Shown in pieces: positions 1-64,000 of a stretch of DNA of 64,000 bases; the stretch's first letter is position 1; every line of letters begins with the position of its first letter. The stretch covers positions 235,098-299,097 of the forward strand of contig JAGWKL010000001.1 in NCBI GenBank assembly GCA_028865345.1. Direction: 5' to 3'. The translations under genes and the position numbers were made by a program. The notes beneath the pieces were generated by a model. The model made no database searches. It saw nothing but the letters and a program-made list of their open reading frames with translations, and was not told the origin of the DNA. The DNA comes from Candidatus Omnitrophota bacterium (GTDB lineage: Bacteria; Omnitrophota; Gorgyraeia; Zapsychrales; Fredricksoniimonadaceae).

Positions 1-273
1 AGGATCATGAAACTCCCTTTCAAGGTCTCGACCACGACAAGCAATTTTATGATCGGCGTCACCGCTGCCGCCAGCGCCGGAATTTATTTAAACCGCGGTT
101 ATATCGACCCGCTTTTGGCCATGCCGGTGATGCTGGGCGTTCTGTTAGGGGCCAGCATAGGCACCCATTGGCTCATGAAATCGAGAACCAAATCACTGCG
201 GATCCTGTTTGGCATCGTTATTCTAATTTTGGCGGTGGAAATGATCTTTAATGGAATCGAGGGCAGGTTTTAA
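1..273 (+). CDS. C-terminal fragment of a TauE/SafE (DUF81)-like multipass membrane protein (N-terminus lies upstream of window)
   Basis: Open frame runs to position 1 with no upstream stop; hydrophobic helices with Gly-rich segments; immediately followed by a DUF1634 gene, which is the usual partner of DUF81 permeases. Confidence 0.4.
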   Translation, partial: RIMKLPFKVSTTTSNFMIGVTAAASAGIYLNRGYIDPLLAMPVMLGVLLGASIGTHWLMKSRTKSLRILFGIVILILAVEMIFNGIEGRF

Positions 274-624
274 ATGGAAAACCGGATAGGCGCCATTCTG
301 AGGGCCGGGGTCATCGTCTCCGCCCTGCTCGTTATTTGCGGAGGGATCATGTATTTAAGCCGCTATGGCACCGTCGGGCCTGCCTTTGCCCATTTTAAAG
401 GCGAACCGGAGCGCTTAAAAGACATCTACGGGATTATTCGATCCGCGCTGTCCTTGCACCCCCGGGGAATTATCCAATTGGGCCTGCTGTGCCTGATCGC
501 CACCCCTATCATGAGGGTGATCTTCTCCCTCGGCATGTACGCAAAACATAAAGACTCTTTGTACGTCGTCATTACCTCGATCGTCCTGTGCCTGCTTCTT
601 TACAGCCTGATATTTGTGAGGTAG
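274..624 (+). CDS. DUF1634 family small membrane protein
   Basis: 116 aa with two predicted TM helices; start codon is directly after the previous gene's stop; typical DUF81/DUF1634 pairing. Confidence 0.5.
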   Translation: MENRIGAILRAGVIVSALLVICGGIMYLSRYGTVGPAFAHFKGEPERLKDIYGIIRSALSLHPRGIIQLGLLCLIATPIMRVIFSLGMYAKHKDSLYVVITSIVLCLLLYSLIFVR

Positions 625-641
625 CACGTCCTGCAGGCCTT

Positions 642-1445
642 TTAATTGAGATTGCCTGTAGAGGAGTTTGATTCCAATCCCTGAAATATCCCATTCGCCG
701 CCTTCAAAAGGTCAACCGGAGTGTCGTAGGCGAGCCTGTGCCGTATTCCCATGGCCGCGGCAATGGACTCCATGGCGCTTTTATCATTGGCATTGCTGTA
801 AGGGATGTACAACAAAACACTCGTCCTTCTCGTTCTGGCGATCTGTTGCAATCGTGCGATCACCTTCTCGCCCGGCATATCGAACAGCCCTAATTTGACG
901 ACGGCAAGGTCCGGAGGATCATTCATCATCATTTCAATGGCCGCCATGCCGCTGTCGGCAACCTCGGTTTTGTATCCGCCGTCGGCAAATACACCTTTGA
1001 TCTTTCTGGCGGATTCAAAGATGTCTTCAACGATCGTGACCTTCCTGCCCCCGCCGTCCGTTTTTTCCCAATGATGTTTATTCAGGATGATATCCACCTC
1101 TTTAAACAACTGCGAGGCGGCAAAAGGCTTGATCAGGATCCCGTCCACCTGAAAGTCCCTGAATAAAGTTTCCAGATCGGCGCGGGCGGTCAGCACAAGG
1201 ACGGGATACTTGGGCCGTCCGTCAGCGCCGCAAATCCTCTGATAAAATTCCAGACCGCCCATCCCGGGCATGTTGACATCGAGCAGTATCAAATGGGGCG
1301 TAAAGTTTCTAAGTTTTTCCAGGCCTTCCAAGCCGTTAAAACCGAATTCGGCGTTGTACCCCTTATCATTCAGGCATTTTGCGTAAATTCGCGCGATGTC
1401 CTTTTCATCTTCGAGTATGAGTATGTTTTTCTTGTCCATAAACAT
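642..1445 (-). CDS. Response regulator with two tandem receiver (REC) domains and no output domain
   Basis: N-terminal 'ILILEDEKD...LLDVNMPGMGG...LVLTA...IKPF' is a canonical CheY-like REC domain; a second degenerate REC-like half follows. Confidence 0.75.
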   Translation of the reverse strand: MFMDKKNILILEDEKDIARIYAKCLNDKGYNAEFGFNGLEGLEKLRNFTPHLILLDVNMPGMGGLEFYQRICGADGRPKYPVLVLTARADLETLFRDFQVDGILIKPFAASQLFKEVDIILNKHHWEKTDGGGRKVTIVEDIFESARKIKGVFADGGYKTEVADSGMAAIEMMMNDPPDLAVVKLGLFDMPGEKVIARLQQIARTRRTSVLLYIPYSNANDKSAMESIAAAMGIRHRLAYDTPVDLLKAANGIFQGLESNSSTGNLN

Positions 1446-1482
1446 CCTCTTGAAGGCCGCCTTTCAAAGTATAGCATATCCT

Positions 1483-2094
1483 TCACGGGGAGGCGGCGAC
1501 CATCCTCAATGCCTTCAAAGCGGCCCGATAATCCGGCTGGGTGCCTTCTTCTTTCACATATTGGACATAGCGGACAATCCCGTCTTTATCGACAATGAAA
1601 ATGGCCCTTGACAGCAACCGCTGGCCCTTGATGAGCACGCCATACTTGATGCCGAAGTCGGCTGTGCGGTGGTCTGAGAACGTCTTGACATTTTTAATAT
1701 CAGCAGCCGAACAGAAACGCTTTTGGGCAAAGGGTAAATCCATGCTTATAAAGAGAATAACGACATCCTTGGAAATGGAAACAGCCTCTTGATTGAAATG
1801 GCGGATTTCGAGATCACATACGGGCGTATCCAGTGAAGGGACGGAGGCAATCAGCTTGATCTTTCCCTGGAAATCGCTTAACCTGGCATCCGACATGTCC
1901 GTCGCCTGAACGACGAAATCAGGGGCTTTCTGGCCAACCTTCACTTCATGGCCCAAAAGCACGACGGGCTTGCCTTTCATCGTCGCGACTCCCGTGCGTT
2001 CCACCACCGGGGCACAGTTTTCTTGGGCATCACAGAAAGGCAACGCCCAAAGGGCCAAAACAAAAATTGTGACGACAACCGCCTTTGCCTTCAT
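1483..2094 (-). CDS. tpx: Thiol peroxidase (atypical 2-Cys peroxiredoxin) with N-terminal signal peptide
   Basis: 'SVPSLDTPVC' peroxidatic Cys motif and Tpx-like fold across the protein; hydrophobic N-terminal leader 'AVVVTIFVLALWALP'. Confidence 0.85.
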   Translation of the reverse strand: MKAKAVVVTIFVLALWALPFCDAQENCAPVVERTGVATMKGKPVVLLGHEVKVGQKAPDFVVQATDMSDARLSDFQGKIKLIASVPSLDTPVCDLEIRHFNQEAVSISKDVVILFISMDLPFAQKRFCSAADIKNVKTFSDHRTADFGIKYGVLIKGQRLLSRAIFIVDKDGIVRYVQYVKEEGTQPDYRAALKALRMVAASP

Positions 2095-2104
2095 TAAGTT
2101 GATT

Positions 2105-3037
2105 TTAGCACAAATTCTTGACCACCATCAAAGAAACAACGGAAATGAGCGCCCAAAGGATTATCCCTTGTACGACCGGTTTCACGCCCACAGTCTTTAG
2201 TTTATCTCTCGACAGCCCTGCGCCGATCAGAAACAAGGTGACTGTTAATCCGACCTTTGACCCGTCCACAAGCCCCGCATAGACCGACTTTAAGCCTGGA
2301 AAGAATGTCACAACCAGGGAAGCCCCGACAAAACCTAAAATAAAATATGGAAATGCGATCTTTGCCGAAGTTTTTCTCTTAGGTCTGTTCTTTAAAACAA
2401 ATATAGTGCCTAAAGAAAGGGGGACGATCCATAAAGCCCTGGTCAATTTAACGATGGTCGCGATCTTGAGGGCTTCGTCCCCGTAACGGGCCGATGCCCC
2501 GACGACAGAACTGGTATCATGTATCGCTATGGCCGACCACATGCCGAACTGTTTCATTGTGAGGCCTAAATGATGGCCTAAAGGAGGGAAAAGAAAAAGT
2601 GCGATGGAATTGAGGATGAATATGGTACCCAACGCCACCGCCACCTCATCTTCATGGGCGTTGATGATCGGCGCGGTCGCGGCAATGGCGCTCCCCCCGC
2701 AAATGGCCGTCCCGGCTGATATCAAATAAGATATCTTTTTGTTGATGCCCAGACTCTTGCCGATCAACCATCCGATGAGCAGGGTTGCGGCTATTGAAAC
2801 AACGGTAAAAACAACCCCTTTTTCCCCGGCTTTAATGACCTGGGCAAAATTCAATCCGAACCCAAGCCCCACCACCGATATCTCAAGAAGATATTTGATC
2901 GCACGATGGGCAAACACTTTAAAAGGGTGCTGGATCGTAAAAGCAATAAGCAATCCCACGGCCAATGCCGATGGCGGTGAGGCAAAAGGCGTGAAACAAA
3001 AAACCAGCCCTATTAAGAAAATAATCTGTGCTACCAT
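2105..3037 (-). CDS. YeiH/UPF0324 family putative sulfate-exporter-type membrane protein
   Basis: 310 aa, about 9-10 TM helices, glycine-rich helices typical of UPF0324. Confidence 0.55.
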   Translation of the reverse strand: MVAQIIFLIGLVFCFTPFASPPSALAVGLLIAFTIQHPFKVFAHRAIKYLLEISVVGLGFGLNFAQVIKAGEKGVVFTVVSIAATLLIGWLIGKSLGINKKISYLISAGTAICGGSAIAATAPIINAHEDEVAVALGTIFILNSIALFLFPPLGHHLGLTMKQFGMWSAIAIHDTSSVVGASARYGDEALKIATIVKLTRALWIVPLSLGTIFVLKNRPKRKTSAKIAFPYFILGFVGASLVVTFFPGLKSVYAGLVDGSKVGLTVTLFLIGAGLSRDKLKTVGVKPVVQGIILWALISVVSLMVVKNLC

Positions 3038-3062
3038 CTTACACCCCCAAAACTCCCGGATA

Positions 3063-3215
3063 TTATGACGTCGTAAGCATGAAGCCCATCAAGGCCCCGA
3101 TCAGGGCGCTCGTCCACGGATTACCGGTCAACGGGCATGCCCCCGTCGAACAACGGCCGAAAAAACCTATGGTAAAACCAATGGCGGCGCCTGCCGCCGT
3201 CCCTATGATGATTCT
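3063..3215 (-). CDS. Small single-pass membrane protein with C-x4-C-P motif (likely start MRIIIGTAAG...)
   Basis: 'GFFGRCSTGACPLTGNPW' conserved-looking Cys motif flanked by Gly-rich TM segments; sits directly downstream of a DUF2892 gene. Confidence 0.4.
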   Translation of the reverse strand, partial: RIIIGTAAGAAIGFTIGFFGRCSTGACPLTGNPWTSALIGALMGFMLTTS

Positions 3216-3244
3216 CATACTGATATCCCTTGGTTTATTTAAAT

Positions 3245-3448
3245 TTACTTTATTCCCAAGCGCCCCAAGATCCACACCATCGGGCACCAGTTCGTAAATG
3301 CGGATTGCAGGAGGTTGAGACCCACAAAGGCGGTGAACCATAACCATAAATGGCCGAAATAGTGCGCCAGGACCAGGCTAAGAAGTACAAAAAATCCGGC
3401 GATCCCGCGCAGTGCTCTTTCCAGCATATTGATTCTCCTTTCCTTCAA
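3245..3448 (-). CDS. DUF2892 (YgaP-like) small membrane protein
   Basis: 67 aa, 'RALRGIAGFFVLLSL...' and C-terminal 'NWCPM' motif characteristic of DUF2892. Confidence 0.5.
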   Translation of the reverse strand: MKERRINMLERALRGIAGFFVLLSLVLAHYFGHLWLWFTAFVGLNLLQSAFTNWCPMVWILGRLGIK

Positions 3449-3490
3449 TTTGGTAAACCCGATACCCTGGCGAAGGGAGTTGCGTTAACC

Positions 3491-6400
3491 TTATCCACCG
3501 TGCGCTGGTTTGGGTTTCATGACCATATAATAAATAACCGGTATGGCCGTACGTGACAAGAAGGTCGATGCGATCTCCCCTGCCATAAGTGACAATGCCA
3601 GGCCCTGGAAGATCGGGTCAAAAAGGATGACTGATGCCCCGACAAAGACCGCCATGGCCGTCAGCAGCATGGGCCTGAAACGCACCGCACCGGCGTCTAT
3701 CACCGCTTCTTCCAGGGACATCCCTTCCCTGAGACGCAACTGGATAAAATCCACCAGGATAATGGAATTCTGCACCACGATCCCTGCGCCCGCAATCATG
3801 CCTATCATGGAGGTGGCGGTAAAAAAGATCCCTGTCATCCAATGGGCCGGCAGGATCCCCACGAGCGTCAAGGGGATCGGCATCATGATGATCATCGGCA
3901 CTTTAAAGGACTTAAACCATCCCACAACCAGAACATAGATCAAGACCAGTACAATTGCAAAAGCAATGCCTAAGTCCCTGAAAACCTCATAGGTGATCTG
4001 CCACTCTCCGTCGAATTTCAAGGCCCAGTGATTTTGATTGGGCGGCATGCCGGTCCAATAGATCTTCAATGATTTCTGGCCTTCCGGATGCGACGGGAGA
4101 GGAAGTTTCTCGAAAGCCTTTTGCAAATCAAAAAGCACGTAGACAGGGCTTTCAAACGGCCCTGCCACATCGCCGAAAACATAACCGACCCTCATGAGGT
4201 TCTTATGAAAGATCGGTTTGGACTTAAGCCTGTCTTGTACCCTGACTAAGTCCTTAAGCGGTATAGGAATTCCGGTATTCGACAATAATGTCATCCCCAA
4301 AATACTGTTCAGGTCCCTGCGTTTATTTTCCGGCAGGCGCACGACGATTTCCACAGGTTCATATTCATTGGAAAGGTGCGCCAGGCCGACATCCCTGCCT
4401 GCCAAGGCCGTTGAAATGGTCGCAGCAATCGCATTGGGCGCAATACCGTTGAGACTGGCCTTTTGACGGTCAACGACCAACCGGAACAGTTTTTCATTGC
4501 CTGAGGGAGAAGGAGTAGTGATGTCCGTGACGCTGGGGTTTGATGACATCACCCCCTCAACCTGTTGGGCCAGCTTGTCGATCCCGGCCCTATTGGGACC
4601 GTAGATCTCCATGACGAGCGTGGATAATACCGGCGGGCCAGGCGGAACTTCAGCCACTTGGGACTGCCCGCCGTAGCGTGCAACAATTTCGTGGATCTTG
4701 GGGCGGACGGACTTGGCAATATCGTGGCTTTGCCGCCGCCGCTCGGCTTTAGGTAAAAGATTGACCTGCAGGTCCGCCTGGTTGGTGCCGTGGCGAAGAT
4801 AATAATGCCTGACGAGCCCGTTGAAATTATACGGCGCGCTCGTTCCCACATAAGCTTCGATGTTGTCCACCTCCGGGACTGTCTGTAAATACTTAGCGAT
4901 CTCTCCGATGACATCGTTTGTGGTTGCCAACGATGTCCCCTGCGGCATGTCCAGAACCACCTGAAACTCATTTTTATTGTCAAAGGGCAGCATTTTCACC
5001 TTCACCCATTTAAGAGGTATCAATGAAACAGAAAGCAACAAAAGAACGCTGATCACAATAAGAAAAACGGCGCGGACCCGGGAATTGTAAATTAACGGCT
5101 TCATGTAGGAACGGTAGACCCGGGTCAGGAAATCCTCCCGGCTGTCATGGCCTTTCATGTCCCCTTTTTCGAAGGCGCGCTTGAGGATAATGGTCGCGGC
5201 CCATGGTGTCGCCATAAAAGCCATCAGCGTGGAAAAGAAAATGGCGAGGCTTGATCCGATGGGGATAGGACGCATGTACGGGCCCATCAGCCCCCCGACA
5301 AAGGCCATGGGCAAAATGGCCGAGATGACCGTCAGGGCAGCCAGGATGAGCGGGCTTTGGACCTCATTGACAGCGCCGATGACAATATCCAAAAATTGAC
5401 GCCCCGCATTTTTCGCCAGACGCAGGTGCCTGACGATGTTTTCCACATTGACTATGGGGCCGTCGACAAGGATACCGATGGAAAAAATCAGTGCGAAAAG
5501 TGTTATTCTGTTGAGGGTAAAGCCGATCCAGTAAAAAGCAGCCAGGGTAAGGGACAACGTCAGAGGAATGGTCACCGCCACAATGCCCGCTTCCTTCCAT
5601 CCCAGGACCATGGCAATGATAAGGGCCACCCCTCCCACCGCCAGCCCCATATGGAAAAGAAGTTCGTTGGATTTGTCCGTCGCTGTTTTTCCATAGTTGC
5701 GCGTGACCTTCATGTGCACGTCCGATGGTATCAGGGCCCCTTTTAAAGTGTCCACTTTCTTGAGGACACGATCGCACAACCACGCGGCATTGGCGCCCTT
5801 CCTCTTGGATATGCTCAATGTCACTGCCTCAAAGGGCCCCTTAGACGGATATTCCCTTTGATCGCCGAAACGGATATTCACATCATGTTCCTGAGTATCG
5901 GGCCCGTCGACAATCCGGGCGACGTCTTTTAAATAAACGATACGCCCAACCGATGTGCCGACAACAAGATTTTCCAGGTCTGCTTTGGACGTGATAAATG
6001 AGTCAGCCTCGACGCCTATGACGTCAGGCGTTGTTTGCAGGTGTCCGGCCGGCATTTTGACGTTGGAAGACTCGATGAGCCGTTCAATGCTCAACGGGTC
6101 GATCAGATGCTCTGAAAGCTTGGCCCCATCAAGCAGGACCTGAAAGGTGCGCTTATGGCCGCCTATGATCCGGGTATCTGAAATATCCGGTATGGCGTTG
6201 ACCTCCTGCTGTATCGAGGCAACCACGCGGCGCAAAGTCTCCGTATTTTCCTTACCGGAATAAAAGGTCAGGGCCAGGATCGGCACATCATCGATGGAAT
6301 GGTATTTGATCAGGGGTTGTGATGCGCCGGGCGGCAAAAAGTCCTGGTTCGCAAAGACCTTCGTGTATAATTTCGTCAATGACTGCTCGACATCCTCCCC

Positions 6401-6715
6401 CACCTTGAAACGCACGACGATCAGCGCCCCATCGGAGCGGGCGGTCGAATAAATGTATTTGACACCGGGGATCTCCCACAGCTTGCGCTCCCCCACGTCG
6501 ACAATCCTCTGTTCCACCTCCTTGGGAGTGTCTGCCTGAAACCGCACAAAAATATCGAACATGGGAACGGATATCTGCGGCTCTTCTTCGCGCGGAAGAT
6601 TAAGCAAGGCCGTGACGCCTAAAAAAATCGCAAAGCCCAAAATCAAAGGCGTCACCTTGGACTTCACGAAGAAGGCGACTGTTTTACCGATCCAATTGAT
6701 GGAATTATTGTCCAT
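3491..6715 (-). CDS. RND superfamily efflux transporter permease (AcrB/CzcA-like, 12 TM with two large periplasmic loops)
   Basis: 1074 aa; '...GILVDGPIVNVENI...' TM4 motif region, duplicated 6-TM plus porter-domain architecture. Confidence 0.9.
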   Translation of the reverse strand: MDNNSINWIGKTVAFFVKSKVTPLILGFAIFLGVTALLNLPREEEPQISVPMFDIFVRFQADTPKEVEQRIVDVGERKLWEIPGVKYIYSTARSDGALIVVRFKVGEDVEQSLTKLYTKVFANQDFLPPGASQPLIKYHSIDDVPILALTFYSGKENTETLRRVVASIQQEVNAIPDISDTRIIGGHKRTFQVLLDGAKLSEHLIDPLSIERLIESSNVKMPAGHLQTTPDVIGVEADSFITSKADLENLVVGTSVGRIVYLKDVARIVDGPDTQEHDVNIRFGDQREYPSKGPFEAVTLSISKRKGANAAWLCDRVLKKVDTLKGALIPSDVHMKVTRNYGKTATDKSNELLFHMGLAVGGVALIIAMVLGWKEAGIVAVTIPLTLSLTLAAFYWIGFTLNRITLFALIFSIGILVDGPIVNVENIVRHLRLAKNAGRQFLDIVIGAVNEVQSPLILAALTVISAILPMAFVGGLMGPYMRPIPIGSSLAIFFSTLMAFMATPWAATIILKRAFEKGDMKGHDSREDFLTRVYRSYMKPLIYNSRVRAVFLIVISVLLLLSVSLIPLKWVKVKMLPFDNKNEFQVVLDMPQGTSLATTNDVIGEIAKYLQTVPEVDNIEAYVGTSAPYNFNGLVRHYYLRHGTNQADLQVNLLPKAERRRQSHDIAKSVRPKIHEIVARYGGQSQVAEVPPGPPVLSTLVMEIYGPNRAGIDKLAQQVEGVMSSNPSVTDITTPSPSGNEKLFRLVVDRQKASLNGIAPNAIAATISTALAGRDVGLAHLSNEYEPVEIVVRLPENKRRDLNSILGMTLLSNTGIPIPLKDLVRVQDRLKSKPIFHKNLMRVGYVFGDVAGPFESPVYVLFDLQKAFEKLPLPSHPEGQKSLKIYWTGMPPNQNHWALKFDGEWQITYEVFRDLGIAFAIVLVLIYVLVVGWFKSFKVPMIIMMPIPLTLVGILPAHWMTGIFFTATSMIGMIAGAGIVVQNSIILVDFIQLRLREGMSLEEAVIDAGAVRFRPMLLTAMAVFVGASVILFDPIFQGLALSLMAGEIASTFLSRTAIPVIYYMVMKPKPAHGG

Positions 6716-8072
6716 AAATGGCCTCTGCCGCCTCGGGCGTCAGTTGGCCCGCATAAAGTTTTAAGGTCAGCGCATTTTCACGACGGGCGGCTTCCAGACC
6801 CAACCAACGCTCTCGGGCGGCGACAACTTCCGAGCGGATCGAAAGCATCTGCCCGATCGAAGACCGGCCTTCCCTATATAAGGGCTCCAAAAGCTTTAAC
6901 GCTTGGCCCGCATCGGCACAGGCATTCCCGGCCAATCGAATGTTCGACCCCAAGGCCCGCAGGCGCCAATAAACGTCCGCCGCGTCACGGGCCGCCTGGT
7001 CCTTTTTTTCCTGATATGCGGCGGAAAGCTCCCTGACCTTCTCCTGGGCCATTTTGACCCGAGGGGCATGGCCTGGATCAAAGAGATCCATCCTGACTTT
7101 AAGGCCGAACATATAATTGCCGCCGCCGCTTGATCCGATACGATGGACGTCTTCGTCAGCGCCGCCAAAAGCAACCACTTTAGGAAGAACGCTTTTACTT
7201 TCCGCGGTCACTTCAACGCCGCCGGCTTCCAGGAGCCTGGCCATGGCTTTAATATCCGGCCTGTTGTTGATTGCTTGATCCATCCATTCTCCGACGCTTC
7301 CCGTGACCTCGATGGGTTTCGCAAAATCCATTTTCACAGCCACGGGCACGGCCGGATCCACGCCCCGCAACACATTAAAAACCAGGTTCAAGGCCGCGCG
7401 TTGAGCCGCGGTCTCGTTTTTCATCTGCAAAAGTTGTGTCTGGGTCAGGCGGGCTAAGTAAAAATCAGCTCCCAGCGCTTGTCCTGTGCGTCCCAAAGCC
7501 TCGGCGGCTGCCACATCCGCCCGCCCCCCGGAAGTTTGTTTCTCCAGAACATCAAGCAACGCGTCAGCTGCGGCCAGACGGCTGTAGACCTCCGAAGCCG
7601 CCATGATGGCTTCCATCCGGGTGAACCGGGCTTGGTATTGGGCTGATTCGGTCAGAATTCCTGCGGCTTTAATACGCGCTGCAGTTTGTGAAAAATCGAA
7701 CAACGTCCATTCGACGCCGGCCTGAGCGGAATCATTCGCCCACGCCGCAGGGCTGTTCAGGCGCTTTAATGCAAAATCTTCAGCGGTGAATTTATTCTCG
7801 CGCAGCAGGGCTCCAAAAACATACACGGGATCATTGCCATATTGAGATTCCACAGATGCCCAGAATTTAGGCATCCGGCTTGAGGCGGCCAGGGCCTTTT
7901 GGGCTATGGTCTTTTCGATAGACGCATGTTCTTTTTTTAACAAAGGATAATAGTTCAAAACCTGGGATAAATATTCTTTATAGGACACGAACCGGGGGCC
8001 GGGGGCCGGTTGGGATCGTCCTGGGCCTGAACAAATAACGAGACTGATGAGAATCAGCAATAAAACTCTCAC
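6705..8072 (-). CDS. TolC-family outer membrane efflux protein (OMF) with signal peptide
   Basis: 455 aa, cleavable leader, Ala/Leu/Gln/Arg-rich alpha-helical repeats; 11-nt overlap with the RND gene. Confidence 0.8.
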   Translation of the reverse strand: MRVLLLILISLVICSGPGRSQPAPGPRFVSYKEYLSQVLNYYPLLKKEHASIEKTIAQKALAASSRMPKFWASVESQYGNDPVYVFGALLRENKFTAEDFALKRLNSPAAWANDSAQAGVEWTLFDFSQTAARIKAAGILTESAQYQARFTRMEAIMAASEVYSRLAAADALLDVLEKQTSGGRADVAAAEALGRTGQALGADFYLARLTQTQLLQMKNETAAQRAALNLVFNVLRGVDPAVPVAVKMDFAKPIEVTGSVGEWMDQAINNRPDIKAMARLLEAGGVEVTAESKSVLPKVVAFGGADEDVHRIGSSGGGNYMFGLKVRMDLFDPGHAPRVKMAQEKVRELSAAYQEKKDQAARDAADVYWRLRALGSNIRLAGNACADAGQALKLLEPLYREGRSSIGQMLSIRSEVVAARERWLGLEAARRENALTLKLYAGQLTPEAAEAIYGQ

Positions 8073-8365
8073 AAAATTTCTCCCAATATTTTTATGATAC
8101 TCACAATGCGTTCGTCAGTCAGGTGATAACAGGCCTTGACTCCCTTCTTTTCAAAAGTCACAACCCCGGCCTGCCTCAAGGCGGCCAGGTGCTGAGAAAT
8201 AGTAGATTGCGGAAGCCCCAGCTTTTCGACCATCTTAGACACATGGCAACCGTATTGGGTGATCAACCCCTGAGCCATTTTAAGGCGCACCGGGTGCCCC
8301 AGTGCTTTGAGAAATGCGGCGGATTTCTCGTAATCCATATCAGACCCCTTTCCCATATCTATCAT
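8069..8365 (-). CDS. arsR: ArsR/SmtB family metalloregulatory transcriptional repressor
   Basis: 'LKALGHPVRLKMAQGL...LPQSTISQHLAALRQAGVV' winged-HTH signature; 4-nt overlap with OMF gene. Confidence 0.8.
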   Translation of the reverse strand: MIDMGKGSDMDYEKSAAFLKALGHPVRLKMAQGLITQYGCHVSKMVEKLGLPQSTISQHLAALRQAGVVTFEKKGVKACYHLTDERIVSIIKILGEIL

Positions 8366-8573
8366 TAAATCTATATATTCAAATAATACGATATATTATT
8401 GCGATTGTCAAGAAGAAATATAATGAAACCTGTTACAGGCTTTCTCTGGAAATGGTCAGAATGCCGAGGACTTCAGCTTCGGAAACCTGCTCGAAATGCA
8501 CATAAAATTACCCAACACTCCCTCAATAGCCAAGCACTCTAAGGTAAAGAATTCCAGACGCCCGCTCTTCGCT

Positions 8574-9197
8574 TTACTCCTGAGGATTCAAATATTTAAA
8601 GGTAACTGCCGCCAGGGCGCCGCCCGCAAAGTTCCCGATCCAGAATATTAAAAGCATGGCCAGCTTATTTAAGCCCATAAGGGTCATGCCCAATGCCACC
8701 GCCGGGTTAAACGCCCCTCCGGAAATATTCCCGGCCGCATAGGCTGAAGCCATGACTGTAAAGCCGATGGCAAGCCCGTAAAACGAATTGCCCGCGGTGC
8801 CTTTGGAGGTCGCCACATTAAGCACGACAAAGGCCAGGGCAAAGGTAAAGATCAATTCCACCAAAAGCGCGTGGATCATGTTGGGCTGGGCCTCGATGAC
8901 CAGGCTCCCATGCTTCAAATAGCCGACCAGTAAAGCCGCAACCACGGCGGCGATAAACTGCGCCGTCCAATATCCCGGAACGTCCGTGGTATCGCATTTG
9001 CCTCTCATCCATACGGCGAGCGTCACCGCCGGATTATAATGCCCGCCGGAGATATGCCCGCCGGCATAAACCATCACCATCAGGATGGTGCCGATCGCCA
9101 GGGGCGCCATGGCGCCGGCGCCGATACCGACAACGCTTAAGCCAACCACAAAAACCAGGAAAAACGTCCCTATGAATTCCATGACGTATTTGTTCAT
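8574..9197 (-). CDS. MIP-family channel (aquaporin/aquaglyceroporin)
   Basis: Two NPA boxes ('GGHYNPAVT' and 'GGAFNPAVA'), six TM helices, 207 aa. Confidence 0.85.
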   Translation of the reverse strand: MNKYVMEFIGTFFLVFVVGLSVVGIGAGAMAPLAIGTILMVMVYAGGHISGGHYNPAVTLAVWMRGKCDTTDVPGYWTAQFIAAVVAALLVGYLKHGSLVIEAQPNMIHALLVELIFTFALAFVVLNVATSKGTAGNSFYGLAIGFTVMASAYAAGNISGGAFNPAVALGMTLMGLNKLAMLLIFWIGNFAGGALAAVTFKYLNPQE

Positions 9198-9228
9198 CCT
9201 TTTACCCTTTCCTTAATTTTGAGGATTT

Positions 9229-9723
9229 TTACCAATGAAGCCTGCTGAACCTTTCCGCATACCGCTTGATCCATTCGCGGGAGGCCTCTTCAAGAGACAC
9301 ATCCACTCCCTGTTGCAGGCTCAATAAATCACGGTATTCGGCAATCAGGTAAATCTGCTCGATCATTTTCACCTTGAAGGCGTCCTTGGACCTTGGAAAA
9401 CGTACGGCCACATCGTAAAGTTTTGTCCGGGTATTTCTGGCACTACGCACGACCTTGGCTTTGATGCTGAATAACTTGCCCTCAAAAGGCATTCTGATCA
9501 AAATCCCGGCGCCGGTTTTGACAGGATTTTGAGACGGGAACAACAAGCCCCCCATACTGACATTGATGGTTTCGCAACGCACCTCTTCCTTACTCTCTGC
9601 CGGGCCGGGATTAATGACTTTAAAACTGAGAGGCAGGCGTAAGGAATGGCGGATAAAATGGCGGAATTCCACCATGGGCGTACTGTTGGCACGGCCTTGG
9701 GCGCTGGATTCTTCATTTTCCAT
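9229..9723 (-). CDS. PilZ domain protein (c-di-GMP receptor family)
   Basis: 'RHFIRHSLRLP' (RxxxR) and 'NVSMGGLLF' (DxSxGG-like) PilZ motifs; likely start at MENEESS. Confidence 0.55.
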   Translation of the reverse strand: MENEESSAQGRANSTPMVEFRHFIRHSLRLPLSFKVINPGPAESKEEVRCETINVSMGGLLFPSQNPVKTGAGILIRMPFEGKLFSIKAKVVRSARNTRTKLYDVAVRFPRSKDAFKVKMIEQIYLIAEYRDLLSLQQGVDVSLEEASREWIKRYAERFSRLHW

Positions 9724-9830
9724 GATGGTTATCTTAGTAATATAAGATACTTGTTGCAAGAAAAATAATCCCCCGCAATTTTTCAAATTGCGGGGGATTA
9801 TAAAGGGTCTCCGGCAAGAAGACAGCCGGC

Positions 9831-10775
9831 CTATTGATGGGATTGCGGCACGATGGGCACAGCCATCTTCTCAAAGCCGCGGATGATGGTCAGTAAAAAT
9901 CGGCGGCCGATTGCCTGAACACCCAGGATCCTGTGCAGGTCATCCATGCCCGTCACTAACTGCCCGTCCATGGCCACAATGATATCGCCGGGCAAAAGAC
10001 CTGCCCTGTCTGCAGGGCTGTCAGGTTCAAGCCCCATGACGCTCACCCCTGACTCCACCGGCGCTTTGTCGACATGAATGATCCCTTTGGGTAAGGGCAC
10101 ATTTTGGCCCATGATCCCGATGTAGCCGCACTCGATCCGCCCATGGTGCAAAAGCTGACCGACGATAAACTTCGCAGTATTGGAAGGAATGGCAAAACAA
10201 ATCCCCTGCGCGGGCAAAATGATGGCCGTATTGACCCCCACAACCTCACCGCGGCTGTTAAATAACGGCCCGCCGGAATTGCCCGGATTAAGAGAGGCGT
10301 CTGTCTGAATGATCTGCTCGATCAGGCGTCCCGACTGGGAACGCATGGAACGGCCCAAAGCGCTGATGACACCGGCGGTCAAGGTGCATTGGAACCCATA
10401 GGGATTACCGATGGCAACGGCGATCTGACCCACCCGCAGGCGGCTGGAATCACCCAGCGGCACGTAATTTAAGCCCTGAAGCCCGACGCGAACCACCGCC
10501 AAATCCGTATGCGGATCATCGCCGATCAACCGGGCTTCCAGCCTCCGGCCATCGGCGAAGGTCACTTCCATGGCGTGAGCCCCGTGGACCACATGGCTGT
10601 TGGTGACAATAAACCCGTCAGGTGTCAGGACAAAACCAGAGCCGCCGCCCGCCCTCGGTTTCTTGACTTCAATATTAACAACAGCCGAGGATGTCTTTTG
10701 AAAAACCCCGCTGACGGTTTGAGAATAACTGTCCAACAATTCTTCATCCGAATGGCGCGTAAGCATGACTTTCAC
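9831..10775 (-). CDS. HtrA/DegP-like trypsin-type serine protease with one PDZ domain (no obvious signal peptide)
   Basis: 'TNSHVV' His, 'GNSGGPLF' Ser catalytic motifs; C-terminal PDZ. Confidence 0.8.
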   Translation of the reverse strand: MKVMLTRHSDEELLDSYSQTVSGVFQKTSSAVVNIEVKKPRAGGGSGFVLTPDGFIVTNSHVVHGAHAMEVTFADGRRLEARLIGDDPHTDLAVVRVGLQGLNYVPLGDSSRLRVGQIAVAIGNPYGFQCTLTAGVISALGRSMRSQSGRLIEQIIQTDASLNPGNSGGPLFNSRGEVVGVNTAIILPAQGICFAIPSNTAKFIVGQLLHHGRIECGYIGIMGQNVPLPKGIIHVDKAPVESGVSVMGLEPDSPADRAGLLPGDIIVAMDGQLVTGMDDLHRILGVQAIGRRFLLTIIRGFEKMAVPIVPQSHQ

Positions 10776-10781
10776 CTTCCC

Positions 10782-11156
10782 CTATACTTTAAGCAGCTTC
10801 CTGGGAGGCAGACCGGCACCTTCAATATGCTTATGCCCCCAGTAAATCATTTCCATCAACAATGGTCTGAGATCTTTCCCGCGCCTGGTCAGCCTGTAGG
10901 CATACCGTACCGGCGCTTTCTGATAGGGACGCTTTTCAATGATCCCATATTCCTCAAGGTTTCTGAGCCTGTCTGTCAGGATATTCGTAGCGATCCCCTC
11001 GAAAGACTCCAGAAATTCATTGAACGTTTTTTTCTTCAAGAACATCATGTCCCGGATGACCAAAAGCGTCCATTTGTCACCGATCAAATCCAGAGTATTG
11101 GTCACGGGACATTGGGAACGCTCCAGGCATCCGGTCAACTTTTTGGCCGCGGTCAT
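10782..11156 (-). CDS. HxlR-family winged-helix transcriptional regulator
   Basis: 'CPVTNTLDLIGDKWTLLVIRDM' HxlR signature. Confidence 0.75.
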   Translation of the reverse strand: MTAAKKLTGCLERSQCPVTNTLDLIGDKWTLLVIRDMMFLKKKTFNEFLESFEGIATNILTDRLRNLEEYGIIEKRPYQKAPVRYAYRLTRRGKDLRPLLMEMIYWGHKHIEGAGLPPRKLLKV

Positions 11157-11812
11157 TTGGATGCCATGGCACTCATCGCTTCCTGGCAGTATTGCGTATA
11201 GTCTTTATAACACGTTTGATAAAACGGCTTGGACTTGAGATTCAAGCGCCACTTTTTGAGGGACGGATATTTCTCCAGGCTGATGCGGGCGATTTCACAT
11301 GAATCCAAAACAGCCAATAAATTGATATCGGCAAGGCTGAATTCACTTCCCGCAAGACAGGCATTCCCTGACAACTGCCTCTCCAAGACAGGAAAATACT
11401 TGTCCAGAAACTCCAGGCCTACACGCAGAGACTCCTCGTCGACCTTTTGGCCGGACATGGGGGCAAAGACCCGGTTAAAAATGACCCGTCCCATGGCGTG
11501 GGCCACATGGATGGACGCATAATCCGTCCATGCGTCGATGACCGCCCGCTTTTGGGCGTCCATAGGATAAAGAGAAGAATTATATCGCACAGCAAGATAA
11601 CGGTTTATGGCGTTGCTTTCAAACAATTTAAAACCGTCTATGTCCACGGCCGGGATCTTGCCCGTCGGTGAAATACTCAAGTATTCGGGCGTCTGGTTCT
11701 CCCGCGCCATGGGGCTTATGGGCACCCACTCATACTTGAGGTTCAAAAAGTTTAAGGCATAACGCACCTTGGCCACAGCAGAAGAAACCCCGATTCCATA
11801 AAGCTTGATCAT
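11153..11812 (-). CDS. Glutathione S-transferase family protein
   Basis: Thioredoxin-like N-domain 'KLYGIGVSSAVAKVRYAL...IPAVDIDGFKLFESNAINRYL' followed by helical C-domain. Confidence 0.75.
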   Translation of the reverse strand: MIKLYGIGVSSAVAKVRYALNFLNLKYEWVPISPMARENQTPEYLSISPTGKIPAVDIDGFKLFESNAINRYLAVRYNSSLYPMDAQKRAVIDAWTDYASIHVAHAMGRVIFNRVFAPMSGQKVDEESLRVGLEFLDKYFPVLERQLSGNACLAGSEFSLADINLLAVLDSCEIARISLEKYPSLKKWRLNLKSKPFYQTCYKDYTQYCQEAMSAMASK

Positions 11813-12211
11813 AACATGTCCTTTCTTGGGTTAGCTTGTATTTCGCAAGTTACATGCGCAACTCTAACACAGTTACTTTCAAATTGCAAGTTATTTCTGT
11901 GGGCCCCGGCCGACACCCGGTCGGCCGTCCTTTTAAGCCTTTACAGCGGCGAATTCGAGATATCGTGCGTGGCTCCCGACACGCCGCTAGCCTTTGGATT
12001 CCATCGGACCTTTTTTGATCCGCCTGGAAATATGCACCTGCACCCGCCGCTTGGGCGAAATCTTCCGGTGAGGCTGGCGCATAATGGACGCCTGGTATCC
12101 GGGCTCATCGTGGTAATGGGTCTTTTCTGTTCTTAAAATCTTTCCCCTTGTCATCATTCTATGGTTAGTTTAGCATTCACCGGATTAAAACAAGATTAAA
12201 ATAAGATGAAG

Positions 12212-13390
12212 TCAAGGTTCGGACATCAGCATGAAAGATAAGAATACAATACCCGCCGCGACGATCGTTGAGCCGGCATACCATGCCTTCAAGGATATAT
12301 GTGTCATTTCAACGGCTTTCCCCATCCCGTACGCAGCAACGCCGTAGCCCAGCATATAGGAGGCCATAAGCCACCCTGATATTTTTTCAGCCAGGGGTGC
12401 ATGAATTTTCTGCCCGAAATTAAACGTCAGCGGAAAGAATGCCGAACATGACAGACCGGCTGCGGCAAATAAAAGGATGCCTGTCAACGGTGAGGAAGCC
12501 GTACTGACCCCTGCCAGCGACAAAGTGATCAACACCGGCAAAACCATGTAGACCCAACGCGCCGCCACCCACACGGAGATGATAGACACCAAAAGCCTTC
12601 CGATGCTCACCATGATCCAGAAAGCGGCCAGGGCATATCCGGCCTCCTGAAGCCCCACACCCTTTTCCTTGTTCAGAAAAATGATGGCCCAATTGGCAAA
12701 TAAAGTCTCGCAATATCCATATAAAAAAACAGCAAGGATAAATAACCGTACCCTGGCACGCCACGGGGCTTTGGAACCGGCAGATGTAAGAGTCCCCGTT
12801 GGAACCGGCCGCTTAATCCTAAAAGGTAAAACAAGCGCACTTGCCCCTAAAATGACCAACGCTCCTGCCACGGCAACAGGAAGCACCCACCAGCCGATTT
12901 TCCTGACCAGGACAGCCACCAAAAACGGCGCCAGGGCCGTGCCCAGTCCCAAAAGCGTGTGCAATACCGTCAGGGCCGAAGCTGTATTGCCCGGAAAAAA
13001 ATCCGCAGCATAAACATTGATGGTTGGCAATGTTGCGCCGAAACCCGCGCCGACAAAGCCCGTTCCTAAAATAACCAGAAAATAAGCGGCCTGATGCTCG
13101 TGCCGGACACATTGGCTGGAGGCGATCAGCGCCATGGCCAGTAAGTTGAAAAGCAGCCCAATCCGAAAAACCGCTCTTATCCCCCACCTTTGCGCAGAAG
13201 CCGGGCCTGACAATGCTGCAACAATGGCCACCAGCACCTGGGGAATAAATAGCGAACCGTATTCACTATTGGAAAAACCGAATCCGGAAGCGCTTGTAAA
13301 AACAAGGCTGGCTGCCGGGACTGTCACCAGCACAAGCCCTTGAAAAAGGCCTGTCAGGTAGACACATAAAATTTCCAGCTTCCGGACCAT
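12212..13390 (-). CDS. MFS transporter (12 TM; start likely MVRKLEIL...)
   Basis: Two 6-TM halves, Gly-rich helices; upstream extension of the ORF would overlap pncB. Confidence 0.7.
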   Translation of the reverse strand: MVRKLEILCVYLTGLFQGLVLVTVPAASLVFTSASGFGFSNSEYGSLFIPQVLVAIVAALSGPASAQRWGIRAVFRIGLLFNLLAMALIASSQCVRHEHQAAYFLVILGTGFVGAGFGATLPTINVYAADFFPGNTASALTVLHTLLGLGTALAPFLVAVLVRKIGWWVLPVAVAGALVILGASALVLPFRIKRPVPTGTLTSAGSKAPWRARVRLFILAVFLYGYCETLFANWAIIFLNKEKGVGLQEAGYALAAFWIMVSIGRLLVSIISVWVAARWVYMVLPVLITLSLAGVSTASSPLTGILLFAAAGLSCSAFFPLTFNFGQKIHAPLAEKISGWLMASYMLGYGVAAYGMGKAVEMTHISLKAWYAGSTIVAAGIVFLSFMLMSEP

Positions 13391-13488
13391 GGGAGGGGTA
13401 TCATAACACAAATCCTTATACACCGCACCGTATCCATAGAAAATGAATTTTAGTTTGCCCCTCGTGTTTGCGGCAGGAAAGAAACTTT

Positions 13489-14841
13489 TCAACGGCCCGT
13501 TCTTTGGAAACGGTCTGCGAGTTGTGATAATTTATGGCTGTATTCGATAAGGACCCGCGGCCTTCTTTGTAGAGAAGATACCCACGGCGCCAGCCGTTGC
13601 CGCAGGTATTGCCTGGACTCTTCCATGGACGGCAAACGTGAGACCAGGCGGCCGTCCTTGACGATCAATCGAAGAAGCGAGCGGCCTCCTGCCGGAGGTT
13701 TTTCGCGGCTTAAGGCGATCACATCTTTTTTGATCCCTCCTTTTTGATCCGTAATCCTGAAAACCTGTTTGTGGCCGGGGACCGTCTGCTTGCGGGGGCT
13801 GTTCTTGGCTTTGAATTTGATGCCCTGGCCGTCTTTTGTCTGGACCAATTTATAGGTCAGGTTCAAGACCGGACAATCCGGAGAAACCATCAGCTCCGTC
13901 CCCACGCCGAAAATATCAATGGGGGACTTTTGCCGGATGAGTTTGAGGATCTTATGTTCGTCGAGATTGCCGCTGGCCATAATCTTCACGCTTTTCAAGC
14001 CTGCATGGTCCAATATTCTTCTTACTTTCTTACTTAATAAAGACAAATTTCCGCTGTCAAGACGCACGCCCTTGATCCGTTCCCTGATGTCGAGTGTCGT
14101 GATCATCTTGACGGACTTGAGAGTGTCATAGGTATCAATCAGTACGACGGTATCGTCGGGAAAGACGTCATGGAATTTCCGGAATGATTCCTCTTCCCGG
14201 TCAAATGCTTCGACCCATGCATGGGCCATGGTCCCGTAAAGGGGTATGCCGAATTCCTGCCCCGCCCGCACATTGGAGGTGCCTTCGGCACCGCCGATAT
14301 AGGCGGCACGGGCGGACAATAAGGCGGCTTCCAATCCATGCGCCCTGCGGGCCCCGAAATCAATGACGTGCCTTTGCCTGCCGTCGCAACGCGCGGCCAG
14401 ACTCAAGCGCGCGGCCTTGGTGGCCACCATGGATTCAATGTTGAAAATGGATAAAAGACATGTCTCCAGGACCTGGGCTTCAATGATCGGCGCTTCAATA
14501 TGGATGACCGGTTCTCGGGCGAAGAATATCTCCCCTTCGGGCATGGCCCAGATGTTCCCCGTGAATTTAAAACCCTTCAGGTAATCGAAAAAATCCTTGG
14601 CCACAGATTTAAAAACGGACAGTGATCTTAAATAGGCAACGTCTTGAGAGGAAAATCTTAAATTCAGAACATAATCAACGGCTTGTTGAAGGCCGCAGGC
14701 GACCAAAAAAGGCCTGGCCGGCGGCATGGAATGGCAAATGAGTTCAAAACCGGCCGTCATACGGGCATCGTTCTGAAAGTACCCGGCAGCCATGGTCAAT
14801 TCATAAAGATCAATGTGCAGACCAAGGTCCTTCTTAAACAT
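13489..14841 (-). CDS. pncB: Nicotinate phosphoribosyltransferase
   Basis: 'HIDLYELTMAAGYF' N-terminus and NAPRTase length/fold (450 aa). Confidence 0.85.
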   Translation of the reverse strand: MFKKDLGLHIDLYELTMAAGYFQNDARMTAGFELICHSMPPARPFLVACGLQQAVDYVLNLRFSSQDVAYLRSLSVFKSVAKDFFDYLKGFKFTGNIWAMPEGEIFFAREPVIHIEAPIIEAQVLETCLLSIFNIESMVATKAARLSLAARCDGRQRHVIDFGARRAHGLEAALLSARAAYIGGAEGTSNVRAGQEFGIPLYGTMAHAWVEAFDREEESFRKFHDVFPDDTVVLIDTYDTLKSVKMITTLDIRERIKGVRLDSGNLSLLSKKVRRILDHAGLKSVKIMASGNLDEHKILKLIRQKSPIDIFGVGTELMVSPDCPVLNLTYKLVQTKDGQGIKFKAKNSPRKQTVPGHKQVFRITDQKGGIKKDVIALSREKPPAGGRSLLRLIVKDGRLVSRLPSMEESRQYLRQRLAPWVSSLQRRPRVLIEYSHKLSQLADRFQRTGR

Positions 14842-15430
14842 TTTGATGGCCCCTTTGTTTGATCTCCATGAAAGTCGTTTTCTTGGCCCCCGCCATGGTC
14901 ATGGCATCCATGGCCCCTTGGCAGGCCGCCTCACCGATACCTCTAACGGCATCGTCAAGGACATAAACAACAAAACCATTTTTTAAAGCATCCAGGACCG
15001 TCGACCGGACACAGTATTCCGTCGCTAATCCTCCGATAAAAAGCGTTTTGACCTGAAGCTTTTTCAATATATCTGGAAAACTTTCATGCCAGGCATCTTG
15101 CGCTTCAAAGACAGAGTAACCATCCTTAAGTTCATCCATGCCCTTGGAGAGGATGATGGCAGACTCGGGTAATTCCAGTTGGGGATGAAAATCAGCTCCG
15201 GGCGTATGTTGAATGCAGTGTTCGGGCCATGGGCCCCCGTTGGTTTTGAAATGACGGCTTTCCCTGGGGTGCCAGTCCCTGGAGGCCATGACCGGCAGGC
15301 CTTTCTGCCGAAAATAAGCCGCATACCGGTTTAAGGGCATAACCACCCTGCCCCCATCGGGCACGGCCAGGGCCCCGCCGGGACAAAAGTCATTTTGCAC
15401 ATCAACGATCAATAAAGCTCCTGTACTCAT
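14834..15430 (-). CDS. pncA: Nicotinamidase/pyrazinamidase (isochorismatase family)
   Basis: 'LLIVDVQNDFCPGGALAV' motif; catalytic Cys region 'TEYCV'; overlaps pncB by 8 nt. Confidence 0.85.
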   Translation of the reverse strand: MSTGALLIVDVQNDFCPGGALAVPDGGRVVMPLNRYAAYFRQKGLPVMASRDWHPRESRHFKTNGGPWPEHCIQHTPGADFHPQLELPESAIILSKGMDELKDGYSVFEAQDAWHESFPDILKKLQVKTLFIGGLATEYCVRSTVLDALKNGFVVYVLDDAVRGIGEAACQGAMDAMTMAGAKKTTFMEIKQRGHQNV

Positions 15431-15671
15431 AGGTCCTCCGCCATGGCTCTATTATAACACTAAACCTTTTCTAATTCTTCGACTCCATCAAGGGCGAGTG
15501 TCAATTCTGTCTCTGCCTGGGGGAAAAAGGGCTGCTTCTCGGTGAAGGCCAGGCGGCGATCTTCCTTATTTGTATGCACCGGCCCGTGAAGCAAATAACT
15601 CTCACGGTTTAACGTAACAAAATACAGATTACAAAAAAATAAGAGGGAAATTGATGTTAAACTGACTTTAT

Positions 15672-15866
15672 ATGAGCTTGGAAGAATTTGTCCATTTTCT
15701 CTGCCCTTACTGCAGCCAAACAAACCAACTTCCGGTGGACATCACCGCGGGAAACTCTCAGGAGATTGTCGTCGACTGCGAAGTCTGCTGTGCACCGGTC
15801 GTCCTGAATATCAGGTTGCGTGGCAATGAAATACTAACGGTTGAAGCAAGAAAAGAGAACGAATGA
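15672..15866 (+). CDS. CPXCG-motif cysteine-rich small protein (zinc-ribbon-like)
   Basis: 'CPYCSQ...DCEVCCAP' four-Cys arrangement in 64 aa. Confidence 0.55.
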   Translation: MSLEEFVHFLCPYCSQTNQLPVDITAGNSQEIVVDCEVCCAPVVLNIRLRGNEILTVEARKENE

Positions 15867-15906
15867 TGCCGATGGATTAAAAACGGCGGTTATGGTAGAT
15901 TAAAGT

Positions 15907-16284
15907 ATGTCTCAAATCATTTTGGTGGTGGATGATGACCGCAGCATCGTACACACCTTGAAATCGATCTTATTAAAAAACGGTTTCGAAGTCCTCACGG
16001 CCAATAACGGCGAAGAGGCCTTAAAATTGATCAAAACCAACCGGCCGGACATGGTCATTACCGATTTAATGATGCCGGTCATGGATGGATGGTATCTCAG
16101 CATGAACGTCCGCAGGGACCCGCGGTTTAAGAAGACCCCGATCATCGTCATCAGCGGGATATTAAACCCTGAAGCTGTGCAGCAGGACCCTGAAGCCTCG
16201 ACATTCTATGTGCCTAAACCCTTCGCTGCGACGGCGCTGATGGAAAAAATCAAAGAAATCTTCATCAGCCGTCGAAATCCTTAA
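15907..16284 (+). CDS. Single-domain CheY-like response regulator
   Basis: 'ILVVDDDRS...DMVITDLMMPVMDG...IIVISG...KPF'; paralog of the 48274..48663 gene. Confidence 0.8.
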   Translation: MSQIILVVDDDRSIVHTLKSILLKNGFEVLTANNGEEALKLIKTNRPDMVITDLMMPVMDGWYLSMNVRRDPRFKKTPIIVISGILNPEAVQQDPEASTFYVPKPFAATALMEKIKEIFISRRNP

Positions 16285-16687
16285 ATCTGCCGACGATCAT
16301 ATCCCTGACCCTGCGGAATTCTTCCAGAACGATATCGCTTTCTTCCTGCCCATGAGGCGGGTCCGGAAAAGGCCAATGCAGGACCCTGGTTGCGCCTGGA
16401 AATACCGGGCAGGATTCTTTGGCATTATCGCAAACCGTAAAGACATAATCCATCCGCCGGCCTTTGAACTCATCCACATGCTTTGAACGGTGCCCGGAAA
16501 TGTCAATGCCGATCTCCTTCATCACCCTGATGGCCATGGGATCGACCGCCGAAGGTTTAGTGCCGGCGCTAAATACTTCAAATTCCTCTCTCTTATAATG
16601 GCGCAAGACACCTTCGGCCATTTGAGAACGGCAGGAATTGCCCGTACACAAAATAAGGACTTTTTTCTTCATAGAGCTACCTTTCAC
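16265..16687 (-). CDS. arsC: Arsenate reductase, LMW-PTP/thioredoxin-coupled type
   Basis: '[18 protein letters not shown]' P-loop CX5R motif and downstream Cys pair. Confidence 0.85.
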
Positions 16688-17759
16688 AACAAAATTTTAT
16701 TTGAATATCGTTCCTGAGCATTTTTGCGGCATTGACCAGGGCTATCATCACCGGGACCTCGATCAAAGGCCCGATGACGGCTGCAAAAGCTGTTCCTGAA
16801 TTGATCCCGAAAACCGCCACTGCAACGGCGATAGCGAGTTCGAAGTTATTGCTTGCCGCCGTGAATGACAGCGTGACTGTTTTGCCGTAATCAGCGCCCG
16901 CCCTCCTGCCCATGGCAAACGAGACAAAAAACATGATCAGAAAATAGATCAAAAGCGGGATGGCGATCCGGACGACATCCATGGGGATCTTCACAATATA
17001 TTCACCCTTAAGAGAAAACATCACGAAAATGGTAAAAAGAAGGGCTGCCAACGTCATGGGGCTGATACGCGGGATGAACACCTTTTCATACCATTCCTTG
17101 CCTTTAAAGCGGAGCAAAAAAAACCTTGAGATCAGGCCGGCCGAAAAAGGAATGCCAAGATAGATTAAAACGCTTTTGGCGATCTGCATGATGGTGACAT
17201 TGACAACCGCTCCTTTAAGGCCGAAGAAGCCGGGAAGTATCGTGATGAAAACCCACGCGTATACTGAAAAGAACAGCACCTGAAAAACGGCATTAAACGC
17301 CACCAATCCCGCACAATACTCGGTGTCCCCATTGGCAAGGTCATTCCAAACAATGACCATGGCGATACACCGGGCCAAGCCGATCATGATCAATCCGACC
17401 ATATATTCGGGATATCCTCTTAAGAATGTCACGGCCAGAACAAACATCAATACCGGGCCGATGACCCAGTTCTGGATGAGAGAAAGAGCAAGGACCTTAT
17501 AATCCTTAAATACATCCCGAAGTTCCTCATATTTCACCTTGGCCAAAGGCGGGTACATCATGAGGATGAGGCCCACCGCTATCGGCACATTGGTCGTGCC
17601 TGATTGGAACCGGCCCCAGAATCCCGCAATGCCCGGAACACAATATCCCACGGCGACGCCCAGGGCCATGGCACCAAAAATCCACAGCGTCAAGAACCGG
17701 TCCAAAAAGGACAGCTTTTTCACATGCCCCTCCTTCGCGGGGGAGCTACGCGGCAACAT
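16677..17759 (-). CDS. acr3: ACR3-family arsenite efflux permease
   Basis: '[25 protein letters not shown]' canonical ACR3 N-terminus; about 10 TM; likely starts at the GTG/Val just before KKLSF. Confidence 0.85.
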
Positions 17760-18031
17760 CCCCCTTCTATTTTAATGGCCTTGATATTGACAAACCCGTC
17801 AGCGATCTTCTTATGCGCTGCCGCCAGTATCCTCGTAAAAGTCGGCCTGGAGACTTGCATGAGCCGCCCGGCCTGCGCATGCGTCAACTCTTCCAGGTCG
17901 GCCAAACGTACCGCTTCAAATTCATCGACCGTCAAACAAATGCCGTCGAGCTTGCCCACAGGCTTGTCCTGAGGGCGGAAACACCGCTCCCCCGGAAAAC
18001 ACTTAACCCATCTGATTTTCTTTGGTCTCAT
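17720..18031 (-). CDS. DUF134/UPF0251 family putative DNA-binding protein (sigma-70 region-4-like HTH)
   Basis: '[59 protein letters not shown]' matches the DUF134 pattern. Confidence 0.6.
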
Positions 18032-18176
18032 AGGCCCCCGTATTATGAACTATGGTTCATTATAGGTCAAACAAATTGTTCATGTCAAAATATTTATTTG
18101 CCCATGGAGTTCGGTGGATGAATTACCCTGCAGCAGCCTGACAGGGTGATTCATTTCAAATATTCTCCTCTCAGAT

Positions 18177-18968
18177 CTACGGGTAGGTTTGACCTGTAGG
18201 ACGGATCATGATTTCAGAAACATTAACATGCGGCGGCTGGGAGAGAAGCCAAACTATCCCATCGGCAATGGCCTGAGGTTCTAAAAGTTTTCCGAATTGA
18301 GCGACATTCTTGCCAAAGTTCTCTTGCGTATACCCGGCGACGTCCAGGAACCCGCTCAGGACGATCCCCGGCATGACTACAGAGACCCTGACACCTGCAG
18401 GGGCCACCTCACGGCGCAATCCTTCAGCAACGGCAGTAATGGCAAATTTACTGGAACCGTAAAAAGAACTGAATGGTGAAACATGCCGTCCCACGACCGA
18501 TCCGACAGCAACAATAGACCCGCGCTTTTCCTGGACCATATACTTTGCGGCGCGGCGCATCAGATGCGCGGCGCCAAGAACATTGATCCGGTAAATATCC
18601 TCCCAAACAGACTCATCACTGGTCATTAAACCTCCTGCAATGCCCCGCCCGGCGTTGACGATGACAAAATCATACTTACGGCCGCCTTCCTTCCAATCCA
18701 GCGTGTCCTTAAGAAGCCTCTCGATATCCGGGACCCTGCCGGCATCCCCGGGTACGACAAGGGCCTTCCCGCCGGCGGAAAGGATCTCCTTGGAAAGTTT
18801 ATCCAGACGGTCCTTGCGCCGGGCATTAATGACGACCGCCGCGCCATTTTGGGCCAATGCCAATGCCGTCGCCATCCCGATCCCGGAACTTGCGCCAGTA
18901 ATGACCGCCGTTTTCCCTGAAAACGGTTGAGTTGAAATAATTTTATCTTTTTTTATTCTTTGCATCAT
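18177..18968 (-). CDS. SDR-family short-chain dehydrogenase/reductase
   Basis: 'TGASSGIG' Rossmann motif, YxxxK catalytic region. Confidence 0.8.
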   Translation of the reverse strand: MMQRIKKDKIISTQPFSGKTAVITGASSGIGMATALALAQNGAAVVINARRKDRLDKLSKEILSAGGKALVVPGDAGRVPDIERLLKDTLDWKEGGRKYDFVIVNAGRGIAGGLMTSDESVWEDIYRINVLGAAHLMRRAAKYMVQEKRGSIVAVGSVVGRHVSPFSSFYGSSKFAITAVAEGLRREVAPAGVRVSVVMPGIVLSGFLDVAGYTQENFGKNVAQFGKLLEPQAIADGIVWLLSQPPHVNVSEIMIRPTGQTYP

Positions 18969-19109
18969 TTAACTCCCTTCTTATAGAAACCAGTCAATAA
19001 GCGTTTTTATTATAATCTCATAATGGCATTAACGACAAGCGATTCACCATTGCCCTAATATTATTTTTCTGCTTTTTAAGACATGCTAAATAATATACTA
19101 TATTGAACT

Positions 19110-20024
19110 ATGATTCCTATCGATGTCCGTAATTTGAATAAGACATACAAAGGCAATTTCCAGGCGCTAAAGAACATAAACCTCCATATTAAAACCGGAG
19201 AAATTTTTGCCTTGCTGGGGCCCAACGGGGCGGGTAAAACCACTTTGATCAACACCATTTGCGGCATCGTCCGCCCAACCAATGGGACGATCACGGTCGA
19301 TGGCCACGACATTATCACCGATTTTCGCGCGGCCCGTTCTTTGATCGGTCTTGTCCCCCAAGAATTGGCCACCGACGCTTTCGAGACCGTATGGCATACC
19401 GTCAATTTCAGCCGGGGCCTCTTTGGATTGGCGCCCAACCGTGCGTATGTTGAGAAAATCATTCGCCAATTGTCCTTATGGGACAAGAAAAACAATAAGA
19501 TCATGACCCTTTCGGGCGGCATGAAACGTCGCGTTATGATTGCAAAAGCCCTGTCCCATGAACCTAAAATCTTATTTTTGGATGAACCGAGTGCCGGCGT
19601 CGACGTATCTTTACGCAAAGACATGTGGGAGAACGTGCGTACCCTGCGCGATTCCGGAGTAACAATCATCTTGACGACTCATTATCTGGAGGAGGCGGAA
19701 GAGATGGCCGACCGCATCAGCGTTATCAATAAAGGCGAGATCATTCTCACGGACAACAAAGACGACCTGATGAAAAAACTTGGGCACAAAACCCTGACGA
19801 TCGACCTGGATCAGCCGTTAAACACTGTTCCCCCATTTTTATCCGCCTGGAAACTGGACTTGGATGCCTGCGCCAAACAATTACATTATCATTACAGCAC
19901 CGCGGGCGGCGATACGAAAGTCCCTCAACTCCTGGCTGGTTTATCAAAGGCAGGCATTGCCTACAAAGACATTCATACAAATCAAAGCTCTCTGGAAGAG
20001 ATCTTTATCGAACTGATTAAATAA
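19110..20024 (+). CDS. ABC transporter ATP-binding protein (ABC-2 type)
   Basis: Walker A 'GPNGAGKTT', signature 'LSGGMKRR', Walker B 'ILFLDEP'. Confidence 0.85.
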
Positions 20025-20025
20025 T

Positions 20026-20787
20026 ATGAACACTTATGCGATCGCTGCAATTTACTATTTTGAAATGTCGCGCTGGTTGCGCACCATAGGCCAAAGCATC
20101 GCAGCTCCGGTAATCTCCACCAGCCTGTATTTCGTGGTCTTCGGTTCTGCCATTGGATCAAGAATGACCCAAGTTGACGGCATTGCTTATGGATCTTTCA
20201 TTGTTCCCGGCTTAATTATGCTGGCGGTTGTGACCGAAAGCGTTTCTAATGCCTCCTTCGGCTTCTATTTCCCCCGCTTTACCGGCACGATCTACGAATT
20301 GCTCTCCGCTCCCGTGGATTACGCCGAAACCCTTATCGGTTATGTGGGGGCGGCCGCCACTAAATCCGTGCTTTTGGGCTTTCTCATCCTTTTGACCGCC
20401 AATTTTTTCGTGCCTGTGCACATCCAACACCCCCTTTTGATGTTGCTGTTTCTGGTGTTAACTTCGGTAACGTTCAGCCTGTTTGGGTTTATCATCGGGA
20501 TTTGGGCAGATGGGTTTGAAAAACTCCAGATTATTCCGACGCTCATCCTGACACCACTGACTTTTCTGGGAGGGAGCTTCTATTCGATCAAAATGCTGCC
20601 TGCCTTCTGGCAGAAAGTTTCGATGGCAAACCCAATCGTTTATTTAATCAGCGGCTTCCGCTATAGTTTTTATGAGGCTGGTGACGTGAACTTAAGCGTA
20701 AGTTTGTTGATGATCTGCTTCTTTCTAATAGCGGCATTTTGTGCGGCGCGATGGATGCTTAAAAGCGGATACAAACTAAAGAATTGA
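20026..20787 (+). CDS. ABC-2 family transporter permease
   Basis: 6 TM, follows the ATPase with a 1-nt gap. Confidence 0.75.
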
Positions 20788-20798
20788 AAAACCTTCCC

Positions 20799-22685
20799 TC
20801 AGTGATTTTCTAACTCTTCCCAGCGTTCATATTTCTGAAGAATTTCATCCATAATGCTCCGGGCCCGATTTTGCGTCTCCGCAATTTCCCGCGGAGCCCG
20901 CTGATAAAAAGAAAGGTCTGCCATGAGCTCCCCAATTCTCTCCTGCTCTGCTTCCAAGTTTTGGATTTGCAAAGGCAGGTTTTCCAATTCCTTTTGTTCC
21001 TTATAGGAGAGCTTATCGGAAATGACCGGTGGACGGAGTTCCGCCGTCGTTTTTTCCTTAGGCTGAAGATGTGCCTCCGGTTTGACATCCCCTGCCCGCT
21101 GACTTAACCAATCATCATATCCGCCGGCATATTCGTAAATTTCGCCTTTACCCTCCATGACGATGGTAGAGGTCACCACATTATTGAGAAAGGAGCGGTC
21201 ATGGCTGACTACGATCAAGGTGCCGGAATATTCCATCAGCAGTTCTTCGAGCAATTCCTGGGTTTCGATGTCCAAATCATTCGTGGGTTCGTCCATGACT
21301 AAAAAGTTGGATGGCTTGGTAAATAGCCTAGCCAGCAATAAACGGTTACGTTCCCCGCCGGAAAGCACTTTAACAGGCGTGCGGGCGCGGTCCGGAGTAA
21401 ACAAAAAATCCTGCAAATAACCGATGATATGGCGGGGCTTGCCGTTCATGGTCACTGTATCCCCTCCGGGCGTGACGTTTTCAATCACTGTTTTTTCTTC
21501 GTCCAATTGCTCGCGCAGTTGATCATAATAAAGGACATCCAGATTAGTCCCATGCCTGACCTTGCCTTTATGAGGCGCCAGTTGATTCAGCAGTATTCTT
21601 AACAGGGTTGTCTTGCCTGAACCATTTGCCCCAATCACGCCGATCTTGTCTCCCCGCATGATCTGAGTGGAGAAATCTTTGATCAGGCAAGTGTCCCCAT
21701 AACTAAAGCCAAGATGAGCGGCTTTGATGACCAGATGCCCCGAAGCTTCCGCTTCCTGCGCCTGGATACGGGCCTTTCCAATTTGCCGGCGCTGGTTCTT
21801 TTTTTCCTCGCGCATGCGTTCCAGCGCTTTCACGCGGCCTTCATTGCGGGTGCGCCGGGCTTTGACGCCTTTACGGATCCACACTTCTTCCTCGGCAAGT
21901 TTCTTATCGAAATCCGCACGCTGAGCGGATTCGATATCAAGGACCATTTGCTTGCGTTCCAGGAAGGTCTGGTAATCACAGGACCAATTTAAGATCTTAC
22001 CCCTATCAAGTTCCACGATACGGCTGGCCAAATGCGTCATGAACGTGCGATCATGGGTGACAAAAAATAAAGTACCGGGATAATCTTTAAGGAAGCCCTC
22101 CAGCCAATTGATGGTATCAATGTCCAAATGGTTGGTAGGTTCGTCCAACAGCAGGATGTCGGGCTTAATGACCAGGGCCTTGGCCAAAAGAGCGCGGCGT
22201 TTTTGGCCGCCGGAGAGGGTTTCAAATTCAGTTTCCCCATCCAGTTTCATATGGGAAAGCACGTCTTCGACCTGCGCATCCAAATCCCACCCTTGAGTGG
22301 CATCAAGCTGCTCCTGCAGACGGCCCAATTCATTCATTAACGCGAGAGTGTTCTCTGTATGCAAACGTTGCGTGATGTGATGATAATCACTAAGAAGTTT
22401 GGCCCGCTGGCCTAAACCGGTAAAGACAATATCAAATACCGTGCCGGTGATATTATTCGGCACTTCCTGGGGCAGATGCGTGACCTTCACGCCTTTTTGA
22501 CAGACAATCTCGCCTCTGTCGATCTCCACTTGACCGGCCATGACCTTCATCAGGGTGGTCTTGCCAACCCCGTTGCGGCCGAGCAAGGCCACACGTTCCT
22601 TGGCCTCTAATTGCAAACTTAATTTTTCAAAAAGTAAAGGACCGCCGAAAGCGAGAGTAATTTCTTGCAAACTGATTAAGGCCAT
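20799..22685 (-). CDS. ABC-F family ATPase (Uup/EttA-like; two ABC domains, no TMD)
   Basis: Two Walker A sites ('GRNGVGKTT', 'GANGSGKTT'), two LSGG signatures, charged linker and C-terminal coiled coil. Confidence 0.85.
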   Translation of the reverse strand: MALISLQEITLAFGGPLLFEKLSLQLEAKERVALLGRNGVGKTTLMKVMAGQVEIDRGEIVCQKGVKVTHLPQEVPNNITGTVFDIVFTGLGQRAKLLSDYHHITQRLHTENTLALMNELGRLQEQLDATQGWDLDAQVEDVLSHMKLDGETEFETLSGGQKRRALLAKALVIKPDILLLDEPTNHLDIDTINWLEGFLKDYPGTLFFVTHDRTFMTHLASRIVELDRGKILNWSCDYQTFLERKQMVLDIESAQRADFDKKLAEEEVWIRKGVKARRTRNEGRVKALERMREEKKNQRRQIGKARIQAQEAEASGHLVIKAAHLGFSYGDTCLIKDFSTQIMRGDKIGVIGANGSGKTTLLRILLNQLAPHKGKVRHGTNLDVLYYDQLREQLDEEKTVIENVTPGGDTVTMNGKPRHIIGYLQDFLFTPDRARTPVKVLSGGERNRLLLARLFTKPSNFLVMDEPTNDLDIETQELLEELLMEYSGTLIVVSHDRSFLNNVVTSTIVMEGKGEIYEYAGGYDDWLSQRAGDVKPEAHLQPKEKTTAELRPPVISDKLSYKEQKELENLPLQIQNLEAEQERIGELMADLSFYQRAPREIAETQNRARSIMDEILQKYERWEELENH

Positions 22686-22748
22686 AAGGACTCAAGTCTA
22701 CTATACAAAGAATCCTTTTGCCATATTTATGATGGCGGGGATGCTCTA

Positions 22749-23147
22749 TTAAATTCTGCAATACTGTTGATCGCTGACTTTTTCCATCCATTCGACAACT
22801 TTACCTTCAAGCGCCTCTTGAATGGCAATGTGCGTCATTGCGGTGGTCGGCGATGCCCCATGCCAATGCTTCTCGCCCGGTGAAAACCACACGACATCCC
22901 CGGGGTGGATTTCCTCAATGGCGCCTCCCTTGCTCTGCACCCAACCGCAGCCAGAAACCACAATCAAGGTTTGGCCAAACGGATGGGTATGCCATGCTGT
23001 TCTGCTACCAGGCTCAAAGGTGACGCTGGCACCGACCGCACGGGCCGGAGCAGGCGCGTTGAATAATGGATCAATGCGTACAGTCCCTGTAAACCAATCG
23101 TCCGGGCCTTTATTGGAAGGCTGTGCGCCAATTCTTTTGATATCCAT
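22749..23147 (-). CDS. Cupin-domain protein
   Basis: '[24 protein letters not shown]' cupin motif 1; intact paralog of the pseudogene at 30164..30358. Confidence 0.7.
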
Positions 23148-23152
23148 TGTGT

Positions 23153-24232
23153 TTATTCCTTTCGGTTCGTATACGTCTTTAAAGACGCCATATCTATGAC
23201 AAAACGGTATTTCACATCACCTTTGACCGTACGATCATACGCTGTGTTAATGTCTTTGATGGCGATCTTTTCAATCTCACAAGTGATGTCATGCTTACCG
23301 CAAAAATCCAGCATTTCCTGTGTCTCAGGAATACCGCCGATGAGTGAACCTGCCATGGAGCGCCTTTTGAAGATAAAATTGATCCCATCTACTTTCTTTA
23401 AAGGTTCAACCGAACCTACGACCACCATGACGGCATCGCGTTTCAATAACAGCATATAGGGATCAACATCATGCCCCACGGGAATCGTATTGAGCAGAAA
23501 ATCGAATTTATTTTGCGCGGCCTCCATCGCTTTAGCATCTTTAGAGATCAAAACTTCGTTCGCCCCCAGCTTCTTTGCATCCGCCCCTTTTTCAGGCGAA
23601 GTGGTAATCATCACAACATGTGCGCCCATCGCATGGGCAAATTTCACACCCATATGGCCAAGTCCACCGAGACCTATAATACCAACCTTTTGACCTGCGC
23701 TGACCTTCCAATGATTAAGGGGAGAATACGTTGTAATTCCGGCACACAATAGAGGCGCGGCTCCAGCCGGATCAAGATTCTCCGGTACACGCAAGACAAA
23801 GTGTTCATCTGCGGTGATTATGTTGGAATAGCCCCCGAAGGTTTTTGGATATTGCGTGCCACCGATCTTATCATCCCCGCCATATGTGCCTGTAAATCCA
23901 TTCTCACAATATTGCTCCAACCCCTCCTCACAGGATGCACAATGACGGCAGCTATCGACCATACAACCTACTCCGACTAAATCACCGGCTTTGAATTTGG
24001 AGACCTTGTTTCCGACGGACTTCACGCGTCCGATAATCTCGTGACCTGGAACAAACGGGTATGTTGTCCAGCCCCATTCATTACGGGCAAAGTGAATATC
24101 AGAGTGGCAGACACCGCAATACTTAATATCAATGACCACATCCTGCCCTCGCGGGTCGCGGCGTTCAAATGTAAATGGTACAAGTTTATCTGTCGCAGAA
24201 TGATTGGCATAGCCATGGACATGTATACTCAT
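23153..24232 (-). CDS. Zinc-dependent NAD(P) alcohol dehydrogenase (cinnamyl-ADH/YahK-like)
   Basis: 'GVCHSDIH' catalytic zinc motif, structural-zinc Cys cluster '[15 protein letters not shown]', 'GLGGLGH' Rossmann motif. Confidence 0.85.
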
Positions 24233-24412
24233 TGTTTTCTCCTTTATTTAAAGCCCCCAAGACGGTCCTTTCAATTTCGCCCCTTCCTTTCGCTGATGTT
24301 CAGCCCATGGTACTGAAATTCTGGGGTCGCCGGCAGCAAAGGGTCGGAACCTATTTGACAACCCCATAAAATGACTGCCCCCCAACACCCCAAAACTCTT
24401 TTGCCAAGGACT

Positions 24413-25000
24413 TTACTGATCGAGGCGGGGTAAGCTTAAAAGATAAGTGACTATATCCCAAGTCGGTTTGCTGCCACTCCCGCCCCCCTCGCCAGTTTCA
24501 GATGGCGGAGGTCCTCCTTTGAAAACCCATTTGCCGAGGCACACCCCTTTGTCCTCATCGGTCAGAGTCACATTGCATTCCCACCGGTAGGCGTTGTACA
24601 TCCCCCCCGCTAACGGATTTCTGCTGCTATAATATCCCACTGTTGTCTGTTTGCAGTAAACCAAGACTACACTTCCGACCTCTTCGGGTCTTGTTGCCCG
24701 CAGGCTATCGGGAAGCATGGACGATAACTCGGTATCCACAGCCTTCGACGAGACATCGATAATCAAGACTTTTCTTTTAAGATAGGGTTCGCCAGCGCCC
24801 ATCGTCTCCGGCACATCCATGTACTTCACCAAGTCGTTCTTGAACGGATGGGTGGCCCAATGAGTCTCTCCCGTGGTGAACGCTGCCCAAAGCAGATATC
24901 CAAAGACAAACGCTGCCACCACCATGGCTGAGACTTGCTCATTGACAGATAAAGAGCGCCATTGCTCTTTAATGGCCCCCCACGCATCTCTTTTTTCCAT
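24413..25000 (-). CDS. Hypothetical membrane-anchored protein (one N-terminal TM, Gly-rich C-terminus)
   Basis: ORF only; 'VSAMVVAAFVFGYLLWAAF' TM helix. Confidence 0.35.
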   Translation of the reverse strand: MEKRDAWGAIKEQWRSLSVNEQVSAMVVAAFVFGYLLWAAFTTGETHWATHPFKNDLVKYMDVPETMGAGEPYLKRKVLIIDVSSKAVDTELSSMLPDSLRATRPEEVGSVVLVYCKQTTVGYYSSRNPLAGGMYNAYRWECNVTLTDEDKGVCLGKWVFKGGPPPSETGEGGGSGSKPTWDIVTYLLSLPRLDQ

Positions 25001-25213
25001 AATCTCTCTATTCCCATCCTTCGCTCAACATCGGCAACGGTGACCGGTCCCCATTAGTTGTACCAGAAGTTGTGAGAATTTGGAAGAGTTTTGACCTGTC
25101 CCCCGATACTAGACCGGCGACAAGTTAAAAATTTCAGATTTACTCAATGGGAGGTCATCAGCTTTCTCATATTGCCTCCTTCATCAAGCCCTCTCTAAAA
25201 ATACATCAAGGGG

Positions 25214-25316
25214 CTTACTCAAATGACCCAATTTCTGTAAACCAAAAACAGGCGCCCGCCGCATTTACTCCAGCCATCATCCAAATGAATGCCCCCAGAA
25301 ATGGTGTGTTTTTCAT
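25214..25316 (-). CDS. Candidate 33-aa single-TM micropeptide (MKNTPFLGAFIWMMAGVNAAGACFWFTEIGSFE)
   Basis: Not in the ORF track (<60 aa); strong SD 'GGAGG' 5 nt upstream of ATG; hydrophobic core. Confidence 0.3.
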
Positions 25317-25594
25317 AACGGCCTCCTTATGGTTGACATTTTGACTTTATCAAACGGAAGATAAAAATAAGATGAAATCAAAATTAATTCCTTGCGTATA
25401 CTCTGTCCCGCTCTATATCCTCAGAGGTCCTTAATACGACGAAAAAGCCAAAAGTTTCATGGAAGATCACAGGGAGGAGATGTTCTTAATGAGGGTAAAT
25501 GAGTTCCACCGGGGCGATCCAGTAGGAACGCTAAGCGCTGCCATGACCGCTTTGTTTGTGATGCTCACGATAGCGCAATTCAAAGCCAACTCCG

Positions 25595-25765
25595 TTAAAA
25601 CGCCACATTGACGATTGGCTTGGATGGGTTCGTTTCCGGTTGTTGCACGTTGGCACTGGCATAATTCTTAAAATCATCTTCCCCTGCTGAGGGGGATCCT
25701 GGCTTACTGCATCCTCCTAAAAAGATACCAAGTATTAAGATGCAGATAACAATCAAGACATTCAT
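25595..25765 (-). CDS. Candidate small lipoprotein (MNVLIVICILILGIFLGGCSKPG...)
   Basis: Lipobox 'LGGC' after a hydrophobic leader; internal start of the 95-aa track ORF. Confidence 0.3.
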   Translation of the reverse strand: MNVLIVICILILGIFLGGCSKPGSPSAGEDDFKNYASANVQQPETNPSKPIVNVAF

Positions 25766-25976
25766 CCAACACCTCTTTCTACGATCAATGGCGCCAATAG
25801 CCATAATACCAACCATACCGATGATGCCCCAGGATCCAGACCCATATTCCGGGTGTCCGGACCGCCCCCACATGAGGATCAACCCCGATAACTTCTGCTT
25901 GCAACGGGGGCGGGAGGCGCGACCGGAGTGATAGTCTCTGCGACTACAATACCCAAATAGCTGGTCTTTATAACGG

Positions 25977-26114
25977 TCATTCTTCGTCCTCTTCCCAATT
26001 ATCTTCCAGGTTTACCGGAGCTTTTCCCAGCAAAAAATCGTCGTCTGTAGTGTCCCTTAACATACTAAATAAAATCTGCCTGACCGGCCGTTCCATCAAT
26101 TGTGGATTTTTCAT
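25977..26114 (-). CDS. Candidate 45-aa acidic small protein (MKNPQLMERPVRQILFSMLRDTTDDDFLLGKAPVNLEDNWEEDEE)
   Basis: Not in the ORF track; 'AAGGAGGG' SD 3-4 nt upstream of ATG. Confidence 0.3.
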   Translation of the reverse strand: MKNPQLMERPVRQILFSMLRDTTDDDFLLGKAPVNLEDNWEEDEE

Positions 26115-26198
26115 AAGCCCTCCTTAGTTGAATGTCTGATAGAAGTTTTTCATTCGAACTTTAACAAAAAAAGATGAATAGAAGATGAAGTTACAATA

Positions 26199-26627
26199 TT
26201 AGTCCCCATGATGTCCGTGTCCGTAATGTTCCTGTTCATGACCATCAGAGTCTTGATATTCATGCCTGCGGCGCCAGCCTCGATGATGGATAACCCGCCA
26301 ACCGCCCCCGATATGCTGATAATAAATGCCATGGGACACAAAATAGACCTGGCCGTCAATCATGACCCGTTCAGAATCCGGAGGAGTCTCATTAATGACG
26401 GCCCCGACCGGCGCTTCCACAGAAACATAACTTCCCGGAGCCCCTGTATAAAAAACGCCGGCGTGATAATAATAGGGGGTGCCTCCAACAATGATTTCCC
26501 TGTACCGTTCAGGTCGACGGTGTCCCCACCATCCGAAATCGAAAAACCAGGCATGGGCCGGCGCTGGTTGACCGACTAAAACCATCAGAAAGAAACAAAC
26601 CCCCGACAAAGTCCTTTTCATGACCAC
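26199..26627 (-). CDS. Secreted hypothetical protein with Tyr/Gly-rich repeats and His-rich C-terminal tail
   Basis: Signal peptide 'GVCFFLMVLVGQPAPAHA'; two 'G..YY..G.FY' repeats; C-terminus 'HEYQDSDGHEQEHYGHGHHGD'. Confidence 0.5.
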   Translation of the reverse strand: MVMKRTLSGVCFFLMVLVGQPAPAHAWFFDFGWWGHRRPERYREIIVGGTPYYYHAGVFYTGAPGSYVSVEAPVGAVINETPPDSERVMIDGQVYFVSHGIYYQHIGGGWRVIHHRGWRRRHEYQDSDGHEQEHYGHGHHGD

Positions 26628-26876
26628 CTCTCTTCAGCTCTCCTGCCGTCCCCAACGCAAGGCCGGAGAAGCCTGTTCTCATTTAGGAAAAGAGTATCAA
26701 TGTCCGTGTCCCACCCCGCCCAATAACATATCGCCGATGCCGTCCTCCTTAGTTTTGACATGCCGTTACCTCATGACTTTTTTATCAAAAGGCAGGTTAA
26801 GAACAGATGAAAATACCATTAAAAGTGAAAAGCAGGATAAAAATCCGCCCTGACTGCTGATAAACACAAAACATAG

Positions 26877-26913
26877 AAAAAGCCCTGATAATCCATGATT
26901 ATCAGGGCTTTTG
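26877..26913. terminator. Bidirectional rho-independent terminator (stem AGCCCTGATAATC/GATTATCAGGGCT flanked by A-run and T-run)
   Basis: 13-bp perfect stem, 3-nt loop, 'GAAAA' upstream and 'TTTT' downstream; lies just 3' of the minus-strand hemolysin-III gene. Confidence 0.5.
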
Positions 26914-27008
26914 ACTGTCTTTTAGATTCCCCTAAGTGAAAATTACTGGGGTCTCTGCCGGCAGAAGGTCAAAATCTGTTTGGTCATTAAACCATTTAAC
27001 TATACCTC

Positions 27009-27623
27009 TTAAATAAATTTCAACATCATCCAATAATGACTAAAACATCCCCCCAGTACAAACAGATGCCATATTTCATGGGCGCCGAACTTAGGAGAGA
27101 AATTCAGCCTCCTCATGTTGAAAAACGCGGTCCCCAAGGTGAAAAAAATCCCACCCAAAACAAGCCAGAAAAGCGCCCCCGGAGACAAAGCCCTGGTTAA
27201 GGGGCCCCAAGCGAGCACAATAAGCCATCCCATGATGAGATAAAAAATAAAAAATAGAATAACCACCCCTTGGGGCGGACGCCGAAAAACCAGTTTTAAA
27301 ACAATGCCTGCGACCGCCAGAAACCAATTGCACCCAAGCAGGCTCCAGCCCCAGGCTCCTCGAAGGGTAACCAGGCAAATTGGCGTATACGTACCGGCAA
27401 TCAAAAAATAAATCATGGCATGGTCCAGTTGTTCCCATATCTTGTTGGCCTCAGCCGAGACGTTCAAGGAATGATAGAGAGTGCTCACCGTCCAAAGGGC
27501 GATCAAACTGACCCCATAAATACTGAAAGAAACGGTATGCCAGGCATCGTCCTGCAGGCTGGCATGGCAGATTAAAACAATGGAACCTATAACGGACAGG
27601 ACCACGGCGATGGCACCGATCAA
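27009..27623 (-). CDS. Hemolysin III / PAQR-family membrane protein
   Basis: 7 TM; 'GAHEIWHLFV' and 'YHSLN' conserved His motifs. Confidence 0.8.
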   Translation of the reverse strand: MIGAIAVVLSVIGSIVLICHASLQDDAWHTVSFSIYGVSLIALWTVSTLYHSLNVSAEANKIWEQLDHAMIYFLIAGTYTPICLVTLRGAWGWSLLGCNWFLAVAGIVLKLVFRRPPQGVVILFFIFYLIMGWLIVLAWGPLTRALSPGALFWLVLGGIFFTLGTAFFNMRRLNFSPKFGAHEIWHLFVLGGCFSHYWMMLKFI

Positions 27624-27665
27624 ACTGCGGACAGGGTATTTCAGATTTCGTACAAACAGAGGACT

Positions 27666-28667
27666 TTACGCCTTTTCTTTGACCATCTTCGATAAAATTG
27701 AAAAATTCTTCGTGAGCCAGAAAAGCAAGGCCATCTGCCTTTTGGTCTGCGCCAGCGGCCTTGCCGGTAAGCCCCACATAACAGCGCCATCATCAATGTT
27801 GCCAATGATACCGCTTTTACCACCGATGGTCGCATTCTTACCTATGGTCACATTATCAATTACTGCGACCTGGCCGCTCATGGTCACATTGTCACCTATG
27901 ACAACGCTGCCAGCAATCCCGCATTGGGCTGCCATGATGACATTGCGCCCTATTTTGACATTGTGTGCAATATGGCAAAGATTGTCTATTTTTGAATTCG
28001 CCCCTATCACCGTATCATCCAAAGACCCTCTGTCGATACTCGTGTTGGCGCCGATTTCTACATTTTCTTCAATTATGACCTTTCCCAATTGCGGGAATTT
28101 ATAAATAGTCTCCTGGTCTTTGACATAACCAAAACCATCACAACCAACAACCACACCCGCATGCAGAATGACATTTCTTTTTAATACGGAGTTCTGGTAT
28201 AAAACCACTCGAGGATACAAATGGCAAGAGTCCCCTATGAAGCATTTTCCCTTGATCACACAACCGCTTTCTATAATGACATTGTCCCCGATGGTGACAT
28301 GCCCTTCTATGGAAACCTGGGCACCTATGCATACGTTGTTACCGAATTTGACAGAAGAAGCCACTACCGCCGAAGAATGTATGAAAGAGGTGCTTGGTTC
28401 CAGAGGATATAAAATGCGGTAAGAAATCAAGAAAGCCAGTTTTGGGTTATGGACTCTTATCAGGGGCTTAGTTGATGTCCTCATTGCCAGCGTCGTCAAG
28501 ACACAAGAACTCCGGCTTTTTTCGGCCTGACTCAGCTTTTTCTCATCCAGCGCAAACGTCAGATCACCCTCTCCGGCAGAACCAATGCCGCTCAAACTTG
28601 TTATATTAATATCATTATCCCCTTCAACGGCACCTTTTATAAGAACAGCCAAATCGCTAATCTTCAT
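27666..28667 (-). CDS. lpxD: UDP-3-O-(3-hydroxyacyl)glucosamine N-acyltransferase
   Basis: N-terminal 'MKISDLA...' domain plus long left-handed beta-helix hexapeptide repeats ('IGDNVII...IGANTSI...IGRNVIM'). Confidence 0.9.
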
Positions 28668-28822
28668 AAAAGCCTCCTCAAAACTTTCACCTTCTGCTCA
28701 TCAAAGGATTTGTTGGCGTGCATATGGCAGTAAATACCATCATTATAAACACTCAAAGGTTGTTTACAGCCCTGATACTTACACTTTCTTCCTTTTTTAA
28801 AAGTAATTACCTTTTTAAGCAT
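28664..28822 (-). CDS. Candidate 52-aa Cys/His zinc-ribbon-like small protein ([52 protein letters not shown])
   Basis: Not in the ORF track; its stop overlaps the lpxD start as ATGA; its start overlaps the infA 3' end by 8 nt; 'AAGGGA' SD upstream; C-x4-C...C-H-x-H. Confidence 0.35.
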
Positions 28823-29069
28823 TGGGACCATTCCCTTGGCCTGGGTGACCCGCCTTATGTCTAAATGTAATCCGCCCGCGACTTAGATCATACGGGGAAA
28901 GCGCTACGGTGACAGCATCACCGGGCGTAATTTTAATAAAGAACTTCTTCATTTTTCCGCCGATATAGGCTGTAACCATATGCCCATCCTGAATGGCGAC
29001 CGTAAATTGAGCATTGGACAGAGCCTTCTGAACAATGCCTTGAACCTCTACAGCTTCCTCTTTGGCCAT
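28815..29069 (-). CDS. infA: Translation initiation factor IF-1
   Basis: '...[44 protein letters not shown]' S1-like IF-1 signature (with a short C-terminal extension). Confidence 0.85.
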
Positions 29070-29084
29070 TTACCCTCCCGTAAA

Positions 29085-29357
29085 TTAAAGCCTATCTTTT
29101 TTCCTTTTATCAATAAAACCGATTTTCCCCTGAGCAATCTCCTCCAGGGCTATGGTCGTTGATTTGTCTGAGGAAGAATGACGACGGTCAATTAAGGAAG
29201 GGCTGCCGGAATGAATTTCCCTGGCACGTATCATGGCTATACATACCAAGCTAAATACCCCTCCTTGTGTTTGAGACAAAAGCTGGTCTAAAGAAAGGAT
29301 ATTGACGGGCTCGGGGGGCTGCGAATTTTTATCCATTTTTATCATCATCTCTTTCAT
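29085..29357 (-). CDS. rpoZ: DNA-directed RNA polymerase omega subunit
   Basis: 'FSLVCIAMIRAREIH...STTIALEEIAQGKI' RpoZ core; start chosen at MKEMMIK to avoid overlap with csp. Confidence 0.6.
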   Translation of the reverse strand: MKEMMIKMDKNSQPPEPVNILSLDQLLSQTQGGVFSLVCIAMIRAREIHSGSPSLIDRRHSSSDKSTTIALEEIAQGKIGFIDKRKKDRL

Positions 29358-29362
29358 AGAAC

Positions 29363-29566
29363 TTAGACAATTCTCACATGAACAGCCCAATTTACACTGC
29401 GCTGGTATTCTATATCAAACTCCACCTCCTGGCCCACCTTCAGGATCTGACCTTTTTGGAATTCAATGAAATTGGCGTATACGGTAAGATCCTGGCCTGT
29501 AGCGGAATCGATAATGGTACCGTATCCCCGGTCTGAATTGTACTCTTTGACAGTCCCTTTTGACAT
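29363..29566 (-). CDS. Cold-shock domain protein (CspA family)
   Basis: 'KGTVKEYNSDRGYGTI' RNP-1-like motif, 67 aa. Confidence 0.85.
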   Translation of the reverse strand: MSKGTVKEYNSDRGYGTIIDSATGQDLTVYANFIEFQKGQILKVGQEVEFDIEYQRSVNWAVHVRIV

Positions 29567-30163
29567 TATTGTTCCTGCCTTTCTACAAAAATTTTCTTAT
29601 GTTAACAACAATATTAAAATTTCTCATATTGCCAACATCAAACCATATCTGGTTCCCTTACTTTAAATTAACCCTGTCTCTTCCAATAATATTGTCAGCC
29701 CTAAAACGAACATCGGGATTTTGCCCGCGTCTAATAACTCCCTGCCCATTGCCCCGATCATAAGAACTAATGGTTCCTCTTTCCATCACCGTAACTTCGA
29801 GGAAAATAAAGAATTAAATAGAAACTTGCTGGCGGCTCTTGATCAATGACTTAAATAAATAGAAGGTCTGTCGGCAGATTTCAGAAAAAAGTTGGAGAGA
29901 TCTGTAGGGGTGCGGATTATCTATTTATAAAGGCAGTATACGCCTTTAAGTTCATCTTGACAATGGAATAAAGGAACATTCATATTTCGACCTATCCGTC
30001 GAGATATTTCTCTATCTCTTTTCATTTAGTTAATGCGTGGGATCTCCGACGAGAAATGAAGATTTTGATCCGCCGGATAATTGTCGTAAGTATATATACT
30101 TAAATTACTTACGTAAATCTTGGGTCGCTGGCGGCAGAAGGTCAGAATTTGTTTATTTACTGT

Positions 30164-30358
30164 TTAGCCTTGATACTGCTTCCATCCACTCAGCAATCTT
30201 GCCATCCAGAGCTTCGCCCCGGGTTCAAAGGTGACACTGACGCCGGCTACCTTGGCAGGTGCTTCACGTTGGAATAATGGATCAATGCGTACTGTGCCGG
30301 TAAACCAATCTGCCGGTCCTTTATTCGACGGCTGTGAACCGATTCTTTTGATTTCCAT
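30164..30358 (-). pseudogene. Cupin gene remnant with internal deletion (paralog of 22749..23147)
   Basis: First ~47 codons almost identical to the intact cupin ('[29 protein letters not shown]...VSVTFEPG'), then about 200 bp of the cupin core is missing and the frame ends early. Confidence 0.55.
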
Positions 30359-30375
30359 ATGTCATTCCTTTCTTC

Positions 30376-31407
<1,032 letters not shown>

Positions 31408-31463
31408 TTAGGATTTATACTACGTATTGTCAAGTATGCACTTTATAGGTATATACTATCTAA

Positions 31464-31844
31464 TTGGAGAGTAATATGGCCAAAACAAAGACTACCGATT
31501 ATAGCGATAGCATCAACTGCCCTATCGCCTACACTATTTCTATATTCGAAGGAAAATGGAAGTGGCTGCTGATTTATGTTCTATCAGAGGAAGGGACGAT
31601 GCGCTACGGCGAGCTAAAAAAATGTTTACCGAGCATTACACATAAGATGCTGAGCCAACAATTAAAAGGATTAGAGAAGCTGGGATTGATTTCCCGAAAA
31701 GTTTACCATCAGATCCCACCCAAAGTAGAATACACGCTCACAAAGAAGGGCTCTTCTCTTTTACCCATCTTAGACTTGATGTGCACCTGGGGCGCAAAGC
31801 ATGATCCTACTTGGAAGAAAGGTCTAAACTCCCGTCAGGGGTAA
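31464..31844 (+). CDS. HxlR-family transcriptional regulator (divergent from the AKR gene)
   Basis: 'CPIAYTISIFEGKWKWLLIYVL' HxlR signature. Confidence 0.75.
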   Translation: MESNMAKTKTTDYSDSINCPIAYTISIFEGKWKWLLIYVLSEEGTMRYGELKKCLPSITHKMLSQQLKGLEKLGLISRKVYHQIPPKVEYTLTKKGSSLLPILDLMCTWGAKHDPTWKKGLNSRQG

Positions 31845-31903
31845 AAACTAAGCATCTGTAGTTTATTAATTCACAATGACTCATGATACTAGATATCCTG
31901 GGG

Positions 31904-31924
31904 TCACTCGTGGGACGAGTTTTG
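31904..31924 (+). terminator. Putative rho-independent terminator after the HxlR-family gene (CACTCGT-GGG-ACGAGT + TTTT)
   Basis: 6-7 bp stem followed by a T-run, 60 nt after the stop. Confidence 0.4.
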
Positions 31925-31938
31925 TAACTTCTTGATGC

Positions 31939-32193
31939 TTATGCCGTCTGTGCGATACGATGTATGACTTCGGAAAGATAGCTTTGATACGGAATCTTAC
32001 GCTTCTGAGCCATTTTCTTAATTCGATTTATATCATTACGATTAACTCGAATAGTTAACGTCATATCTTTCTTCCTTGCAGCAATAGCATCAGCAACTCG
32101 TTTTAATTCAATTCCTGTGACTGGAACAAACTCATCATTTTCGATAGCTTCCATTATTTCTTTTTCTTCAGCATCAAGGTATTGTTTTTTCAT
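31939..32193 (-). CDS. brnA: BrnA-like (CopG/RHH-type) antitoxin
   Basis: 84 aa; 'LDAEEKEI...' N-terminus and C-terminal 'IPYQSYLSEVIHRIA' typical of BrnA; low-GC gene. Confidence 0.6.
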   Translation of the reverse strand: MKKQYLDAEEKEIMEAIENDEFVPVTGIELKRVADAIAARKKDMTLTIRVNRNDINRIKKMAQKRKIPYQSYLSEVIHRIAQTA

Positions 32194-32196
32194 TTT

Positions 32197-32448
32197 TTAC
32201 CTCCCTAAATATTTCTTTGTAAATTTTCGATTTTGAAATGCCGTTTTTAAAAACAAATAATCTTCGCCTTCAACATACGGAATAACCCACACATACTTCT
32301 TATGCTCAAACAACATCAGCTTTTGATGTTTCTTCGTCGGATGATTCTCTATTCCGATAAATCGTGAAGTAAGCAAATCTTCAAAAGTCACTTTACGTAA
32401 CTTCTTTAACCGGTCATTCTTTTCTGAATTCCAATATATCTTATCCAC
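32197..32448 (-). CDS. brnT: BrnT-like (DUF497) ribonuclease toxin
   Basis: 'IYWNSEKNDRLKKLRKVTFED...YVWVIPYVEGEDYLFLKTAFQNRKFTKKY' DUF497-like; 3-nt gap to the antitoxin gene. Confidence 0.6.
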   Translation of the reverse strand: MDKIYWNSEKNDRLKKLRKVTFEDLLTSRFIGIENHPTKKHQKLMLFEHKKYVWVIPYVEGEDYLFLKTAFQNRKFTKKYLGR

Positions 32449-32536
32449 AATGTAATTATACCATTTACAAATGTAAATACAAGTATAAATACAAAAACCA
32501 TCTGCAACTTGATGTGTTACAGATGGTTACGATATC

Positions 32537-32613
32537 TGGGGTGAGTGACGGGATTTGAACCCGCGACCTGAAGAGCCACATTCTTCCGCTCTGCCAACTG
32601 AGCTACACCCACC
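32537..32613 (-). tRNA. tRNA-His (anticodon GTG) with encoded G-1 and CCA
   Basis: Hand-folded cloverleaf: acceptor GTGGGTG/CACTCAC, extra 5' G, C73 discriminator, anticodon loop ATGTGGC, T-loop TTCAAAT. Confidence 0.85.
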
Positions 32614-32634
32614 ACTTGAGAAATGTCTGATATC

Positions 32635-32712
32635 TGGCGCGCCTGGCACGAATCGAACGTGCGACCCACAGCTTAGAAGGCTGTTGCTCTCATCCAACTG
32701 AGCTACAGGCGC
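32635..32712 (-). tRNA. tRNA-Arg (anticodon TCT)
   Basis: Hand-folded: acceptor GCGCCTG/CAGGCGC, anticodon stem ACAGC/GCTGT, loop CTTCTAA, T-arm GCACG-TTCGATT-CGTGC, CCA encoded. Confidence 0.85.
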
Positions 32713-32782
32713 AAAAAAGCAAAGAATAAGTGTACCTTTATACCAAATTTCGTCGAAGATGTCCAGCTTAAGCAAAAGCCCC

Positions 32783-33061
32783 TTATTCGCCGAACTTATA
32801 ATGCTTTCGGACATCCTTTCTGACCTGCCAAGTGCAGCTTAACCCTTTCGGAAAAGTCACCAGATCACCTTTACCGAAGGAAACCGTCTCGTAAGGCGTC
32901 TTGACGGTCACTTCGCCTTCCAGGAAATAGCATACCTCCTTTTGGTCATATTGCCAATCAAAGCTGGAGGCATCCGCGGTCCAGACAGGCCACGAAAAAA
33001 CCTTTAAATTTTTAAGGTTTTCCTGCGTGGGTTTCTCAATGGAAATTTTTAAATTGGACAT
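32783..33061 (-). CDS. Small cupin-domain protein (DUF861/cupin_3-like)
   Basis: 92 aa, 'VCYFLEGEVTV...GDLVTFPKG' single cupin fold. Confidence 0.5.
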   Translation of the reverse strand: MSNLKISIEKPTQENLKNLKVFSWPVWTADASSFDWQYDQKEVCYFLEGEVTVKTPYETVSFGKGDLVTFPKGLSCTWQVRKDVRKHYKFGE

Positions 33062-33086
33062 AGACCTCTCCTCCTTTAATTACCGC

Positions 33087-33587
33087 CTAAGCGCCAGGCT
33101 TGGAAAACAACTGGTCCAGCTTCTGTTGTATTTTAGGCGTCATATAAATGCTGCTCCCCCAAATGGAGAACCAGACAATTTTGTACGTACCATCCTCGGG
33201 TGCCAGGGTAAGGTCGAAATTCATTTGAGCATCTTCAAATTTAACATCAAAGGTGTAGCGTTTGACCTGTCGGGGGGTCACATGCAACGGGATAAAGTCC
33301 GCTTCCCCCATCCTTTGGTGAAACGGGTAAAGTTCGGTTTCATTAAATTCAACCCTTCCCCACTCCTGACGGATCGTCTGCATGAATTGGTCAAACTGAC
33401 CGTAAGAAACCCTTTGCGAAAGTCCTTTGCCGAAAAGTCCGTATGCCGCGGCGTAGTCCGACCTCTGCAAATCATTAAAGAAAACCTGTGCCGTCTGGTC
33501 CGGATTCCGTGATGGCTTCTCTTGGACCGAAGCACAGCCCGTAACAAAAAAAACTGCTGCCATCATGACCCATGTCAATTTCTTCAT
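33087..33587 (-). CDS. Hypothetical lipoprotein
   Basis: 'MKKLTWVMMAAVFFVTGCAS' lipobox. Confidence 0.5.
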   Translation of the reverse strand: MKKLTWVMMAAVFFVTGCASVQEKPSRNPDQTAQVFFNDLQRSDYAAAYGLFGKGLSQRVSYGQFDQFMQTIRQEWGRVEFNETELYPFHQRMGEADFIPLHVTPRQVKRYTFDVKFEDAQMNFDLTLAPEDGTYKIVWFSIWGSSIYMTPKIQQKLDQLFSKPGA

Positions 33588-33643
33588 AGCGGCTCCTGTT
33601 TTATAGACGGTTGAAATATAAATAACATCTTTAAAATATCTTT

Positions 33644-35911
33644 TTACGCAGGATAGCGAACGCTCTCGAGTATTTGCGCAATCCGGCTGATCTGGCTTTG
33701 GGCCAGGATCTCCTGGGCTAATTTCTCACATTCCGACACGGACAATTGCCGTAAGCGCTCGTGCATGCGCGGCAGATAACGCGCGTCCATGCTGAAACAC
33801 CTGATGCCCAGCCCCAGCAAAAGGCTCAAATATTTAGGCTCATTGGCCATGTCCCCGCAAATAGAAACCTCCCTGGCGTGCTTCAACCCGGCTTCCACCA
33901 CCCTTTTCATGGCCCGCAGCACCGACGGATGGTGCGGCAGGTAGAGTGGCGCCACGCTGTCATTGGTGCGGTCGACCGCCAGCATGTACTGCACCAGGTC
34001 GTTGGTCCCGATGGAAAAAAAGTCCGCTTCCTGGGCCATCTCGTTGATGATCTCCACCGTCGATGGCAGCTCAACCATCACCCCCAGCAAAGGACTGGGG
34101 TTGAACTCCCTGCGCTGGGTTTCCAATTGCTGGACACATTCCTGCACGATGGCCTTGGCCTGCAGGAACTCGTCCAGTGAGGAGATCATCGGGAAAAGGA
34201 TGCGGATGCGCTGTCCCGCCCCGGCCCGCAGCATGGCCCTCAATTGGGCCACGAAGACGTCGGTGTGCTTAAAGGACAACCGGATGGAACGCAGCCCCAG
34301 GAAAGGGTTTTCTTCCCTGCTGTAATGGGTGTACGAAAGCACCTTGTCCCCGCCGATGTCCAGGGTCCGCAAGGTGATCTCCTTGCCCGGCATGCCTTCC
34401 ACCAGGCGGCGGTAAATCAAATACTGTTCATCTTCCGACGGAAAATTACTGCGGATCATGAAAGGGAATTCCGAACGGTAGAGGCCCACCCCGTCGGCCT
34501 TGAATTCATTCGCGGCTTTCAGGTCCCCCAACAGGTTGATATTGGCCATGAGCCTGACCGCCGTCCCGTCGCGGGTTTGGGGGTGTTCGCGGACCATCTT
34601 TTTCAAGGCCGGCAGGTTGCGGTTGAGTTCATCGCGCTGCAGGACCTTGGCCTTGACCAGAGGATCGGGATCGATGTAAATAGACCCCATGGACGCATCC
34701 AGCAGCACGTCCGTCGACGGATCCAGGAACAAGAGGGCCTCTTCATGGGTGATCACCAGCGGGATGTTCAGGGAACGCGCCAGGATGGCCACATGGGACG
34801 TGGCCCCACCGCTTAAAAGAATGATCCCTTTGATCTTCTGGGAAAAAAGCTTTAAGGCGTCCGAAGGAAAAAGCTCCCGGGCGACAACGATCTTGCCCTC
34901 ATAATCACCATGGGCCCGTGCCCGGCCTGTCAGGTTCTCCAGAAGACGGCGCCCCACGTCTTTGACATCGTAGATTTTCTCGCGCAAATAGGAGTCCTCG
35001 ATCCTGCTGAATTTAGACACATAGTCGTTGACCACTTGGGCGACGGCGGAAGGAGGATTGACGCCGCCCTTGATCAAATGAAAGATCGCATCGCAAAACC
35101 CCTTGTCCTTGAGCATCAGGATCTGGGCGGTAAAAATGAGCGCCGTCATATCGGGCAGGGTCGCCTCCAACTGGAGCTGCATCTCTTCCAGCTGGCGCTC
35201 GGTTTCTTCGATGGCCCGGCGGCAGTCAGCCTCACTGTAGCGCTCCCCGCCGGCGGTGCCGTCGTGCCGCAAATCCGTCACGGTCTCGCTGATGACCACG
35301 GTCGCCGCCAAAGCCACCCCCTCCGATCCGCAGCGTCCCCGGACAAATTTCACCTCCTGCGGAAGGGCGACAGGCGTTTTCTCTTTTTTGTCATTCAGGG
35401 TTATCAAAAGCCTTGCGGTCTCAATGGTCGTCGCCAGTTGGGCGGTGATGGCACGGAAAGCCTGGATGTCCTCGGGGGAAAAGTAGTCTTTTTTTTCGCT
35501 CTGGATGACCATGACGCCGACCTCGACATTGCCGCGGAAGATCGGGACGGCCAGAAATGATTCGAATTTTTCTTCGCCGATGCCGGGAAAAAAACGGAAG
35601 TTGGGGTTGTGCCTGGCCTGGCCCTCACAGATGGGGCGTTTTTCCCTCAGCGCCTGCCCCGTCAACCCTTCTGCGACGGCCATCCGGACCTTACCGACGG
35701 AGGCGGGATTCAGGCCTGTGGTGGCCCTGAGAACAAGCTCCTGGCGACCGGCGTAATAAAGGTAAATGGAACAGACCTCGCAGCCCATGTGGCGGGTGAC
35801 CATGGCGGTGATTTTCTGCAGGAACTCTTCCATGCTCACGGCGTCATGGAAAAGCCCGGCGATTTCACCCACGTCGCAGATGAGCTTGGTATGGTCGCGT
35901 TTGATGAACAT
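33644..35911 (-). CDS. ptsP: GAF-domain phosphoenolpyruvate-protein phosphotransferase (EI-Ntr type)
   Basis: N-terminal GAF domain, then EI 'GGATSHVAILARSLNIPLV' phospho-His region and PEP-utilizing C-terminal domain; start trimmed to MFIKRDH because the longer ORF would overlap tRNA-Pro. Confidence 0.85.
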   Translation of the reverse strand: MFIKRDHTKLICDVGEIAGLFHDAVSMEEFLQKITAMVTRHMGCEVCSIYLYYAGRQELVLRATTGLNPASVGKVRMAVAEGLTGQALREKRPICEGQARHNPNFRFFPGIGEEKFESFLAVPIFRGNVEVGVMVIQSEKKDYFSPEDIQAFRAITAQLATTIETARLLITLNDKKEKTPVALPQEVKFVRGRCGSEGVALAATVVISETVTDLRHDGTAGGERYSEADCRRAIEETERQLEEMQLQLEATLPDMTALIFTAQILMLKDKGFCDAIFHLIKGGVNPPSAVAQVVNDYVSKFSRIEDSYLREKIYDVKDVGRRLLENLTGRARAHGDYEGKIVVARELFPSDALKLFSQKIKGIILLSGGATSHVAILARSLNIPLVITHEEALLFLDPSTDVLLDASMGSIYIDPDPLVKAKVLQRDELNRNLPALKKMVREHPQTRDGTAVRLMANINLLGDLKAANEFKADGVGLYRSEFPFMIRSNFPSEDEQYLIYRRLVEGMPGKEITLRTLDIGGDKVLSYTHYSREENPFLGLRSIRLSFKHTDVFVAQLRAMLRAGAGQRIRILFPMISSLDEFLQAKAIVQECVQQLETQRREFNPSPLLGVMVELPSTVEIINEMAQEADFFSIGTNDLVQYMLAVDRTNDSVAPLYLPHHPSVLRAMKRVVEAGLKHAREVSICGDMANEPKYLSLLLGLGIRCFSMDARYLPRMHERLRQLSVSECEKLAQEILAQSQISRIAQILESVRYPA

Positions 35912-35917
35912 AGATAT

Positions 35918-35994
35918 GGTCGGGGAGGAGAGATTTGAACTCTCGACCTCTTGCTCCCAAAGCAAGCGCGCTAGCCAACTGCGCTACTCCCCGT
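35918..35994 (-). tRNA. tRNA-Pro (anticodon TGG)
   Basis: Hand-folded: acceptor CGGGGAG/CTCCCCG, D-stem GCGC/GCGC, anticodon stem CTTGC/GCAAG with loop TTTGGGA, T-arm GAGAG-TTCAAAT-CTCTC, CCA encoded. Confidence 0.85.
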
Positions 35995-36072
35995 CAAATG
36001 CCTTGAAAGGTGTTTAGTATAACATGCCTAATCATTGAAATCAAAAATAACGCGTGTATAATAAGGAACCTT

Positions 36073-39000
36073 ATGAGGTATAAAAGGATCCTAATTATCA
36101 TTGCCAGCCTGTTATTTTTCCTGACGGCGTTTACCTTTTATCTAAACCGCGTCATATTCCCCCGTCTGATCAAAAAAATAGCCGTTGAACGTATTGAAGA
36201 GGCTCTTAAACGCAAGGTGGAAATCGGAACCATCCACTTTAACTGGATCAGGGGGTTCATCATCGACAAGATCAAAATCTACGAAGGGGCCTCTGGCGGC
36301 GCTGTCTTTGCCCAGGCAGACCAGGTGTCCTTCGGCGTACTTTTGTTTCCGGGATTTAAACATTTCCGGATCACCATCCCCTATATCAATGTACGTTCCC
36401 CCTCTGTGCATTTGATACGTACGGGGCTTGAGACCTGGAATTTCAGCGATATGCTTCCTTCCCCCCAGCCCCCGGGGACCGCCCCGCCACAGGCAGCGCC
36501 GCCGGCCGCCGCAAAAACGACGAAAGCCCCTTCCCTCCAGATCGCCTGGGGAGGCATCTCCATCAGCAACGGTAAATTCCTGGTCGACGATGAATACACA
36601 ACACCCCGATGGAGCGAATATTTTGATAATATCAATCTGAAACTTTCCCTTTCATATAAAGGGATCAACTATGAATTTAACGCCGATATCCCCCGAAAAG
36701 GAGGTTTTGTGGGGGCGACGGTCCATTACCAGCCCCTGACCCAAAATACCGAGGCCCGGATCCGGCTTCAGAACATCAATACGGCCTCTTACCTGTCCCT
36801 GATCAATATCCCTGATTTTCATTTAAACAGCGGGTTCATTAAGTCCATTGATTTGAATATCCACCACACTCAAGCGACAACCTCGGCCCAGGGTAATATC
36901 TTGATGGAAAACCTGGACGTCAAACGCGGCGATGAGAGTTTCAAAGGCACCGTCGATTTGCGCGGTTTGGATGTGCAATACCAAAAGGACTCCATCACGG
37001 CCCGGGGACAGATCGCCGTAAACAATATGCTGGCCTCCATCCCCGGTCTTTCGGCCGGCGGCAGCGTGCAGGCAAAGGTCAGCGATCTTGAGCTCCAGGG
37101 ACAAAATATTGTCCTTAGCTGCTCTTTGCACGCACAGGACGTATCGGTGATCTTAAAAGACCGCCGGGGTTCGGCACGCCAATTGGATATCGACAATCTC
37201 AACATCAAGAAAGACGCCGACGGCGTCCATTCCACGGGGGACATCAGCACCAAAGACCTCTCGGTGAAATGGCCCGGCCAAAGCCTGCAAGGGGACATAG
37301 CCCTGAAAAGCATCTCCCTTCGCATGAAAAATGAAAATGATATCCGCCTGAAGGGAACTCTTGCAGCGGACCATCTTTCAGGCCGCCTGCCGGGGGTAGA
37401 TTTCAGCAGCCGCCAGGTCCTCCTTGAAAGCGCCCAAATGAGCATCCTCGACCAGAAAAATATCGCCTTGAGGACGGGGCTGTCCGTAGATGACATGTCC
37501 CTGGCCGCCGGAAAATCTCTGGTTTCCGGTTCCCTGGCAACGCACATGTTCCTGTTGGGCCTGGATAACGGCGTCATCACCGCATCCACGACCATGGACT
37601 TGACCAAGGCCAAACTGGATTTAGGGGCCCACAAAACCATTGAAGGTGACCCGCAAATGGAATTAAACCTGCAAATACCGCTCAAGCGCCCCCAACAATT
37701 GACCTATAAAGGCTCCGTCACGCTTTCAGACGGGATGATACGGGGATTTGCACCCTTTCCGCACCTCGACAATATCGAATTGGACGTTGACTTTCACAAC
37801 GACCATGCGACCATCAACGCCCTCAACGCCCAAATCCTCGATACCAATGTCAACGTCACCGGCACCGTGCATGATTTCAGAAAACCGGTCCTTGACTTGA
37901 CCGCCGAAGCCGACGAATTGGATTTAGCAAAAATCAAAGACCTCTTTCCCAAGATCGCCGGCCAATACGGCCTCACCATCGACGGCACCGCTGCCGTCAA
38001 GATCAAGTTTAACGGTCCTGCCGGCGACCCCTCGGCCGCCAATATCCTGGCGAAGGCATCGCTCAGGAATGCCGATGTCTCAAGCAGCAAATTCCATCAG
38101 CAGGTCAAAAACATCACCGGCATTATCGAAGCCACGACCGATTCCCTGGCATGGCACGCCATGACCGCCGACTATCTGGGCACAAAATACAGCTTGTCCG
38201 GAAACTTGAAAAATTTCAAAAAACCTGAAGTCTCTATGAACGTCAACGGACCCGACCTGCAGCTTGACGTAAATCTTGAAAAAAACAATGACCTCGTAGA
38301 GATCCATTCTATCAACGGTAAATATCTCAACGCCGGCTTCGAGGGCCGGGGGACGGTCAGGCTTGTGCCGGATGGGCCTCCTTTTGTCAATCTCAATACC
38401 AGCGTGACCGTCGGATTGGAAGATCTTGTCAAAGATCTTCCCGGCCAACAAAAGAAAAATATTTTACCCTTAAACCCCACCGGCATCATCAGCCTGACAG
38501 GCAACCTTCAGGGCCCCCTTCTGGATTGGAAGAAATACCGCCTCAAAGCCTCGATCACAAGCCCGGTCATAAGGCTCATGGGTTACCGGATGACGGGCGT
38601 GAAAATCGACATCAACCAGGCCGATGGAAAGATCAAGAATGCGACGCTCGATGGAAATTTTTATGACGGCGATGTGCATGCGGTGGCTTCTTTGGACCTG
38701 CGGGCCTCCGGCATGCCCTATGAACTGGCTTTGAACATCGAAGGCAGCGACCTGCACCAATTAAAAATGGATTCTCCCTTGAAAATGGACGAGATCAACG
38801 GGAAGTTCTTCCTGACCACCCTGGCCCATGGAACCGTGGCCGACTTTAAAGACACGCTGTCGGCCAGCGGCACGGTGTCCATCCGGGACGGTTACCTGGC
38901 TGAGTTCAACCTGTTCAAAGGCCTGCTGTCGGTCCTCAATGATGCCTTGCGCCTGGGACAGGTCATGATCACCGACGTCGACGGAAATTTCACCATCGAA

Positions 39001-39261
39001 AAACAAAAGATCATGACGGACGATTTAAGGCTTAAAGGCCCCACCATCGTGCTGTTGACCAAGGGGTGGGTCAATTTCGACCAAATGTGCGATCTGGACG
39101 TGACCGTGGATCTAAGCTCCGGGGTCGTTCCGGACATCGCCCATGATGTGCTCAACAGCATCAACATCCGTATTTACGACAAGATCGCCGACCCCAAGTT
39201 CAAACGCAGAATTTCGATGCCCCAGGTCATCAACACGCTTATCAAGAATTTCCTACAGTAA
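36073..39261 (+). CDS. AsmA-family outer-membrane-biogenesis protein (N-terminal TM anchor, long beta-rich periplasmic region)
   Basis: 'MRYKRILIIIASLLFFLTAFTFYL' anchor, then about 1000 aa repetitive beta-rich sequence typical of AsmA/TamB-like proteins. Confidence 0.65.
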   Translation: MRYKRILIIIASLLFFLTAFTFYLNRVIFPRLIKKIAVERIEEALKRKVEIGTIHFNWIRGFIIDKIKIYEGASGGAVFAQADQVSFGVLLFPGFKHFRITIPYINVRSPSVHLIRTGLETWNFSDMLPSPQPPGTAPPQAAPPAAAKTTKAPSLQIAWGGISISNGKFLVDDEYTTPRWSEYFDNINLKLSLSYKGINYEFNADIPRKGGFVGATVHYQPLTQNTEARIRLQNINTASYLSLINIPDFHLNSGFIKSIDLNIHHTQATTSAQGNILMENLDVKRGDESFKGTVDLRGLDVQYQKDSITARGQIAVNNMLASIPGLSAGGSVQAKVSDLELQGQNIVLSCSLHAQDVSVILKDRRGSARQLDIDNLNIKKDADGVHSTGDISTKDLSVKWPGQSLQGDIALKSISLRMKNENDIRLKGTLAADHLSGRLPGVDFSSRQVLLESAQMSILDQKNIALRTGLSVDDMSLAAGKSLVSGSLATHMFLLGLDNGVITASTTMDLTKAKLDLGAHKTIEGDPQMELNLQIPLKRPQQLTYKGSVTLSDGMIRGFAPFPHLDNIELDVDFHNDHATINALNAQILDTNVNVTGTVHDFRKPVLDLTAEADELDLAKIKDLFPKIAGQYGLTIDGTAAVKIKFNGPAGDPSAANILAKASLRNADVSSSKFHQQVKNITGIIEATTDSLAWHAMTADYLGTKYSLSGNLKNFKKPEVSMNVNGPDLQLDVNLEKNNDLVEIHSINGKYLNAGFEGRGTVRLVPDGPPFVNLNTSVTVGLEDLVKDLPGQQKKNILPLNPTGIISLTGNLQGPLLDWKKYRLKASITSPVIRLMGYRMTGVKIDINQADGKIKNATLDGNFYDGDVHAVASLDLRASGMPYELALNIEGSDLHQLKMDSPLKMDEINGKFFLTTLAHGTVADFKDTLSASGTVSIRDGYLAEFNLFKGLLSVLNDALRLGQVMITDVDGNFTIEKQKIMTDDLRLKGPTIVLLTKGWVNFDQMCDLDVTVDLSSGVVPDIAHDVLNSINIRIYDKIADPKFKRRISMPQVINTLIKNFLQ

Positions 39262-39861
39262 AGCTCTCTTGTGACGCGATAAAAGTATCCGGAATTTCTT
39301 AAGGGCGCGGGCCCGGTGGGAAATTTTGGCTTTAAGCGAGGCCGGCAGTTGACCGAAGGTTTTATTATATCGTTTAAGCAAAAAAAGCGGATCAAAGCCA
39401 AATCCATTGGTGCCGATATTTTTGGTCGTGACATACCCGCTGCACGTGCCCTGGACAACCCCCAACTCTTGTGCCTTGCAGTCAACTAAGGCTATCACAC
39501 AGCGGTAACGCGCCTGGCGCTTGGAGCCAGGCACGCCTTTGAGCAGGGCGAACAATTTCTTGTTGCGCGCCGCGTCGCCGGCGCCTTTACCGGCAAAGCG
39601 GGCCGAATAAATGCCCGGAGCATTTCCCAAAGCCGCCACTTCAATGCCCGAATCGTCGGCCATGGCCATTTTTCCGGTCGCCAGGGCGACAAAACGCGCT
39701 TTCTTCAGGGCATTCTCACGATAAGTCTTGCCGTCTTCAATGATGTCAGGGATCTGAGGATAATCCAAAAGAGAAGTGACCTTAAAAGGCAGGTCTGAAA
39801 GCAGTTCGATGATCTCTTTGACCTTGCCCTTATTGCGGGAAGCGACGATAAGTTCCTTCAT
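39253..39861 (-). CDS. rdgB: dITP/XTP pyrophosphatase (Ham1/RdgB)
   Basis: '[14 protein letters not shown]' and 'FGFDPLF' Ham1 motifs. Confidence 0.85.
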
Positions 39862-40574
39862 AACGACAGTTTCGGCAGGTTTTTTCTTTGCAGATTCAAC
39901 AGGTCTTTAATACCGCGGCGGGCAAGACTCAATAACGCGCGCATCTGTTTTTCGGAAAACGTCCCGCCCTCGCCCGTACCCTGCACTTCCACATATTCGC
40001 CGTTGGCCCTCATCACGACGTTCATGTCCACGTCCGCTTTGGAATCTTCAAGATAATTCAAATCCAGAACATTGACGCCCTGGTAAACTCCGACGCTGAC
40101 GGCTGCGACAAAATCTTTGATCGGTACCGTATCCATCATCTTCCGGCGGCGCATCCAAAGGAGAGCATCAGCCAGGGCGATGAACCCACCGGTAATGGAC
40201 GCTGTGCGGGTACCGCCGTCGCCCTGCAACACGTCGCAATCGATGCGGACGGTGCGCTCCCCCAAGCTGTCCATGTCCACCACCGAGCGCAGCGAACGCC
40301 CGACCAAGCGCTGGATCTCTTCCGTACGGCCGGAAGCCTTTTCCCTCCGGATGCGGCTGGTGCAGGAACGCGGCAGCATGCCGTATTCCGCGGTCACCCA
40401 GCCTTTGCCCGTACCTTTTAAGAACGGCGGCACACCTTCTTCAACGGAAGCGGTGCAAATGACCTTGGTTTCTCCGAACTCGATCAGGCAGGAGCCTTCC
40501 GCGTTTTTCATATAATTCCTGGTGATCTTGATGGTGCGCAATTGATTGGGTTTACGTCCGTCCGGGCGTTTCAT
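39858..40574 (-). CDS. rph: Ribonuclease PH
   Basis: '[11 protein letters not shown]...[18 protein letters not shown]' RNase PH signature; 4-nt overlap with rdgB. Confidence 0.9.
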
Positions 40575-40969
40575 GATTTCCCCCTGTATTCTGCGCTGAC
40601 CGTTGTGCCGATGCCGCCGCGCGGATTCATGACCACCTCAATGCGCATCCAGCGCGGATGGCAAGCCCTGACAAAATCATCCAGAAGCTTGTTGACCAGA
40701 TGTTCGTGAAAGATGCCGACATTGCGGTATTCGACTAAATACAATTTCAAAGATTTCAACTCCAAACAGACCCTGGCCGGCCTGTAACTGACCTTGATGA
40801 AGGCAAAATCCGGCAAAGCTGTCTTGGGGCAGATGCAGGTGAATTCCGGGATGGCCAAATCAACGACGTAATCACGGTCGGGATACTGGTTCTCCCAGAC
40901 TTCGATATCCGGCATCTTGAGGGCACGGATATGTTTCTGGCGGCCTTCGTAGGAACTGGTTTTTTTCAT
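40571..40969 (-). CDS. queF: NADPH-dependent 7-cyano-7-deazaguanine reductase (unimodular type)
   Basis: '[14 protein letters not shown]' QueF Cys motif, about 130 aa. Confidence 0.85.
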
Positions 40970-41655
40970 CTTAATTTCATGAATTTGTGCACTTGGGGAA
41001 GTATTCTAACGTCTTTAAGGATTTTTGCACATGATTTTTGAAGCCTGAGGCAATCTTCGATGACCCCCTTCTTCATATCAAGATAATTGGGCTGCAGGAC
41101 CAGTAAAATCCCGGGATCGACGCCGGCCACAAGCCTTGCCGCCTTAAGCACGTCTTCCTTGGCGGTACCCAAAGAAATGACCGCCTTGATGAAGACTTCT
41201 TTGCGCGACGCTATTTTCAAAAACTCTTTATGCTCCGCCCAGAAAGCTTTTTGCTTAGTGGATGAGGGCAATTTAATGTCCATGGCAATGACATCGACGT
41301 CCTTGATGGTCTCCTGCAAGGCGCCGGGCAGGGTACCGTTGGTGTCCAAATAAACTTTCCGCGCCTTGGCCCGCAAGGCGCGGCAAAAGCTTTTAAGAAA
41401 ATCCTTTTGCAGCAAAGGCTCCCCGCCGGTAATGCTCACCGAGTGGGCACGATCGTATAAAACATCGACCCGGGCCATGAGCTCTTCCAAGGACAACTCC
41501 TGATACTCGCGCCTGCCGTCGCCGATGGAGGCGGGGGTGTCGCACCAGACGCAATGCATGTTGCACTCAAACAAGCGCACGAAGACCTGCGGCACACCGG
41601 CATAGGGCCCTTCGCCCTGAATGGAACGGAATATTTCTAAAATTTTGGCGTTCAT
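40966..41655 (-). CDS. queE: 7-carboxy-7-deazaguanine synthase (radical SAM)
   Basis: 'CNMHCVWCDT' QueE-type cluster motif. Confidence 0.85.
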   Translation of the reverse strand: MNAKILEIFRSIQGEGPYAGVPQVFVRLFECNMHCVWCDTPASIGDGRREYQELSLEELMARVDVLYDRAHSVSITGGEPLLQKDFLKSFCRALRAKARKVYLDTNGTLPGALQETIKDVDVIAMDIKLPSSTKQKAFWAEHKEFLKIASRKEVFIKAVISLGTAKEDVLKAARLVAGVDPGILLVLQPNYLDMKKGVIEDCLRLQKSCAKILKDVRILPQVHKFMKLR

Positions 41656-42323
41656 GCGAGGTCTTTGACTTTGGCCTCTGCAAATCCCTGGGCGCGCAGA
41701 CGGCAGCTGTCGCAGACCCCGCAGGGCCTTTTTCCGCCGTTATAACATGACCAGGTCAAATGAAGAGGCACCTTTAATTTAACGGCAAGCTTAACAATTT
41801 GCGCTTTGCTCAAATGGATCAAGGGTGTTTTGACCTTGATGATCTTGCCTTGGACAAAAGCCTTAAGGCCGCGCCCCAGCATGGCCTGATAGGCGCGGAT
41901 GAATTCAGGACGGCAATCAGGATAACCGGAATAATCCACGGCATTGGCCCCGATAAAAATGGCCCCGGCTGAGATGGCCTCGGCAAAAGACGCCGCGAAG
42001 CTCAAAAAAATGATATTGCGTCCCGGCACATAGGTGACGGGGATGTCTTTTCCGGTCAGCACCCGGTTTTGCGGAACAGGGATATTTTTGTCTAAAAGCG
42101 CGGAAGCCTTCCAGGGCAAACGGATGGCCACACACACACTGGGGCAGCCGGCCTGCCGCGCCAGGGCCTTGGCGGCGCTTATCTCTTTCTTGTGTTTTTG
42201 CCCGTAGTCAAAGACCAGGCAGCGGCAATCGTAACCTTGGGCGAGCGCGTGGTAAAGCGTCGTCGAGGAATCGAGACCGCCGGACAACAGGATAACGGCT
42301 GTTTTACTCATAGTAAACGACAC
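41652..42323 (-). CDS. queC: 7-cyano-7-deazaguanine synthase
   Basis: 'LLSGGLDSST' PP-loop and C-terminal zinc Cys cluster 'CYNGGKRPCGVCDSC'. Confidence 0.9.
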   Translation of the reverse strand: MSFTMSKTAVILLSGGLDSSTTLYHALAQGYDCRCLVFDYGQKHKKEISAAKALARQAGCPSVCVAIRLPWKASALLDKNIPVPQNRVLTGKDIPVTYVPGRNIIFLSFAASFAEAISAGAIFIGANAVDYSGYPDCRPEFIRAYQAMLGRGLKAFVQGKIIKVKTPLIHLSKAQIVKLAVKLKVPLHLTWSCYNGGKRPCGVCDSCRLRAQGFAEAKVKDLA

Positions 42324-42684
42324 TGGCTGTTTCGGATTCCCAAACCTGCACCTGCTTGACTTCCAGGGGCGCGCACGCCTCCCTCATGGCGCGGTACACA
42401 TGGCGGGCGATATTCTCCGTCGAAGGGTTAAGGCCCTTAAAAGCGGGTAGATCATTGAGGACCACGTGGTCCAAGGGCATGAGGACTTTTTTAAGTTTGT
42501 CTTTAAGGACCTTGAAATCCGTCAAAAGACCCACCTTGTCCAGGGTATGGCCGGCGACCGACACCTCGACCTTCCATGTATGGCCATGCATGTCCTTACA
42601 GGGACCGTCGTACCCCGGCAATTGATGGGCCGACGCAATGGAATCACGGACCGTGACTTCAAACATAAATGTGCCTCCTGACAT
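42304..42684 (-). CDS. queD: 6-carboxy-5,6,7,8-tetrahydropterin synthase
   Basis: PTPS fold with 'CKDMHGHTW' zinc-binding His motif. Confidence 0.85.
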   Translation of the reverse strand: MSGGTFMFEVTVRDSIASAHQLPGYDGPCKDMHGHTWKVEVSVAGHTLDKVGLLTDFKVLKDKLKKVLMPLDHVVLNDLPAFKGLNPSTENIARHVYRAMREACAPLEVKQVQVWESETASVVYYE

Positions 42685-43474
42685 CCTTGATGCCCTCGCC
42701 TAAAAATCTCGAGGCCAGTCGCTCGAATTGCTTGGGCTCATCGGTCACGATGAACCTCTGCCGCCCCCTGCTTGAAGACGCACGCAAGAGCCCGGAGGTG
42801 GCCAGCATTTCTTTGACCTCCAGCGCCACTTCCCGGGCTGAATCAACCAGCTGGACCCTGGGCCCCATGACATCATGCAAAACCCCCTTAAGCAGGGGAT
42901 AATGCGTGCATCCCAGGATCAGGGTATCGATTTTTTTCTTCTTCATGCCCTTGAGATATTCCCGGGCGATCCGGTAGGTCACCTCATGGGCGAACCATCC
43001 CTCCTCGACCAACGGCACGAACAGAGGGCAGGCCATGCTCGTGACTGCAATCTTTTTGTCGCATGCCGTGATTTTATCGGCATATCTGCCGCTTTTGACC
43101 GTCGAAGATGTGGCAATGACCCCCACTTTTTTGTTGCGGGTGACTGCGGCGGCCTTGCGGGCCCCGGGCTCGATGACGCCCAAGACAGGCAGGTCGAATT
43201 CTTTTTTTAAAACATCCAGCGCCAGCGACGATGCCGTGTTGCAGGCCACCACCACCATCTTGACCTTGTATTTCAGCAAGGCCCCCACGATCTCACGCGC
43301 GTACCGGATGATCGTCTCGGCGGATTTGGTGCCGTAGGGCACCCGGGCCGTGTCCCCGAAATATACGATCTGCTCAAAGGGCAGGTGGCGGATGATCTCT
43401 TTGACAACCGTCAAGCCCCCCAGTCCCGAATCAAAAACGCCGATAGGATTTTGTGTTCTATTATTCGTTGGCAT
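42659..43474 (-). CDS. murI: Glutamate racemase
   Basis: 'IGVFDSGLGGLTV' and 'VVACNTAS' catalytic Cys motifs. Confidence 0.85.
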   Translation of the reverse strand: MPTNNRTQNPIGVFDSGLGGLTVVKEIIRHLPFEQIVYFGDTARVPYGTKSAETIIRYAREIVGALLKYKVKMVVVACNTASSLALDVLKKEFDLPVLGVIEPGARKAAAVTRNKKVGVIATSSTVKSGRYADKITACDKKIAVTSMACPLFVPLVEEGWFAHEVTYRIAREYLKGMKKKKIDTLILGCTHYPLLKGVLHDVMGPRVQLVDSAREVALEVKEMLATSGLLRASSSRGRQRFIVTDEPKQFERLASRFLGEGIKDVRRHIYV

Positions 43475-44492
43475 AATCCAGGACGCCGCGGGCAATGACC
43501 CTCGCCAGCTTTTGGCGATAAAGGGGCGAAGTCAATTTATTTTTATCCCCGCGGTTGGACAGGAAACCTGTTTCAACCAGTACCGCCGGTATTAACGTAT
43601 TACGCACCACGAAAAAATGGCACAGCCGCATGCCGTTGCCCCGTACCCTGATCCCCGCCTCGCGGGCCTCCCTGATAATGGCCCTGACCAATACCTTTGT
43701 GCGCGTGTCCTTAACGGTATCCATCATGTCCGTAACAATATTCCGCAGAACTGGAGAATTCTCGGCCTTGAGGGACTCTAAATAGGTGCGCTCATTTTCC
43801 CGGCGTTGCTCTTCGTCCAATTCCCTCCAGGTGATGTCGTCAAGATAATAAACGATCAGCCCGCTGACGGCGCGGTCCCGGCTGAAATTGGCATGGATAC
43901 TGATGAACAAATCCGCGCCGCTTTTGGCGGCCATGATGGTACGCTCCTGCAAAGATATAAAATCATCCGTGTCCCTGGTCATGATGACCCTGATCCCGGC
44001 GTCCTCCAAAAGCCTCTTAAGCCGCCTGCCCACATCCAAAACGATCGTTTTTTCATCGACGTCCCTGGACCAGGACCTGGTGCCCGTGTCTTTGCCGCCA
44101 TGGCCTGGATCAAGGACAACGGTATGCACCCATGAGGAACTCTCCACCATGGGCAGCCCCATGAGAGGCACTCCGTAAGGGGCCAATACCTTGGCTTCAA
44201 AATCTTCCGGCACGTAAATCGTACTGTTCACACGGGTCAGGGGCGCGCTTAAGACTATCTGTTTTTGGCCGACGATGACCGTCGAGCTTCCCACCATCGC
44301 CATGGACTTATTGCCCTTGTACTCCATCATGACCTCTTGGGCGATGGGGTCCCACTGCCAGCTGACATGGTAGCGCTGGCAAAGGTCCGGCAGGGGCACC
44401 CCCATCGGCGCGGTGGGCGCGATCACAGGCCCGCCTGCGCAGCCGTTGAGGGCCAGGACCACCAAAATAAACGCCAGGAGCCGGGGCATCAT
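43461..44492 (-). CDS. N-acetylmuramoyl-L-alanine amidase (Amidase_3) lipoprotein with N-terminal AMIN-like domain
   Basis: Lipobox 'LNGC'; 'VVLDPGHGGKDTG' amidase_3 motif. Confidence 0.8.
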   Translation of the reverse strand: MMPRLLAFILVVLALNGCAGGPVIAPTAPMGVPLPDLCQRYHVSWQWDPIAQEVMMEYKGNKSMAMVGSSTVIVGQKQIVLSAPLTRVNSTIYVPEDFEAKVLAPYGVPLMGLPMVESSSWVHTVVLDPGHGGKDTGTRSWSRDVDEKTIVLDVGRRLKRLLEDAGIRVIMTRDTDDFISLQERTIMAAKSGADLFISIHANFSRDRAVSGLIVYYLDDITWRELDEEQRRENERTYLESLKAENSPVLRNIVTDMMDTVKDTRTKVLVRAIIREAREAGIRVRGNGMRLCHFFVVRNTLIPAVLVETGFLSNRGDKNKLTSPLYRQKLARVIARGVLDYANE

Positions 44493-45307
44493 TACGGAAT
44501 GTCCTCTTGTGAAGTTTCAACTGCGTGGGTCAGCATCGTCAGAAAAACAACCGTCTCCGTCTTTTGCATCAGATGGCCATGAGACCGGAAAACCAGGCCG
44601 ACGATGGGAATGCTCCCAAGCCAGGGAAGTTTATGGGTGCGTTTGATCTCTTCTTCCTTCATAAAACCGCCGATGACGATGGTCGTATTATCAGCCACGG
44701 GTATGTCGGTTTGGGCCCAAAGCGGCACCGATGCCGGAACCATCCGGCCATTAAAGAGCTCTGTAGCGGCGATGGCAATATGAGGGACGATGTGCAATGA
44801 AAGGCCGCCTGTCTTCAGGCGCGACAACAGAAGATCCACACGGATGTCCTGCTTCTGGAAACTGACGCTGACCGGCACGCCGAGAGTCACTGCCACCGGC
44901 GATTGCGGAAACTGGCTGACCTTCCCGGCCACATCCAGCGCGTCCAGCAGGACGTTGTAATCATCCTCGGAGAGCGTACCGAAGCTCAGGCGATATCTAT
45001 TATCATTCCAGAGAGGGTCATCCTCTTTTTTTAAAAGGGCGGTATTAAAATCAGAGACGATGGCGCCCCAATCGATGCCGCTGCGGTGCTCGTCGTTGAG
45101 AATGATCTGTACGACGTTTGTTTCAACCATGATCTTCGCCGGCGGCTTATGCGGGACATTGCCGGTCGCATGGACGGCCGCGCCGACCGAAGCGTTCTGC
45201 ATATCCATGGAGTTATCCTGGATGTTCCCCTGGATGTCGTCCTGGGCCCTGACCGTTGTGGCCGAAGCCAAAAGAAGGCAAAATATAAGACTAAGCTTTA
45301 AATACAT
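44492..45307 (-). CDS. Short secretin-domain outer membrane protein (signal peptide + C-terminal secretin module only)
   Basis: 'TIVIGGFMKEEEIKRTHKLPWLGSIPIVGLVFRS' matches the secretin C-domain consensus; only about 270 aa. Confidence 0.55.
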   Translation of the reverse strand: MYLKLSLIFCLLLASATTVRAQDDIQGNIQDNSMDMQNASVGAAVHATGNVPHKPPAKIMVETNVVQIILNDEHRSGIDWGAIVSDFNTALLKKEDDPLWNDNRYRLSFGTLSEDDYNVLLDALDVAGKVSQFPQSPVAVTLGVPVSVSFQKQDIRVDLLLSRLKTGGLSLHIVPHIAIAATELFNGRMVPASVPLWAQTDIPVADNTTIVIGGFMKEEEIKRTHKLPWLGSIPIVGLVFRSHGHLMQKTETVVFLTMLTHAVETSQEDIP

Positions 45308-45311
45308 ATAG

Positions 45312-46238
45312 TTATTTATAGTGAGAATTCGTGAATTTAGCAATAAAAAAACCTTCCATTCTTTCATCGGGCAGGATGCGCAAAGGCGTGCCGCCAGGAA
45401 AACTGTAAGAACGGCCCTGCCATTGGGACAGGCAGGGGTAGGTCTTGATTGCGTTCAACGCGGGCGGCACAAGCTCAAAACCCCCGCCGGTCTTGCGTAA
45501 AAACCAATCCACCACCTCTTCATTCTCTTCAGGAGCGAAAGTACAGGTGGCATAAACCATGGTCCCGCCGGGCTTCAGAAATCTTGAGGCATTCAACAAA
45601 AGGCCTTTTTGTTTATGGGACATTTCTTTGATTTTACGCACGCTCCAGTACGCAAAGCTTTTGGGCTCATCGAGCGTAAAACGGCCCTCGCAACTGCAAG
45701 GCGCATCCACTAAAACGCGCTCGAAGCCCTCCCCCTCCGGCCTCATGCGCCTGCCGTCGACGGACGATAACAGGGCGCGGGCCCCGGTCAACCGCAGCAC
45801 GGATTTCAACTTATAAACTCTCTGGGCCACGGGCTCATTGGCCTTTAAAGTGCCCTGGTTGTTCATAAGCATGGCGATCTGGGATGTCTTGCTGCCCGGC
45901 GCCGCGCACATGTCCAGCACATGCTCTCCGGGGCGGGGGTCCAAAACCATGACAGCCAAAATACTCTCCAGGCCCTGGGCATATAAAAGACCGTCAGCCA
46001 CAAGATCTGACTTCAAGAGCTCCCGGGCCGCCGATTTCGGGACCAGAACAGCATAGGGGCAAAAATCGACTTTGCGGAAATCCACTTGTGCGCGGGACAA
46101 GGCGTCCCAAGCTTCTTGCACGCCTGTCTTAAGCGTATTGATGCGGAAAGACTGCCACGCCCTGGGCCCAAAAATCCCGTCAGGCCTTTGCGGCAGGATT
46201 TCCTTAAGTCTGTCTTCGAATTCTGTCGGAAACGGCAT
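45312..46238 (-). CDS. RsmB/RsmF/NOP2-family RNA cytosine-C5 methyltransferase
   Basis: 'DMCAAPGSKT' SAM motif, 'PCSCEG' catalytic Cys motif. Confidence 0.8.
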   Translation of the reverse strand: MPFPTEFEDRLKEILPQRPDGIFGPRAWQSFRINTLKTGVQEAWDALSRAQVDFRKVDFCPYAVLVPKSAARELLKSDLVADGLLYAQGLESILAVMVLDPRPGEHVLDMCAAPGSKTSQIAMLMNNQGTLKANEPVAQRVYKLKSVLRLTGARALLSSVDGRRMRPEGEGFERVLVDAPCSCEGRFTLDEPKSFAYWSVRKIKEMSHKQKGLLLNASRFLKPGGTMVYATCTFAPEENEEVVDWFLRKTGGGFELVPPALNAIKTYPCLSQWQGRSYSFPGGTPLRILPDERMEGFFIAKFTNSHYK

Positions 46239-46242
46239 AGTT

Positions 46243-46863
46243 CTAATGGAAATCGCAGCCGGTGACATGGTCGTTGACCATGCCCACCGCCTGCATGAAG
46301 GCATAGCAGATGGTGGAGCCCACAAAATTAAAACCCCTTTTTTTGAGGTCCTTGCTCATCGCATCCGACTCCGGGCTCGTGGCGGGAAGCTTTTTGATGT
46401 CCGTGATACGGTTCTTGCGCGGCCGGCCGTTGACGAACCGCCAGACATACTTGTCAAATGAACCGAATTCCTTTTGCACCGCCAGGAAGGCCCGGGCATT
46501 GGCGATGGCCGAGGCTATCTTCAAGCGGTTGCGGATGATCCCTTCATTGTCCAGCAGTTGCCTGACTTTTTTATCATCGTAACGGGCGACCTCGGCCGGA
46601 TCAAAACGATCAAAGGCCTTGCGGTAATTTTCCCGTTTTTTCAGCACGGTCAGCCAACTGAGACCGGCCTGGGCGCCTTCCAGGACCAGGAATTCGAACA
46701 GCAGGCGGTCATCATGGACAGGCCGGCCCCATTCTTTGTCATGATAGTCGATATAGAGGGGGTCGCCGGCACACCAGCCGCAGCGTTTTTTGACCTTCAC
46801 GATTAAAACTCCAGGCCAAATCGGGAGCCGACTTCCAGGGTGGTATTGGCAGGTTCGTTCCAC
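46243..46863 (-). CDS. tag: DNA-3-methyladenine glycosylase I (start probably internal, near KKRCGWC)
   Basis: 'RCGWCAGDPLYIDYHDKEWG' Tag zinc/HhH signature. Confidence 0.8.
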   Translation of the reverse strand: MERTCQYHPGSRLPIWPGVLIVKVKKRCGWCAGDPLYIDYHDKEWGRPVHDDRLLFEFLVLEGAQAGLSWLTVLKKRENYRKAFDRFDPAEVARYDDKKVRQLLDNEGIIRNRLKIASAIANARAFLAVQKEFGSFDKYVWRFVNGRPRKNRITDIKKLPATSPESDAMSKDLKKRGFNFVGSTICYAFMQAVGMVNDHVTGCDFH

Positions 46864-47846
46864 TGGTTGGAAAAACTACCGTCCACTGTTGCGGAAACCA
46901 AATTGGAACGCTCAATGCTCCAGAAACGGACAAAAGGCTCAAAGTAAAAGTCAAGACGGGGTGTATCGTACATCAATTTAAACGAGCCCCGAATGCCGTA
47001 GCCGCTGTCCTGGAAATTATGGATGTTGGGGTTATTGTCATGGTTAAACTGATCGCCGTCGCTCAAATCGCTGACCTGCCAGCCGTTGATAAAAATGTCA
47101 TATTCCAGATTGAAGGCGGTGGTCCATGATTTATAAGGTATGGTCGCACTCACGCCGATGGGCAGATAATAATAGTTGGAACGCCGGTCGTAAGCATAAA
47201 CGCCCCCGGAAGATGTTGTTGTAAGAATGCCGTTGCCTTTATCTAACAGGTACCGGTACCCAAAACCTATATAAGGCGTTACGAGGGAATGGTCGGCCAA
47301 TAGATAGTCTTTACCGAGCAGGGCCCTCAATTCGTAATTATAATTCGGGCTTCGATGGGTGCCGGACCCTTTATAATCGAGCGTTCCCAAAGCATACCGG
47401 CCTTCAAACTTGTACGTATTGATAATCGCATTATTTAGAATATTCCCATCGGAGGGGCGGTAGGCATAGTTAAGGTAATATTCCGTCATTACCCCGCTGG
47501 TCTTGACATGGGCGTCGGGCTCCTTATATAGATAATAATACGGGGCGGAGCCGATTTCCAAGGTGTTCACCTTCCTTGGATCAAGCTGCTGTTGACCGGA
47601 AAAAAAGATATCATGCAGCCAATGAGAAGAAGCGGTGCCGGCAACTACAGGATGTGTGGACGGGACGGCCGCCTGCCGGAGACTTGCATAGTCTTGATGG
47701 GCCGCTTCGGCAGTGACATGCTGCTCTTCAACGGTATTCATTTGGGCATTGATCGCCTGACTACGCTGGCCGGTCCCCTGATACCCATCGGCCATGGCAC
47801 CGGTGGCCCAAAATATCAAAAAGGAAAACAAGAAAAGAAAACGCAT
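46803..47846 (-). CDS. Hypothetical outer-membrane beta-barrel protein
   Basis: Signal peptide, alternating-hydrophobic beta strands, C-terminal '...RFGLEF' aromatic terminus. Confidence 0.45.
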   Translation of the reverse strand: MRFLFLFSFLIFWATGAMADGYQGTGQRSQAINAQMNTVEEQHVTAEAAHQDYASLRQAAVPSTHPVVAGTASSHWLHDIFFSGQQQLDPRKVNTLEIGSAPYYYLYKEPDAHVKTSGVMTEYYLNYAYRPSDGNILNNAIINTYKFEGRYALGTLDYKGSGTHRSPNYNYELRALLGKDYLLADHSLVTPYIGFGYRYLLDKGNGILTTTSSGGVYAYDRRSNYYYLPIGVSATIPYKSWTTAFNLEYDIFINGWQVSDLSDGDQFNHDNNPNIHNFQDSGYGIRGSFKLMYDTPRLDFYFEPFVRFWSIERSNLVSATVDGSFSNQWNEPANTTLEVGSRFGLEF

Positions 47847-47887
47847 ATCCTCTATTTTAAGGGTCTTATTAAAAAGGTCAAACTTAA

Positions 47888-48265
47888 TCAGGAAAAAATC
47901 AATCCGCTGGTAATGGGCCGGCGTCCGGCATAACCATCCTCAAGCCCATGGAACCAGGCGATCCTGGGCTCATCCGAACGCCAGCACAGCAAGGCCTGCT
48001 GGCCATGGATGATCGCCGGAAAATCCACCAACCCGACCTGAAAGTTCCAGTCTTTATAATAACAGCCGATATCCTCAAGCCTGGCCATCAACGCCTGAAT
48101 GTTGTGGTTTAATTCCATCAACCGGTTTTCGCCTTCGCGCGAAATGTCGGGCGCGGACATAAGGTCCCTGGCCTGCCGGGCCTGGCCTAAAATGTCATCA
48201 ACGATCGTCCTAACAAGGCCCAATGTTTGATCGGCTTGTTTGGGGGTAAAAAATTTATCAGCCAT
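47888..48265 (-). CDS. Hypothetical cytoplasmic protein
   Basis: ORF only, 125 aa. Confidence 0.3.
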   Translation of the reverse strand: MADKFFTPKQADQTLGLVRTIVDDILGQARQARDLMSAPDISREGENRLMELNHNIQALMARLEDIGCYYKDWNFQVGLVDFPAIIHGQQALLCWRSDEPRIAWFHGLEDGYAGRRPITSGLIFS

Positions 48266-48273
48266 GATGTCTT

Positions 48274-48663
48274 TCAGGGGCCTTTTAAAAGCTCTTTGAC
48301 CTTGCCCACCAATTCAAAAATATCAAATGGTTTGGGCACATAAAAGGTCGCGGCCTCGAACTCTTCCGGTGCGGCCGTGTGGTCCAGAAGCCCGCTTAGA
48401 ATAATGATCGGGGTGGTTTTATAACGCTCATCCGAGCGCACCTTCATGCTGAAATACCATCCGTTCATGACCGGCATGGTCAAATCCGAAATGATCAGGT
48501 CCGGGACATAGTCTTTAAGCGCGTTCAGGGCCTGTTCGCCGTTGGGGGCGGTCGCCACCTCATAGCCTTCTTTTTGCAGGGTCGTCTTAAGAAAATAAAC
48601 GGTGTCTTTATCGTCATCCACGACTAAAATCTTGTGGGGCATACACGGTATCTCCTGTACCAT
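48274..48663 (-). CDS. Single-domain CheY-like response regulator (paralog of 15907..16284)
   Basis: 'ILVVDDDKD...DLIISDLTMPVMNGW...IIILSG...KPF'; aligns position-by-position with the other single-domain RR. Confidence 0.8.
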   Translation of the reverse strand: MVQEIPCMPHKILVVDDDKDTVYFLKTTLQKEGYEVATAPNGEQALNALKDYVPDLIISDLTMPVMNGWYFSMKVRSDERYKTTPIIILSGLLDHTAAPEEFEAATFYVPKPFDIFELVGKVKELLKGP

Positions 48664-48783
48664 TTTTAATGTACCATAATCACCCCTATTAATCCATCAA
48701 CAAAATTCAGTTGCCTTGGAAAAGAGCCCATTATGTTTGATTTCTTTCAACAGGAGTGTTATTCTCTCAGGTGAGGGTATTAT

Positions 48784-49233
48784 ATGCCTGCACGAAAAGG
48801 ATTTACTTTAATTGAGATCATTGTTGTCATCGTCATCGTAGCAATTTTAGCCGTAATTGCCATCCCCAGTTACGAAAACTACATGCAGCTGGTCGCCGCC
48901 AGGGCGGCCCAAAATAATTTGGTCGGCATTTACAACGCGCAAAAACTTTATTATTTAAATAATAACGGTACTTATTGCACAGCCTCCTGCACCACCATGG
49001 CCACCATCAATGCAAACCTGTCTTTAAACATCACCGACAGCTACTTCACTTACGCCTGTTCCAATACAGGCGGATTTCAATGCACCGCAACAAACATCTC
49101 CGACGGCACCTTTACACTGGTTGTCAAAAACAATCCGATTGTTTTGGTGGGCGGAGCAGGATGTGCCACCACTGCCGGGGCCAGTTGCAACCCGAGCTGT
49201 TCGCCCACCACCAACCCGTATTGCCCTTCTTGA
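48784..49233 (+). CDS. Prepilin-type N-terminal cleavage/methylation domain protein (type IV pilin / pseudopilin)
   Basis: 'KGFTLIEIIVVIVIVAILA' class III signal peptide; Cys-rich C-terminus. Confidence 0.7.
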   Translation: MPARKGFTLIEIIVVIVIVAILAVIAIPSYENYMQLVAARAAQNNLVGIYNAQKLYYLNNNGTYCTASCTTMATINANLSLNITDSYFTYACSNTGGFQCTATNISDGTFTLVVKNNPIVLVGGAGCATTAGASCNPSCSPTTNPYCPS

Positions 49234-49247
49234 TCTTAACTGAAAAT

Positions 49248-50450
49248 TTACGAAAGGCCGGCGATAGGAATGTCGGCAGGAACGTCGGCGTCGTAATCAA
49301 CGCCGTTTAACCCGAAGCCGAAGAGTTTCAAGAAGTCCTTGTTGTACCCTTCGACGTCGGCGATTTGGGAGAGGTTTTCATTGCCGACGATCTTCCAAAG
49401 CTTGCCTACCTCGACCTGGACGTCCTCGCGCATCTCATAGTCATCGATGCGCACGCGGCCCTGGGTATCGGTGGGGACCTTGTCCAAAGGAAGGCCGTTA
49501 TACAAGCGTTGGGAAAAAAGGCGGTAAATCTGGTGGATGCAGTCTTCATGCACGTTTTTGGCCTTCATCACCTTCATCAGCAGCACGAAATACAGCGGGA
49601 TAAACGGAATGGCCGATGAGCTTTGCGTGACCAGGGCCTTGTTAACGGACACCAGGGCCCGGCCGCCTATTTTTTTCATGCGTTCATCCAAGGCGTGGGC
49701 TGTGGCCTCCAAATCATCCTTGGCCGCCCCGATGGTGCCGTTGCGGTAGACGGGTGTCGTCACGTCAGGCCCGATATAAGAATAAGCGACCGTGGCCGCA
49801 CCCTTGGCCAGGAGACCATCCTTCATCAATGCGTCTATCCAAAGCTGCCAGTCCTCCCCGCCCATGACCTTGATGGTCTGCCGGATCTCTTCGTCCTGTG
49901 CCGCTTCAAGGGTGACCTGAGTGACCTGGTTGCTCTCAAAATCAATGCTTTTGTTGGTATAAGGTTTATCTTTGGGTTTGAGGACCGACTTGTACACTTC
50001 GCCGGTTTTGGGGTCTGTCCGCCGGGGGGAAGCCAGTGAATAAATAACGCCGTCCACCTGGCCCAAATCTTTCTTGATGGTCTCACAGACCCGGCGCCGC
50101 ATCTCATCGGAGAAAGCATCACCGTTGAAGCTTTTGGCGTAAAGGCCCGCTTTGCGGGCGGCCTCTTCGAAGGCTGCGGAATTATACCACCCGGCAGTGG
50201 CCGTGCGCCTGTCGTCCGCGGGCCGTTCAAAAAAGACGCCGATGGTTGCCGCCCCGCAGGCAAAGGCCGCGGCGATACGGGAAGCCAGGCCATAGCCGGT
50301 GGAAGCGCCGATCACTAAAACTTTTTTGGGACCGTTGGCAACCGCCGCCTGGCTGCGGATATATTCGATCTGCTCGCCGACATGGCGGCCGCACCCCACC
50401 GGATGGGCCGTGGTACAGATGAACCCGCGTATTTTAGGTTTGATGATCAT
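49248..50450 (-). CDS. fabV: Enoyl-[acyl-carrier-protein] reductase FabV (trans-2-enoyl-CoA reductase family)
   Basis: 'MIIKPKIRGFICTTAHPVGC' FabV N-terminus, 400 aa. Confidence 0.85.
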   Translation of the reverse strand: MIIKPKIRGFICTTAHPVGCGRHVGEQIEYIRSQAAVANGPKKVLVIGASTGYGLASRIAAAFACGAATIGVFFERPADDRRTATAGWYNSAAFEEAARKAGLYAKSFNGDAFSDEMRRRVCETIKKDLGQVDGVIYSLASPRRTDPKTGEVYKSVLKPKDKPYTNKSIDFESNQVTQVTLEAAQDEEIRQTIKVMGGEDWQLWIDALMKDGLLAKGAATVAYSYIGPDVTTPVYRNGTIGAAKDDLEATAHALDERMKKIGGRALVSVNKALVTQSSSAIPFIPLYFVLLMKVMKAKNVHEDCIHQIYRLFSQRLYNGLPLDKVPTDTQGRVRIDDYEMREDVQVEVGKLWKIVGNENLSQIADVEGYNKDFLKLFGFGLNGVDYDADVPADIPIAGLS

Positions 50451-50465
50451 GAATGAAGAAGGATA

Positions 50466-51671
50466 TCATAAGGAGGTCTTTTTTGCAACAATGACGATGC
50501 CGGATGTGGTAAGCACAAAACGCTGGCGGTCCAGGGCCGGATAAAAGCCGATCTTTGTCCCCGCGGGGATGTTCACATTCTTATCGATAATGGCCCCCTG
50601 GATCTGGGCCCCCTTGCCGATGGTGACGCTGTCCATGATCACGGAATTCCTGATCAACACCCCGTCCCTGATGACCACGTTGTTCGAAACCACCGAATGT
50701 TCGACCCTTGCACTTTCCAGCACGCACCCGCCGGCGATCAGGGAATCGACCACGGAGCCCGGCGTCTTGCCGGTCGTGTAGACCCTTAAAGGGGTATACC
50801 GGTGATGGCTGGTGCGCAAAGGCCAGGACTTATCGTCAAGGCTGAATTTAGGCTTCGGCCCGCAGAGGTCCATATTGGCCTGGTAATAGGAGTCCCGGGT
50901 CCCGATGTCCCTCCAATAAGGAGATATTTCATTTTCTTTGGCAAAGTCATAGGCAAAGACCTTTAATTTCTTGGCCAGCATCTGCGGGATGATGTTCTTG
51001 CCGAAATCGTGGCCCGAATCGGTCCTTGCGGCATCGTCGGCCAGTTCTTTCTTAAGGGTCTCGGTGTTGAACAAATAAATCCCCATGGAACCGAAAATCT
51101 CGTTGGGACTATGGGGAATAGTCCTTGGCTTCTCGGGCTTTTCCTGGAAACCTTCGACCATGTTCTGCTTGTTGACCTCCACCACCCCGAAATGGATGGA
51201 ATCGCTTTTGGGCATGGTGACGCAGGCCACCGTCATGTCGGCGCCTTTGTCCACATGGTAGTCGATCAGCTTGCGGTAATCCATTTTATATACGTGGTCC
51301 CCGGCGAGGATCAACACCAGGCTGGGGTCATAATCGCCCACCATGTTCAAATTCTGGTAAATGGCGTCCGCGGTGCCGCGGTACCAGTCGCTGGAAATGC
51401 GCTGCTGGGCAGGGACCACGTCGATAAATTCTCCCAGCTGGTTGGAATAGATGTTCCATCCTTCCAAAATGTGGCGCTGAAGGGAAAATGATTTGTACTG
51501 GGTAAGAAGGAAAATACGCCTGAGGCCGGAATTGACGCAATTGGAAAGCGCAAAATCAACGATGCGGTAAATGCCCCCGAATGGCACGGCGGGCTTGGCC
51601 CTGTCGCGGGTCAAAGGATCCAGGCGCTCGCCCTTGCCTCCGGCCAACACAAAAGTCAAAACTTCACGCAT
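50466..51671 (-). CDS. glgC: Glucose-1-phosphate adenylyltransferase
   Basis: 'LAGGKGERLDPLTRDRAKPAVPFGG' plus C-terminal hexapeptide beta-helix. Confidence 0.9.
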   Translation of the reverse strand: MREVLTFVLAGGKGERLDPLTRDRAKPAVPFGGIYRIVDFALSNCVNSGLRRIFLLTQYKSFSLQRHILEGWNIYSNQLGEFIDVVPAQQRISSDWYRGTADAIYQNLNMVGDYDPSLVLILAGDHVYKMDYRKLIDYHVDKGADMTVACVTMPKSDSIHFGVVEVNKQNMVEGFQEKPEKPRTIPHSPNEIFGSMGIYLFNTETLKKELADDAARTDSGHDFGKNIIPQMLAKKLKVFAYDFAKENEISPYWRDIGTRDSYYQANMDLCGPKPKFSLDDKSWPLRTSHHRYTPLRVYTTGKTPGSVVDSLIAGGCVLESARVEHSVVSNNVVIRDGVLIRNSVIMDSVTIGKGAQIQGAIIDKNVNIPAGTKIGFYPALDRQRFVLTTSGIVIVAKKTSL

Positions 51672-51682
51672 TCAAACTTGCT

Positions 51683-53839
51683 TCACTTTCTTCTTTTAAA
51701 ATATTGTTTATTGATAAAAACCTTCTTTTTTTTCCCATTTATAATATCATGAATCTTTTGAACATCAACTTTATCTTCTAGCCCCAATTTTTTGGCTTTA
51801 TCGATCATTGCCAGCGCCTTTTTGTCCTTGCCCTCCTTGGCCAGACAACGGGCCAGCCCGAAATATCCCTCGATGTTCCTGGGGAAAATGGACAGCACCC
51901 GCCGGTACTCGTCAATGGCCCCGTCATAGTGTTTAAGTTCCTCATAGGCATGCGCCAGCCCAAGAATGGAAGGCAGATCGCCGGTATAGATGGCCGCCAA
52001 CCGGTAATTCACGAACGCCTTTTTATATTCGTGCCTCTTGGTGTAAATTTTGGCCAGAATATGGTAGGCCTGCCCGTAATCCGGGGCCACGGCGAGCGCT
52101 TCCCTGGCCTCCCGGATCGCCGCCTCATCGGCGTCCAGGGTCTCGAGAATATAAGCCCTATTGACAAAGGGAAACGGCGTCACGAGCTTTGTCCCTAATT
52201 TATAAAGGTTCATGGGCTTAGGGACCCAATGATGGATGTCGACGGAAAACTTCCTGATAAAAGGCATATTATACGGCGTCTTTTTAAGAAAAATGACCCC
52301 ATCATAGTCCAGATAAACAATGGACCAATCCTTAAAAGAATGAAACATTTTAAGGCAGGCCGGCGGGATCTCCTGATGGGCATTATTGAGAAACGCCCCG
52401 GTGATATTGTCCTTGCGTTCGAATTGCTCAAAGACCTTGGCATTGCCCTGCATCCATATCTTCTGGTAATTTTCGAAAAATTTGGCCCCGTACTCTTCGG
52501 TGCGCCCGTCGATAAAGACCTTGACGGCGGGGTCCACCCTGCCGACTAAATAGGCGCCGGAATTAAAATCGTTGAAAAAATTTCCCTTGATCTTTTGGGC
52601 CACCAGGAAATTCACCGCTTCATAGGGATAAACCCGCTTGGAGACGCCGAAAAATTCGCTCTTGCGCCCATAGGTGTCAAAATCGAAATAACCGTTGCTG
52701 GACATCTGTATGCCGAAATTCATCATCCATAACATGAGTATTATTTCTATGATAATAACGGTCAGATATTTGAATTTAGGAGATGAAAAGTGCAAAGGCA
52801 CCACGTTTTTCCAGGAAATGGAAATGGCATTGACCATCAGGACCATATAGGCCGCCACCGCAAAAAACACCATGTTGCGGATGGCCGCCAGCGAAAATGC
52901 CAGGAAAATGGCCCACACCAAAAGACTGCTGACGTCGATCTTGCGGCGGTTAAAGACAAAGCTCAGGAAGGAAACGACGATCAGGGCCTTGTAATACATC
53001 CACATGTTGGTAAAAATGTTCTGGGCGGTGATGGGCCTTTGCAATTCGACGATGTGCTTAAAAAATATCTTATTGCTTCCCGATAAGCTGAAAAAGACCT
53101 TCACCGGGTACCAGGCGCCCTTGAAGGTGTCCGGATTGACGCAGCAGGCCAGGATCAGAAGGGGAAACAATATTTTAAGCGACCGGTATTCCCCGTCGGT
53201 CAGACGGCCTGTCGTGTTCCATTCATACGGCATGGGCACGCGGCGTTTGAGGAATTCCGACAGGATGGCCACCGCCACCAGCAATGGCCCGAAAAAGAAA
53301 AAGCCGTGCGTGTTGGCCCATATGATCTGCAGCCCCACCAGCGCATAAAGGGCCCAGCGTTTATTGATGTGCAGGGAAAGGACATAGATGTACAGCACGA
53401 AGAACAGGATGCTGAAAATATCCGGGCGGATGGTAAAGCGGGTCTGGTAAACCATCAAGACCATGAGCAATGACACCACGGACAGCCACTGGCGTTCGCG
53501 GCTATAGCCCAAAAACAATAAAAACAGGAAGGTGGCACCCACTACCAGCGACTGCATGGAGATAAGCCCGTTGAAACCGTAGGCCCGCTGTACCAGGTAG
53601 ACCAGCACCTGGAACAGCCACTCATGATTGACCCAAGGTTTGCCGGCGATAGTGCAGGAAAGCACGTCGTAATGAGGGACAAAACCATGCTGCCAGATCC
53701 ACCAGCCCATCCGCAGGTGCAGCCAGAGATCCAGGTCCTTGATCTCAAGACTGGAGCTGAAGGTGACGAGGCAAAAAAGCAGGCCGATGGCCAGCCAGCC
53801 GAAGGTGACGCTCAGGTGTCTCCAGAACCGTTCGCTCAT
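51683..53839 (-). CDS. Polytopic membrane protein (about 12 TM) with C-terminal TPR repeats; GT-C-like / TMTC-like architecture
   Basis: N-terminal TM core with first-loop motif 'DLDLWLHL...PWVNHEWLFQVLVY'; C-terminal 'AYHILAKIYTKRHEYKKAF...' TPRs; paralog of 55303..56829. Confidence 0.55.
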   Translation of the reverse strand: MSERFWRHLSVTFGWLAIGLLFCLVTFSSSLEIKDLDLWLHLRMGWWIWQHGFVPHYDVLSCTIAGKPWVNHEWLFQVLVYLVQRAYGFNGLISMQSLVVGATFLFLLFLGYSRERQWLSVVSLLMVLMVYQTRFTIRPDIFSILFFVLYIYVLSLHINKRWALYALVGLQIIWANTHGFFFFGPLLVAVAILSEFLKRRVPMPYEWNTTGRLTDGEYRSLKILFPLLILACCVNPDTFKGAWYPVKVFFSLSGSNKIFFKHIVELQRPITAQNIFTNMWMYYKALIVVSFLSFVFNRRKIDVSSLLVWAIFLAFSLAAIRNMVFFAVAAYMVLMVNAISISWKNVVPLHFSSPKFKYLTVIIIEIILMLWMMNFGIQMSSNGYFDFDTYGRKSEFFGVSKRVYPYEAVNFLVAQKIKGNFFNDFNSGAYLVGRVDPAVKVFIDGRTEEYGAKFFENYQKIWMQGNAKVFEQFERKDNITGAFLNNAHQEIPPACLKMFHSFKDWSIVYLDYDGVIFLKKTPYNMPFIRKFSVDIHHWVPKPMNLYKLGTKLVTPFPFVNRAYILETLDADEAAIREAREALAVAPDYGQAYHILAKIYTKRHEYKKAFVNYRLAAIYTGDLPSILGLAHAYEELKHYDGAIDEYRRVLSIFPRNIEGYFGLARCLAKEGKDKKALAMIDKAKKLGLEDKVDVQKIHDIINGKKKKVFINKQYFKRRK

Positions 53840-54546
53840 AAATGGGTATAAAATGCAGCCTGCAACAATTGCCGCGTGTACGGATGCTGAGGCGCCTCCA
53901 GGACCGCAGGCATAAGGCCTTGTTCAACGATTTTACCCTGATGCATGACAGCTATTTTATCACTAAACCGGCGCACCAGACGTAAATTATGCGAAATAAA
54001 AATATAGGTTAGCCCTAAGTCCTGTTTTAATGTCTTAAGCAAATCCGTGATCTGTTTTTGCACCAGGGTGTCCAGGGCTGAAACAGCTTCATCCAAAAGC
54101 AATACCCTGGGGCAAGCCAGCAGGCAGCGGGCAATGGCAATGCGCTGGCGCTCGCCGCCGCTGAATTCATGGGGAAAACGGCCTAAAATCCCGGAGCTCA
54201 ACCCCACCTTCGTCAGCATAGAGGCCATTTTCTCTTCGATCTGCCGACCGGATAAAGTGCGGTTGTGCCACAAAGCTTCTTTTAAGATGGAGCGCACATT
54301 CCATAAAGGATCAAGCGACCCCACAGGGTCCTGAAAGACCATTTGCAAAGTTCCGCGTCCGGCCTTAATGACTCCCTCATCAGGCGTTATCAGGCCCATG
54401 ATCATTTTGGCCAGGGTGGTCTTGCCGCTGCCTGATTCTCCGACAATGGCCAGATTGTCCCCCTGCCGCAGGCCCAAGCTGACGCCGTCGACAGCGCGTA
54501 CGCCCTTAAAAGATTTTGAAACGTTGTGGACTTCCAGGATGTTCAT
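53836..54546 (-). CDS. Peptide/nickel-type ABC transporter ATP-binding protein (DppF/OppF-like)
   Basis: Walker A 'GESGSGKTT', 'FSGGERQR', 'LLLDEAVSALD'; 4-nt overlaps on both sides. Confidence 0.85.
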   Translation of the reverse strand: MNILEVHNVSKSFKGVRAVDGVSLGLRQGDNLAIVGESGSGKTTLAKMIMGLITPDEGVIKAGRGTLQMVFQDPVGSLDPLWNVRSILKEALWHNRTLSGRQIEEKMASMLTKVGLSSGILGRFPHEFSGGERQRIAIARCLLACPRVLLLDEAVSALDTLVQKQITDLLKTLKQDLGLTYIFISHNLRLVRRFSDKIAVMHQGKIVEQGLMPAVLEAPQHPYTRQLLQAAFYTHL

Positions 54547-55316
54547 TGGGCGGCCTCTATCAATGCCCTGGTGTACTCGTGCGCGGGGCCGGCCAGCACC
54601 TTTGCCGCCGGTCCTTTTTCCACAACCTCTCCCTGCTTTAAGATAACAACATCATCCGCGATGCGGGAGATCATTCCCAGATCATGCGCGATAAGCAGGA
54701 TGGAAATGCCCTTGGCTTTAAGGCGGACGAACAACTCCATGATCCGGGCGGCCAGGGTGACATCCAAGCTGCTGGTCGGCTCATCGGCGATGACCAGGGA
54801 AGGCCCGCAGGCGACGGCCAGAGCCACCATGGCGCGCTGGCGCATGCCCCCGCTTAACTGGTGCGGAAAACTTTTATAAACGCGCTGTCCTTGAGGCAAT
54901 TGGACCTCATCCAGGGTTTCCAGGGCCTTTTGATACCTCTGCGCTTTGGATAATGTTGTATGCGCCGAGAGGACCTCATCCATCTGCCGCCCGATGGTAA
55001 ACAAAGGGTCCAGGGCGCTTTGCGGTTCCTGAAAGACCATGCCGATGCGGCCTCCGCGGATACGGCGCATGTCTTCGCCGGAGAAGTCCAACAGATTTTT
55101 CCCTTCGAAAACGATGCCGCCCTGCCTGACCAGGAGCGCCGGAGGCAGCAGGCGCAAAATGGACAATCCGACCGTTGTCTTGCCGCTGCCCGAGCCGCCG
55201 GCAACGGCCACGATCGCCCCCCGCGGCACGTCAAAAGAGACCTGGTTGACAAGGGTGTTGTCTCCTGCTGTAACGGTCAAACGATCGACCGATAATAAAG
55301 GATCAAAGCTGGACAT
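54543..55316 (-). CDS. Peptide/nickel-type ABC transporter ATP-binding protein (DppD/OppD-like)
   Basis: Walker A 'GGSGSGKTT', 'LSGGMRQR', 'LVIADEPTSSLD'. Confidence 0.85.
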   Translation of the reverse strand: MSSFDPLLSVDRLTVTAGDNTLVNQVSFDVPRGAIVAVAGGSGSGKTTVGLSILRLLPPALLVRQGGIVFEGKNLLDFSGEDMRRIRGGRIGMVFQEPQSALDPLFTIGRQMDEVLSAHTTLSKAQRYQKALETLDEVQLPQGQRVYKSFPHQLSGGMRQRAMVALAVACGPSLVIADEPTSSLDVTLAARIMELFVRLKAKGISILLIAHDLGMISRIADDVVILKQGEVVEKGPAAKVLAGPAHEYTRALIEAAQ

Positions 55317-56829
55317 AAACCGCCTTTATTTCATAGCGCCTGATGACAGGGGCATTTTGCGCGTTGCGTTTAAGCCATATGATGGCCTTGTCCGTGTCAT
55401 ACACGGTGGCCCACGCAGGGTCCGCAAAACGGTCCTTCATGAACCTGGCCGCCCACGGTGTCACATCGAGACTGAAGAAAATAGCATTGAAATGATACCG
55501 GTCATCCATTTTCTTCCAAAGCGCATTGTCCATCTGCATGGGGACATACGTCCCGGAAAAGAACCCCGGCGGAAAAGCTTCCATGCGGTCGTCGACAAAC
55601 AATTTGTACCGGGGGCTCAAATGAAAAATCAAATATCCCCCGATATCATAATTGTTAAAAATGGGCCCGGATATCTTTTCCTTTTTAAAGAATTCAGCCG
55701 CCCTATTGGAGCCGGGGGCAAGGCCCAAAAAAGGCCTGGTTTTCCAATTATAATTGACGGAGGCTGAAACAATGATCCCCAAAACCAACAGGACTGTCTC
55801 CATGATCTTGCCCAGCCGGGCGTTCTTATTGCGCAGCCGGCGGCCGTACACATACGCCGATAACGGCATCCAAAAAAAACCATAAAGCCCTATCAAACGC
55901 ACCGCCGTGACGGCTGCCAGCGACAAGAGCGCGGTCAGCGATACGGCGACGATGTGTTTCTTAAAACCTTCCCGCCGGACCAGGCCCCCCAGGCCCGCAA
56001 CCAAAAGGCCCAACGTAAAAACGAAATACAGCGCGAAAGACTTCCAGGGCATGAAGCCGGCTTTCAAGAAATACGACACCGGCTGGTTTTCCAGGATCCA
56101 ATACGCGTAGGCTTCGTTGATATGGAAAGGCGCCAGAAATCCCCTGATGCCTGAGGGATTGATCAGGCACATGGCCAACTGCAGGAAAAAAAGCCTACGC
56201 AGCGATCTTGCTTGGGACCCCTGCCCGTCACCGTACGCCTGCCACCAGAAAAACGCCGTCAAGACCGGCCCCGCGATAAAGAAAATATGCATGTTGACCC
56301 AAATGACCTGCAAAACACATGCAGCGACGGCCAAAGAGCGGGAACTCATTTTATTTTGCCGGAAAGATTCAAGCATCCACAAGAAAATGCCGCAAAACAG
56401 ATAACTGATGCCTTCGGGACGGGGTTCGTTACGAAAAGCAATGAGGGGAAAACTCAATAGGGCAAAGGCGCAGGCCAGAAGAAATGAAGAATGCCTGCGG
56501 CTGCAGTGAAAGAAAATGGTAAAGGTCAGAAGTTCCAGGAGCAAATACACCAACGACAGCCCTGTAAAGCCGAAATAATGCCATAATACATAACAAAGGA
56601 CTCCGAAGAGCCAATGGTGATTGACAAAAGGATATTGAGGATCGGTGTAAGAATAGTAATTCTTATACAAGATGTCCCAATTCCCCTGCAATATCAGCTT
56701 GCCGTTGGTGATATGGCGTCCCAAATCCGACCTGATAAAATCAACGGGGACAGCCAGGTGCCATGCCAGCCAGGACAACATCAGCACAAAAATTGTCCAC
56801 CGGCCTATATGTGCGATTCTTTCTTTCAT
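55303..56829 (-). CDS. Polytopic membrane protein, paralog of the N-terminal core of 51683..53839 (no TPR)
   Basis: Shared motifs 'PFVNHHWLFGVLCY' / 'IWVNMHIFFIAGP' / 'FNNYDIGGYL...LFVDDRMEAF' with the larger paralog; embedded between ABC ATPase and permease genes with overlapping start and stop. Confidence 0.55.
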   Translation of the reverse strand: MKERIAHIGRWTIFVLMLSWLAWHLAVPVDFIRSDLGRHITNGKLILQGNWDILYKNYYSYTDPQYPFVNHHWLFGVLCYVLWHYFGFTGLSLVYLLLELLTFTIFFHCSRRHSSFLLACAFALLSFPLIAFRNEPRPEGISYLFCGIFLWMLESFRQNKMSSRSLAVAACVLQVIWVNMHIFFIAGPVLTAFFWWQAYGDGQGSQARSLRRLFFLQLAMCLINPSGIRGFLAPFHINEAYAYWILENQPVSYFLKAGFMPWKSFALYFVFTLGLLVAGLGGLVRREGFKKHIVAVSLTALLSLAAVTAVRLIGLYGFFWMPLSAYVYGRRLRNKNARLGKIMETVLLVLGIIVSASVNYNWKTRPFLGLAPGSNRAAEFFKKEKISGPIFNNYDIGGYLIFHLSPRYKLFVDDRMEAFPPGFFSGTYVPMQMDNALWKKMDDRYHFNAIFFSLDVTPWAARFMKDRFADPAWATVYDTDKAIIWLKRNAQNAPVIRRYEIKAVYVQL

Positions 56830-57881
56830 ACCGGATCAAACGCGTCCCTCAGGGAGTCTCCGACGACATTAAAACACATCACCGCTATAAAAATGAACAG
56901 CCCGGGAAGCAATATCCACGGCGCAAAGATGACGGGCACGATATGCATGGCATCGGAAAGCAGGTTCCCCCAGCTGGGAACAGGGTCCTGGATCCCCAAA
57001 CCCACCACACTTAAGCCCGCTTCCGCCAGGATGTACGACGAGACCGTAAGCATCAGGGTGGCCATGGAATAGGAAATCGTCTGGGGCAGGATATGTTTGC
57101 AAATAATGACGATATCCGGCACCCCCAGCGTTTTCGCGGCCAGCACATAGTCCCGCTCGCGCAACGAAAGGGCCATGCCGCGGATGATGCGCGCCAGGGA
57201 CGCCCAGCCGATCAGGGACAAAATAACGACAACGCTCAAGTACACCTGCACGGAATTGAAATTTTCCGGCACCGCGGCCCTTAAGGCCAGCATCAGGTAA
57301 AATCCCGGGATCATCATGAACATCTCGCAGATCCTCATCAAAACCCCGTCCACCCACCCGCCGTAATACCCGGCAATGCCGCCGACCAAAAGCCCGATGG
57401 CAAAGGACAGGGCCACCCCCAATAACCCGATGGACAAAGAGATCCTGGCCCCGTACCAGATGCGCGAAAACATGTCGCGACCGCGCGCATCCGCGCCCCA
57501 AATATAAAGGCGGCCGGGACGATCGACGCTAAAGAGCCTTCCGTGTTTAAAAAATTGCAGGGGATATTTTACGGCGCGGTCGACCACATACACACGCCGA
57601 TGCACGGCATCAAAGGTCATGGTACGCTTATAAACAAAAGGACGCACCCAATGCCCGTGGTCCATGAACTCGATCGCCGTCGGAGGGCAATAAGAGAAAT
57701 TCCGGTCCTCGTCCTGATAGGAATACGGGCATATAAAATCAGCGCCAAGGGCCATGGCGTACAAAAAGACCAGGCACCAAAGACAAAGCATGGCCACACG
57801 GCTGGCACGAAAGGCGGCAAAGGCCGATTGGGTGCGGCTTCGATGTTTAACGGCGCTGTTCATATCTGATCCGCGGGTCAA
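56826..57881 (-). CDS. Peptide/nickel ABC transporter permease (DppC/OppC-like, with OppC_N extension)
   Basis: 6 TM, EAA-loop region, N-terminal periplasmic extension. Confidence 0.85.
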   Translation of the reverse strand: MTRGSDMNSAVKHRSRTQSAFAAFRASRVAMLCLWCLVFLYAMALGADFICPYSYQDEDRNFSYCPPTAIEFMDHGHWVRPFVYKRTMTFDAVHRRVYVVDRAVKYPLQFFKHGRLFSVDRPGRLYIWGADARGRDMFSRIWYGARISLSIGLLGVALSFAIGLLVGGIAGYYGGWVDGVLMRICEMFMMIPGFYLMLALRAAVPENFNSVQVYLSVVVILSLIGWASLARIIRGMALSLRERDYVLAAKTLGVPDIVIICKHILPQTISYSMATLMLTVSSYILAEAGLSVVGLGIQDPVPSWGNLLSDAMHIVPVIFAPWILLPGLFIFIAVMCFNVVGDSLRDAFDPV

Positions 57882-58821
57882 CCACAGTCAATAAAATATC
57901 GGCCAGGACATTGCCGATGACCAAAAGCACTCCTGCCAGTAACGTGCTGCTCATGACAAGATACACGTCCTTGGCGCGTACCGCCGTCAACAGCAAGGAG
58001 CCCAATCCGGGCCAGCTGCAGACGATCTCGATCAAGGCCGCCCCGCTTAAAAGTGAGGCAAATTCATACCCCAATAAAGTGACCAAAGGATTAAAGGCGT
58101 TGCGCAGGGCATGGCGGTAAATCACCGTGCCTTCCGGCAGGCCGCGGGCCCGGGCCGCTAAAATATACTGTTGGCGCAAAACACCCAGCATATTTCCGCG
58201 CATGATCCGCTGTAAGGACGCCATGGAAGACAGGGAAAGGACGCCGGCCGGGATCACCAGATGCAGCGCCGTATCCTTGATTTTGCCGAGGAGATTAAAG
58301 TCGTCGTAATGCGGACTGTGCATGCCGCCCAAGGGAAGCACTCCCCATCGGCTGGCCGCATACAGGACCAGCACCGCTAAAAAGAAACCCGGCGTTGAAA
58401 AGGCCGCGAACGAAAATACGGAAAGGGCCCGGTCCACCCACTGGTTCCGGCGCAATGCGGCCCAGATCCCCAACGGGATGCCGATCCCCCATGTCAAAAT
58501 CAAACTGGTAAACGACAGGATAAAGGTATTGAACAAGCGGCTGCCCAGGACATGGGTGACAGGGACATTGTAATAAAAGGAATACCCCCATTCCCCGTGC
58601 AGGATATTGATGAGCCAATGCCAGTATTGAAGCACAAAGGGATCATTGAGATGATAAAGCCGCTCGTAACGGTCGACCATGCTTTGCGAAATTTGAGGGT
58701 TCAGGCGCAGGCTTTCAAAAAAGCTGCCCGGGGTGGCATGCATGAGCCAGAAGGTAAAAAAGCTCACGGCCAGCAACAGCAGGATCGTCGAGAACAAGCG
58801 TTGGAGGATATGTTTAAGCAT
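57847..58821 (-). CDS. Peptide/nickel ABC transporter permease (DppB/OppB-like)
   Basis: 'MLKHILQRL...' BPD_transp_1 fold, 324 aa. Confidence 0.85.
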   Translation of the reverse strand: MLKHILQRLFSTILLLLAVSFFTFWLMHATPGSFFESLRLNPQISQSMVDRYERLYHLNDPFVLQYWHWLINILHGEWGYSFYYNVPVTHVLGSRLFNTFILSFTSLILTWGIGIPLGIWAALRRNQWVDRALSVFSFAAFSTPGFFLAVLVLYAASRWGVLPLGGMHSPHYDDFNLLGKIKDTALHLVIPAGVLSLSSMASLQRIMRGNMLGVLRQQYILAARARGLPEGTVIYRHALRNAFNPLVTLLGYEFASLLSGAALIEIVCSWPGLGSLLLTAVRAKDVYLVMSSTLLAGVLLVIGNVLADILLTVVDPRIRYEQRR

Positions 58822-58851
58822 ATTTACTTGTCACTGATAGGTATCCCTGCT

Positions 58852-59220
58852 TGTCATTCTGAGGCCCGAAGGGCCGAAGAATCTCTTATAGAATAGACTT
58901 ATATAAATCAATCCACCCTGGATTAAATTTTTCTATTAGCTCGACTTTTTTACGGCGCAACCAACCTTTGATCTGTTTCTCACGTGTTATTGCATTGACA
59001 ATGTCTTCGAAAGTTTCATAGTAAACTAATTTATGGGTTTTATATTTTCTTGTAAAACCTTCTACTAAGCCTGTCTTATGCTCATAAACCCTTTTGACTA
59101 AATCACTAGTTATACCAACATACAGAACCTTGTCGTTCTTATTAGTCAGAATATAAACATATCCTCTTTTATCAATCATGTTGTTCTTTTAGAGATCCTT
59201 CGCTTCGCTCAGGATGACTA
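58852..59220. mobile_element. About 370 bp mini-element: GIY-YIG ORF bounded by about 30-bp imperfect terminal inverted repeats
   Basis: Left 58853..58886 'TGTCATTCTGAGgccCGAAGggcCGAAGAATCTCT' vs reverse complement of right 59191..59219 'TAGTCATCCTGAGCGAAGCGAAGGATCTCT'; 27/29 core matches plus two 3-nt insertions that create a GGCCCGAAGGGCC palindrome; inserted between the SBP and permease genes of the ABC operon. Confidence 0.4.
58886..59179 (-). CDS. GIY-YIG nuclease superfamily protein (UPF0213/YhbQ-like, stand-alone)
   Basis: 'GYVYILTNKNDKVLYVGITSDLVKRVYEHK' GIY...YIG motifs, 97 aa. Confidence 0.8.
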   Translation of the reverse strand: MIDKRGYVYILTNKNDKVLYVGITSDLVKRVYEHKTGLVEGFTRKYKTHKLVYYETFEDIVNAITREKQIKGWLRRKKVELIEKFNPGWIDLYKSIL

Positions 59221-59239
59221 ATAACGTAAACCAAAATGA

Positions 59240-60964
59240 TTAATGATACGAACCAGAATGATTAATGATGTAAACCTCCTCAGGTTCCGGGAACGGGCCG
59301 CCGTTGGCCGACGGTTTCAGGTTGCCGAATTTATTGCGCACGGCGTACATGTCCGCGTCCAGGACCGTATAAATGACCGGCAGTTCGTCAGCCACAATGC
59401 GCTGCCACTCGTCGTAAAGGACTTTACGTTTGCTCTCATTAAGCTCTTGGGCGCCCTGGTCGAAAATTTCATCGATACGCTTTTCCCACGGGGTCGCAGG
59501 TTTAGCTTCATGCGGGTCCCACAAATGCAGGCCTCCGGACGAATACCAGACGTTCTGGCCGAAATGCGGCTCCACCCCTCCGGTCAGCCCTATCATCACC
59601 ATGTCCCAATCAAAGGAGTCCATCAGTTTATTGACCAGGGTGTTGAATTCCACGGGCACCAAATTGACCTTCATGCCCAGCCTTTCCAGATCAGAACGGA
59701 TGATGGCCGCCATCTGCTGGCGGCCATTGGCGCCGGTCGTGGCCGTATCAAAATTAAATTCCACCACATGGCCTTTCGAGTCTACAAGGGTCCTCCCGTG
59801 GTCGATATATCTAAAACCGGCATTCTCGAGGATCCTGCGCGCTTCCTTTAAATTGTAATCATAGGTCTTCACGTCAGGATCATAAAAAAAACCGCTGCTG
59901 GGGCTCATGGGGCCGTTTTGAGGGTAACCGAAGCCGTTGTCGATGATCTCGATGATCCTCTTTTTATCAATGGCGTGCGCCACGGCCCGGCGGAAGCTCA
60001 GATTGGTAAACCAGGACAATTTGACCGGGTCCACAAAAGGTCTATGCGTATCGGGGTTGATGCCGCGATTCTGGTTGAAAACCACAAAATTACTGTCATA
60101 CGCGGGCCCGGCGTCATAAATATGAAAATTTTTGCCCTTTTCCATGGGCTCGAGCAAAGGATAATCCTCCCCGGAAACGGCAATCGCGTCCAACTCCCCG
60201 TCGATAAATTTCAACAGTTGGGCCTGCGGGTCCGGAATGATCACATAAATGATCTTGTCCAGGTAGGGAAGCCTGTCGCCCTGTGGGGACCTTTTCCAAT
60301 AATAAGGATTGCGCGTGAATACCAGCCTCTCGCCGGGCCGGTACTCGCTTAAGCAAAACGGGCCTGTGCCCACGATCAAACGTGGTGGCGTATCGATGCC
60401 CCAGGTGAAGGGGAATTTCTTTTCTTTGACCGCCTGCCACAAGCAGTGCCTGGGCATGATGGGCTGGGACAGGCTGCGCAAAAAGGGCGCGAATTTGACC
60501 GGCAGGACAAAACGCACCGTGTAACGGTCTATTTTTTCGACCTTGATGGGCTTGCCGTCGATGGTGAGGACATCCTTGGACGAGGACGGGATGCCGGGAT
60601 TATAGATCAGGTCATTGAACGTGAATACCACGTCATCCGCGCTGAAAGGCACCCCGTCGGACCACCGGACGTCTTTTCTTAAATGAAAGGTCCACGTCAA
60701 GCCGTCGGGGCTGATCGTCCAGGAGCGGGCCAGTTGGGGAACGACTTTTAAGGTATACGGGTCTGCGGTGGTCAAGCCTTCGAAAATGAGCGACGTCATT
60801 GCAGCCGAATTGGCGTCCGTGGAAACAATTTCATTGAAGGTTTTAGGATCGGAAGACGCGGCCAAGACCAGACTGCCGCCGTAACGGCTTGCGGCGGCAT
60901 GGGCATTGGAGATCATGCCCGCGCATAAAAAACAAAAAATAAAGAATAATTTATTCTTCGGCAT
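59240..60964 (-). CDS. ABC transporter substrate-binding protein, family 5 (peptide/nickel)
   Basis: Signal peptide, 574 aa, SBP_bac_5-like; first gene of the ABC operon. Confidence 0.85.
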   Translation of the reverse strand: MPKNKLFFIFCFLCAGMISNAHAAASRYGGSLVLAASSDPKTFNEIVSTDANSAAMTSLIFEGLTTADPYTLKVVPQLARSWTISPDGLTWTFHLRKDVRWSDGVPFSADDVVFTFNDLIYNPGIPSSSKDVLTIDGKPIKVEKIDRYTVRFVLPVKFAPFLRSLSQPIMPRHCLWQAVKEKKFPFTWGIDTPPRLIVGTGPFCLSEYRPGERLVFTRNPYYWKRSPQGDRLPYLDKIIYVIIPDPQAQLLKFIDGELDAIAVSGEDYPLLEPMEKGKNFHIYDAGPAYDSNFVVFNQNRGINPDTHRPFVDPVKLSWFTNLSFRRAVAHAIDKKRIIEIIDNGFGYPQNGPMSPSSGFFYDPDVKTYDYNLKEARRILENAGFRYIDHGRTLVDSKGHVVEFNFDTATTGANGRQQMAAIIRSDLERLGMKVNLVPVEFNTLVNKLMDSFDWDMVMIGLTGGVEPHFGQNVWYSSGGLHLWDPHEAKPATPWEKRIDEIFDQGAQELNESKRKVLYDEWQRIVADELPVIYTVLDADMYAVRNKFGNLKPSANGGPFPEPEEVYIINHSGSYH

Positions 60965-61295
60965 TCGTCAGGGGTCTAGGAGTTCCCACCTTGACATGAG
61001 GAGCATTTTCGGTCGCCGCCGGCGTATCGGGTACTGTGGACAAAAGTTTTTTATTGGACATGAGCGATCCATTGCCTCTGGAGGATGTAAAGGCCAGGAA
61101 CAAAGACGTGCTTAAAAAAACCACGGCCAGGACCGTTGTCACGCGCACCATAAGAGAATTAGTTTGCGTGCCGAACATGGATTCCGCGGACTGGAAGGTT
61201 TCGGTCAGTCCCCCGCCGCGGCCTGCCTGCATCAGGATGGCGACGACCAGAAATATGCAGGTCAGAACATGTATGACAAGAACAAAGGTAATCAT
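60951..61295 (-). CDS. secG: Preprotein translocase subunit SecG
   Basis: 'FLVVAILMQAGRGGGL' SecG motif, two TM. Confidence 0.8.
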   Translation of the reverse strand: MITFVLVIHVLTCIFLVVAILMQAGRGGGLTETFQSAESMFGTQTNSLMVRVTTVLAVVFLSTSLFLAFTSSRGNGSLMSNKKLLSTVPDTPAATENAPHVKVGTPRPLTNAEE

Positions 61296-61306
61296 GAATT
61301 AAACTC

Positions 61307-62077
61307 CTATTTTTGGGCGCCCTTGACGATGGCGGCGAAAGAAGGCGCTTTCAGGCTTGCCCCTCCCACCAATGCACCGTCGATGTCGGGCTGGGCCATC
61401 AGGGCGGCAATGTTATCCGGGGTGACGCTTCCGCCGTATTGGATGCGTACATGGCCTGCTGTCCCCTCGTCAAATGTCCTGGCCAGCCATTGGCGGATAA
61501 ACGCATGCACTTCCTGGGCTTGGGCAGGGGTGGCGGTTTTTCCGGTCCCAATCGCCCACACAGGTTCATAGGCCAGGACGACTTTTTTCATTTCCTCCGC
61601 CGACAACCCCTTCAGGGAGCCTTCGCAATGGTCCTTGATGATATCAAAAGTTTGATTGGCCTCGCGCTGGGCCAAGTTTTCACCGACGCAGACGATGGGG
61701 TTCAATCCATGCTTTAATGCCGCGCGCAGGCGCTTGGAGACTGTCTCATTGGTTTCATGGAAATACTGGCGACGTTCCGAATGGCCGATGATCACATAGG
61801 CGACACCCAGATCCTTAAGCATGGGAGCGGAAATTTCTCCCGTAAAAGCGCCGGCGTCCTCCCAAAACAGGTTCTGGGCGCCTAAGGCGATATTATGATC
61901 GATCAAAGCCTCCTTAACATCCGCCAAATCAATAAAAGGAGGGCAAAGAACAATATCAACACCTTCAACATCCACCAACTCCCGCTTTAATTCGTCGGTA
62001 AGCAAAATGGCCTCGTGCGGCGTTTTGTTCAATTTCCAGTTGCCTGCAATGATGGGTTTTCTCATATTATTTATCAT
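61307..62077 (-). CDS. tpiA: Triosephosphate isomerase
   Basis: '[11 protein letters not shown]', '[11 protein letters not shown]' catalytic Glu motif. Confidence 0.9.
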
Positions 62078-63248
62078 TCAATGCCGCGATGCCCGGCAAT
62101 TCCTTTCCTTCCAAGAATTCCAATGAAGCGCCGCCCCCGGTGGAAATATGGGTCATTTTATCTTCCAGCCCGAATTTGGCCACGGCCGCCGCGGAATCAC
62201 CGCCGCCGATGATGACGGTCACATCTTTTAAGCAAGCCAGATAATCGGCAATGGCGCGGGTGCCCTTGGCGTACGCATCGCGCTCAAAGACCCCCAAAGG
62301 ACCGTTCCACACGACGGTCTTGGCCGAAGACAGGATCTGTTCATAACGCTTGATGGTCTTGGGACCGATGTCCAGGCTCTGCCAGCCGTCGGGGATCGTG
62401 TCCGAAATTTTGCACTCATCGCTGGCAAAATCCTGCGTGATGACAAAATCCGTGGTCAACACAAACTCAACACCCGCCTTTTTGGCCTGCTCCATCAACT
62501 CACGGGCCATGTCGACCTTGTCCTTCTCCAATTTAGAATTGCCGACATTGACGCCCTGGGCCTTTAAAAAAGTATAGGCCATGCCGCCGCCGATGATGAG
62601 GCTGTTAGCCTTGGGGATCAAATTTTTGATAAGCTGGATCTTGTCCGAGACCTTGGCCCCGCCTAAGATGATGACCAGGGGGCGTTTGGGATCATTGATG
62701 GCATTGCCCAAATACTGCAATTCCTTTTCGATCAAAAATCCAGCCACCGACGGCAAATAAGCGGTTATCCCCGCGGTCGAAGCATGGGCGCGGTGCGCGG
62801 TGCCGAAGGCGTCATTAACATAAACATCCGCCAGAGAAGCTAATTCCTTGGCAAAGCCGGCATCGTTTTTTTCTTCTTCTTTATGAAAACGCAGGTTTTC
62901 CAGAAGAACCACCCGTTCGGCGGATTTGGCTATTGACTCTTTGACCGCCTGTCCCGCACAGTCATTTAAGAACAGCACCTTCTCTTTTAACAGCTCCTGC
63001 AAGCGTTTGGCCACCGGCAAAAGTGAAAAACTCTTTTCAAAGCCCGTGCCCTTGGGACGGCCCAAATGGCTCATCAGAATGACCTTGGAGACACCGTGGC
63101 CCAAGGCGTATTGAATAGTCGGTAAAGCCCCTGTTATGCGGCGCTCATCCGTGATATTAAAATTCTCATCCAGGGGCACATTGAAATCGACCCGGATAAT
63201 GATCTTTTTTCCTTTAATGTCAATGTCTCTGATCGTCTTTTTCTGCAT
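62067..63248 (-). CDS. pgk: Phosphoglycerate kinase
   Basis: 'RVDFNVP' N-domain and 'GGGASLE' C-domain motifs. Confidence 0.9.
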
Positions 63249-63313
63249 ACCTTACTCCCTTCCCGCCGCTTCTTTAATTAAAAAGAAGTATTATAACCAA
63301 GCCTCTTGTTTTG

Positions 63314-64000
<687 letters not shown>

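What the first reader, a model, noticed from the sequence alone, without database searches (positions are those of the whole stretch)
3063..9197. ArsR-headed efflux operon with TolC and RND pump but no periplasmic adaptor, followed by thiol/sulfur-flavoured small membrane proteins
Gene order on the minus strand is aquaporin - arsR - OMF(TolC-like) - RND(1074 aa) - DUF2892 - C-x4-C-P micro-membrane protein - YeiH-like exporter - periplasmic Tpx - tandem-REC regulator. The genes are mostly overlapping or separated by under 50 nt. A tripartite RND system normally encodes a membrane-fusion protein between or beside the OMF and RND genes; none is present. ArsR/SmtB control plus a MIP channel upstream hint at a metalloid/soft-metal theme. 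DUF2892 and the CxxxxCP peptide are commonly rhodanese/sulfur associated.
Basis: partly seen in the sequence, partly recalled or inferred. Interest (0 to 1): 0.5.

Follow-up and report, generated by a model that had tools for sequence, protein, structure and literature searches.

The report
RND efflux pump without its adaptor
This operon from an Omnitrophota bacterium encodes an inner-membrane RND pump and an outer-membrane channel but lacks the periplasmic adaptor considered essential to join them; the loss is a conserved trait of a whole clade, so these pumps may assemble in a way not described before.

Summary
On the minus strand lie arsR, an OMF, an RND pump, DUF2892, DUF6132, a YeiH-like gene, Tpx and a tandem-REC gene. 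Gaps are 42 nt or less, or the genes overlap. A strong promoter-like site sits upstream of arsR. The aquaporin gene is a separate, non-conserved neighbour.

No adaptor (MFP) gene occurs in the 64-kb window. The RND belongs to a large uncharacterised family found in many phyla. Its usual order is OMF-MFP-RND(-DUF2892): 89 of 95 relatives have a full MFP directly upstream of the RND.

The window falls in a clade with 100/100 bootstrap support (Omnitrophota, Kiritimatiellia, Elusimicrobia). There, 0 of 28 loci have an MFP and the OMF abuts the RND in 26 of 28. Neither protein gained extra domains. The OMF is as constrained as in MFP-bearing clades, but its two periplasmic tips are specifically remodelled.

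A second, independent clade keeps only the membrane-proximal domain of the MFP (about 140 aa), or nothing.

DUF2892, with an invariant Cys, is a conserved partner and is sometimes fused to the RND. Neighbouring genes (ACR3, ArsC, rhodanese, thioredoxins, Tpx) point to thiol-reactive sulfur or metalloid stress.

An adaptor supplied in trans cannot be excluded.

The parts
8383..8411 (-). Sigma-70-like promoter (TTGACA-17-TATTAT). An AATAATA-N5-TATTATT inverted repeat overlaps the -10 box and is a candidate ArsR operator.
   Evidence: 11 of 12 consensus matches, the best site in 9.4 kb. The sequence was read. The operator assignment is inference only; the repeat tool found nothing with seeds of 6 or more.
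8069..8365 (-). ArsR/SmtB-family repressor (98 aa). It has two Cys (C40 and C79) that are conserved within the clade.
   Evidence: NF033788, 76.8 bits, above cutoff 55; alignment: the ECNV/GCHV and KxCY cysteines are shared by clade A ArsRs, and there is no CVC motif; closest solved structures are PagR, HlyU, BigR, YgaV.
6705..8072 (-). TolC-like outer membrane factor (455 aa from the GTG start, with a signal peptide). Its periplasmic tips are remodelled at residues about 192-205 and 397-409.
   Evidence: PF02321, two repeats; tip motifs; 5-6 of the 8 class-switch sites lie at the tips; the OMF is as constrained as in MFP-bearing clades; NCBI aa, which skips the signal peptide.
3491..6715 (-). 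RND permease (1074 aa) with an AcrB/CusA-type fold. Its TM4 reads VDGPIVNVEN and its TM10 reads GIVVQNS.
   Evidence: PF00873, 479 bits; roughly equidistant from the solved HAE-1 and HME pumps; the AF2 model matches OqxB, AcrB, AcrD and CusA at TM about 0.7; clade A, 100/100 bootstrap; D419G covaries with R982Q.
3245..3448 (-). DUF2892 / YgaP-like two-TM protein with an invariant Cys (FTNWCP). It is the likely inner-membrane accessory subunit of the RND.
   Evidence: PF11127; Cys in 107 of 108 sequences; downstream of the RND in 29 of 35 clade A loci; the RND-DUF2892 fusion P0057 / L002.
3063..3218 (-). DUF6132 micro-membrane protein (51 aa) with a C-x4-C-P motif.
   Evidence: (it recurs next to DUF2892 in L088, L089, L105, L106 and in several MFP-bearing relatives).
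2105..3037 (-). YeiH / PF03601 putative anion (sulfate) exporter.
   Evidence: (it recurs beside the cassette in L002, L010 and L093).
1483..2094 (-). Thiol peroxidase Tpx with a signal-peptide-like N-terminus.
   Evidence: NF001808, 191 bits, above cutoff 123; hydrophobic N-terminus; Tpx-like genes also lie near the cassette in L094 and L027.
642..1445 (-). Tandem receiver-domain protein with no output domain. It is the last gene of the co-directional run.
   Evidence: two REC stretches. It is not conserved in related loci.
8574..9197 (-). MIP-family channel. It is an adjacent gene, probably separately transcribed, and not part of the conserved cassette.
   Evidence: MIP hits occur only in the window and in its duplicate L001; the promoter lies between MIP and arsR.
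16265..18031 (-). Context cluster of DUF134, ACR3 arsenite exporter and thioredoxin-type ArsC, 8 kb upstream of the cassette.
   Evidence: TIGR00832, 454 bits, above cutoff 283; ArsC 132 bits, below cutoff 174; ACR3 lies in the flanks of 4 of 35 clade A loci against 0 of 126 others, p = 0.002.

Best explanation
The region is one ArsR-autoregulated operon. It encodes an efflux machine made of an AcrB/CusA-type RND pump, a TolC-like outer-membrane channel and a small Cys-bearing inner-membrane subunit (DUF2892). Thiol- and anion-handling accessory genes follow (DUF6132, YeiH-like, secreted Tpx).

The pump belongs to a widespread, uncharacterised RND family whose ancestral operon is OMF-MFP-RND(-DUF2892). 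In the lineage that contains this window, the adaptor gene was deleted cleanly and the OMF and RND genes became translationally coupled. That state has been kept through deep divergence.

What is shown:
- the clade-wide absence of the MFP;
- retention of an equally constrained OMF;
- specific remodelling of the OMF tips that normally meet the adaptor hairpin;
- release of RND residues that are invariant in MFP-bearing relatives;
- an independent lineage that keeps only the membrane-proximal domain of the MFP.

What is inferred:
- The pump works without a hairpin-bearing adaptor. The RND docking domain most likely engages the OMF tips directly.
- DUF2892 sits on the RND transmembrane domain, in the manner of AcrZ or YajC.
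- The repressor is released by a thiol-reactive signal, and the substrate is a thiophilic species: reactive sulfur, or As(III) or another soft metalloid or metal. The evidence does not decide between these.
For: Gene content and spacing.

Family-wide synteny over 167 loci: a full MFP (Pfam HlyD_D23, HlyD_3, Biotin_lipoyl_2) lies directly upstream of the RND in 89 of 95 non-clade loci. In clade A the count is 0 of 28, with the OMF abutting the RND in 26 of 28 (gaps mostly -3 to +13).

Clade A is monophyletic, with 100/100 NJ bootstraps.

The MFP profile is general (AcrA 137 bits, CusB 89 bits). It finds nothing in the 64-kb window, and only one MFP in 440 kb of clade A loci. That one belongs to a separate OMF-MFP cluster.

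OMF divergence relative to RND divergence is the same in clade A as in MFP-bearing clades. For RND identity of 65-75%, OMF identity is 37.7% against 38.7%.

OMF tips: 5-6 of the 8 class-switch sites lie at the two periplasmic tips. The tip-2 motif R-Y-x-x-G-L becomes L-Y-x-(E/Q)-G-(R/K) in 27 of 27. Clade B also lost the Arg that is 98% conserved.

RND residues invariant in 113 MFP-bearing relatives are changed only in clade A: P74 and E597 (both 113/113), plus G238, Y278, A702 and T726. The PC2 subdomain is relatively less conserved: 0.88 against 0.94-1.05.

Clade B: in 7 of 11 loci a lipoprotein of about 140 aa matches only MFP-profile positions 2-30 and 290-367, which is the membrane-proximal domain. 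In 4 of 11 loci there are only remnants or nothing.

DUF2892: conserved partner, natural RND-DUF2892 fusion, invariant Cys.

Thiol, sulfur and arsenic context. YgaV-YgaP is a sulfide-responsive ArsR plus DUF2892 pairing (PMC9774250). A DUF2892 gene was induced about 10-fold during H2S oxidation (PMC5358917).
Against: - Whole genomes could not be scanned, so an adaptor encoded elsewhere is not excluded. E. coli AcrD is encoded without its own adaptor and borrows AcrA (my own knowledge).
- Neither the RND nor the OMF has an insertion that would compensate for a missing adaptor. In solved AcrAB-TolC and MexAB-OprM assemblies the adaptor forms the bridge.
- The OMF keeps TolC-like gate residues (D153, Y362 and a K/R at 366/367 in TolC numbering), so something must still open it.
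- Docking-domain conservation in clade A is not clearly higher than in MFP-bearing clades.
- The window's own RND has lost one TM4 Asp and the TM10 Arg, so its energy coupling is atypical.
- No expression or transport data exist. The substrate assignment rests on gene neighbourhood only.
Confidence: 0.5

Rival explanations
1. The pump is still tripartite. An adaptor encoded at another locus, for example one shared with a paralogous RND system, serves this RND-OMF pair in trans.
For: MFP borrowing has a precedent: E. coli AcrD uses AcrA (my own knowledge). Neither the RND nor the OMF shows compensating insertions. The OMF keeps its gate residues. One clade A contig carries an unrelated OMF-MFP cluster 3-5 kb away (L105), so these organisms do own adaptors.
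Against: Across 89 of 95 relatives the cognate MFP is encoded between the OMF and the RND, usually with overlapping codons. In clade A none was found in the window or in 440 kb of flanks, apart from the one unrelated cluster. RND residues invariant in all 113 MFP-bearing relatives are released, and the OMF tips that meet the hairpin are rewritten in 27 of 27. Neither change is expected if a cognate-type adaptor were still in use. No MFP-bearing paralogue from Omnitrophota or Elusimicrobia appeared among the 160 best family loci. Clade B shows that the hairpin, lipoyl and barrel domains can be lost while the MP domain is kept.
Confidence: 0.28
2. A non-homologous periplasmic protein has replaced the MFP as the bridge between the RND and the OMF.
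For: The BesA authors raised the same caveat for the hairpin-less Borrelia pump (PMC3807786). Many clade A loci carry unannotated genes nearby.
Against: Only ArsR, OMF, RND and DUF2892 recur across clade A neighbourhoods. DUF2892 is a 60-aa two-TM protein, too small to span the periplasm, and it is equally present in MFP-bearing relatives.
Confidence: 0.07
3. The RND no longer forms a trans-envelope conduit. It moves substrate only across or out of the inner membrane, and the OMF is retained for another role or acts as an independent channel.
For: RND proteins that work without OMFs exist, for example HpnN, MmpL and SecDF (my own knowledge).
Against: The OMF abuts the RND in 26 of 28 loci with coupled codons, and it co-diverges with the RND at the normal rate. 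The RND fold matches tripartite-type pumps (OqxB, AcrB, AcrD, CusA) and keeps both docking subdomains without deletions.
Confidence: 0.1
4. The cassette is a decaying remnant, a broken tripartite operon on its way to loss.
For: The window RND lacks one TM4 Asp and the TM10 Arg.
Against: All ORFs are intact. The clade spans RND identities of 51-100% and several phyla, with 26 of 28 loci keeping both genes. OMF constraint is normal. The D-to-G and R-to-Q changes covary perfectly and are shared by four cluster representatives at 77-100% identity, which suggests compensated remodelling rather than decay.
Confidence: 0.03

Closest known systems
Canonical tripartite RND efflux systems (AcrAB-TolC, MexAB-OprM, CusCBA)
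   Same: The RND has the same fold: TM about 0.7 to OqxB, AcrB, AcrD and CusA, and PF00873 at 479 bits. The OMF is TolC-like with two OEP repeats. The operon is efflux-type with a repressor gene at its head. The wider family uses the ordinary OMF-MFP-RND order.
   Different: No adaptor gene. The RND scores far below every NCBIfam subfamily cutoff (402 against 1250) and shows only about 19-20% identity to solved pumps. The OMF tips are remodelled. There is an extra conserved DUF2892 subunit.
Borrelia burgdorferi BesABC, whose adaptor BesA lacks the alpha-hairpin
   Same: It is a natural RND system in which the hairpin that recruits and opens the OMF is missing, and neither the RND nor the OMF compensates with extra domains (PMC3807786). 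It is cited as the main challenge to tip-to-tip assembly models (PMC4446572).
   Different: BesA keeps the lipoyl, beta-barrel and MP domains. Here clade B keeps only the MP domain and clade A, which includes the window, keeps nothing. BesC is reported to lack the primary gates, whereas this OMF keeps TolC-like gate residues.
E. coli AcrD: an RND encoded without an adaptor that borrows AcrA
   Same: An RND gene with no adjacent MFP gene.
   Different: AcrD also lacks an adjacent OMF and is a close paralogue of AcrB, whose adaptor it uses (my own knowledge). Here the OMF stays coupled in cis, and no paralogous MFP-bearing operon was seen in the same phyla.
AcrZ and YajC: small inner-membrane proteins bound to AcrB
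   Same: A short alpha-helical membrane protein associated with the RND transmembrane domain (PMC4446572). DUF2892 is encoded directly downstream of the RND and is fused to its C-terminus in P0057.
   Different: No sequence relationship. DUF2892 has two TM helices and an invariant Cys. It is genetically linked to the pump across many phyla, unlike AcrZ.
E. coli YgaV-YgaP and the BigR/SqrR persulfide-responsive regulons
   Same: An ArsR-family repressor is paired with a DUF2892 membrane domain. Rhodanese lies next to DUF2892 in L012 and L108. TauE, YeiH and an MBL-fold gene are neighbours, as in BigR operons. YgaV is sulfide-responsive (PMC9774250).
   Different: The window ArsR scores below the BigR equivalog cutoff (51.9 against 155). 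Its Cys positions (C40 and C79) differ from the YgaV/SqrR pair. No SQR or persulfide dioxygenase is in the window operon.

Membership tests
RND superfamily, AcrB/CusA-type (PF00873) | Full-length match to the ACR_tran profile above the gathering score | tested here: met
   479 bits against a cutoff of 28, covering residues 13-1065.
RND superfamily, AcrB/CusA-type (PF00873) | Twelve TM helices with two large periplasmic loops, and the fold of tripartite-type pumps | tested here: met
   The AF2 model has only moderate confidence (pLDDT 65). It aligns over its full length to OqxB, AcrB, AcrD, CusA, CmeB and AdeB at TM 0.65-0.73.
RND superfamily, AcrB/CusA-type (PF00873) | Proton-relay residues: TM4 D407/D408, TM10 K940 and TM11 R971 (AcrB numbering) | tested here: inconclusive
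   D418 and R1014 are present. D419 is Gly and the K940 equivalent is Gln. The clade consensus is DD plus R. The TM4 is single-Asp, as in CusA (VDA).
HAE-1 multidrug RND subfamily | Score above the NCBIfam or TIGRFAM subfamily cutoffs (NF033617, NF000282, TIGR00915) | tested here: not met
   402, 331 and 272 bits against cutoffs of 1250, 1250 and 940.
HME (CusA/CzcA) heavy-metal RND subfamily | Score above the TIGR00914 cutoff | tested here: not met
   236 bits against a cutoff of 701. ZneA and CusA are no closer than the HAE-1 pumps.
Tripartite RND efflux system | A periplasmic adaptor (MFP/PAP) gene accompanying the RND | tested here: not met
   No MFP in the 64-kb window or in +-10 kb. In clade A, 0 of 28 loci have one. 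The rest of the genome was not searchable.
Tripartite RND efflux system | An outer membrane factor partner | tested here: met
   The PF02321 OMF overlaps the RND start by 11 nt. It is conserved in 26 of 28 clade A loci.
Tripartite RND efflux system | Physical assembly of a trans-envelope conduit, and efflux activity | not testable with these tools
   This needs biochemistry, cryo-EM or multimer modelling.
Outer membrane factor (TolC/OprM) family | Two OEP repeats, a signal peptide, and TolC-like tip Gly and gate residues | tested here: met
   Two OEP stretches. The tip Gly is conserved in 27 of 27. D153 and Y362 equivalents are present. The TIGR01844 and TIGR01845 cutoffs are not reached (59 and 37 bits against 225 and 210).
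ArsR/SmtB metalloregulators | Winged-helix ArsR-type HTH above the family cutoff | tested here: met
   NF033788, 76.8 bits against a cutoff of 55.
As(III)-sensing ArsR (R773 type) | The C-V-C (Cys32/Cys34/Cys37) site in helix alpha-3 | tested here: not met
   The sequence reads YGCHVSKM, with only one Cys at that site.
BigR/SqrR/YgaV persulfide sensors | Equivalog-level score and the alpha-2/alpha-5 Cys pair | tested here: not met
   BigR 51.9 bits against a cutoff of 155; the Cys residues are at C40 and C79, with no C-terminal Cys. These proteins are nevertheless among the closest solved relatives.
DUF2892 / YgaP-like TM domain (PF11127) | Profile match above cutoff and the conserved Cys-Pro motif | tested here: met
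   54.4 bits against a cutoff of 25.3. WCP, with Cys in 107 of 108 sequences.
ars operon | An arsenite exporter (ArsB or ACR3) and ArsC under the same ArsR | tested here: not met
   ACR3 and ArsC lie 8 kb away, separated from the operon by unrelated genes. They are adjacent to the cassette only in L002, L101 and L102.

The most novel reading that the evidence does not exclude
Clade A pumps, including this one, are self-sufficient two-component RND-OMF machines. The RND docking domain binds and opens a tip-remodelled TolC-like channel directly, with no periplasmic adaptor. A Cys-bearing DUF2892 subunit in the inner membrane takes part in handling a thiophilic substrate (reactive sulfur or an arsenic species). 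The MP-only lipoproteins of clade B would then be an evolutionary intermediate on the same path.
Probability: 0.4. Interest if true: 0.8.

Novelty: new variant of a known kind. Interest (0 to 1): 0.65.

Why it matters
Periplasmic adaptors are described as essential for assembling tripartite efflux pumps, and PAP-OMF recognition is treated as a drug target (PMC3807786, PMC4446572). The hairpin-less BesA is the only well-known exception.

Here there is a deep, multi-phylum clade that keeps the RND and the OMF but has no adaptor. A second clade keeps only the membrane-proximal domain. Together with BesA (no hairpin) and the full adaptors of most family members, they give a natural series: full adaptor, hairpin-less, MP-only, none. 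That series makes it possible to test what the adaptor is minimally needed for, and whether direct RND-OMF docking can work.

The analysis also defines a large uncharacterised RND family with a conserved DUF2892 partner. It links that family to sulfur and arsenic stress genes, which gives DUF2892 and DUF6132 a concrete setting for functional study.

Tried and rejected
- Compensating insertions. I looked for clade-specific indels in the RND and the OMF that could replace the adaptor. None exceeds 3 residues in the RND, and in the OMF only the N-terminal signal region differs.
- Hidden mini-adaptor in clade A. A profile built from the clade B MP-only proteins, and the full MFP profile at E<=10, find nothing in the window or in clade A loci. 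The exceptions are the unrelated L105 MFP and one hit at noise level.
- Longer OMF-RND gaps. The 214-222 nt gaps in L111, L116 and L117 hold no ORF. L116 and L117 hold a GC-rich palindrome there.
- Extra conservation of the docking domain in clade A. An apparent excess disappeared once the AcrB mapping was corrected and MFP-bearing clades of equal depth were used as controls. Only a modest PC2 relaxation remained.
- Charge complementarity. The RND gains D238 and E276 while the OMF tip gains R/K. This could not be evaluated without coordinates or multimer modelling.
- AF2 model of the RND. It reached only pLDDT 65 with the shallow 25-sequence alignment and served only for fold assignment.
- ArsR operator. 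The inverted-repeat tool found none. A 7-5-7 repeat was seen by eye only.
- Rfam. No RNA family in window positions 1-20000.
- Literature. Searches for adaptor-less RND-OMF systems, and for RND together with DUF2892, returned nothing relevant.
- Orphan MFPs in Omnitrophota. I considered using a protein-database search for this and rejected it, because results cannot be filtered by genome or taxon.

Full report
**What is there.**
- MIP channel, 8574-9197
- ArsR/SmtB regulator, 8069-8365
- TolC-like OMF, 6705-8072 (GTG start, signal peptide)
- 1074-aa RND permease, 3491-6715
- DUF2892 / YgaP-like two-TM protein, 3245-3448
- 51-aa DUF6132 protein with C-x4-C-P, 3063-3218
- YeiH / PF03601 transporter, 2105-3037
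- Tpx with a signal-like N-terminus, 1483-2094
- tandem-REC protein, 642-1445

arsR and the OMF overlap by 4 nt. The OMF and the RND overlap by 11 nt. The remaining gaps are 10-42 nt. The best promoter-like site in the region (TTGACA-17-TATTAT) lies at 8411-8383, inside the 208-nt gap between MIP and arsR. The operon therefore most likely starts at arsR, and MIP is a separate neighbour. The exact RND protein is on record from a Candidatus Omnitrophica MAG (GCA_028870875.1). The Pfam table for +-10 kb there lists no HlyD/MFP family.

**The missing adaptor is real and is a clade trait.**
- RND homologues at 61-84% identity are numerous. Nearly all are labelled Omnitrophota, with some Kiritimatiellia.
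- I fetched 80 genome loci and 80 metagenome loci of the family. Family signature peptides are KMLPFDNK and PYNFNGLV, and more than 600 stretches matched in each collection.
- I called ORFs and annotated them with iterated profiles.
- In relatives at 44-54% identity (Acidobacteriota, Verrucomicrobiota, Desulfobacterota, Nitrospirota, NC10 and others) the order is OMF, then a 340-420-aa gene, then the RND. Pfam confirms the middle gene as an adaptor: HlyD_D23, HlyD_3 and Biotin_lipoyl_2 in 8 of 8 tested.
- A full MFP sits directly upstream of the RND in 89 of 95 such loci with enough sequence. At least one exception (L080) is an ORF-calling artefact and one (L064) is a split MFP gene.
- In the window's clade, 0 of 28 non-redundant loci have an MFP. 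The OMF directly abuts the RND in 26 of 28, mostly with a -3 to +13 nt junction (Fisher p = 3e-22).
- In a neighbour-joining tree of 161 RNDs these loci form one clade (A, 35 taxa) with 100/100 bootstrap support. Its record titles span Omnitrophota, Kiritimatiellia, 'Planctomycetales' and Elusimicrobia.
- The MFP profile is general: it scores E. coli AcrA at 137 bits and CusB at 89 bits. It still finds nothing in the whole 64-kb window. In 440 kb of clade A loci it finds one MFP, which belongs to a separate OMF-MFP cluster in L105.

**A second, independent reduction.** Clade B has 13 taxa, 100/100 bootstrap support, RND identity of 46-48% to the window, and includes a Chlorobaculum MAG.
- In 7 of 11 loci the gene between the OMF and the RND is a lipoprotein of about 140 aa. 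It matches only MFP-profile positions 2-30 and 290-367. That corresponds to the N-terminal strand plus the C-terminal part that form the membrane-proximal domain.
- The beta-barrel, lipoyl and hairpin domains are gone.
- In 4 of 11 loci even this protein is absent. L138 retains only the C-terminal tail as a remnant.
- This RND family has therefore shed the OMF-reaching part of its adaptor at least twice while keeping the OMF gene.

**What changed in the partners.**
- Neither the RND nor the OMF of clade A has an insertion or deletion that could compensate. The same was noted for the hairpin-less Borrelia BesABC system (PMC3807786).
- The OMF is not decaying. For a given RND divergence, OMF divergence is the same in clade A as in MFP-bearing clades.
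- The OMF changes are focused. Of 8 positions that switch residue class between clade A and MFP-bearing relatives, 5-6 lie at the two periplasmic helix-turn-helix tips (TolC-mature equivalents 143, 151, 154/155, 361, 366, 368).
- The tip-2 motif R-Y-x-x-G-L-x-x-x-T-(D/E)-L becomes L-Y-x-(E/Q)-G-(R/K)-(K/Q)-S in 27 of 27. Clade B has also lost the Arg that is 98% conserved.
- These tips are where adaptor hairpins dock in canonical pumps (PMC4446572).
- On the RND, residues invariant in all 113 MFP-bearing relatives are replaced or freed only in clade A: P74 and E597, with G238, Y278, A702 and T726 nearly invariant. Clade B keeps the ancestral residues.
- The PC2 subdomain is relatively less conserved in clade A: 0.88 against 0.94-1.05 in six control clades.
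- These patterns fit loss of adaptor contacts. They do not prove it, because residue-level mapping onto AcrB is uncertain at about 20% identity.

**Classification of the RND.**
- It is a full-length PF00873 protein (479 bits) but falls far below every NCBIfam subfamily cutoff, both HAE-1 and HME.
- It is about equally distant from all solved pumps (best is TriC at 191 bits).
- A moderate-confidence AF2 model (pLDDT 65) superposes over its full length on OqxB, AcrB, AcrD, CusA, CmeB and AdeB at TM about 0.7. These are adaptor-dependent tripartite pumps, not the HpnN, MmpL or SecDF types.
- The family TM4 consensus is VDDAIVVVEN or VDDPIVDVEN, which resembles AcrB. The window reads VDGPIVNVEN, a single Asp as in CusA's VDA.
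- This D419G change covaries perfectly with R982Q at the AcrB K940-equivalent position. All 4 full-length sequences with VDG have Q, and all 115 with VDD have R. This suggests a compensated loss of an ion pair in the proton relay of the window's immediate subgroup.

**DUF2892 and the sulfur/metalloid context.**
- DUF2892 lies directly downstream of the RND in 29 of 35 clade A loci and occurs in 66 MFP-bearing loci.
- It is fused to the RND C-terminus in P0057 and L002.
- It has an essentially invariant Cys, 107 of 108, in the motif F-T-x-W-C-P.
- I infer that it is an inner-membrane accessory subunit, comparable in position to AcrZ or YajC (PMC4446572).
- Around clade A cassettes the following genes recur:
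  - DUF6132
  - YeiH
  - Tpx
  - thioredoxin plus C_GCAxxG_C_C (L105, L010)
  - a DsbA-like protein (L101)
  - a membrane-anchored rhodanese between the RND and DUF2892 (L012, L108), in effect a split YgaP
  - an MBL-fold protein, plus TauE with DUF1634 (L002, and TauE/DUF1634 also in the window)
.
- ACR3 (TIGR00832, 454 bits, above cutoff), a thioredoxin-type ArsC and DUF134 lie 8 kb upstream in the window. They lie directly upstream and co-directional in L002, L101 and L102. That is 4 of 35 clade A loci against 0 of 126 others (p = 0.002).
- The ArsR lacks the As(III) CVC site. It has two clade-conserved Cys (C40, C79). Its closest solved relatives are PagR, HlyU, BigR, YgaV and NolR rather than CadC, SmtB or ArsR.
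- YgaV-YgaP is a known sulfide-responsive ArsR plus DUF2892 pairing (PMC9774250). A DUF2892 gene was induced about 10-fold during H2S oxidation in Azospira (PMC5358917).
- The inducer and substrate are therefore most likely thiol-reactive: reactive sulfur species, or As(III) or another soft metalloid or metal. The data do not decide between them.

**Mechanism and rivals.** My best reading (confidence about 0.5) is a functional adaptor-less RND-OMF pump, with direct docking of the RND crown on the remodelled OMF tips.
- Main rival (about 0.28): an adaptor supplied in trans, as AcrA is for AcrD. I could not scan whole genomes, so this stands. The rewritten OMF tips, the released RND invariants, and the absence of MFP-bearing paralogues from the same phyla among 160 loci all argue against a cognate-type adaptor.
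- A non-homologous bridge (about 0.07).
- An RND uncoupled from the OMF (about 0.10).
- Operon decay (about 0.03).
The last three are less likely, for the reasons given under each rival.

**Novelty.** Searches of the held literature found no description of adaptor-less RND-OMF operons, MP-only adaptors, or an RND-DUF2892 association. The closest precedent is hairpin-less BesA. I rate this a new variant of a known kind. It would interest specialists because it questions the stated essentiality of the adaptor and offers a natural reduction series. It rests on comparative genomics only.

Noticed in passing
window 3491-6715 (-), RND residues 419 and 982: The window RND and its closest relatives (P0001, P0002, P0003, P0005) have TM4 VDG plus TM10 Q. 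All 115 other close homologues have VDD plus R. This is perfect covariation of the AcrB D408/K940-equivalent ion pair.
   Followed up: partly
L130, L132, L133, L137, L142, L146, L167 (gene between OMF and RND); L138 and L084 (remnants): In an independent RND clade the adaptor is reduced to a lipoprotein of about 140 aa that holds only the membrane-proximal domain. In some loci only a C-terminal remnant is left.
   Followed up: partly
P0057; L002 8001-11450 (also L003, L004, L091): A natural fusion of the RND permease with the DUF2892 two-TM domain at its C-terminus (1149 aa).
   Followed up: partly
L012 5547-5930 and L108 10146-10550: A membrane-anchored rhodanese gene lies between the RND and DUF2892. 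Together the two genes amount to a split YgaP.
   Followed up: partly
window 16265-18031 (-): A DUF134 - ACR3 - ArsC (thioredoxin type) cluster lies 8 kb upstream of the cassette. In L002 and L004, ACR3 and ArsC are fused into one 484-aa protein, and they lie directly upstream of the cassette in L002, L101 and L102.
   Followed up: partly
L116 and L117, the roughly 220-nt gap between OMF and RND: A long GC-rich palindrome occupies the OMF-RND intergenic gap in place of any ORF.
   Followed up: no
window 6705-8072 (-): The public annotation starts the OMF at an internal ATG (417 aa) and so omits the signal peptide. The GTG at 8072 gives 455 aa, matching homologues, and overlaps the arsR stop codon.
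   Followed up: partly
window 1-624 (+): A TauE/SafE gene (cut by the window start) and a DUF1634 gene converge on the end of the operon. The same pair lies next to the cassette in L002-L004.
   Followed up: no
L105 4650-5329 and L010 5357-5647: Thioredoxin and C_GCAxxG_C_C putative redox proteins lie just upstream of the OMF in other clade A loci. L010 also has Nitro_FeMo-Co, a small SAM methyltransferase and DUF134.
   Followed up: no

Follow-up and report, generated by a model that had tools for sequence, protein, structure and literature searches.

The closest described counterparts of the regulator considered here are the repressors of the ArsR/SmtB family (R773 ArsR, AfArsR, CgArsR, SpArsR and ArArsR), which are encoded by small first genes of ars operons, are autoregulated from an operator at the promoter and use a three-cysteine sensory site that has evolved repeatedly at different positions. 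As(III) sites with vicinal cysteines in a terminal segment are found in AfArsR (Cys95/96/102) and CgArsR (Cys15/16/55'), and new cysteine placements within ArsR are still reported as findings (PMC11868830); in AfArsR, As(III) orders a binding region that is otherwise disordered (PMC11212059). In the window analysed here, a stretch of 64 kb from a Candidatus Omnitrophota bacterium, the head of an ars operon is occupied by a likewise small gene of the DUF134/UPF0251 family. We put at roughly three in four the probability that its product is an autoregulatory, arsenical-responsive repressor of the DUF134-acr3-arsC operon, ArsR-like in function and unrelated in fold: autoregulation and an operator at the promoter are predicted for it as well, and its cysteines provide a candidate sensory site.

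The three genes lie on the minus strand. The DUF134 gene (17720..18031, 103 aa, PF02001), for which direct reading of the sequence gives a GGGGG ribosome-binding site (18035..18039, minus strand), is followed by the gene of the ACR3 arsenite efflux permease (16677..17723, 348 aa, as in public gene calls), whose product scores 454 bits on the equivalog model TIGR00832 (cutoff 282.8). The likely ACR3 start is GTG 17723, preceded by an AGGAGG ribosome-binding site and overlapping the DUF134 stop by 4 nt (GTGA); a longer ORF from 17759 is probably an over-extension. ArsC (16265..16672, 135 aa), an arsenate reductase of the low-molecular-weight phosphatase, thioredoxin-coupled type, is likely to start at ATG 16672, 4 nt past the ACR3 stop. 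It matches PF01451 with 87 bits, scores 132 bits on TIGR02691 (pI258 type), under the equivalog cutoff of 174, and retains the CX5R loop (Cys9) and the Cys81/Cys88 pair. The DUF134 protein is translationally coupled to ACR3 and ArsC in a three-gene operon, DUF134-acr3-arsC, and the order given in the preliminary description, with acr3 and an LMW-PTP-type arsC behind DUF134 on one strand, is borne out. A domain search of the whole window likewise upheld the claim that the cassette, with DUF134 at its head, holds no ArsR gene; it found no further ars gene and no second DUF134, and an Rfam scan of 15800-18400 gave no match at E ≤ 1. The window's sole ArsR-family ORF (8069-8338; HTH_5, 36 bits) lies 7.9 kb beyond arsC, where it adjoins an aquaporin-type MIP gene and heads an OEP and AcrB-type RND efflux cluster, in line with the distance of about 8 kb and the efflux operon first described.

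Family membership of the DUF134 protein is clear, with 71.8 bits on PF02001 (cutoff 27) over residues 2-91. On the NCBIfam equivalog PRK04217, named only 'hypothetical protein', it scores 59 bits, under the cutoff of 115, and it belongs to a divergent subfamily that has no name in any curated NCBIfam model. A full-text literature search found no functional study of PF02001, nor any paper on the regulator described here. In the AF2 model the core (residues 30-88) is confident and both arms are disordered; the core is a three-helix, sigma-70 region-4-like domain flanked by two short strands, with a recognition helix starting at Ser61-Arg62-Pro63. A basic N-terminal arm with Cys11 and Cys17 precedes this helix-turn-helix (HTH), and a C-terminal Gly-Gly-Cys92-Cys93 follows it. 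Weak Sigma70_r4 matches and structural neighbours among sigma region 4 domains, not winged helices, agree with the region-4-like HTH originally proposed for this protein. ArsR, in contrast, is a winged helix (PF01022); the DUF134 protein has no HTH_5 match, neither PF01022 nor PF12840 is matched at E ≤ 0.01, and sequence similarity to ArsR/SmtB is not detectable. A sequence search of solved structures returned a DeoR HTH only (E = 7e-4), so no solved DUF134 structure exists; unlike proteins with the SorC/DeoR N-terminal DNA-binding domain, the DUF134 protein carries no sugar-binding effector domain. We also considered a sigma factor and rejected it on fold, size and operator position: the score on TIGR02937 for ECF and other sigma-70 factors is 18.2 bits, under the cutoff of 42.9, the protein of only 103 aa lacks region 2, and its predicted site is not a -35 element but a palindrome at -10/+1.

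The linkage to ars genes, which the preliminary description left open to being unique to one genome, was profiled in 80 species-representative genomes and 80 metagenome contigs (genome matches in all were at least 575), with genes called by a crude longest-ORF heuristic and ACR3 by ORF clustering and NCBIfam. It recurs widely: in the species-representative genomes a GGCC-type DUF134 gene stands directly 5' of same-strand ars genes (ArsP, ArsM, ArsF, ArsG, ACR3, ArsC or ArsE by NCBIfam/Pfam) in 63/71 informative loci, and at several of the other 8 tblastn nonetheless reveals ars genes. On the metagenome contigs an ars gene follows within 300 nt for 43/44 DUF134 genes of Cys-Cys type vs 2/23 others (Fisher p = 4e-14), and since the two exceptions belong, in decayed form, to the Cys-Cys clade, generic DUF134 genes have ars neighbours in 0/21 cases. 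These loci are not phylogenetically independent of one another; the same order nevertheless recurs in more than 100 of them, far beyond chance, and three close homologues in unrelated flanks each precede ArsP, ACR3 or ArsC. Linkage to ars genes is specific to the Cys-Cys-bearing clade, whose carriers are all uncultivated (MAGs or metagenome contigs) and mostly Omnitrophota; a plasmid collection contained generic DUF134 only (<45% identity) and so gave no example of the Cys-Cys type from a cultured organism.

Upstream of the DUF134 gene, the promoter scan identified TTGACA-18-TATAAT, a 12/12 match to consensus, with the -35 hexamer at 18083..18088 and the -10 hexamer at 18059..18064 (both minus strand); most related loci have a TTGACA-like box at the corresponding place. 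The last two bases of the -10 hexamer are the first two of a perfect 16-bp palindrome, ATGAAC-CATA-GTTCAT (18045..18060, minus strand), which conservation and covariation point out as the predicted operator and around which an extended palindrome reaches from 18041 to 18064 (TATAATGAAC/GTTCATAATA, inverted-repeat arms of 10 nt). Such a short perfect 6-4-6 palindrome is unlike the operators of ArsR/SmtB. The window holds one exact match to ATGAAC-N4-GTTCAT (18060-18045), and across 723,550 nt of related loci 61/61 perfect copies are at a DUF134 promoter, with zero elsewhere; in ~79/83 loci the palindrome stands 12-24 nt 5' of the DUF134 start codon. Sites with one or two mismatches occur in the window in coding regions only, at chance level (5 seen, 2.6 expected). 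An ATGAAC half-site overlapping the -35 hexamer (18078-18083) was considered as a second operator and rejected; since it has no partner arm and is not kept in other loci, we treat it as a chance occurrence.

Three operator variants, with AAC, CAC or CAT completing the half-site, match three variants of the recognition helix (Ser-Arg-Pro, His-Arg-Ser and His-Gln-Ser, respectively), a covariation that rests on perhaps 3-4 evolutionary events. Ser-Arg-Pro accompanies ATGAAC in 74 loci with both arms matching, besides loci with one-arm variants, while His-Arg-Ser accompanies ATGCAC in 26/27 and His-Gln-Ser ATGCAT in 7/7; two Ser-Arg-Ser proteins close to that of the window have shifted independently to ATGCAC. 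The change from Arg to Gln together with that from G:C to A:T fits known amino-acid/base preferences. The covariation, together with the overlap of the palindrome with the -10 box and its restriction to this promoter, argues strongly that the DUF134 protein binds DNA, its predicted target being a duplex carrying TATAATGAACCATAGTTCATAATA.

Five cysteines are present in the window's protein (11, 17, 32, 92 and 93), which also contains every sequence string quoted in the preliminary description, and the N-arm cysteines and C-terminal GGCC singled out at the outset prove to be conserved. Cys92 and Cys93 are invariant in 32/32 aligned close homologues and kept in 79/83 proteins of the genome scan; Cys11 and Cys17 are also invariant among the 32, whereas generic DUF134 proteins have neither Cys11 nor the Gly-Gly-Cys-Cys end. 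Across the relatives the N-arm cysteines 11, 17 and 22 occur in varied combinations, always with at least one, so that the minimal set, Cys11 with Cys92 and Cys93, amounts to three thiols. Cys22, absent from the window's protein and present in most relatives, tracks the type of operon (ArsP/ArsM-first vs ACR3/ArsC-first), suggesting that the protein is tuned to the form of arsenical. The two segments that carry the cysteines have pLDDT <50, and as the arms lack a confident model their closeness is deduced from strand order only: the antiparallel strands 30-33 and 85-88 of the AF2 model bring residues ~29 and ~89 together. Cys11/Cys17 and Cys92/Cys93, conserved in the Cys-Cys clade and specific to it, are a candidate three-cysteine metalloid site that resembles the S3 sites for As(III) evolved separately in ArsR proteins and by which arsenic would be sensed.

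In our proposed mechanism, a probable dimer of the DUF134 protein would set one of its HTH units on each half-site of ATGAAC-N4-GTTCAT, and as the centres of the half-sites are 10 bp apart both lie on one face of the DNA. Protein bound to an operator that overlaps the predicted start of transcription as well as the -10 box would block RNA polymerase, making repression, rather than activation, the expected outcome. Trivalent arsenic could then be bound by the vicinal Cys92-Cys93 pair and an N-arm cysteine (Cys11, possibly Cys17), and by linking the two arms, which are flexible and positively charged, might lower the affinity for DNA and so derepress the operon.

The regulator might instead use its cysteines to sense a signal other than arsenic, as an Fe-S cluster, a zinc site or a thiol-disulfide switch that reports redox or thiol stress, with any induction of the ars genes indirect. 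The 4-5 conserved cysteines in flexible termini would suit such a role equally well, Fe-S sensors are frequent in anaerobes such as the carriers, and other DUF134 proteins bear zinc ribbons or NifX-like domains of the FeMo-cofactor-binding kind, so that metal or cluster chemistry seems to be a theme of the family as a whole. However, the Cys-Cys clade is linked near-exclusively to arsenic genes across very different operon layouts, the dependence of Cys22 on operon type suggests tuning specific to arsenicals, and some members have three cysteines only, which suits AsS3 and is one ligand below the usual cluster site; we consider a non-arsenic signal unlikely.

Doubts of another kind concern whether the DUF134 protein controls the promoter at all. 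The distal ArsR-family protein (8069-8338) is the only one of its family in the window and has an aquaporin-type gene beside it, and were it to govern the acr3-arsC promoter the DUF134 gene would be a passenger; but it has just two cysteines, without a CVC motif or terminal Cys-Cys, and heads an efflux cluster of its own, no ArsR occurs within ~6 kb at 79/80 related loci (the exception lies ~5 kb downstream of DUF134), and the promoter element covaries with the DUF134 helix and with nothing in ArsR, so that we give this explanation almost no credence. Only a very small chance is allowed to the palindrome being a hairpin of the 5'-leader RNA or the site of another factor, with DUF134 serving otherwise, for example as an arsenic chaperone. 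The RNA could form a 6-bp stem closing a 4-nt loop, in which the common one-arm variant ATGAGC...GTTCAT would retain a G-U pair, and ArsD, also a small ars-operon protein, binds As(III) by vicinal cysteine pairs. ArsD, however, has a thioredoxin-like fold and ArsA as its partner, whereas the DUF134 protein has an HTH whose recognition helix covaries with the operator, and no ArsA was seen among the clustered downstream genes of DUF134 loci, clusters being all that was surveyed; fold, size and the position of the operator all speak against an ArsD-like chaperone, which was rejected.

If the DUF134 protein is indeed an arsenical-responsive repressor, it would represent a second solution to arsenic sensing, a vicinal-cysteine sensor reached independently in an unrelated family, and would give a first function to PF02001, among the oldest domains of unknown function. 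It would also explain how arsenic detoxification is controlled across the candidate phylum Omnitrophota with no ArsR nearby; annotation pipelines that look for ArsR would overlook the regulator of DUF134-headed ars operons. A compact sensor of 100 aa whose 16-bp operator is defined and whose specificity can apparently be swapped would further lend itself to arsenic biosensors.

We extend this reading to the whole family only tentatively, judging the joint proposal rather more apt to fail than to hold. DUF134 may comprise a large set of one-component transcription factors that regulate their own genes and share a DNA-binding core of sigma-70 region-4-like type, with a simple, readable recognition code between residues 61-63 and bases 4-6 of an ATGnnn half-site. 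Various C-terminal sensors would have been added to this core, namely a Cys-Cys tail alone for arsenicals, zinc ribbons or NifX-like cofactor-binding domains. The arsenic clade may in turn divide into two subtypes, five-cysteine proteins heading ArsP/ArsM/ArsFG (organoarsenical) operons and proteins of 3-4 cysteines, including that of the window, heading ACR3/ArsC (inorganic arsenic) operons. Generic DUF134 proteins share the core domain and basic N-terminal arm and differ in carrying zinc ribbons, tails rich in Gly/Arg or NifX-like domains that are fused to them or lie next to them; a palindrome of related sequence, ATGAGCATATGCT(T/C)AT, stands upstream of several of their genes, which suggests that DNA binding and autoregulation extend to the whole family. 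A DUF134 and NifX pair from Citrobacter in the plasmid collection, with no ars link, belongs to a sulfur-related cluster.

The window's 103-residue DUF134 protein (18031–17720, minus strand) is assigned to PF02001 (71.8 bits against a gathering score of 27) and is the first of three ORFs, DUF134, ACR3 and ArsC, that run head to tail on the minus strand. Its Pfam matches to sigma-70 region 4 and HTH models are weak, there is no Pfam match to the ArsR-type HTH_5, and the sole NCBIfam model for it, PRK04217, is named 'hypothetical protein' and scores under its cutoff. The second ORF is ACR3 (TIGR00832, 454 bits against 282.8) and the third an ArsC of the low-molecular-weight-phosphatase type, which passes PF01451, reaches 132 bits on TIGR02691 (under that model's cutoff) and retains Cys9 with its CX5R loop as well as the Cys81/Cys88 pair. 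In three MAGs labelled Candidatus Omnitrophica that encode the identical protein, the public gene calls place the ACR3 start (GTG) across the DUF134 stop (GTGA), with an AGGAGG site ahead, and the arsC start 4 nt past the ACR3 stop; DUF134, acr3 and arsC are therefore almost certainly a single transcript with translational coupling. The preliminary description, of a DUF134 protein heading an ars cassette in place of ArsR, stands in every detail save for where exactly ACR3 and ArsC start, which differs in the public calls. Neither a further ars gene nor a second DUF134 gene was found in the 64-kb window. A convergent gene for a single-domain response regulator (15907–16284, plus strand) shares its last 20 nt (16265–16284) with the 3′ end of arsC, and the minus strand showed no terminator-like site beyond arsC. 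The last residues of the window ACR3 (…KFCCER, 16680–16697, minus strand) include a vicinal cysteine pair, also seen in the related loci L010 and L011; just 3 of 28 ACR3 proteins of related loci have a terminal Cys-Cys.

A protein search returned 2,481 relatives, the best 120 of which are 66–82% identical, about 100 residues long and named at their fullest 'DUF134 domain-containing protein' or 'predicted DNA-binding protein (UPF0251 family)'; all three relatives on long contigs directly precede ArsP_1, ACR3 or LMW-phosphatase genes, in unrelated flanks. At least 575 loci were confirmed in a scan of GTDB r232 limited to a single genome for each species; the best 80, mostly from Omnitrophota MAGs with a few labelled Elusimicrobia, Syntrophaceae, Deltaproteobacteria and others, were analysed. 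ORFs in related loci were called by a simple longest-ORF heuristic, and the clustered downstream proteins were named from their representatives: ArsP_1 permease (PF03773, 262 bits), ArsM (PRK11873, 368 bits against 263), the ArsF (NF040494, 106 against 60) and ArsG families (NF040495, 274 against 200), ACR3 (398 bits), LMW-phosphatase-type ArsC and an ArsE-type thioredoxin (TIGR00412). Among these best 80, ars genes lie directly downstream on the same strand in 63 of the 71 loci with enough downstream DNA, so the linkage that the preliminary description proposed to look for in other genomes is indeed there. The common layout is DUF134-ArsP-(ArsM)-ArsF-ArsG-ACR3(-ArsC), the DUF134 stop often being overlapped by the next gene, and several of the eight misses are still positive for ars genes by tblastn. 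Decay or interruption is suggested at three related loci: L018, in which a 95-residue ORF (6303–6590), GIY-YIG nuclease-like by eye, directly follows DUF134 where ars genes are expected; L141 (1360–1629), in which DUF134 ends without Cys-Cys (…IEGKQ) and no ars gene lies downstream; and L140, in which DUF134 is truncated to 31 residues, yet ArsP and ArsM follow.

The ars linkage is specific to the cysteine-bearing DUF134 clade, whose members end in Gly-Gly-Cys-Cys. Metagenome contigs scanned with five deep-branching representatives of this Cys-Cys type yielded 80 loci with both kinds of protein among them. An ars gene lies within 300 nt downstream of the Cys-Cys type in 43 of 44 informative loci, the last having ArsC at +664, as against 2 of 23 for all other DUF134 loci (Fisher p = 4e-14, uncorrected for phylogeny); both of the latter belong to the cysteine-bearing clade but have decayed (one to GGYC, one by truncation), leaving truly generic DUF134 with a nearby ars gene in 0 of 21. 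In an exhaustive search reduced to 50%-identity representatives, generic proteins, which lack both Cys11 and the immediate Cys-Cys, share a core ending '...GKA(I/L)(K/R)IEGG', beyond which come Gly/Arg-rich tails, zinc ribbons or NifX-like Nitro_FeMo-Co domains. The gene after an enterobacterial plasmid DUF134 is NifX-family, not ars. A longer variant in L089 (a Vicinamibacteraceae MAG) and P0154 combines a Ser-Arg-Pro helix and an ATGAACATAGGTTCAT operator with no N-arm cysteines and a Cys-Cys shifted into a C-terminal extension (…RRCCRRH…); judged by eye, its next gene resembles one for a PLP-dependent Cys/Met-metabolism enzyme more than an ars gene.

The window gene is preceded by a promoter matching consensus at 12 of 12 positions (TTGACA-18-TATAAT, 18088–18059, minus strand; promoter scan), and a perfect palindrome, ATGAAC-CATA-GTTCAT (18060–18045, minus strand), starts at the penultimate base of the −10 box, extends to 10-nt arms (18064–18041) and is the only exact operator match in the 64 kb. 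In about 79 of 83 loci the same 6-4-6 palindrome, abutting or overlapping a −10-like box, recurs 12–24 nt before the start codon. In related loci totalling 723,550 nt, all 61 perfect copies fall at a DUF134 promoter, against a chance expectation estimated at well under one. One helical turn, or 10 bp, separates the two half-site centres, which is the usual geometry of a dimeric HTH repressor. Generic zinc-ribbon DUF134 genes (helix Ser-Arg-Gln/Pro ... TFGR) bear their own conserved near-palindrome, ATGAGCATATGCT(T/C)AT, related to the ars-type operator and at most 75 nt upstream of the start (L153, L155, L156, L160, L164, L165, L166 and L169), which suggests that autoregulation may be a trait of the whole family. 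A lone extra ATGAAC half-site (18078–18083, minus strand) directly follows the first five −35 bases (TTGACATGAAC); it has no matching partner arm and was not seen in related loci. Between the upstream gene and the promoter lies a 13-nt inverted repeat (18118–18154, 92% complementary, 11-nt loop) with no T-run, and hence no obvious terminator; its arms, beginning ATGAAT.../...ATTCAT, differ from the operator half-sites at a single position, and the repeat may be an auxiliary site or have arisen by chance.

An AlphaFold2 model built with 32 homologues has a confident core (strand 30–33, helices 35–46, 51–57 and 62–79, strand 85–88), flanked by an N-terminal arm (5–27) and a tail (90–103) with pLDDT below 50. 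Across genome and metagenome loci with readable helix motif and upstream DNA, the start of the recognition helix (residues 61–63) tracks three operator variants, a covariation amounting to few evolutionary events rather than 160 independent ones. Ser-Arg-Pro accompanies ATGAAC (both arms match in 74 loci, others are one-arm variants, and neither of the other two types occurs), His-Arg-Ser ATGCAC (26/27) and His-Gln-Ser ATGCAT (7/7), while the five Ser-Arg-Ser loci are mixed as a group; two of these Ser-Arg-Ser proteins, otherwise close to the window protein, have ATGCAC, reached independently of the His-Arg-Ser clade. The exchange of Arg for Gln coincides with G:C to A:T at half-site position 6, in agreement with known side-chain and base preferences. 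The pattern is as expected if the recognition helix contacts the variant operator bases.

Cys11, Cys17, Cys92 and Cys93 are invariant among 32 aligned close homologues. Among 83 proteins from genome-scan loci, 79 have Cys92-Cys93 and 65 all five cysteines (11, 17, 22, 92 and 93), while some lack Cys11 with Cys17 and Cys22 retained and some have Cys11 and Cys-Cys alone; Cys11 and Cys-Cys are also kept by the deep-branching representatives, which puts the minimum at three thiols. As(III) sites of ArsR proteins are three-coordinate and have arisen at differing positions, with vicinal pairs in terminal segments in two, AfArsR (Cys95/96/102) and CgArsR (Cys15/16 with Cys55′) (PMC11868830), and in AfArsR As(III) brings about a disorder-to-order transition of the binding region (PMC11212059). 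In the AlphaFold2 model antiparallel strands 30–33 and 85–88 place the base of the N-arm beside the start of the tail, making an intramolecular Cys11/17 and Cys92/93 site geometrically plausible. Both cysteine-bearing segments are basic (MRPKKIRW... in the N-arm, the tail likewise), and may therefore also touch DNA.

Taken from sequence comparison in uncultivated organisms, with association statistics that ignore shared ancestry, the evidence makes the DUF134 protein very probably the operon's DNA-binding regulator. We give a probability of roughly three in four to the fuller arsenic-sensing model, in which it would be an autoregulated repressor occupying the −10/+1 palindrome of its own promoter until freed by trivalent arsenic, possibly through cross-linking of N-arm and tail with loss of DNA affinity; release would turn on ACR3 for arsenite export and ArsC for arsenate reduction. 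A cluster, zinc or redox sensor remains as a rival, being compatible with the cysteine count. Promoter geometry, fold and covariation speak against an RNA hairpin or chaperone reading: because transcription is predicted to start within the palindrome, a dimer-binding DNA operator is the better interpretation of this element, and the region has no Rfam match. Control by the distal ArsR (8069–8338, minus strand), the one ArsR-family ORF in the window, is likewise disfavoured because 79 of the best 80 of at least 575 related loci lack an ArsR (the exception lies about 5 kb downstream of DUF134) and because this ArsR, which heads an outer-membrane-factor (OEP) and AcrB-type RND cluster (3491–8072, minus strand), lacks arsenic-type cysteines, its two cysteines forming neither a CVC motif nor a terminal Cys-Cys.

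The DUF134 protein would be analogous to ArsR in function, but structurally it is not ArsR, ArsD or a sigma factor. The full-text literature searched, covering few subscription journals, contained no functional study of DUF134, UPF0251, PF02001 or COG1342, and a 2025 paper on ars regulation takes in ArsR-family repressors alone (PMC11868830). What is new would be an arsenic-responsive operon repressor on an unrelated fold without prior function.

Across L010–L169, operons are ArsP/ArsM/ArsF-first in 91 cases and ACR3/ArsC-first in 7 when Cys22 is present, against 3 and 14 when it is absent (Fisher p = 2e-10, uncorrected for phylogeny). Cys22 may thus mark organoarsenical as opposed to inorganic-arsenic sensor subtypes; the window protein has Asp22 (17966–17968) at this position. 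Upstream of the ars promoter lies a short-chain dehydrogenase gene (18177–18968, minus strand; NF038213 'SDR_TniO_fam', 321 bits against an equivalog cutoff of 300). Arsenite can pass through aquaglyceroporins, and a MIP/aquaporin gene (8574–9197, minus strand) lies directly upstream of the window's ArsR-family gene.

Follow-up and report, generated by a model that had tools for sequence, protein, structure and literature searches.

A 52-codon reading frame between infA and lpxD, on the minus strand of the window (the whole 64,000-nt stretch of DNA analysed), is a real gene under purifying selection. Its product, here termed ZF, belongs to a family of small proteins with a conserved CCCH ligand pattern; the family is widespread, uncurated and uncharacterised, and has no description in any curated database or searchable paper. 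We give roughly even weight to the reading of ZF as a zinc-dependent nucleic-acid-binding accessory protein within a cold-shock/RNA-remodelling and translation-start module.

The ZF gene and its transcription unit

A sequence-only reading had proposed a reverse-strand ORF running from ATG to TGA, with its stop overlapping the lpxD start as ATGA, its start overlapping the end of infA by 8 nt, and an AAGGGA Shine-Dalgarno motif in front of it. The sequence confirms each of these features, which are arranged as follows.

26878..26912, both strands: bidirectional intrinsic-terminator-like hairpin with a 16-bp stem (promoter/terminator scan)
27009..27623, minus strand: gene for an HlyIII-family membrane protein (PF03006, 130.6 bits), the last before the terminator
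27666..28667, minus strand: lpxD (TIGR01853, 322.6 bits), start ATG at 28667-28665
28664..28822, minus strand: coding sequence of the 52-aa putative CCCH zinc-finger (ZF) protein, ATG at 28822-28820 and TGA at 28666-28664 (sequence)
28718..28792, minus strand: conserved finger core, G11-H35 (alignments of 77 and 103 sequences, AF2)
28783-28781, 28768-28766, 28729-28727 and 28720-28718, minus strand: codons of the predicted ligands C14, C19, C32 and H35, respectively
28823..28831, minus strand: possible 3-codon N-terminal extension from an alternative ATG at 28831, giving a 55-aa form (MVPM...)
28832..28837, minus strand: Shine-Dalgarno motif AAGGGA, 9 nt 5' of the ATG at 28822 and within the 3' end of infA
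28815..29069, minus strand: infA (IF-1), 84 aa (TIGR00008, 91.5 bits), stop TAA at 28817-28815
29085..29390, minus strand: rpoZ (RNA polymerase omega; PF01192, 45.2 bits; TIGR00690, 30.7 bits)
29363..29566, minus strand: csp (cold-shock domain; PF00313, 38.6 bits), at the head of the cluster

The hairpin probably marks the end of a csp-rpoZ-infA-ZF-lpxD-hlyIII unit. The rpoZ gene, which lies upstream of ZF in this unit, has an uncertain start (the gene caller gives 90 aa). The infA gene of the window carries an 11-aa C-terminal extension that covers the ZF Shine-Dalgarno motif and start; the encoded IF-1 is 73 aa long in four relatives (L005, L006, L015, and L016), 84 aa in L004 and 78 aa in L002. 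The gene caller chose the 55-aa form (P0001) on a Logan contig. We favour the start at 28822 because of the spacing of the Shine-Dalgarno motif and because ortholog N-termini read MLKK or MFKK (M[LF]KK), while in the longer form AAGGGA would abut the ATG at 28831 without spacing. The 52-aa protein has a mass of 6 kDa and is strongly basic (pI about 10; 13 K+R vs 3 D+E).

By a hand calculation from local base composition, an open 52-codon frame arises by chance with a probability of about 5%, and 70 ORFs of at least 30 aa are present in 6.5 kb. An open frame alone is therefore unremarkable, and it is conservation that lifts this one above chance. The ZF frame is the only stop-free frame in all eight orthologs examined, and purine-rich Shine-Dalgarno-like motifs lie 4-9 nt 5' of the ZF start in all of them. 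Among orthologs pS is 0.6-1.0 (saturated) vs a pN of 0.17-0.37, and dN/dS is at most 0.34 where it could be estimated. Synteny is kept across lpxD identities of 60-84%. A chance or antisense ORF was rejected, as every other frame has stops in orthologs. The earlier claim of a real small Cys/His protein gene is thus borne out by selection and conservation, and the confident core of the AF2 model (below) concurs. The tight coupling to infA and lpxD also stands; on the lpxD side it is kept in syntenic orthologs, and across seven syntenic loci the two genes range from overlapping by 4 nt to lying 28 nt apart.

The proposed check, conservation of the frame in relatives, found one broken copy. In the closest sequenced relative, the metagenome-assembled genome L002, ZF is a pseudogene with a 1-nt deletion and a Cys32 TGC to TGA change; elsewhere the frame stays open, in six further syntenic relatives and in hundreds of homologues. 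This shows that the break in L002 is a lineage-specific loss and not the mark of a spurious ORF, and that ZF is dispensable at least there. The expectation that standard annotation would miss the gene was mistaken, since public assemblies already contain calls for it and its homologues, each time labelled "hypothetical protein".

A CCCH finger family and its distant relatives

A word-indexed search with the single ZF protein gave no match beyond itself, which made an exhaustive search necessary. Using HMMER (phmmer) with the window protein among 1.84e9 proteins, we recovered 74 cluster representatives at E<=1e-3 (best 1.3e-14), and a profile search gave 100 matches, with the window protein itself at 6.9e-18. 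A motif scan of metagenomes and viral contigs with a hand-made degenerate DNA pattern located the exact motif at more than 120 metagenome loci and on nine viral contigs (IMG/VR). Its members come from Omnitrophota, from Actinomycetota (Acidimicrobiales and Ca. Actinomarina) and from some phages, and members also lie in a phage-like gene block; a 64-aa Ca. Actinomarina version is present on at least 1000 contigs, including Tara ocean data. Stand-alone members are single-domain proteins of 45-90 aa, and the window protein shares the ligand spacing, the GR and LS[IV]YN motifs and the sequence similarity by which this stand-alone family was delimited. Some genomes hold several copies (L005). In one protein (P0043) the finger is fused to a DnaD_N/HTH_36 winged-helix DNA-binding domain, and one cluster member carries the label "mycothiol system anti-sigma-R factor". 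Searches against Pfam, NCBIfam, PHROGs and PDB sequences returned no family above threshold, and literature searches on the motif and on Omnitrophota zinc fingers found nothing relevant.

The conserved ligand pattern is C-x4-C-x12-C-x2-H (C14, C19, C32, and H35). C14, C19, L23 and C32 are invariant, and R12, S24, Y26, N27 and H35 are at least 90% conserved, in alignments of 77 and 103 sequences. The family core reads GR-C-x4-C-x3-LS[IV]YN-x4-C-x2-H, and the window protein carries GRKC and LSVYN. In the ligand pattern of the sequence-only reading, the second half, C-H-x-H, was wrong in detail, as the conserved pair is C-x2-H and H33 is not conserved. The AF2 model has a mean pLDDT of 79.6, exceeding 90 over residues 11-30, and consists of one knuckle followed by a helix from about C32/H33 to residue 51, with two isolated bridge residues. 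The invariant CCCH pattern and this confident core suggest that the four ligands bind one zinc ion. The fold had been described as zinc-ribbon-like, which we rejected: a zinc ribbon has two C-x2-C (or C-x2-H) knuckles on beta-hairpins, whereas the first pair in ZF is C-x4-C and the second, C-x2-H, sits at the N-terminus of the helix in the model.

Sequence comparison identifies the closest relative of ZF, a distant one, as the CCCH finger that phage HNH endonucleases carry N-terminally, ahead of their catalytic domain. In pairwise hhalign comparisons, the ZF family aligned to residues 43-76 of Gordonia phage Kabocha gp17 with a probability of 92.4% (E=5e-7) and to residues 13-47 of the Streptococcus phage SVep1 HNH endonuclease with a probability of 84.7%. 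The gp17 finger belongs to Pfam Zf_WRKY19 (PF24906; 31.5 bits, over the gathering score of 27 bits). Zf_WRKY19 gave no match in the window protein at E<=1, and three of the 77 members match it without reaching the cut-off (best E=5.5e-4); eight family members match PHROG 144, an HNH endonuclease family. ZF and the endonuclease fingers share their ligand order and local sequence ([KR]-G-R-K-C-x4-C ... [YF]-C-x2-H-[YA]) but differ in the spacer, which has nine residues in the phage fingers and 12 in the ZF family because of the family-specific LS[IV]YN insertion, invariant in the ZF family and absent from the endonuclease fingers. Furthermore, the phage enzymes have a nuclease domain and reside in phage genomes, whereas ZF is stand-alone and resides in cellular housekeeping operons; no HNH domain was matched in the 52-aa protein, which ends 17 residues after H35.

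The same C-x4-C, C-x2-H pattern occurs in SBP zinc site 1 (PF03110), EsV-1-7 (PF19114), CxC6 (PF18721) and TAZ (PF02135), families from eukaryotes or viruses whose spacings differ. CxC6 matched 39 of the 77 members, all sub-threshold (best 20.7 vs 27.5 bits), and scored 20.5-20.7 bits in the window protein (E about 5e-4), below its gathering score of 27.5. Sub-threshold matches were also found to TAZ (17/77 members) and EsV_1_7 (5/77), and SBP matched once, in a fused member from L120, at 19.7 bits (cut-off 27; E=1e-3). An SBP domain requires two zinc sites (eight ligands) spread over about 76 residues, and TAZ forms a helical bundle with three sites, unlike ZF with its single four-ligand site.

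Gene neighbourhoods and candidate roles

The csp-(rpoZ)-infA-ZF-lpxD arrangement is found in eight loci, with csp lying 270-640 nt upstream of ZF in six of the syntenic loci. In five other loci (L160, L085, L148, L181, and L123) ZF overlaps or abuts a DEAD-box helicase gene, and further arrangements are csp-ZF-bipA (L055), ZF-csp (L056) and desaturase-ZF (L052). A gene for an RRM protein lies within 3 kb of ZF in three loci. On Omnitrophota contigs, 28 CSD, infA, DEAD or RRM genes fall within 3 kb of ZF (151 kb) vs none in 134 kb farther away on the same contigs; part of this neighbourhood signal is lineage synteny and does not represent independent events. In relatives without ZF (L003 and L007), lpxD adjoins a csp or DEAD-box gene as well. 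Neighbour clustering in high-GC loci was assessed only where Pfam-annotated gene calls agree, because spurious long ORFs contaminated it. Actinomycetota contexts differ (sigma/anti-sigma, Zincin_2-tilS, and copZ-copA). About 20 paralogs of a set termed group C lack csp/infA/DEAD/RRM-type neighbours, and group C paralogs have a highly conserved promoter and leader. For a conserved RNA structure in this leader, RNAalifold gave only -0.86 kcal/mol, with one compensatory change; Rfam searches of the operon and the leader gave no match of note, and the leader motif was absent from the window.

The sequence-only reading had likened the protein to small zinc-binding ribosomal or accessory proteins, and ZF might be a divergent L36 (rpmJ), or another zinc-binding ribosomal protein, kept after infA. 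The rpmJ gene comes after infA in many bacteria, and its product L36 is likewise small and basic, a CCCH zinc protein spaced C-x2-C-x12-C-x4-H. ZF resembles it in being small and basic, in its CCCH ligands and C-x12-C middle spacer, and in its place directly after infA, but the outer spacings differ and L36 has about 37-41 aa against 52 aa. The likeness failed in profile comparisons: Pfam Ribosomal_L36 (PF00444) gave no match in the window protein (E<=1) or in the 77 members (E<=0.1), and hhalign of the family profile against L36 sequences, a control for the phage finger comparison, gave probabilities of 0.2% (E. coli) and 0.1% (Thermus). ZF also stays by lpxD in L008, where infA is 1.8 kb away, and it occurs in many unrelated contexts, varies in copy number and is lost in L002, all of which makes an L36 identity highly improbable. 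The homology to the finger that opens phage HNH endonucleases, the members on viral contigs and in a phage-like gene block, and the L002 pseudogene would instead fit a remnant or domesticated fragment, lacking any cellular role, of a mobile HNH homing endonuclease or of a phage gene, or else a non-functional ORF in this genome. We consider this very unlikely, given strong purifying selection across lineages with saturated synonymous sites, synteny maintained over the range of lpxD identities above, a family-specific invariant insertion, and a window in which no HNH domain or mobile-element genes were found near ZF.

More weight, at the level of a tentative possibility, goes to a small sequence-specific DNA-binding transcription regulator of its own operon or of neighbouring stress operons, in which the zinc finger and basic GR/RGK arms would contact DNA. 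The only detectable relatives of ZF, the fingers of DNA-cutting HNH endonucleases, and the winged-helix fusion in P0043 point to DNA rather than RNA, as would the weak sub-threshold matches to DNA-binding SBP and to CxC6/TAZ fingers. In several branches ZF is first in its unit (ZF-DEAD, and ZF-copZ-copA in Ca. Actinomarina, the latter recalling the known copY-copZ-copA layout), and the conserved promoter and leader of the group C paralogs could carry an operator, but a conserved palindrome was not identified. For specific DNA recognition one finger of 25 residues is small, the Omnitrophota neighbours are RNA-binding proteins, and in the window and its orthologs ZF lies mid-operon, coupled on both sides, which is more typical of stoichiometric partners than of regulators. 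The Actinomycetota contexts also raise the possibility of a metal- or redox-sensing zinc-thiolate switch, by analogy with zinc-containing anti-sigma factors, in which oxidation or Cu(I) would displace zinc and alter the activity of a partner. Cysteines make up three of the ligands, and H35 is the fourth. Some actinobacterial copies come immediately downstream of an ECF sigma/zf-HC2 anti-sigma pair, others are next to a Ni-superoxide-dismutase-like gene or precede copZ-copA, and the anti-sigma-R label noted above agrees with this. However, such contexts are confined to Actinomycetota, where each may be a single ancestral arrangement, no comparable genes surround ZF in the window, and Pfam shows no likeness to zf-HC2 or to any other known redox switch; we regard a switch as unlikely.

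Because ZF lies beside RNA-remodelling and translation-start genes in Omnitrophota, it probably binds RNA or DNA. As an accessory protein of a cold-shock/RNA-remodelling and translation-start module, the reading that we prefer, ZF would be made from the csp-rpoZ-infA-ZF-lpxD-hlyIII transcript, with its translation coupled to that of IF-1 upstream and LpxD downstream. C14, C19, C32 and H35 would coordinate a single zinc ion in a finger made of a knuckle and a helix, and the basic N-terminal arm together with the zinc knuckle would bind nucleic acid, with RNA or a ribonucleoprotein as the most probable target. ZF may then serve as a small accessory factor of the co-encoded set of Csp, IF-1, DEAD-box helicase, RRM protein and BipA, with a possible link to cold. 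In model bacteria, adaptation to cold shock has this set at its core. A published list of cold-shock factors includes Csps, DEAD-box helicases, IF1, BipA and a lipid A acyltransferase (PMC12485807). The role proposed for ZF is analogous to that of the CspA family and the cyanobacterial RRM Rbp proteins, which are likewise small and basic, and ZF is co-encoded with csp, infA, DEAD-box, RRM and BipA genes; those proteins have an OB or RRM fold, whereas ZF is predicted to form a zinc knuckle.

Implications

Small proteins are under-studied, and ZF is conserved across two phyla plus phages. Should ZF bind RNA and work with Csp, IF-1 and DEAD-box helicases, the bacterial toolkit for RNA remodelling and cold adaptation would gain a zinc-finger part, and the physiology of uncultured Omnitrophota would become easier to approach. 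A broader and more speculative proposal is that the whole family forms an unrecognised class of bacterial zinc-dependent RNA-binding proteins, dedicated cofactors of DEAD-box helicases, IF-1 and Csp in cold or other RNA-folding stress, borrowed by phages and abundant in the ocean through Ca. Actinomarina; a new type of cold-shock protein would then be hidden among "hypothetical proteins". If ZF is instead a DNA-binding regulator, it would be among the smallest bacterial zinc-finger regulators. Whether its target is RNA or DNA, the family merits a curated profile, which would end its annotation as "hypothetical protein".

Gene structure and conservation of the frame between infA and lpxD

The small ORF (hereafter ZF) is part of a csp-rpoZ-infA-ZF-lpxD-hlyIII unit of the window, with the following features:

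29363-29566, minus strand: csp
29085-29390, minus strand: rpoZ
28815-29069, minus strand: infA (TIGR00008, 91.5 bits)
28837-28832, minus strand: Shine-Dalgarno (SD) sequence AAGGGA, 5' of the ZF start
28822-28820 (ATG) to 28666-28664 (TGA), minus strand: ZF coding sequence, 52 aa, read from the sequence
27666-28667, minus strand: lpxD (TIGR01853, 322.6 bits)
27009-27623, minus strand: hlyIII, following lpxD
26878-26912: 16-bp bidirectional terminator-like hairpin, the probable end of the unit

The junctions described in the sequence-only reading are all present: ATGA is common to the ZF stop and the lpxD start, the ZF start and the infA TAA overlap by 8 nt, and the AAGGGA lies 9 nt before the ATG at 28822. 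An alternative in-frame ATG at 28831, picked by the gene caller on an identical Logan contig, would give a 55-aa form; the start at 28822 is preferred because the ATG at 28831 abuts the SD and because the orthologs start at M[LF]KK. The window contains only one copy of ZF.

The chance of a 52-codon open frame, estimated from base composition, is approximately 5%, and the surrounding 6.5-kb region holds 70 ORFs of at least 30 aa; such a frame alone is not beyond chance, and the gene is rated above chance because of its conservation rather than its open length. Species-representative genomes searched with LpxD yielded 15 Omnitrophota loci (60-84% LpxD identity). Six of them (L004, L005, L006, L008, L015 and L016) have a homologue of the frame immediately 5' of lpxD, and in L008 it keeps this place although infA sits 1.8 kb away. 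Of the six frames, the ZF frame alone is stop-free in all eight orthologs. All eight have a purine-rich SD 4-9 nt ahead of the start, and ZF and lpxD overlap by up to 4 nt or are up to 28 nt apart. The suggested Ka/Ks comparison (Nei-Gojobori) gave saturated pS (0.6-1.0) against a low pN (0.17-0.37), with dN/dS of 0.08-0.34 in the three pairs for which dS could be estimated. Together with the sole stop-free frame, this demonstrates purifying selection on the protein, and the gene is translationally coupled.

The expectation that close relatives keep the frame open fails in one lineage and holds everywhere else. In the closest MAG (L002, JAGWOI01, 84% LpxD identity; 3829-3990), the homologue has a 1-nt deletion after CRQ, R12 is replaced and the Cys32 codon TGC has become TGA. 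Because the frame is intact in all the others, we read this pseudogenised copy as loss or dispensability in that lineage, or as a poor MAG consensus, and not as a sign of a false gene. We are almost certain that the ZF frame is a real gene.

Three further observations concern the window. Its infA encodes 84 aa, of which the C-terminal 11 form an extension crossing the ZF SD and start (28815-28850, minus); the protein is equally long in L004 (84 aa) and shorter in L002 (78 aa) and in L005, L006, L015 and L016 (73 aa), and the extension looks like a recent read-through into a former spacer. Just upstream of the intact csp, a second cold-shock-domain-like ORF (29570-29789, minus) is broken by an in-frame TAA at 29660-29658 (MERGTISSYDRGNGQGVIRRG...VNLK*GNQIWFDVGNMRNFNIVV) and resembles a decayed csp duplicate or pseudogene. 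Across the 64 kb, above-threshold Rfam matches are confined to three tRNA genes, an adjacent pair among them (32540-32712 and 35920-35993, minus).

An uncurated family of stand-alone predicted zinc fingers

A phmmer search of 1.84 billion cluster representatives (E<=1e-3) matched 74 proteins, nearly all of 45-90 aa; P0031, an unrelated repeat protein, was left out of the family. A profile search gave 100 proteins, all lacking Pfam domains. Where these and the cluster members carry a name at source, it is 'hypothetical protein', except for one anti-sigma factor label ('mycothiol system anti-sigma-R factor', on a cluster member that is mislabelled or fused); the organisms named belong to Omnitrophota, Acidimicrobiales and other Actinomycetota. 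Two alignments, of 77 and 103 sequences, show no variation at C14, C19, L23 or C32 and at least 90% conservation of R12, S24, Y26, N27 and H35, which gives the ligand set C-x4-C-x12-C-x2-H. The C-H-x-H ending originally proposed was not upheld, as H33 varies. The core G-R-x-C-x4-C-x3-L-S-[IV]-Y-N-x4-C-x2-H was searched as a degenerate DNA pattern of approximately 45 bits, for which less than one chance match is expected; it matched 9 IMG/VR contigs and at least 120 metagenome loci. The window protein belongs to an uncurated family with a conserved CCCH pattern.

AlphaFold2, run on the 103-sequence alignment, predicted a short knuckle and then a helix beginning right after C32 (mean pLDDT 79.6; >90 for residues 11-30). 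Among 77 members, Pfam gave only sub-threshold matches (CxC6 in 39, TAZ in 17, EsV-1-7 in 5 and Zf_WRKY19 in 3). Three weak routes lead to phage HNH endonucleases: PHROG 144, matched by 8 members (best 6e-5), BFVD fold matches, and tblastn matches at E=0.2 within two HNH genes. Profile comparison makes this link firmer, pairing the family with residues 43-76 of Gordonia phage Kabocha gp17 (KGRKCSFEGCDKPM---RSGGYCSTHY; 92% probability) and with the N-terminus of the Streptococcus phage SVep1 HNH endonuclease (85%). The gp17 stretch is a Zf_WRKY19 by Pfam, above threshold, upstream of an HNH_3 domain. The family is remotely homologous to the finger that precedes the catalytic domain in phage HNH endonucleases, and differs from it by a three-residue insertion that makes the invariant LS[IV]YN. 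C-x4-C...C-x2-H fingers are of a known kind; the stand-alone bacterial family with this insertion has no entry in Pfam, NCBIfam, PDB or the searchable literature.

Gene neighbourhoods within and outside Omnitrophota

We sorted 40 dereplicated mid-GC loci with members of the Omnitrophota type into three sub-groups. Group A (8 loci) has the window's order infA-ZF-lpxD, with csp 270-640 nt upstream in six loci and a DEAD-box helicase gene after lpxD in two. Group B proteins start with MKKVKTS, and their genes lie immediately 5' of a DEAD-box RNA helicase gene, often overlapping it (ZF/DEAD-box junctions 496/493 in L160, 976/973 in L085, 641/631 in L148, 3349/3327 in L181 and +15 in L123). Group C proteins end in ...PYHH and are mostly stand-alone (about 20 loci); the order in L056 is ZF-csp, and L156 has an RRM gene <3 kb away. 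Other arrangements are csp-ZF-bipA (L055) and ZF after a DesA-like desaturase and a PAS/HisKA_3 kinase (L052). In L005 the order is csp-ZF-infA-ZF-lpxD-DEAD, with ZF paralogs (3392-3550 and 3839-3991) flanking infA, so the family can be multi-copy. By curated models, the partners include CshA/RhlE/DbpA/CsdA-type helicases, an RRM 'RNA-binding regulator', CspD/CspE-like proteins and TypA/BipA (870 bits, above cut-off).

Cold-shock-domain, infA, DEAD-box and RRM genes number 28 within 3 kb of ZF (151 kb) versus 0 in the more distant parts of those contigs (134 kb), counts whose nominal P-value is not to be read literally because they are phylogenetically non-independent (lpxD still adjoins csp or a DEAD-box gene in L003 and L007, relatives without ZF). 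Such a neighbour occurs in 18/40 loci, 10 of them outside group A, and pairing with RNA-binding and translation genes is found in at least five different gene orders. Linkage of ZF to csp, infA, DEAD-box, RRM and BipA genes is thus recurrent in Omnitrophota.

Among group C paralogs, those at L129 10855-10995, L173 2858-2998, L174 5948-6088 and 13 more loci have in common a promoter close to consensus (TTGACA, 17 nt, TGGTATAAT) and a leader of ~95 nt that is strongly conserved (AAAGATTAGAAATCTTTAGGCC...GACAACTAACCTTT...GCTTTT...AGGAGTAACGATG). The leader, which matches nothing in Rfam, may be cis-regulatory; its consensus structure is weak and would involve pairing to the SD/start region. It is absent from the window.

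In Acidimicrobiales (L058 5001-5216 and L060 5001-5207), ZF always follows an ECF sigma/zf-HC2 anti-sigma pair and precedes Zincin_2-tilS-hpt-folE-folP. A nearly invariant 64-aa member of Ca. Actinomarina (MTDGLKASQIKGG...VKYPRVRGRILQETA; L082 3983-4177, also L083, L099, L102, L105, L107, L134, L136 and others) occurs on at least 1000 contigs, including Tara contigs; in six loci copZ-copA comes directly after it. Actinobacterial forms of both high and low GC (e.g. L071, L093, L104, L131) carry an extra C-terminal P-R-x-R-G-[KR] motif, 10-14 residues past the last ligand; this motif is missing from the window protein and may resemble AT-hook or RGR minor-groove motifs. Viral contigs (L062-L070, IMG/VR) carry members too, and in L191 (5001-5195) ZF sits in a phage-like block of tiny genes beside a CHAP lysin. 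Fused copies are joined to DnaD_N/HTH_36, to a second finger of YacG type, to additional CxxC repeats (163 aa) or to a 300-aa protein.

Proposed function

The contexts outside Omnitrophota give no pointer to RNA and leave room for two alternatives. The main one, that ZF is a small DNA-binding regulator, is unlikely but deserves serious weight; a metal or redox switch is decidedly less probable. An HNH or phage remnant, or a non-functional ORF, seems very improbable for a frame under purifying selection. Slightly less credible still is an L36-like ribosomal protein, considered because the sequence-only reading saw a resemblance to small zinc-binding ribosomal proteins: the Pfam L36 model never matched, and the same family profile gave a probability of 0.1-0.2% against L36 sequences, a comparison that also served as a control.

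Among the cold-shock factors of model bacteria, PMC12485807 lists Csps, DEAD-box helicases, IF1, BipA and a lipid A acyltransferase. The conserved ligand set suggests that the ZF protein very probably binds zinc. In our preferred reading, a basic arm (pI 10) and the zinc knuckle would together bind nucleic acid, and the protein would act as an accessory factor of an RNA-remodelling and translation-start module of the cold-shock type; taken as a whole, this account has about an even chance of being right.
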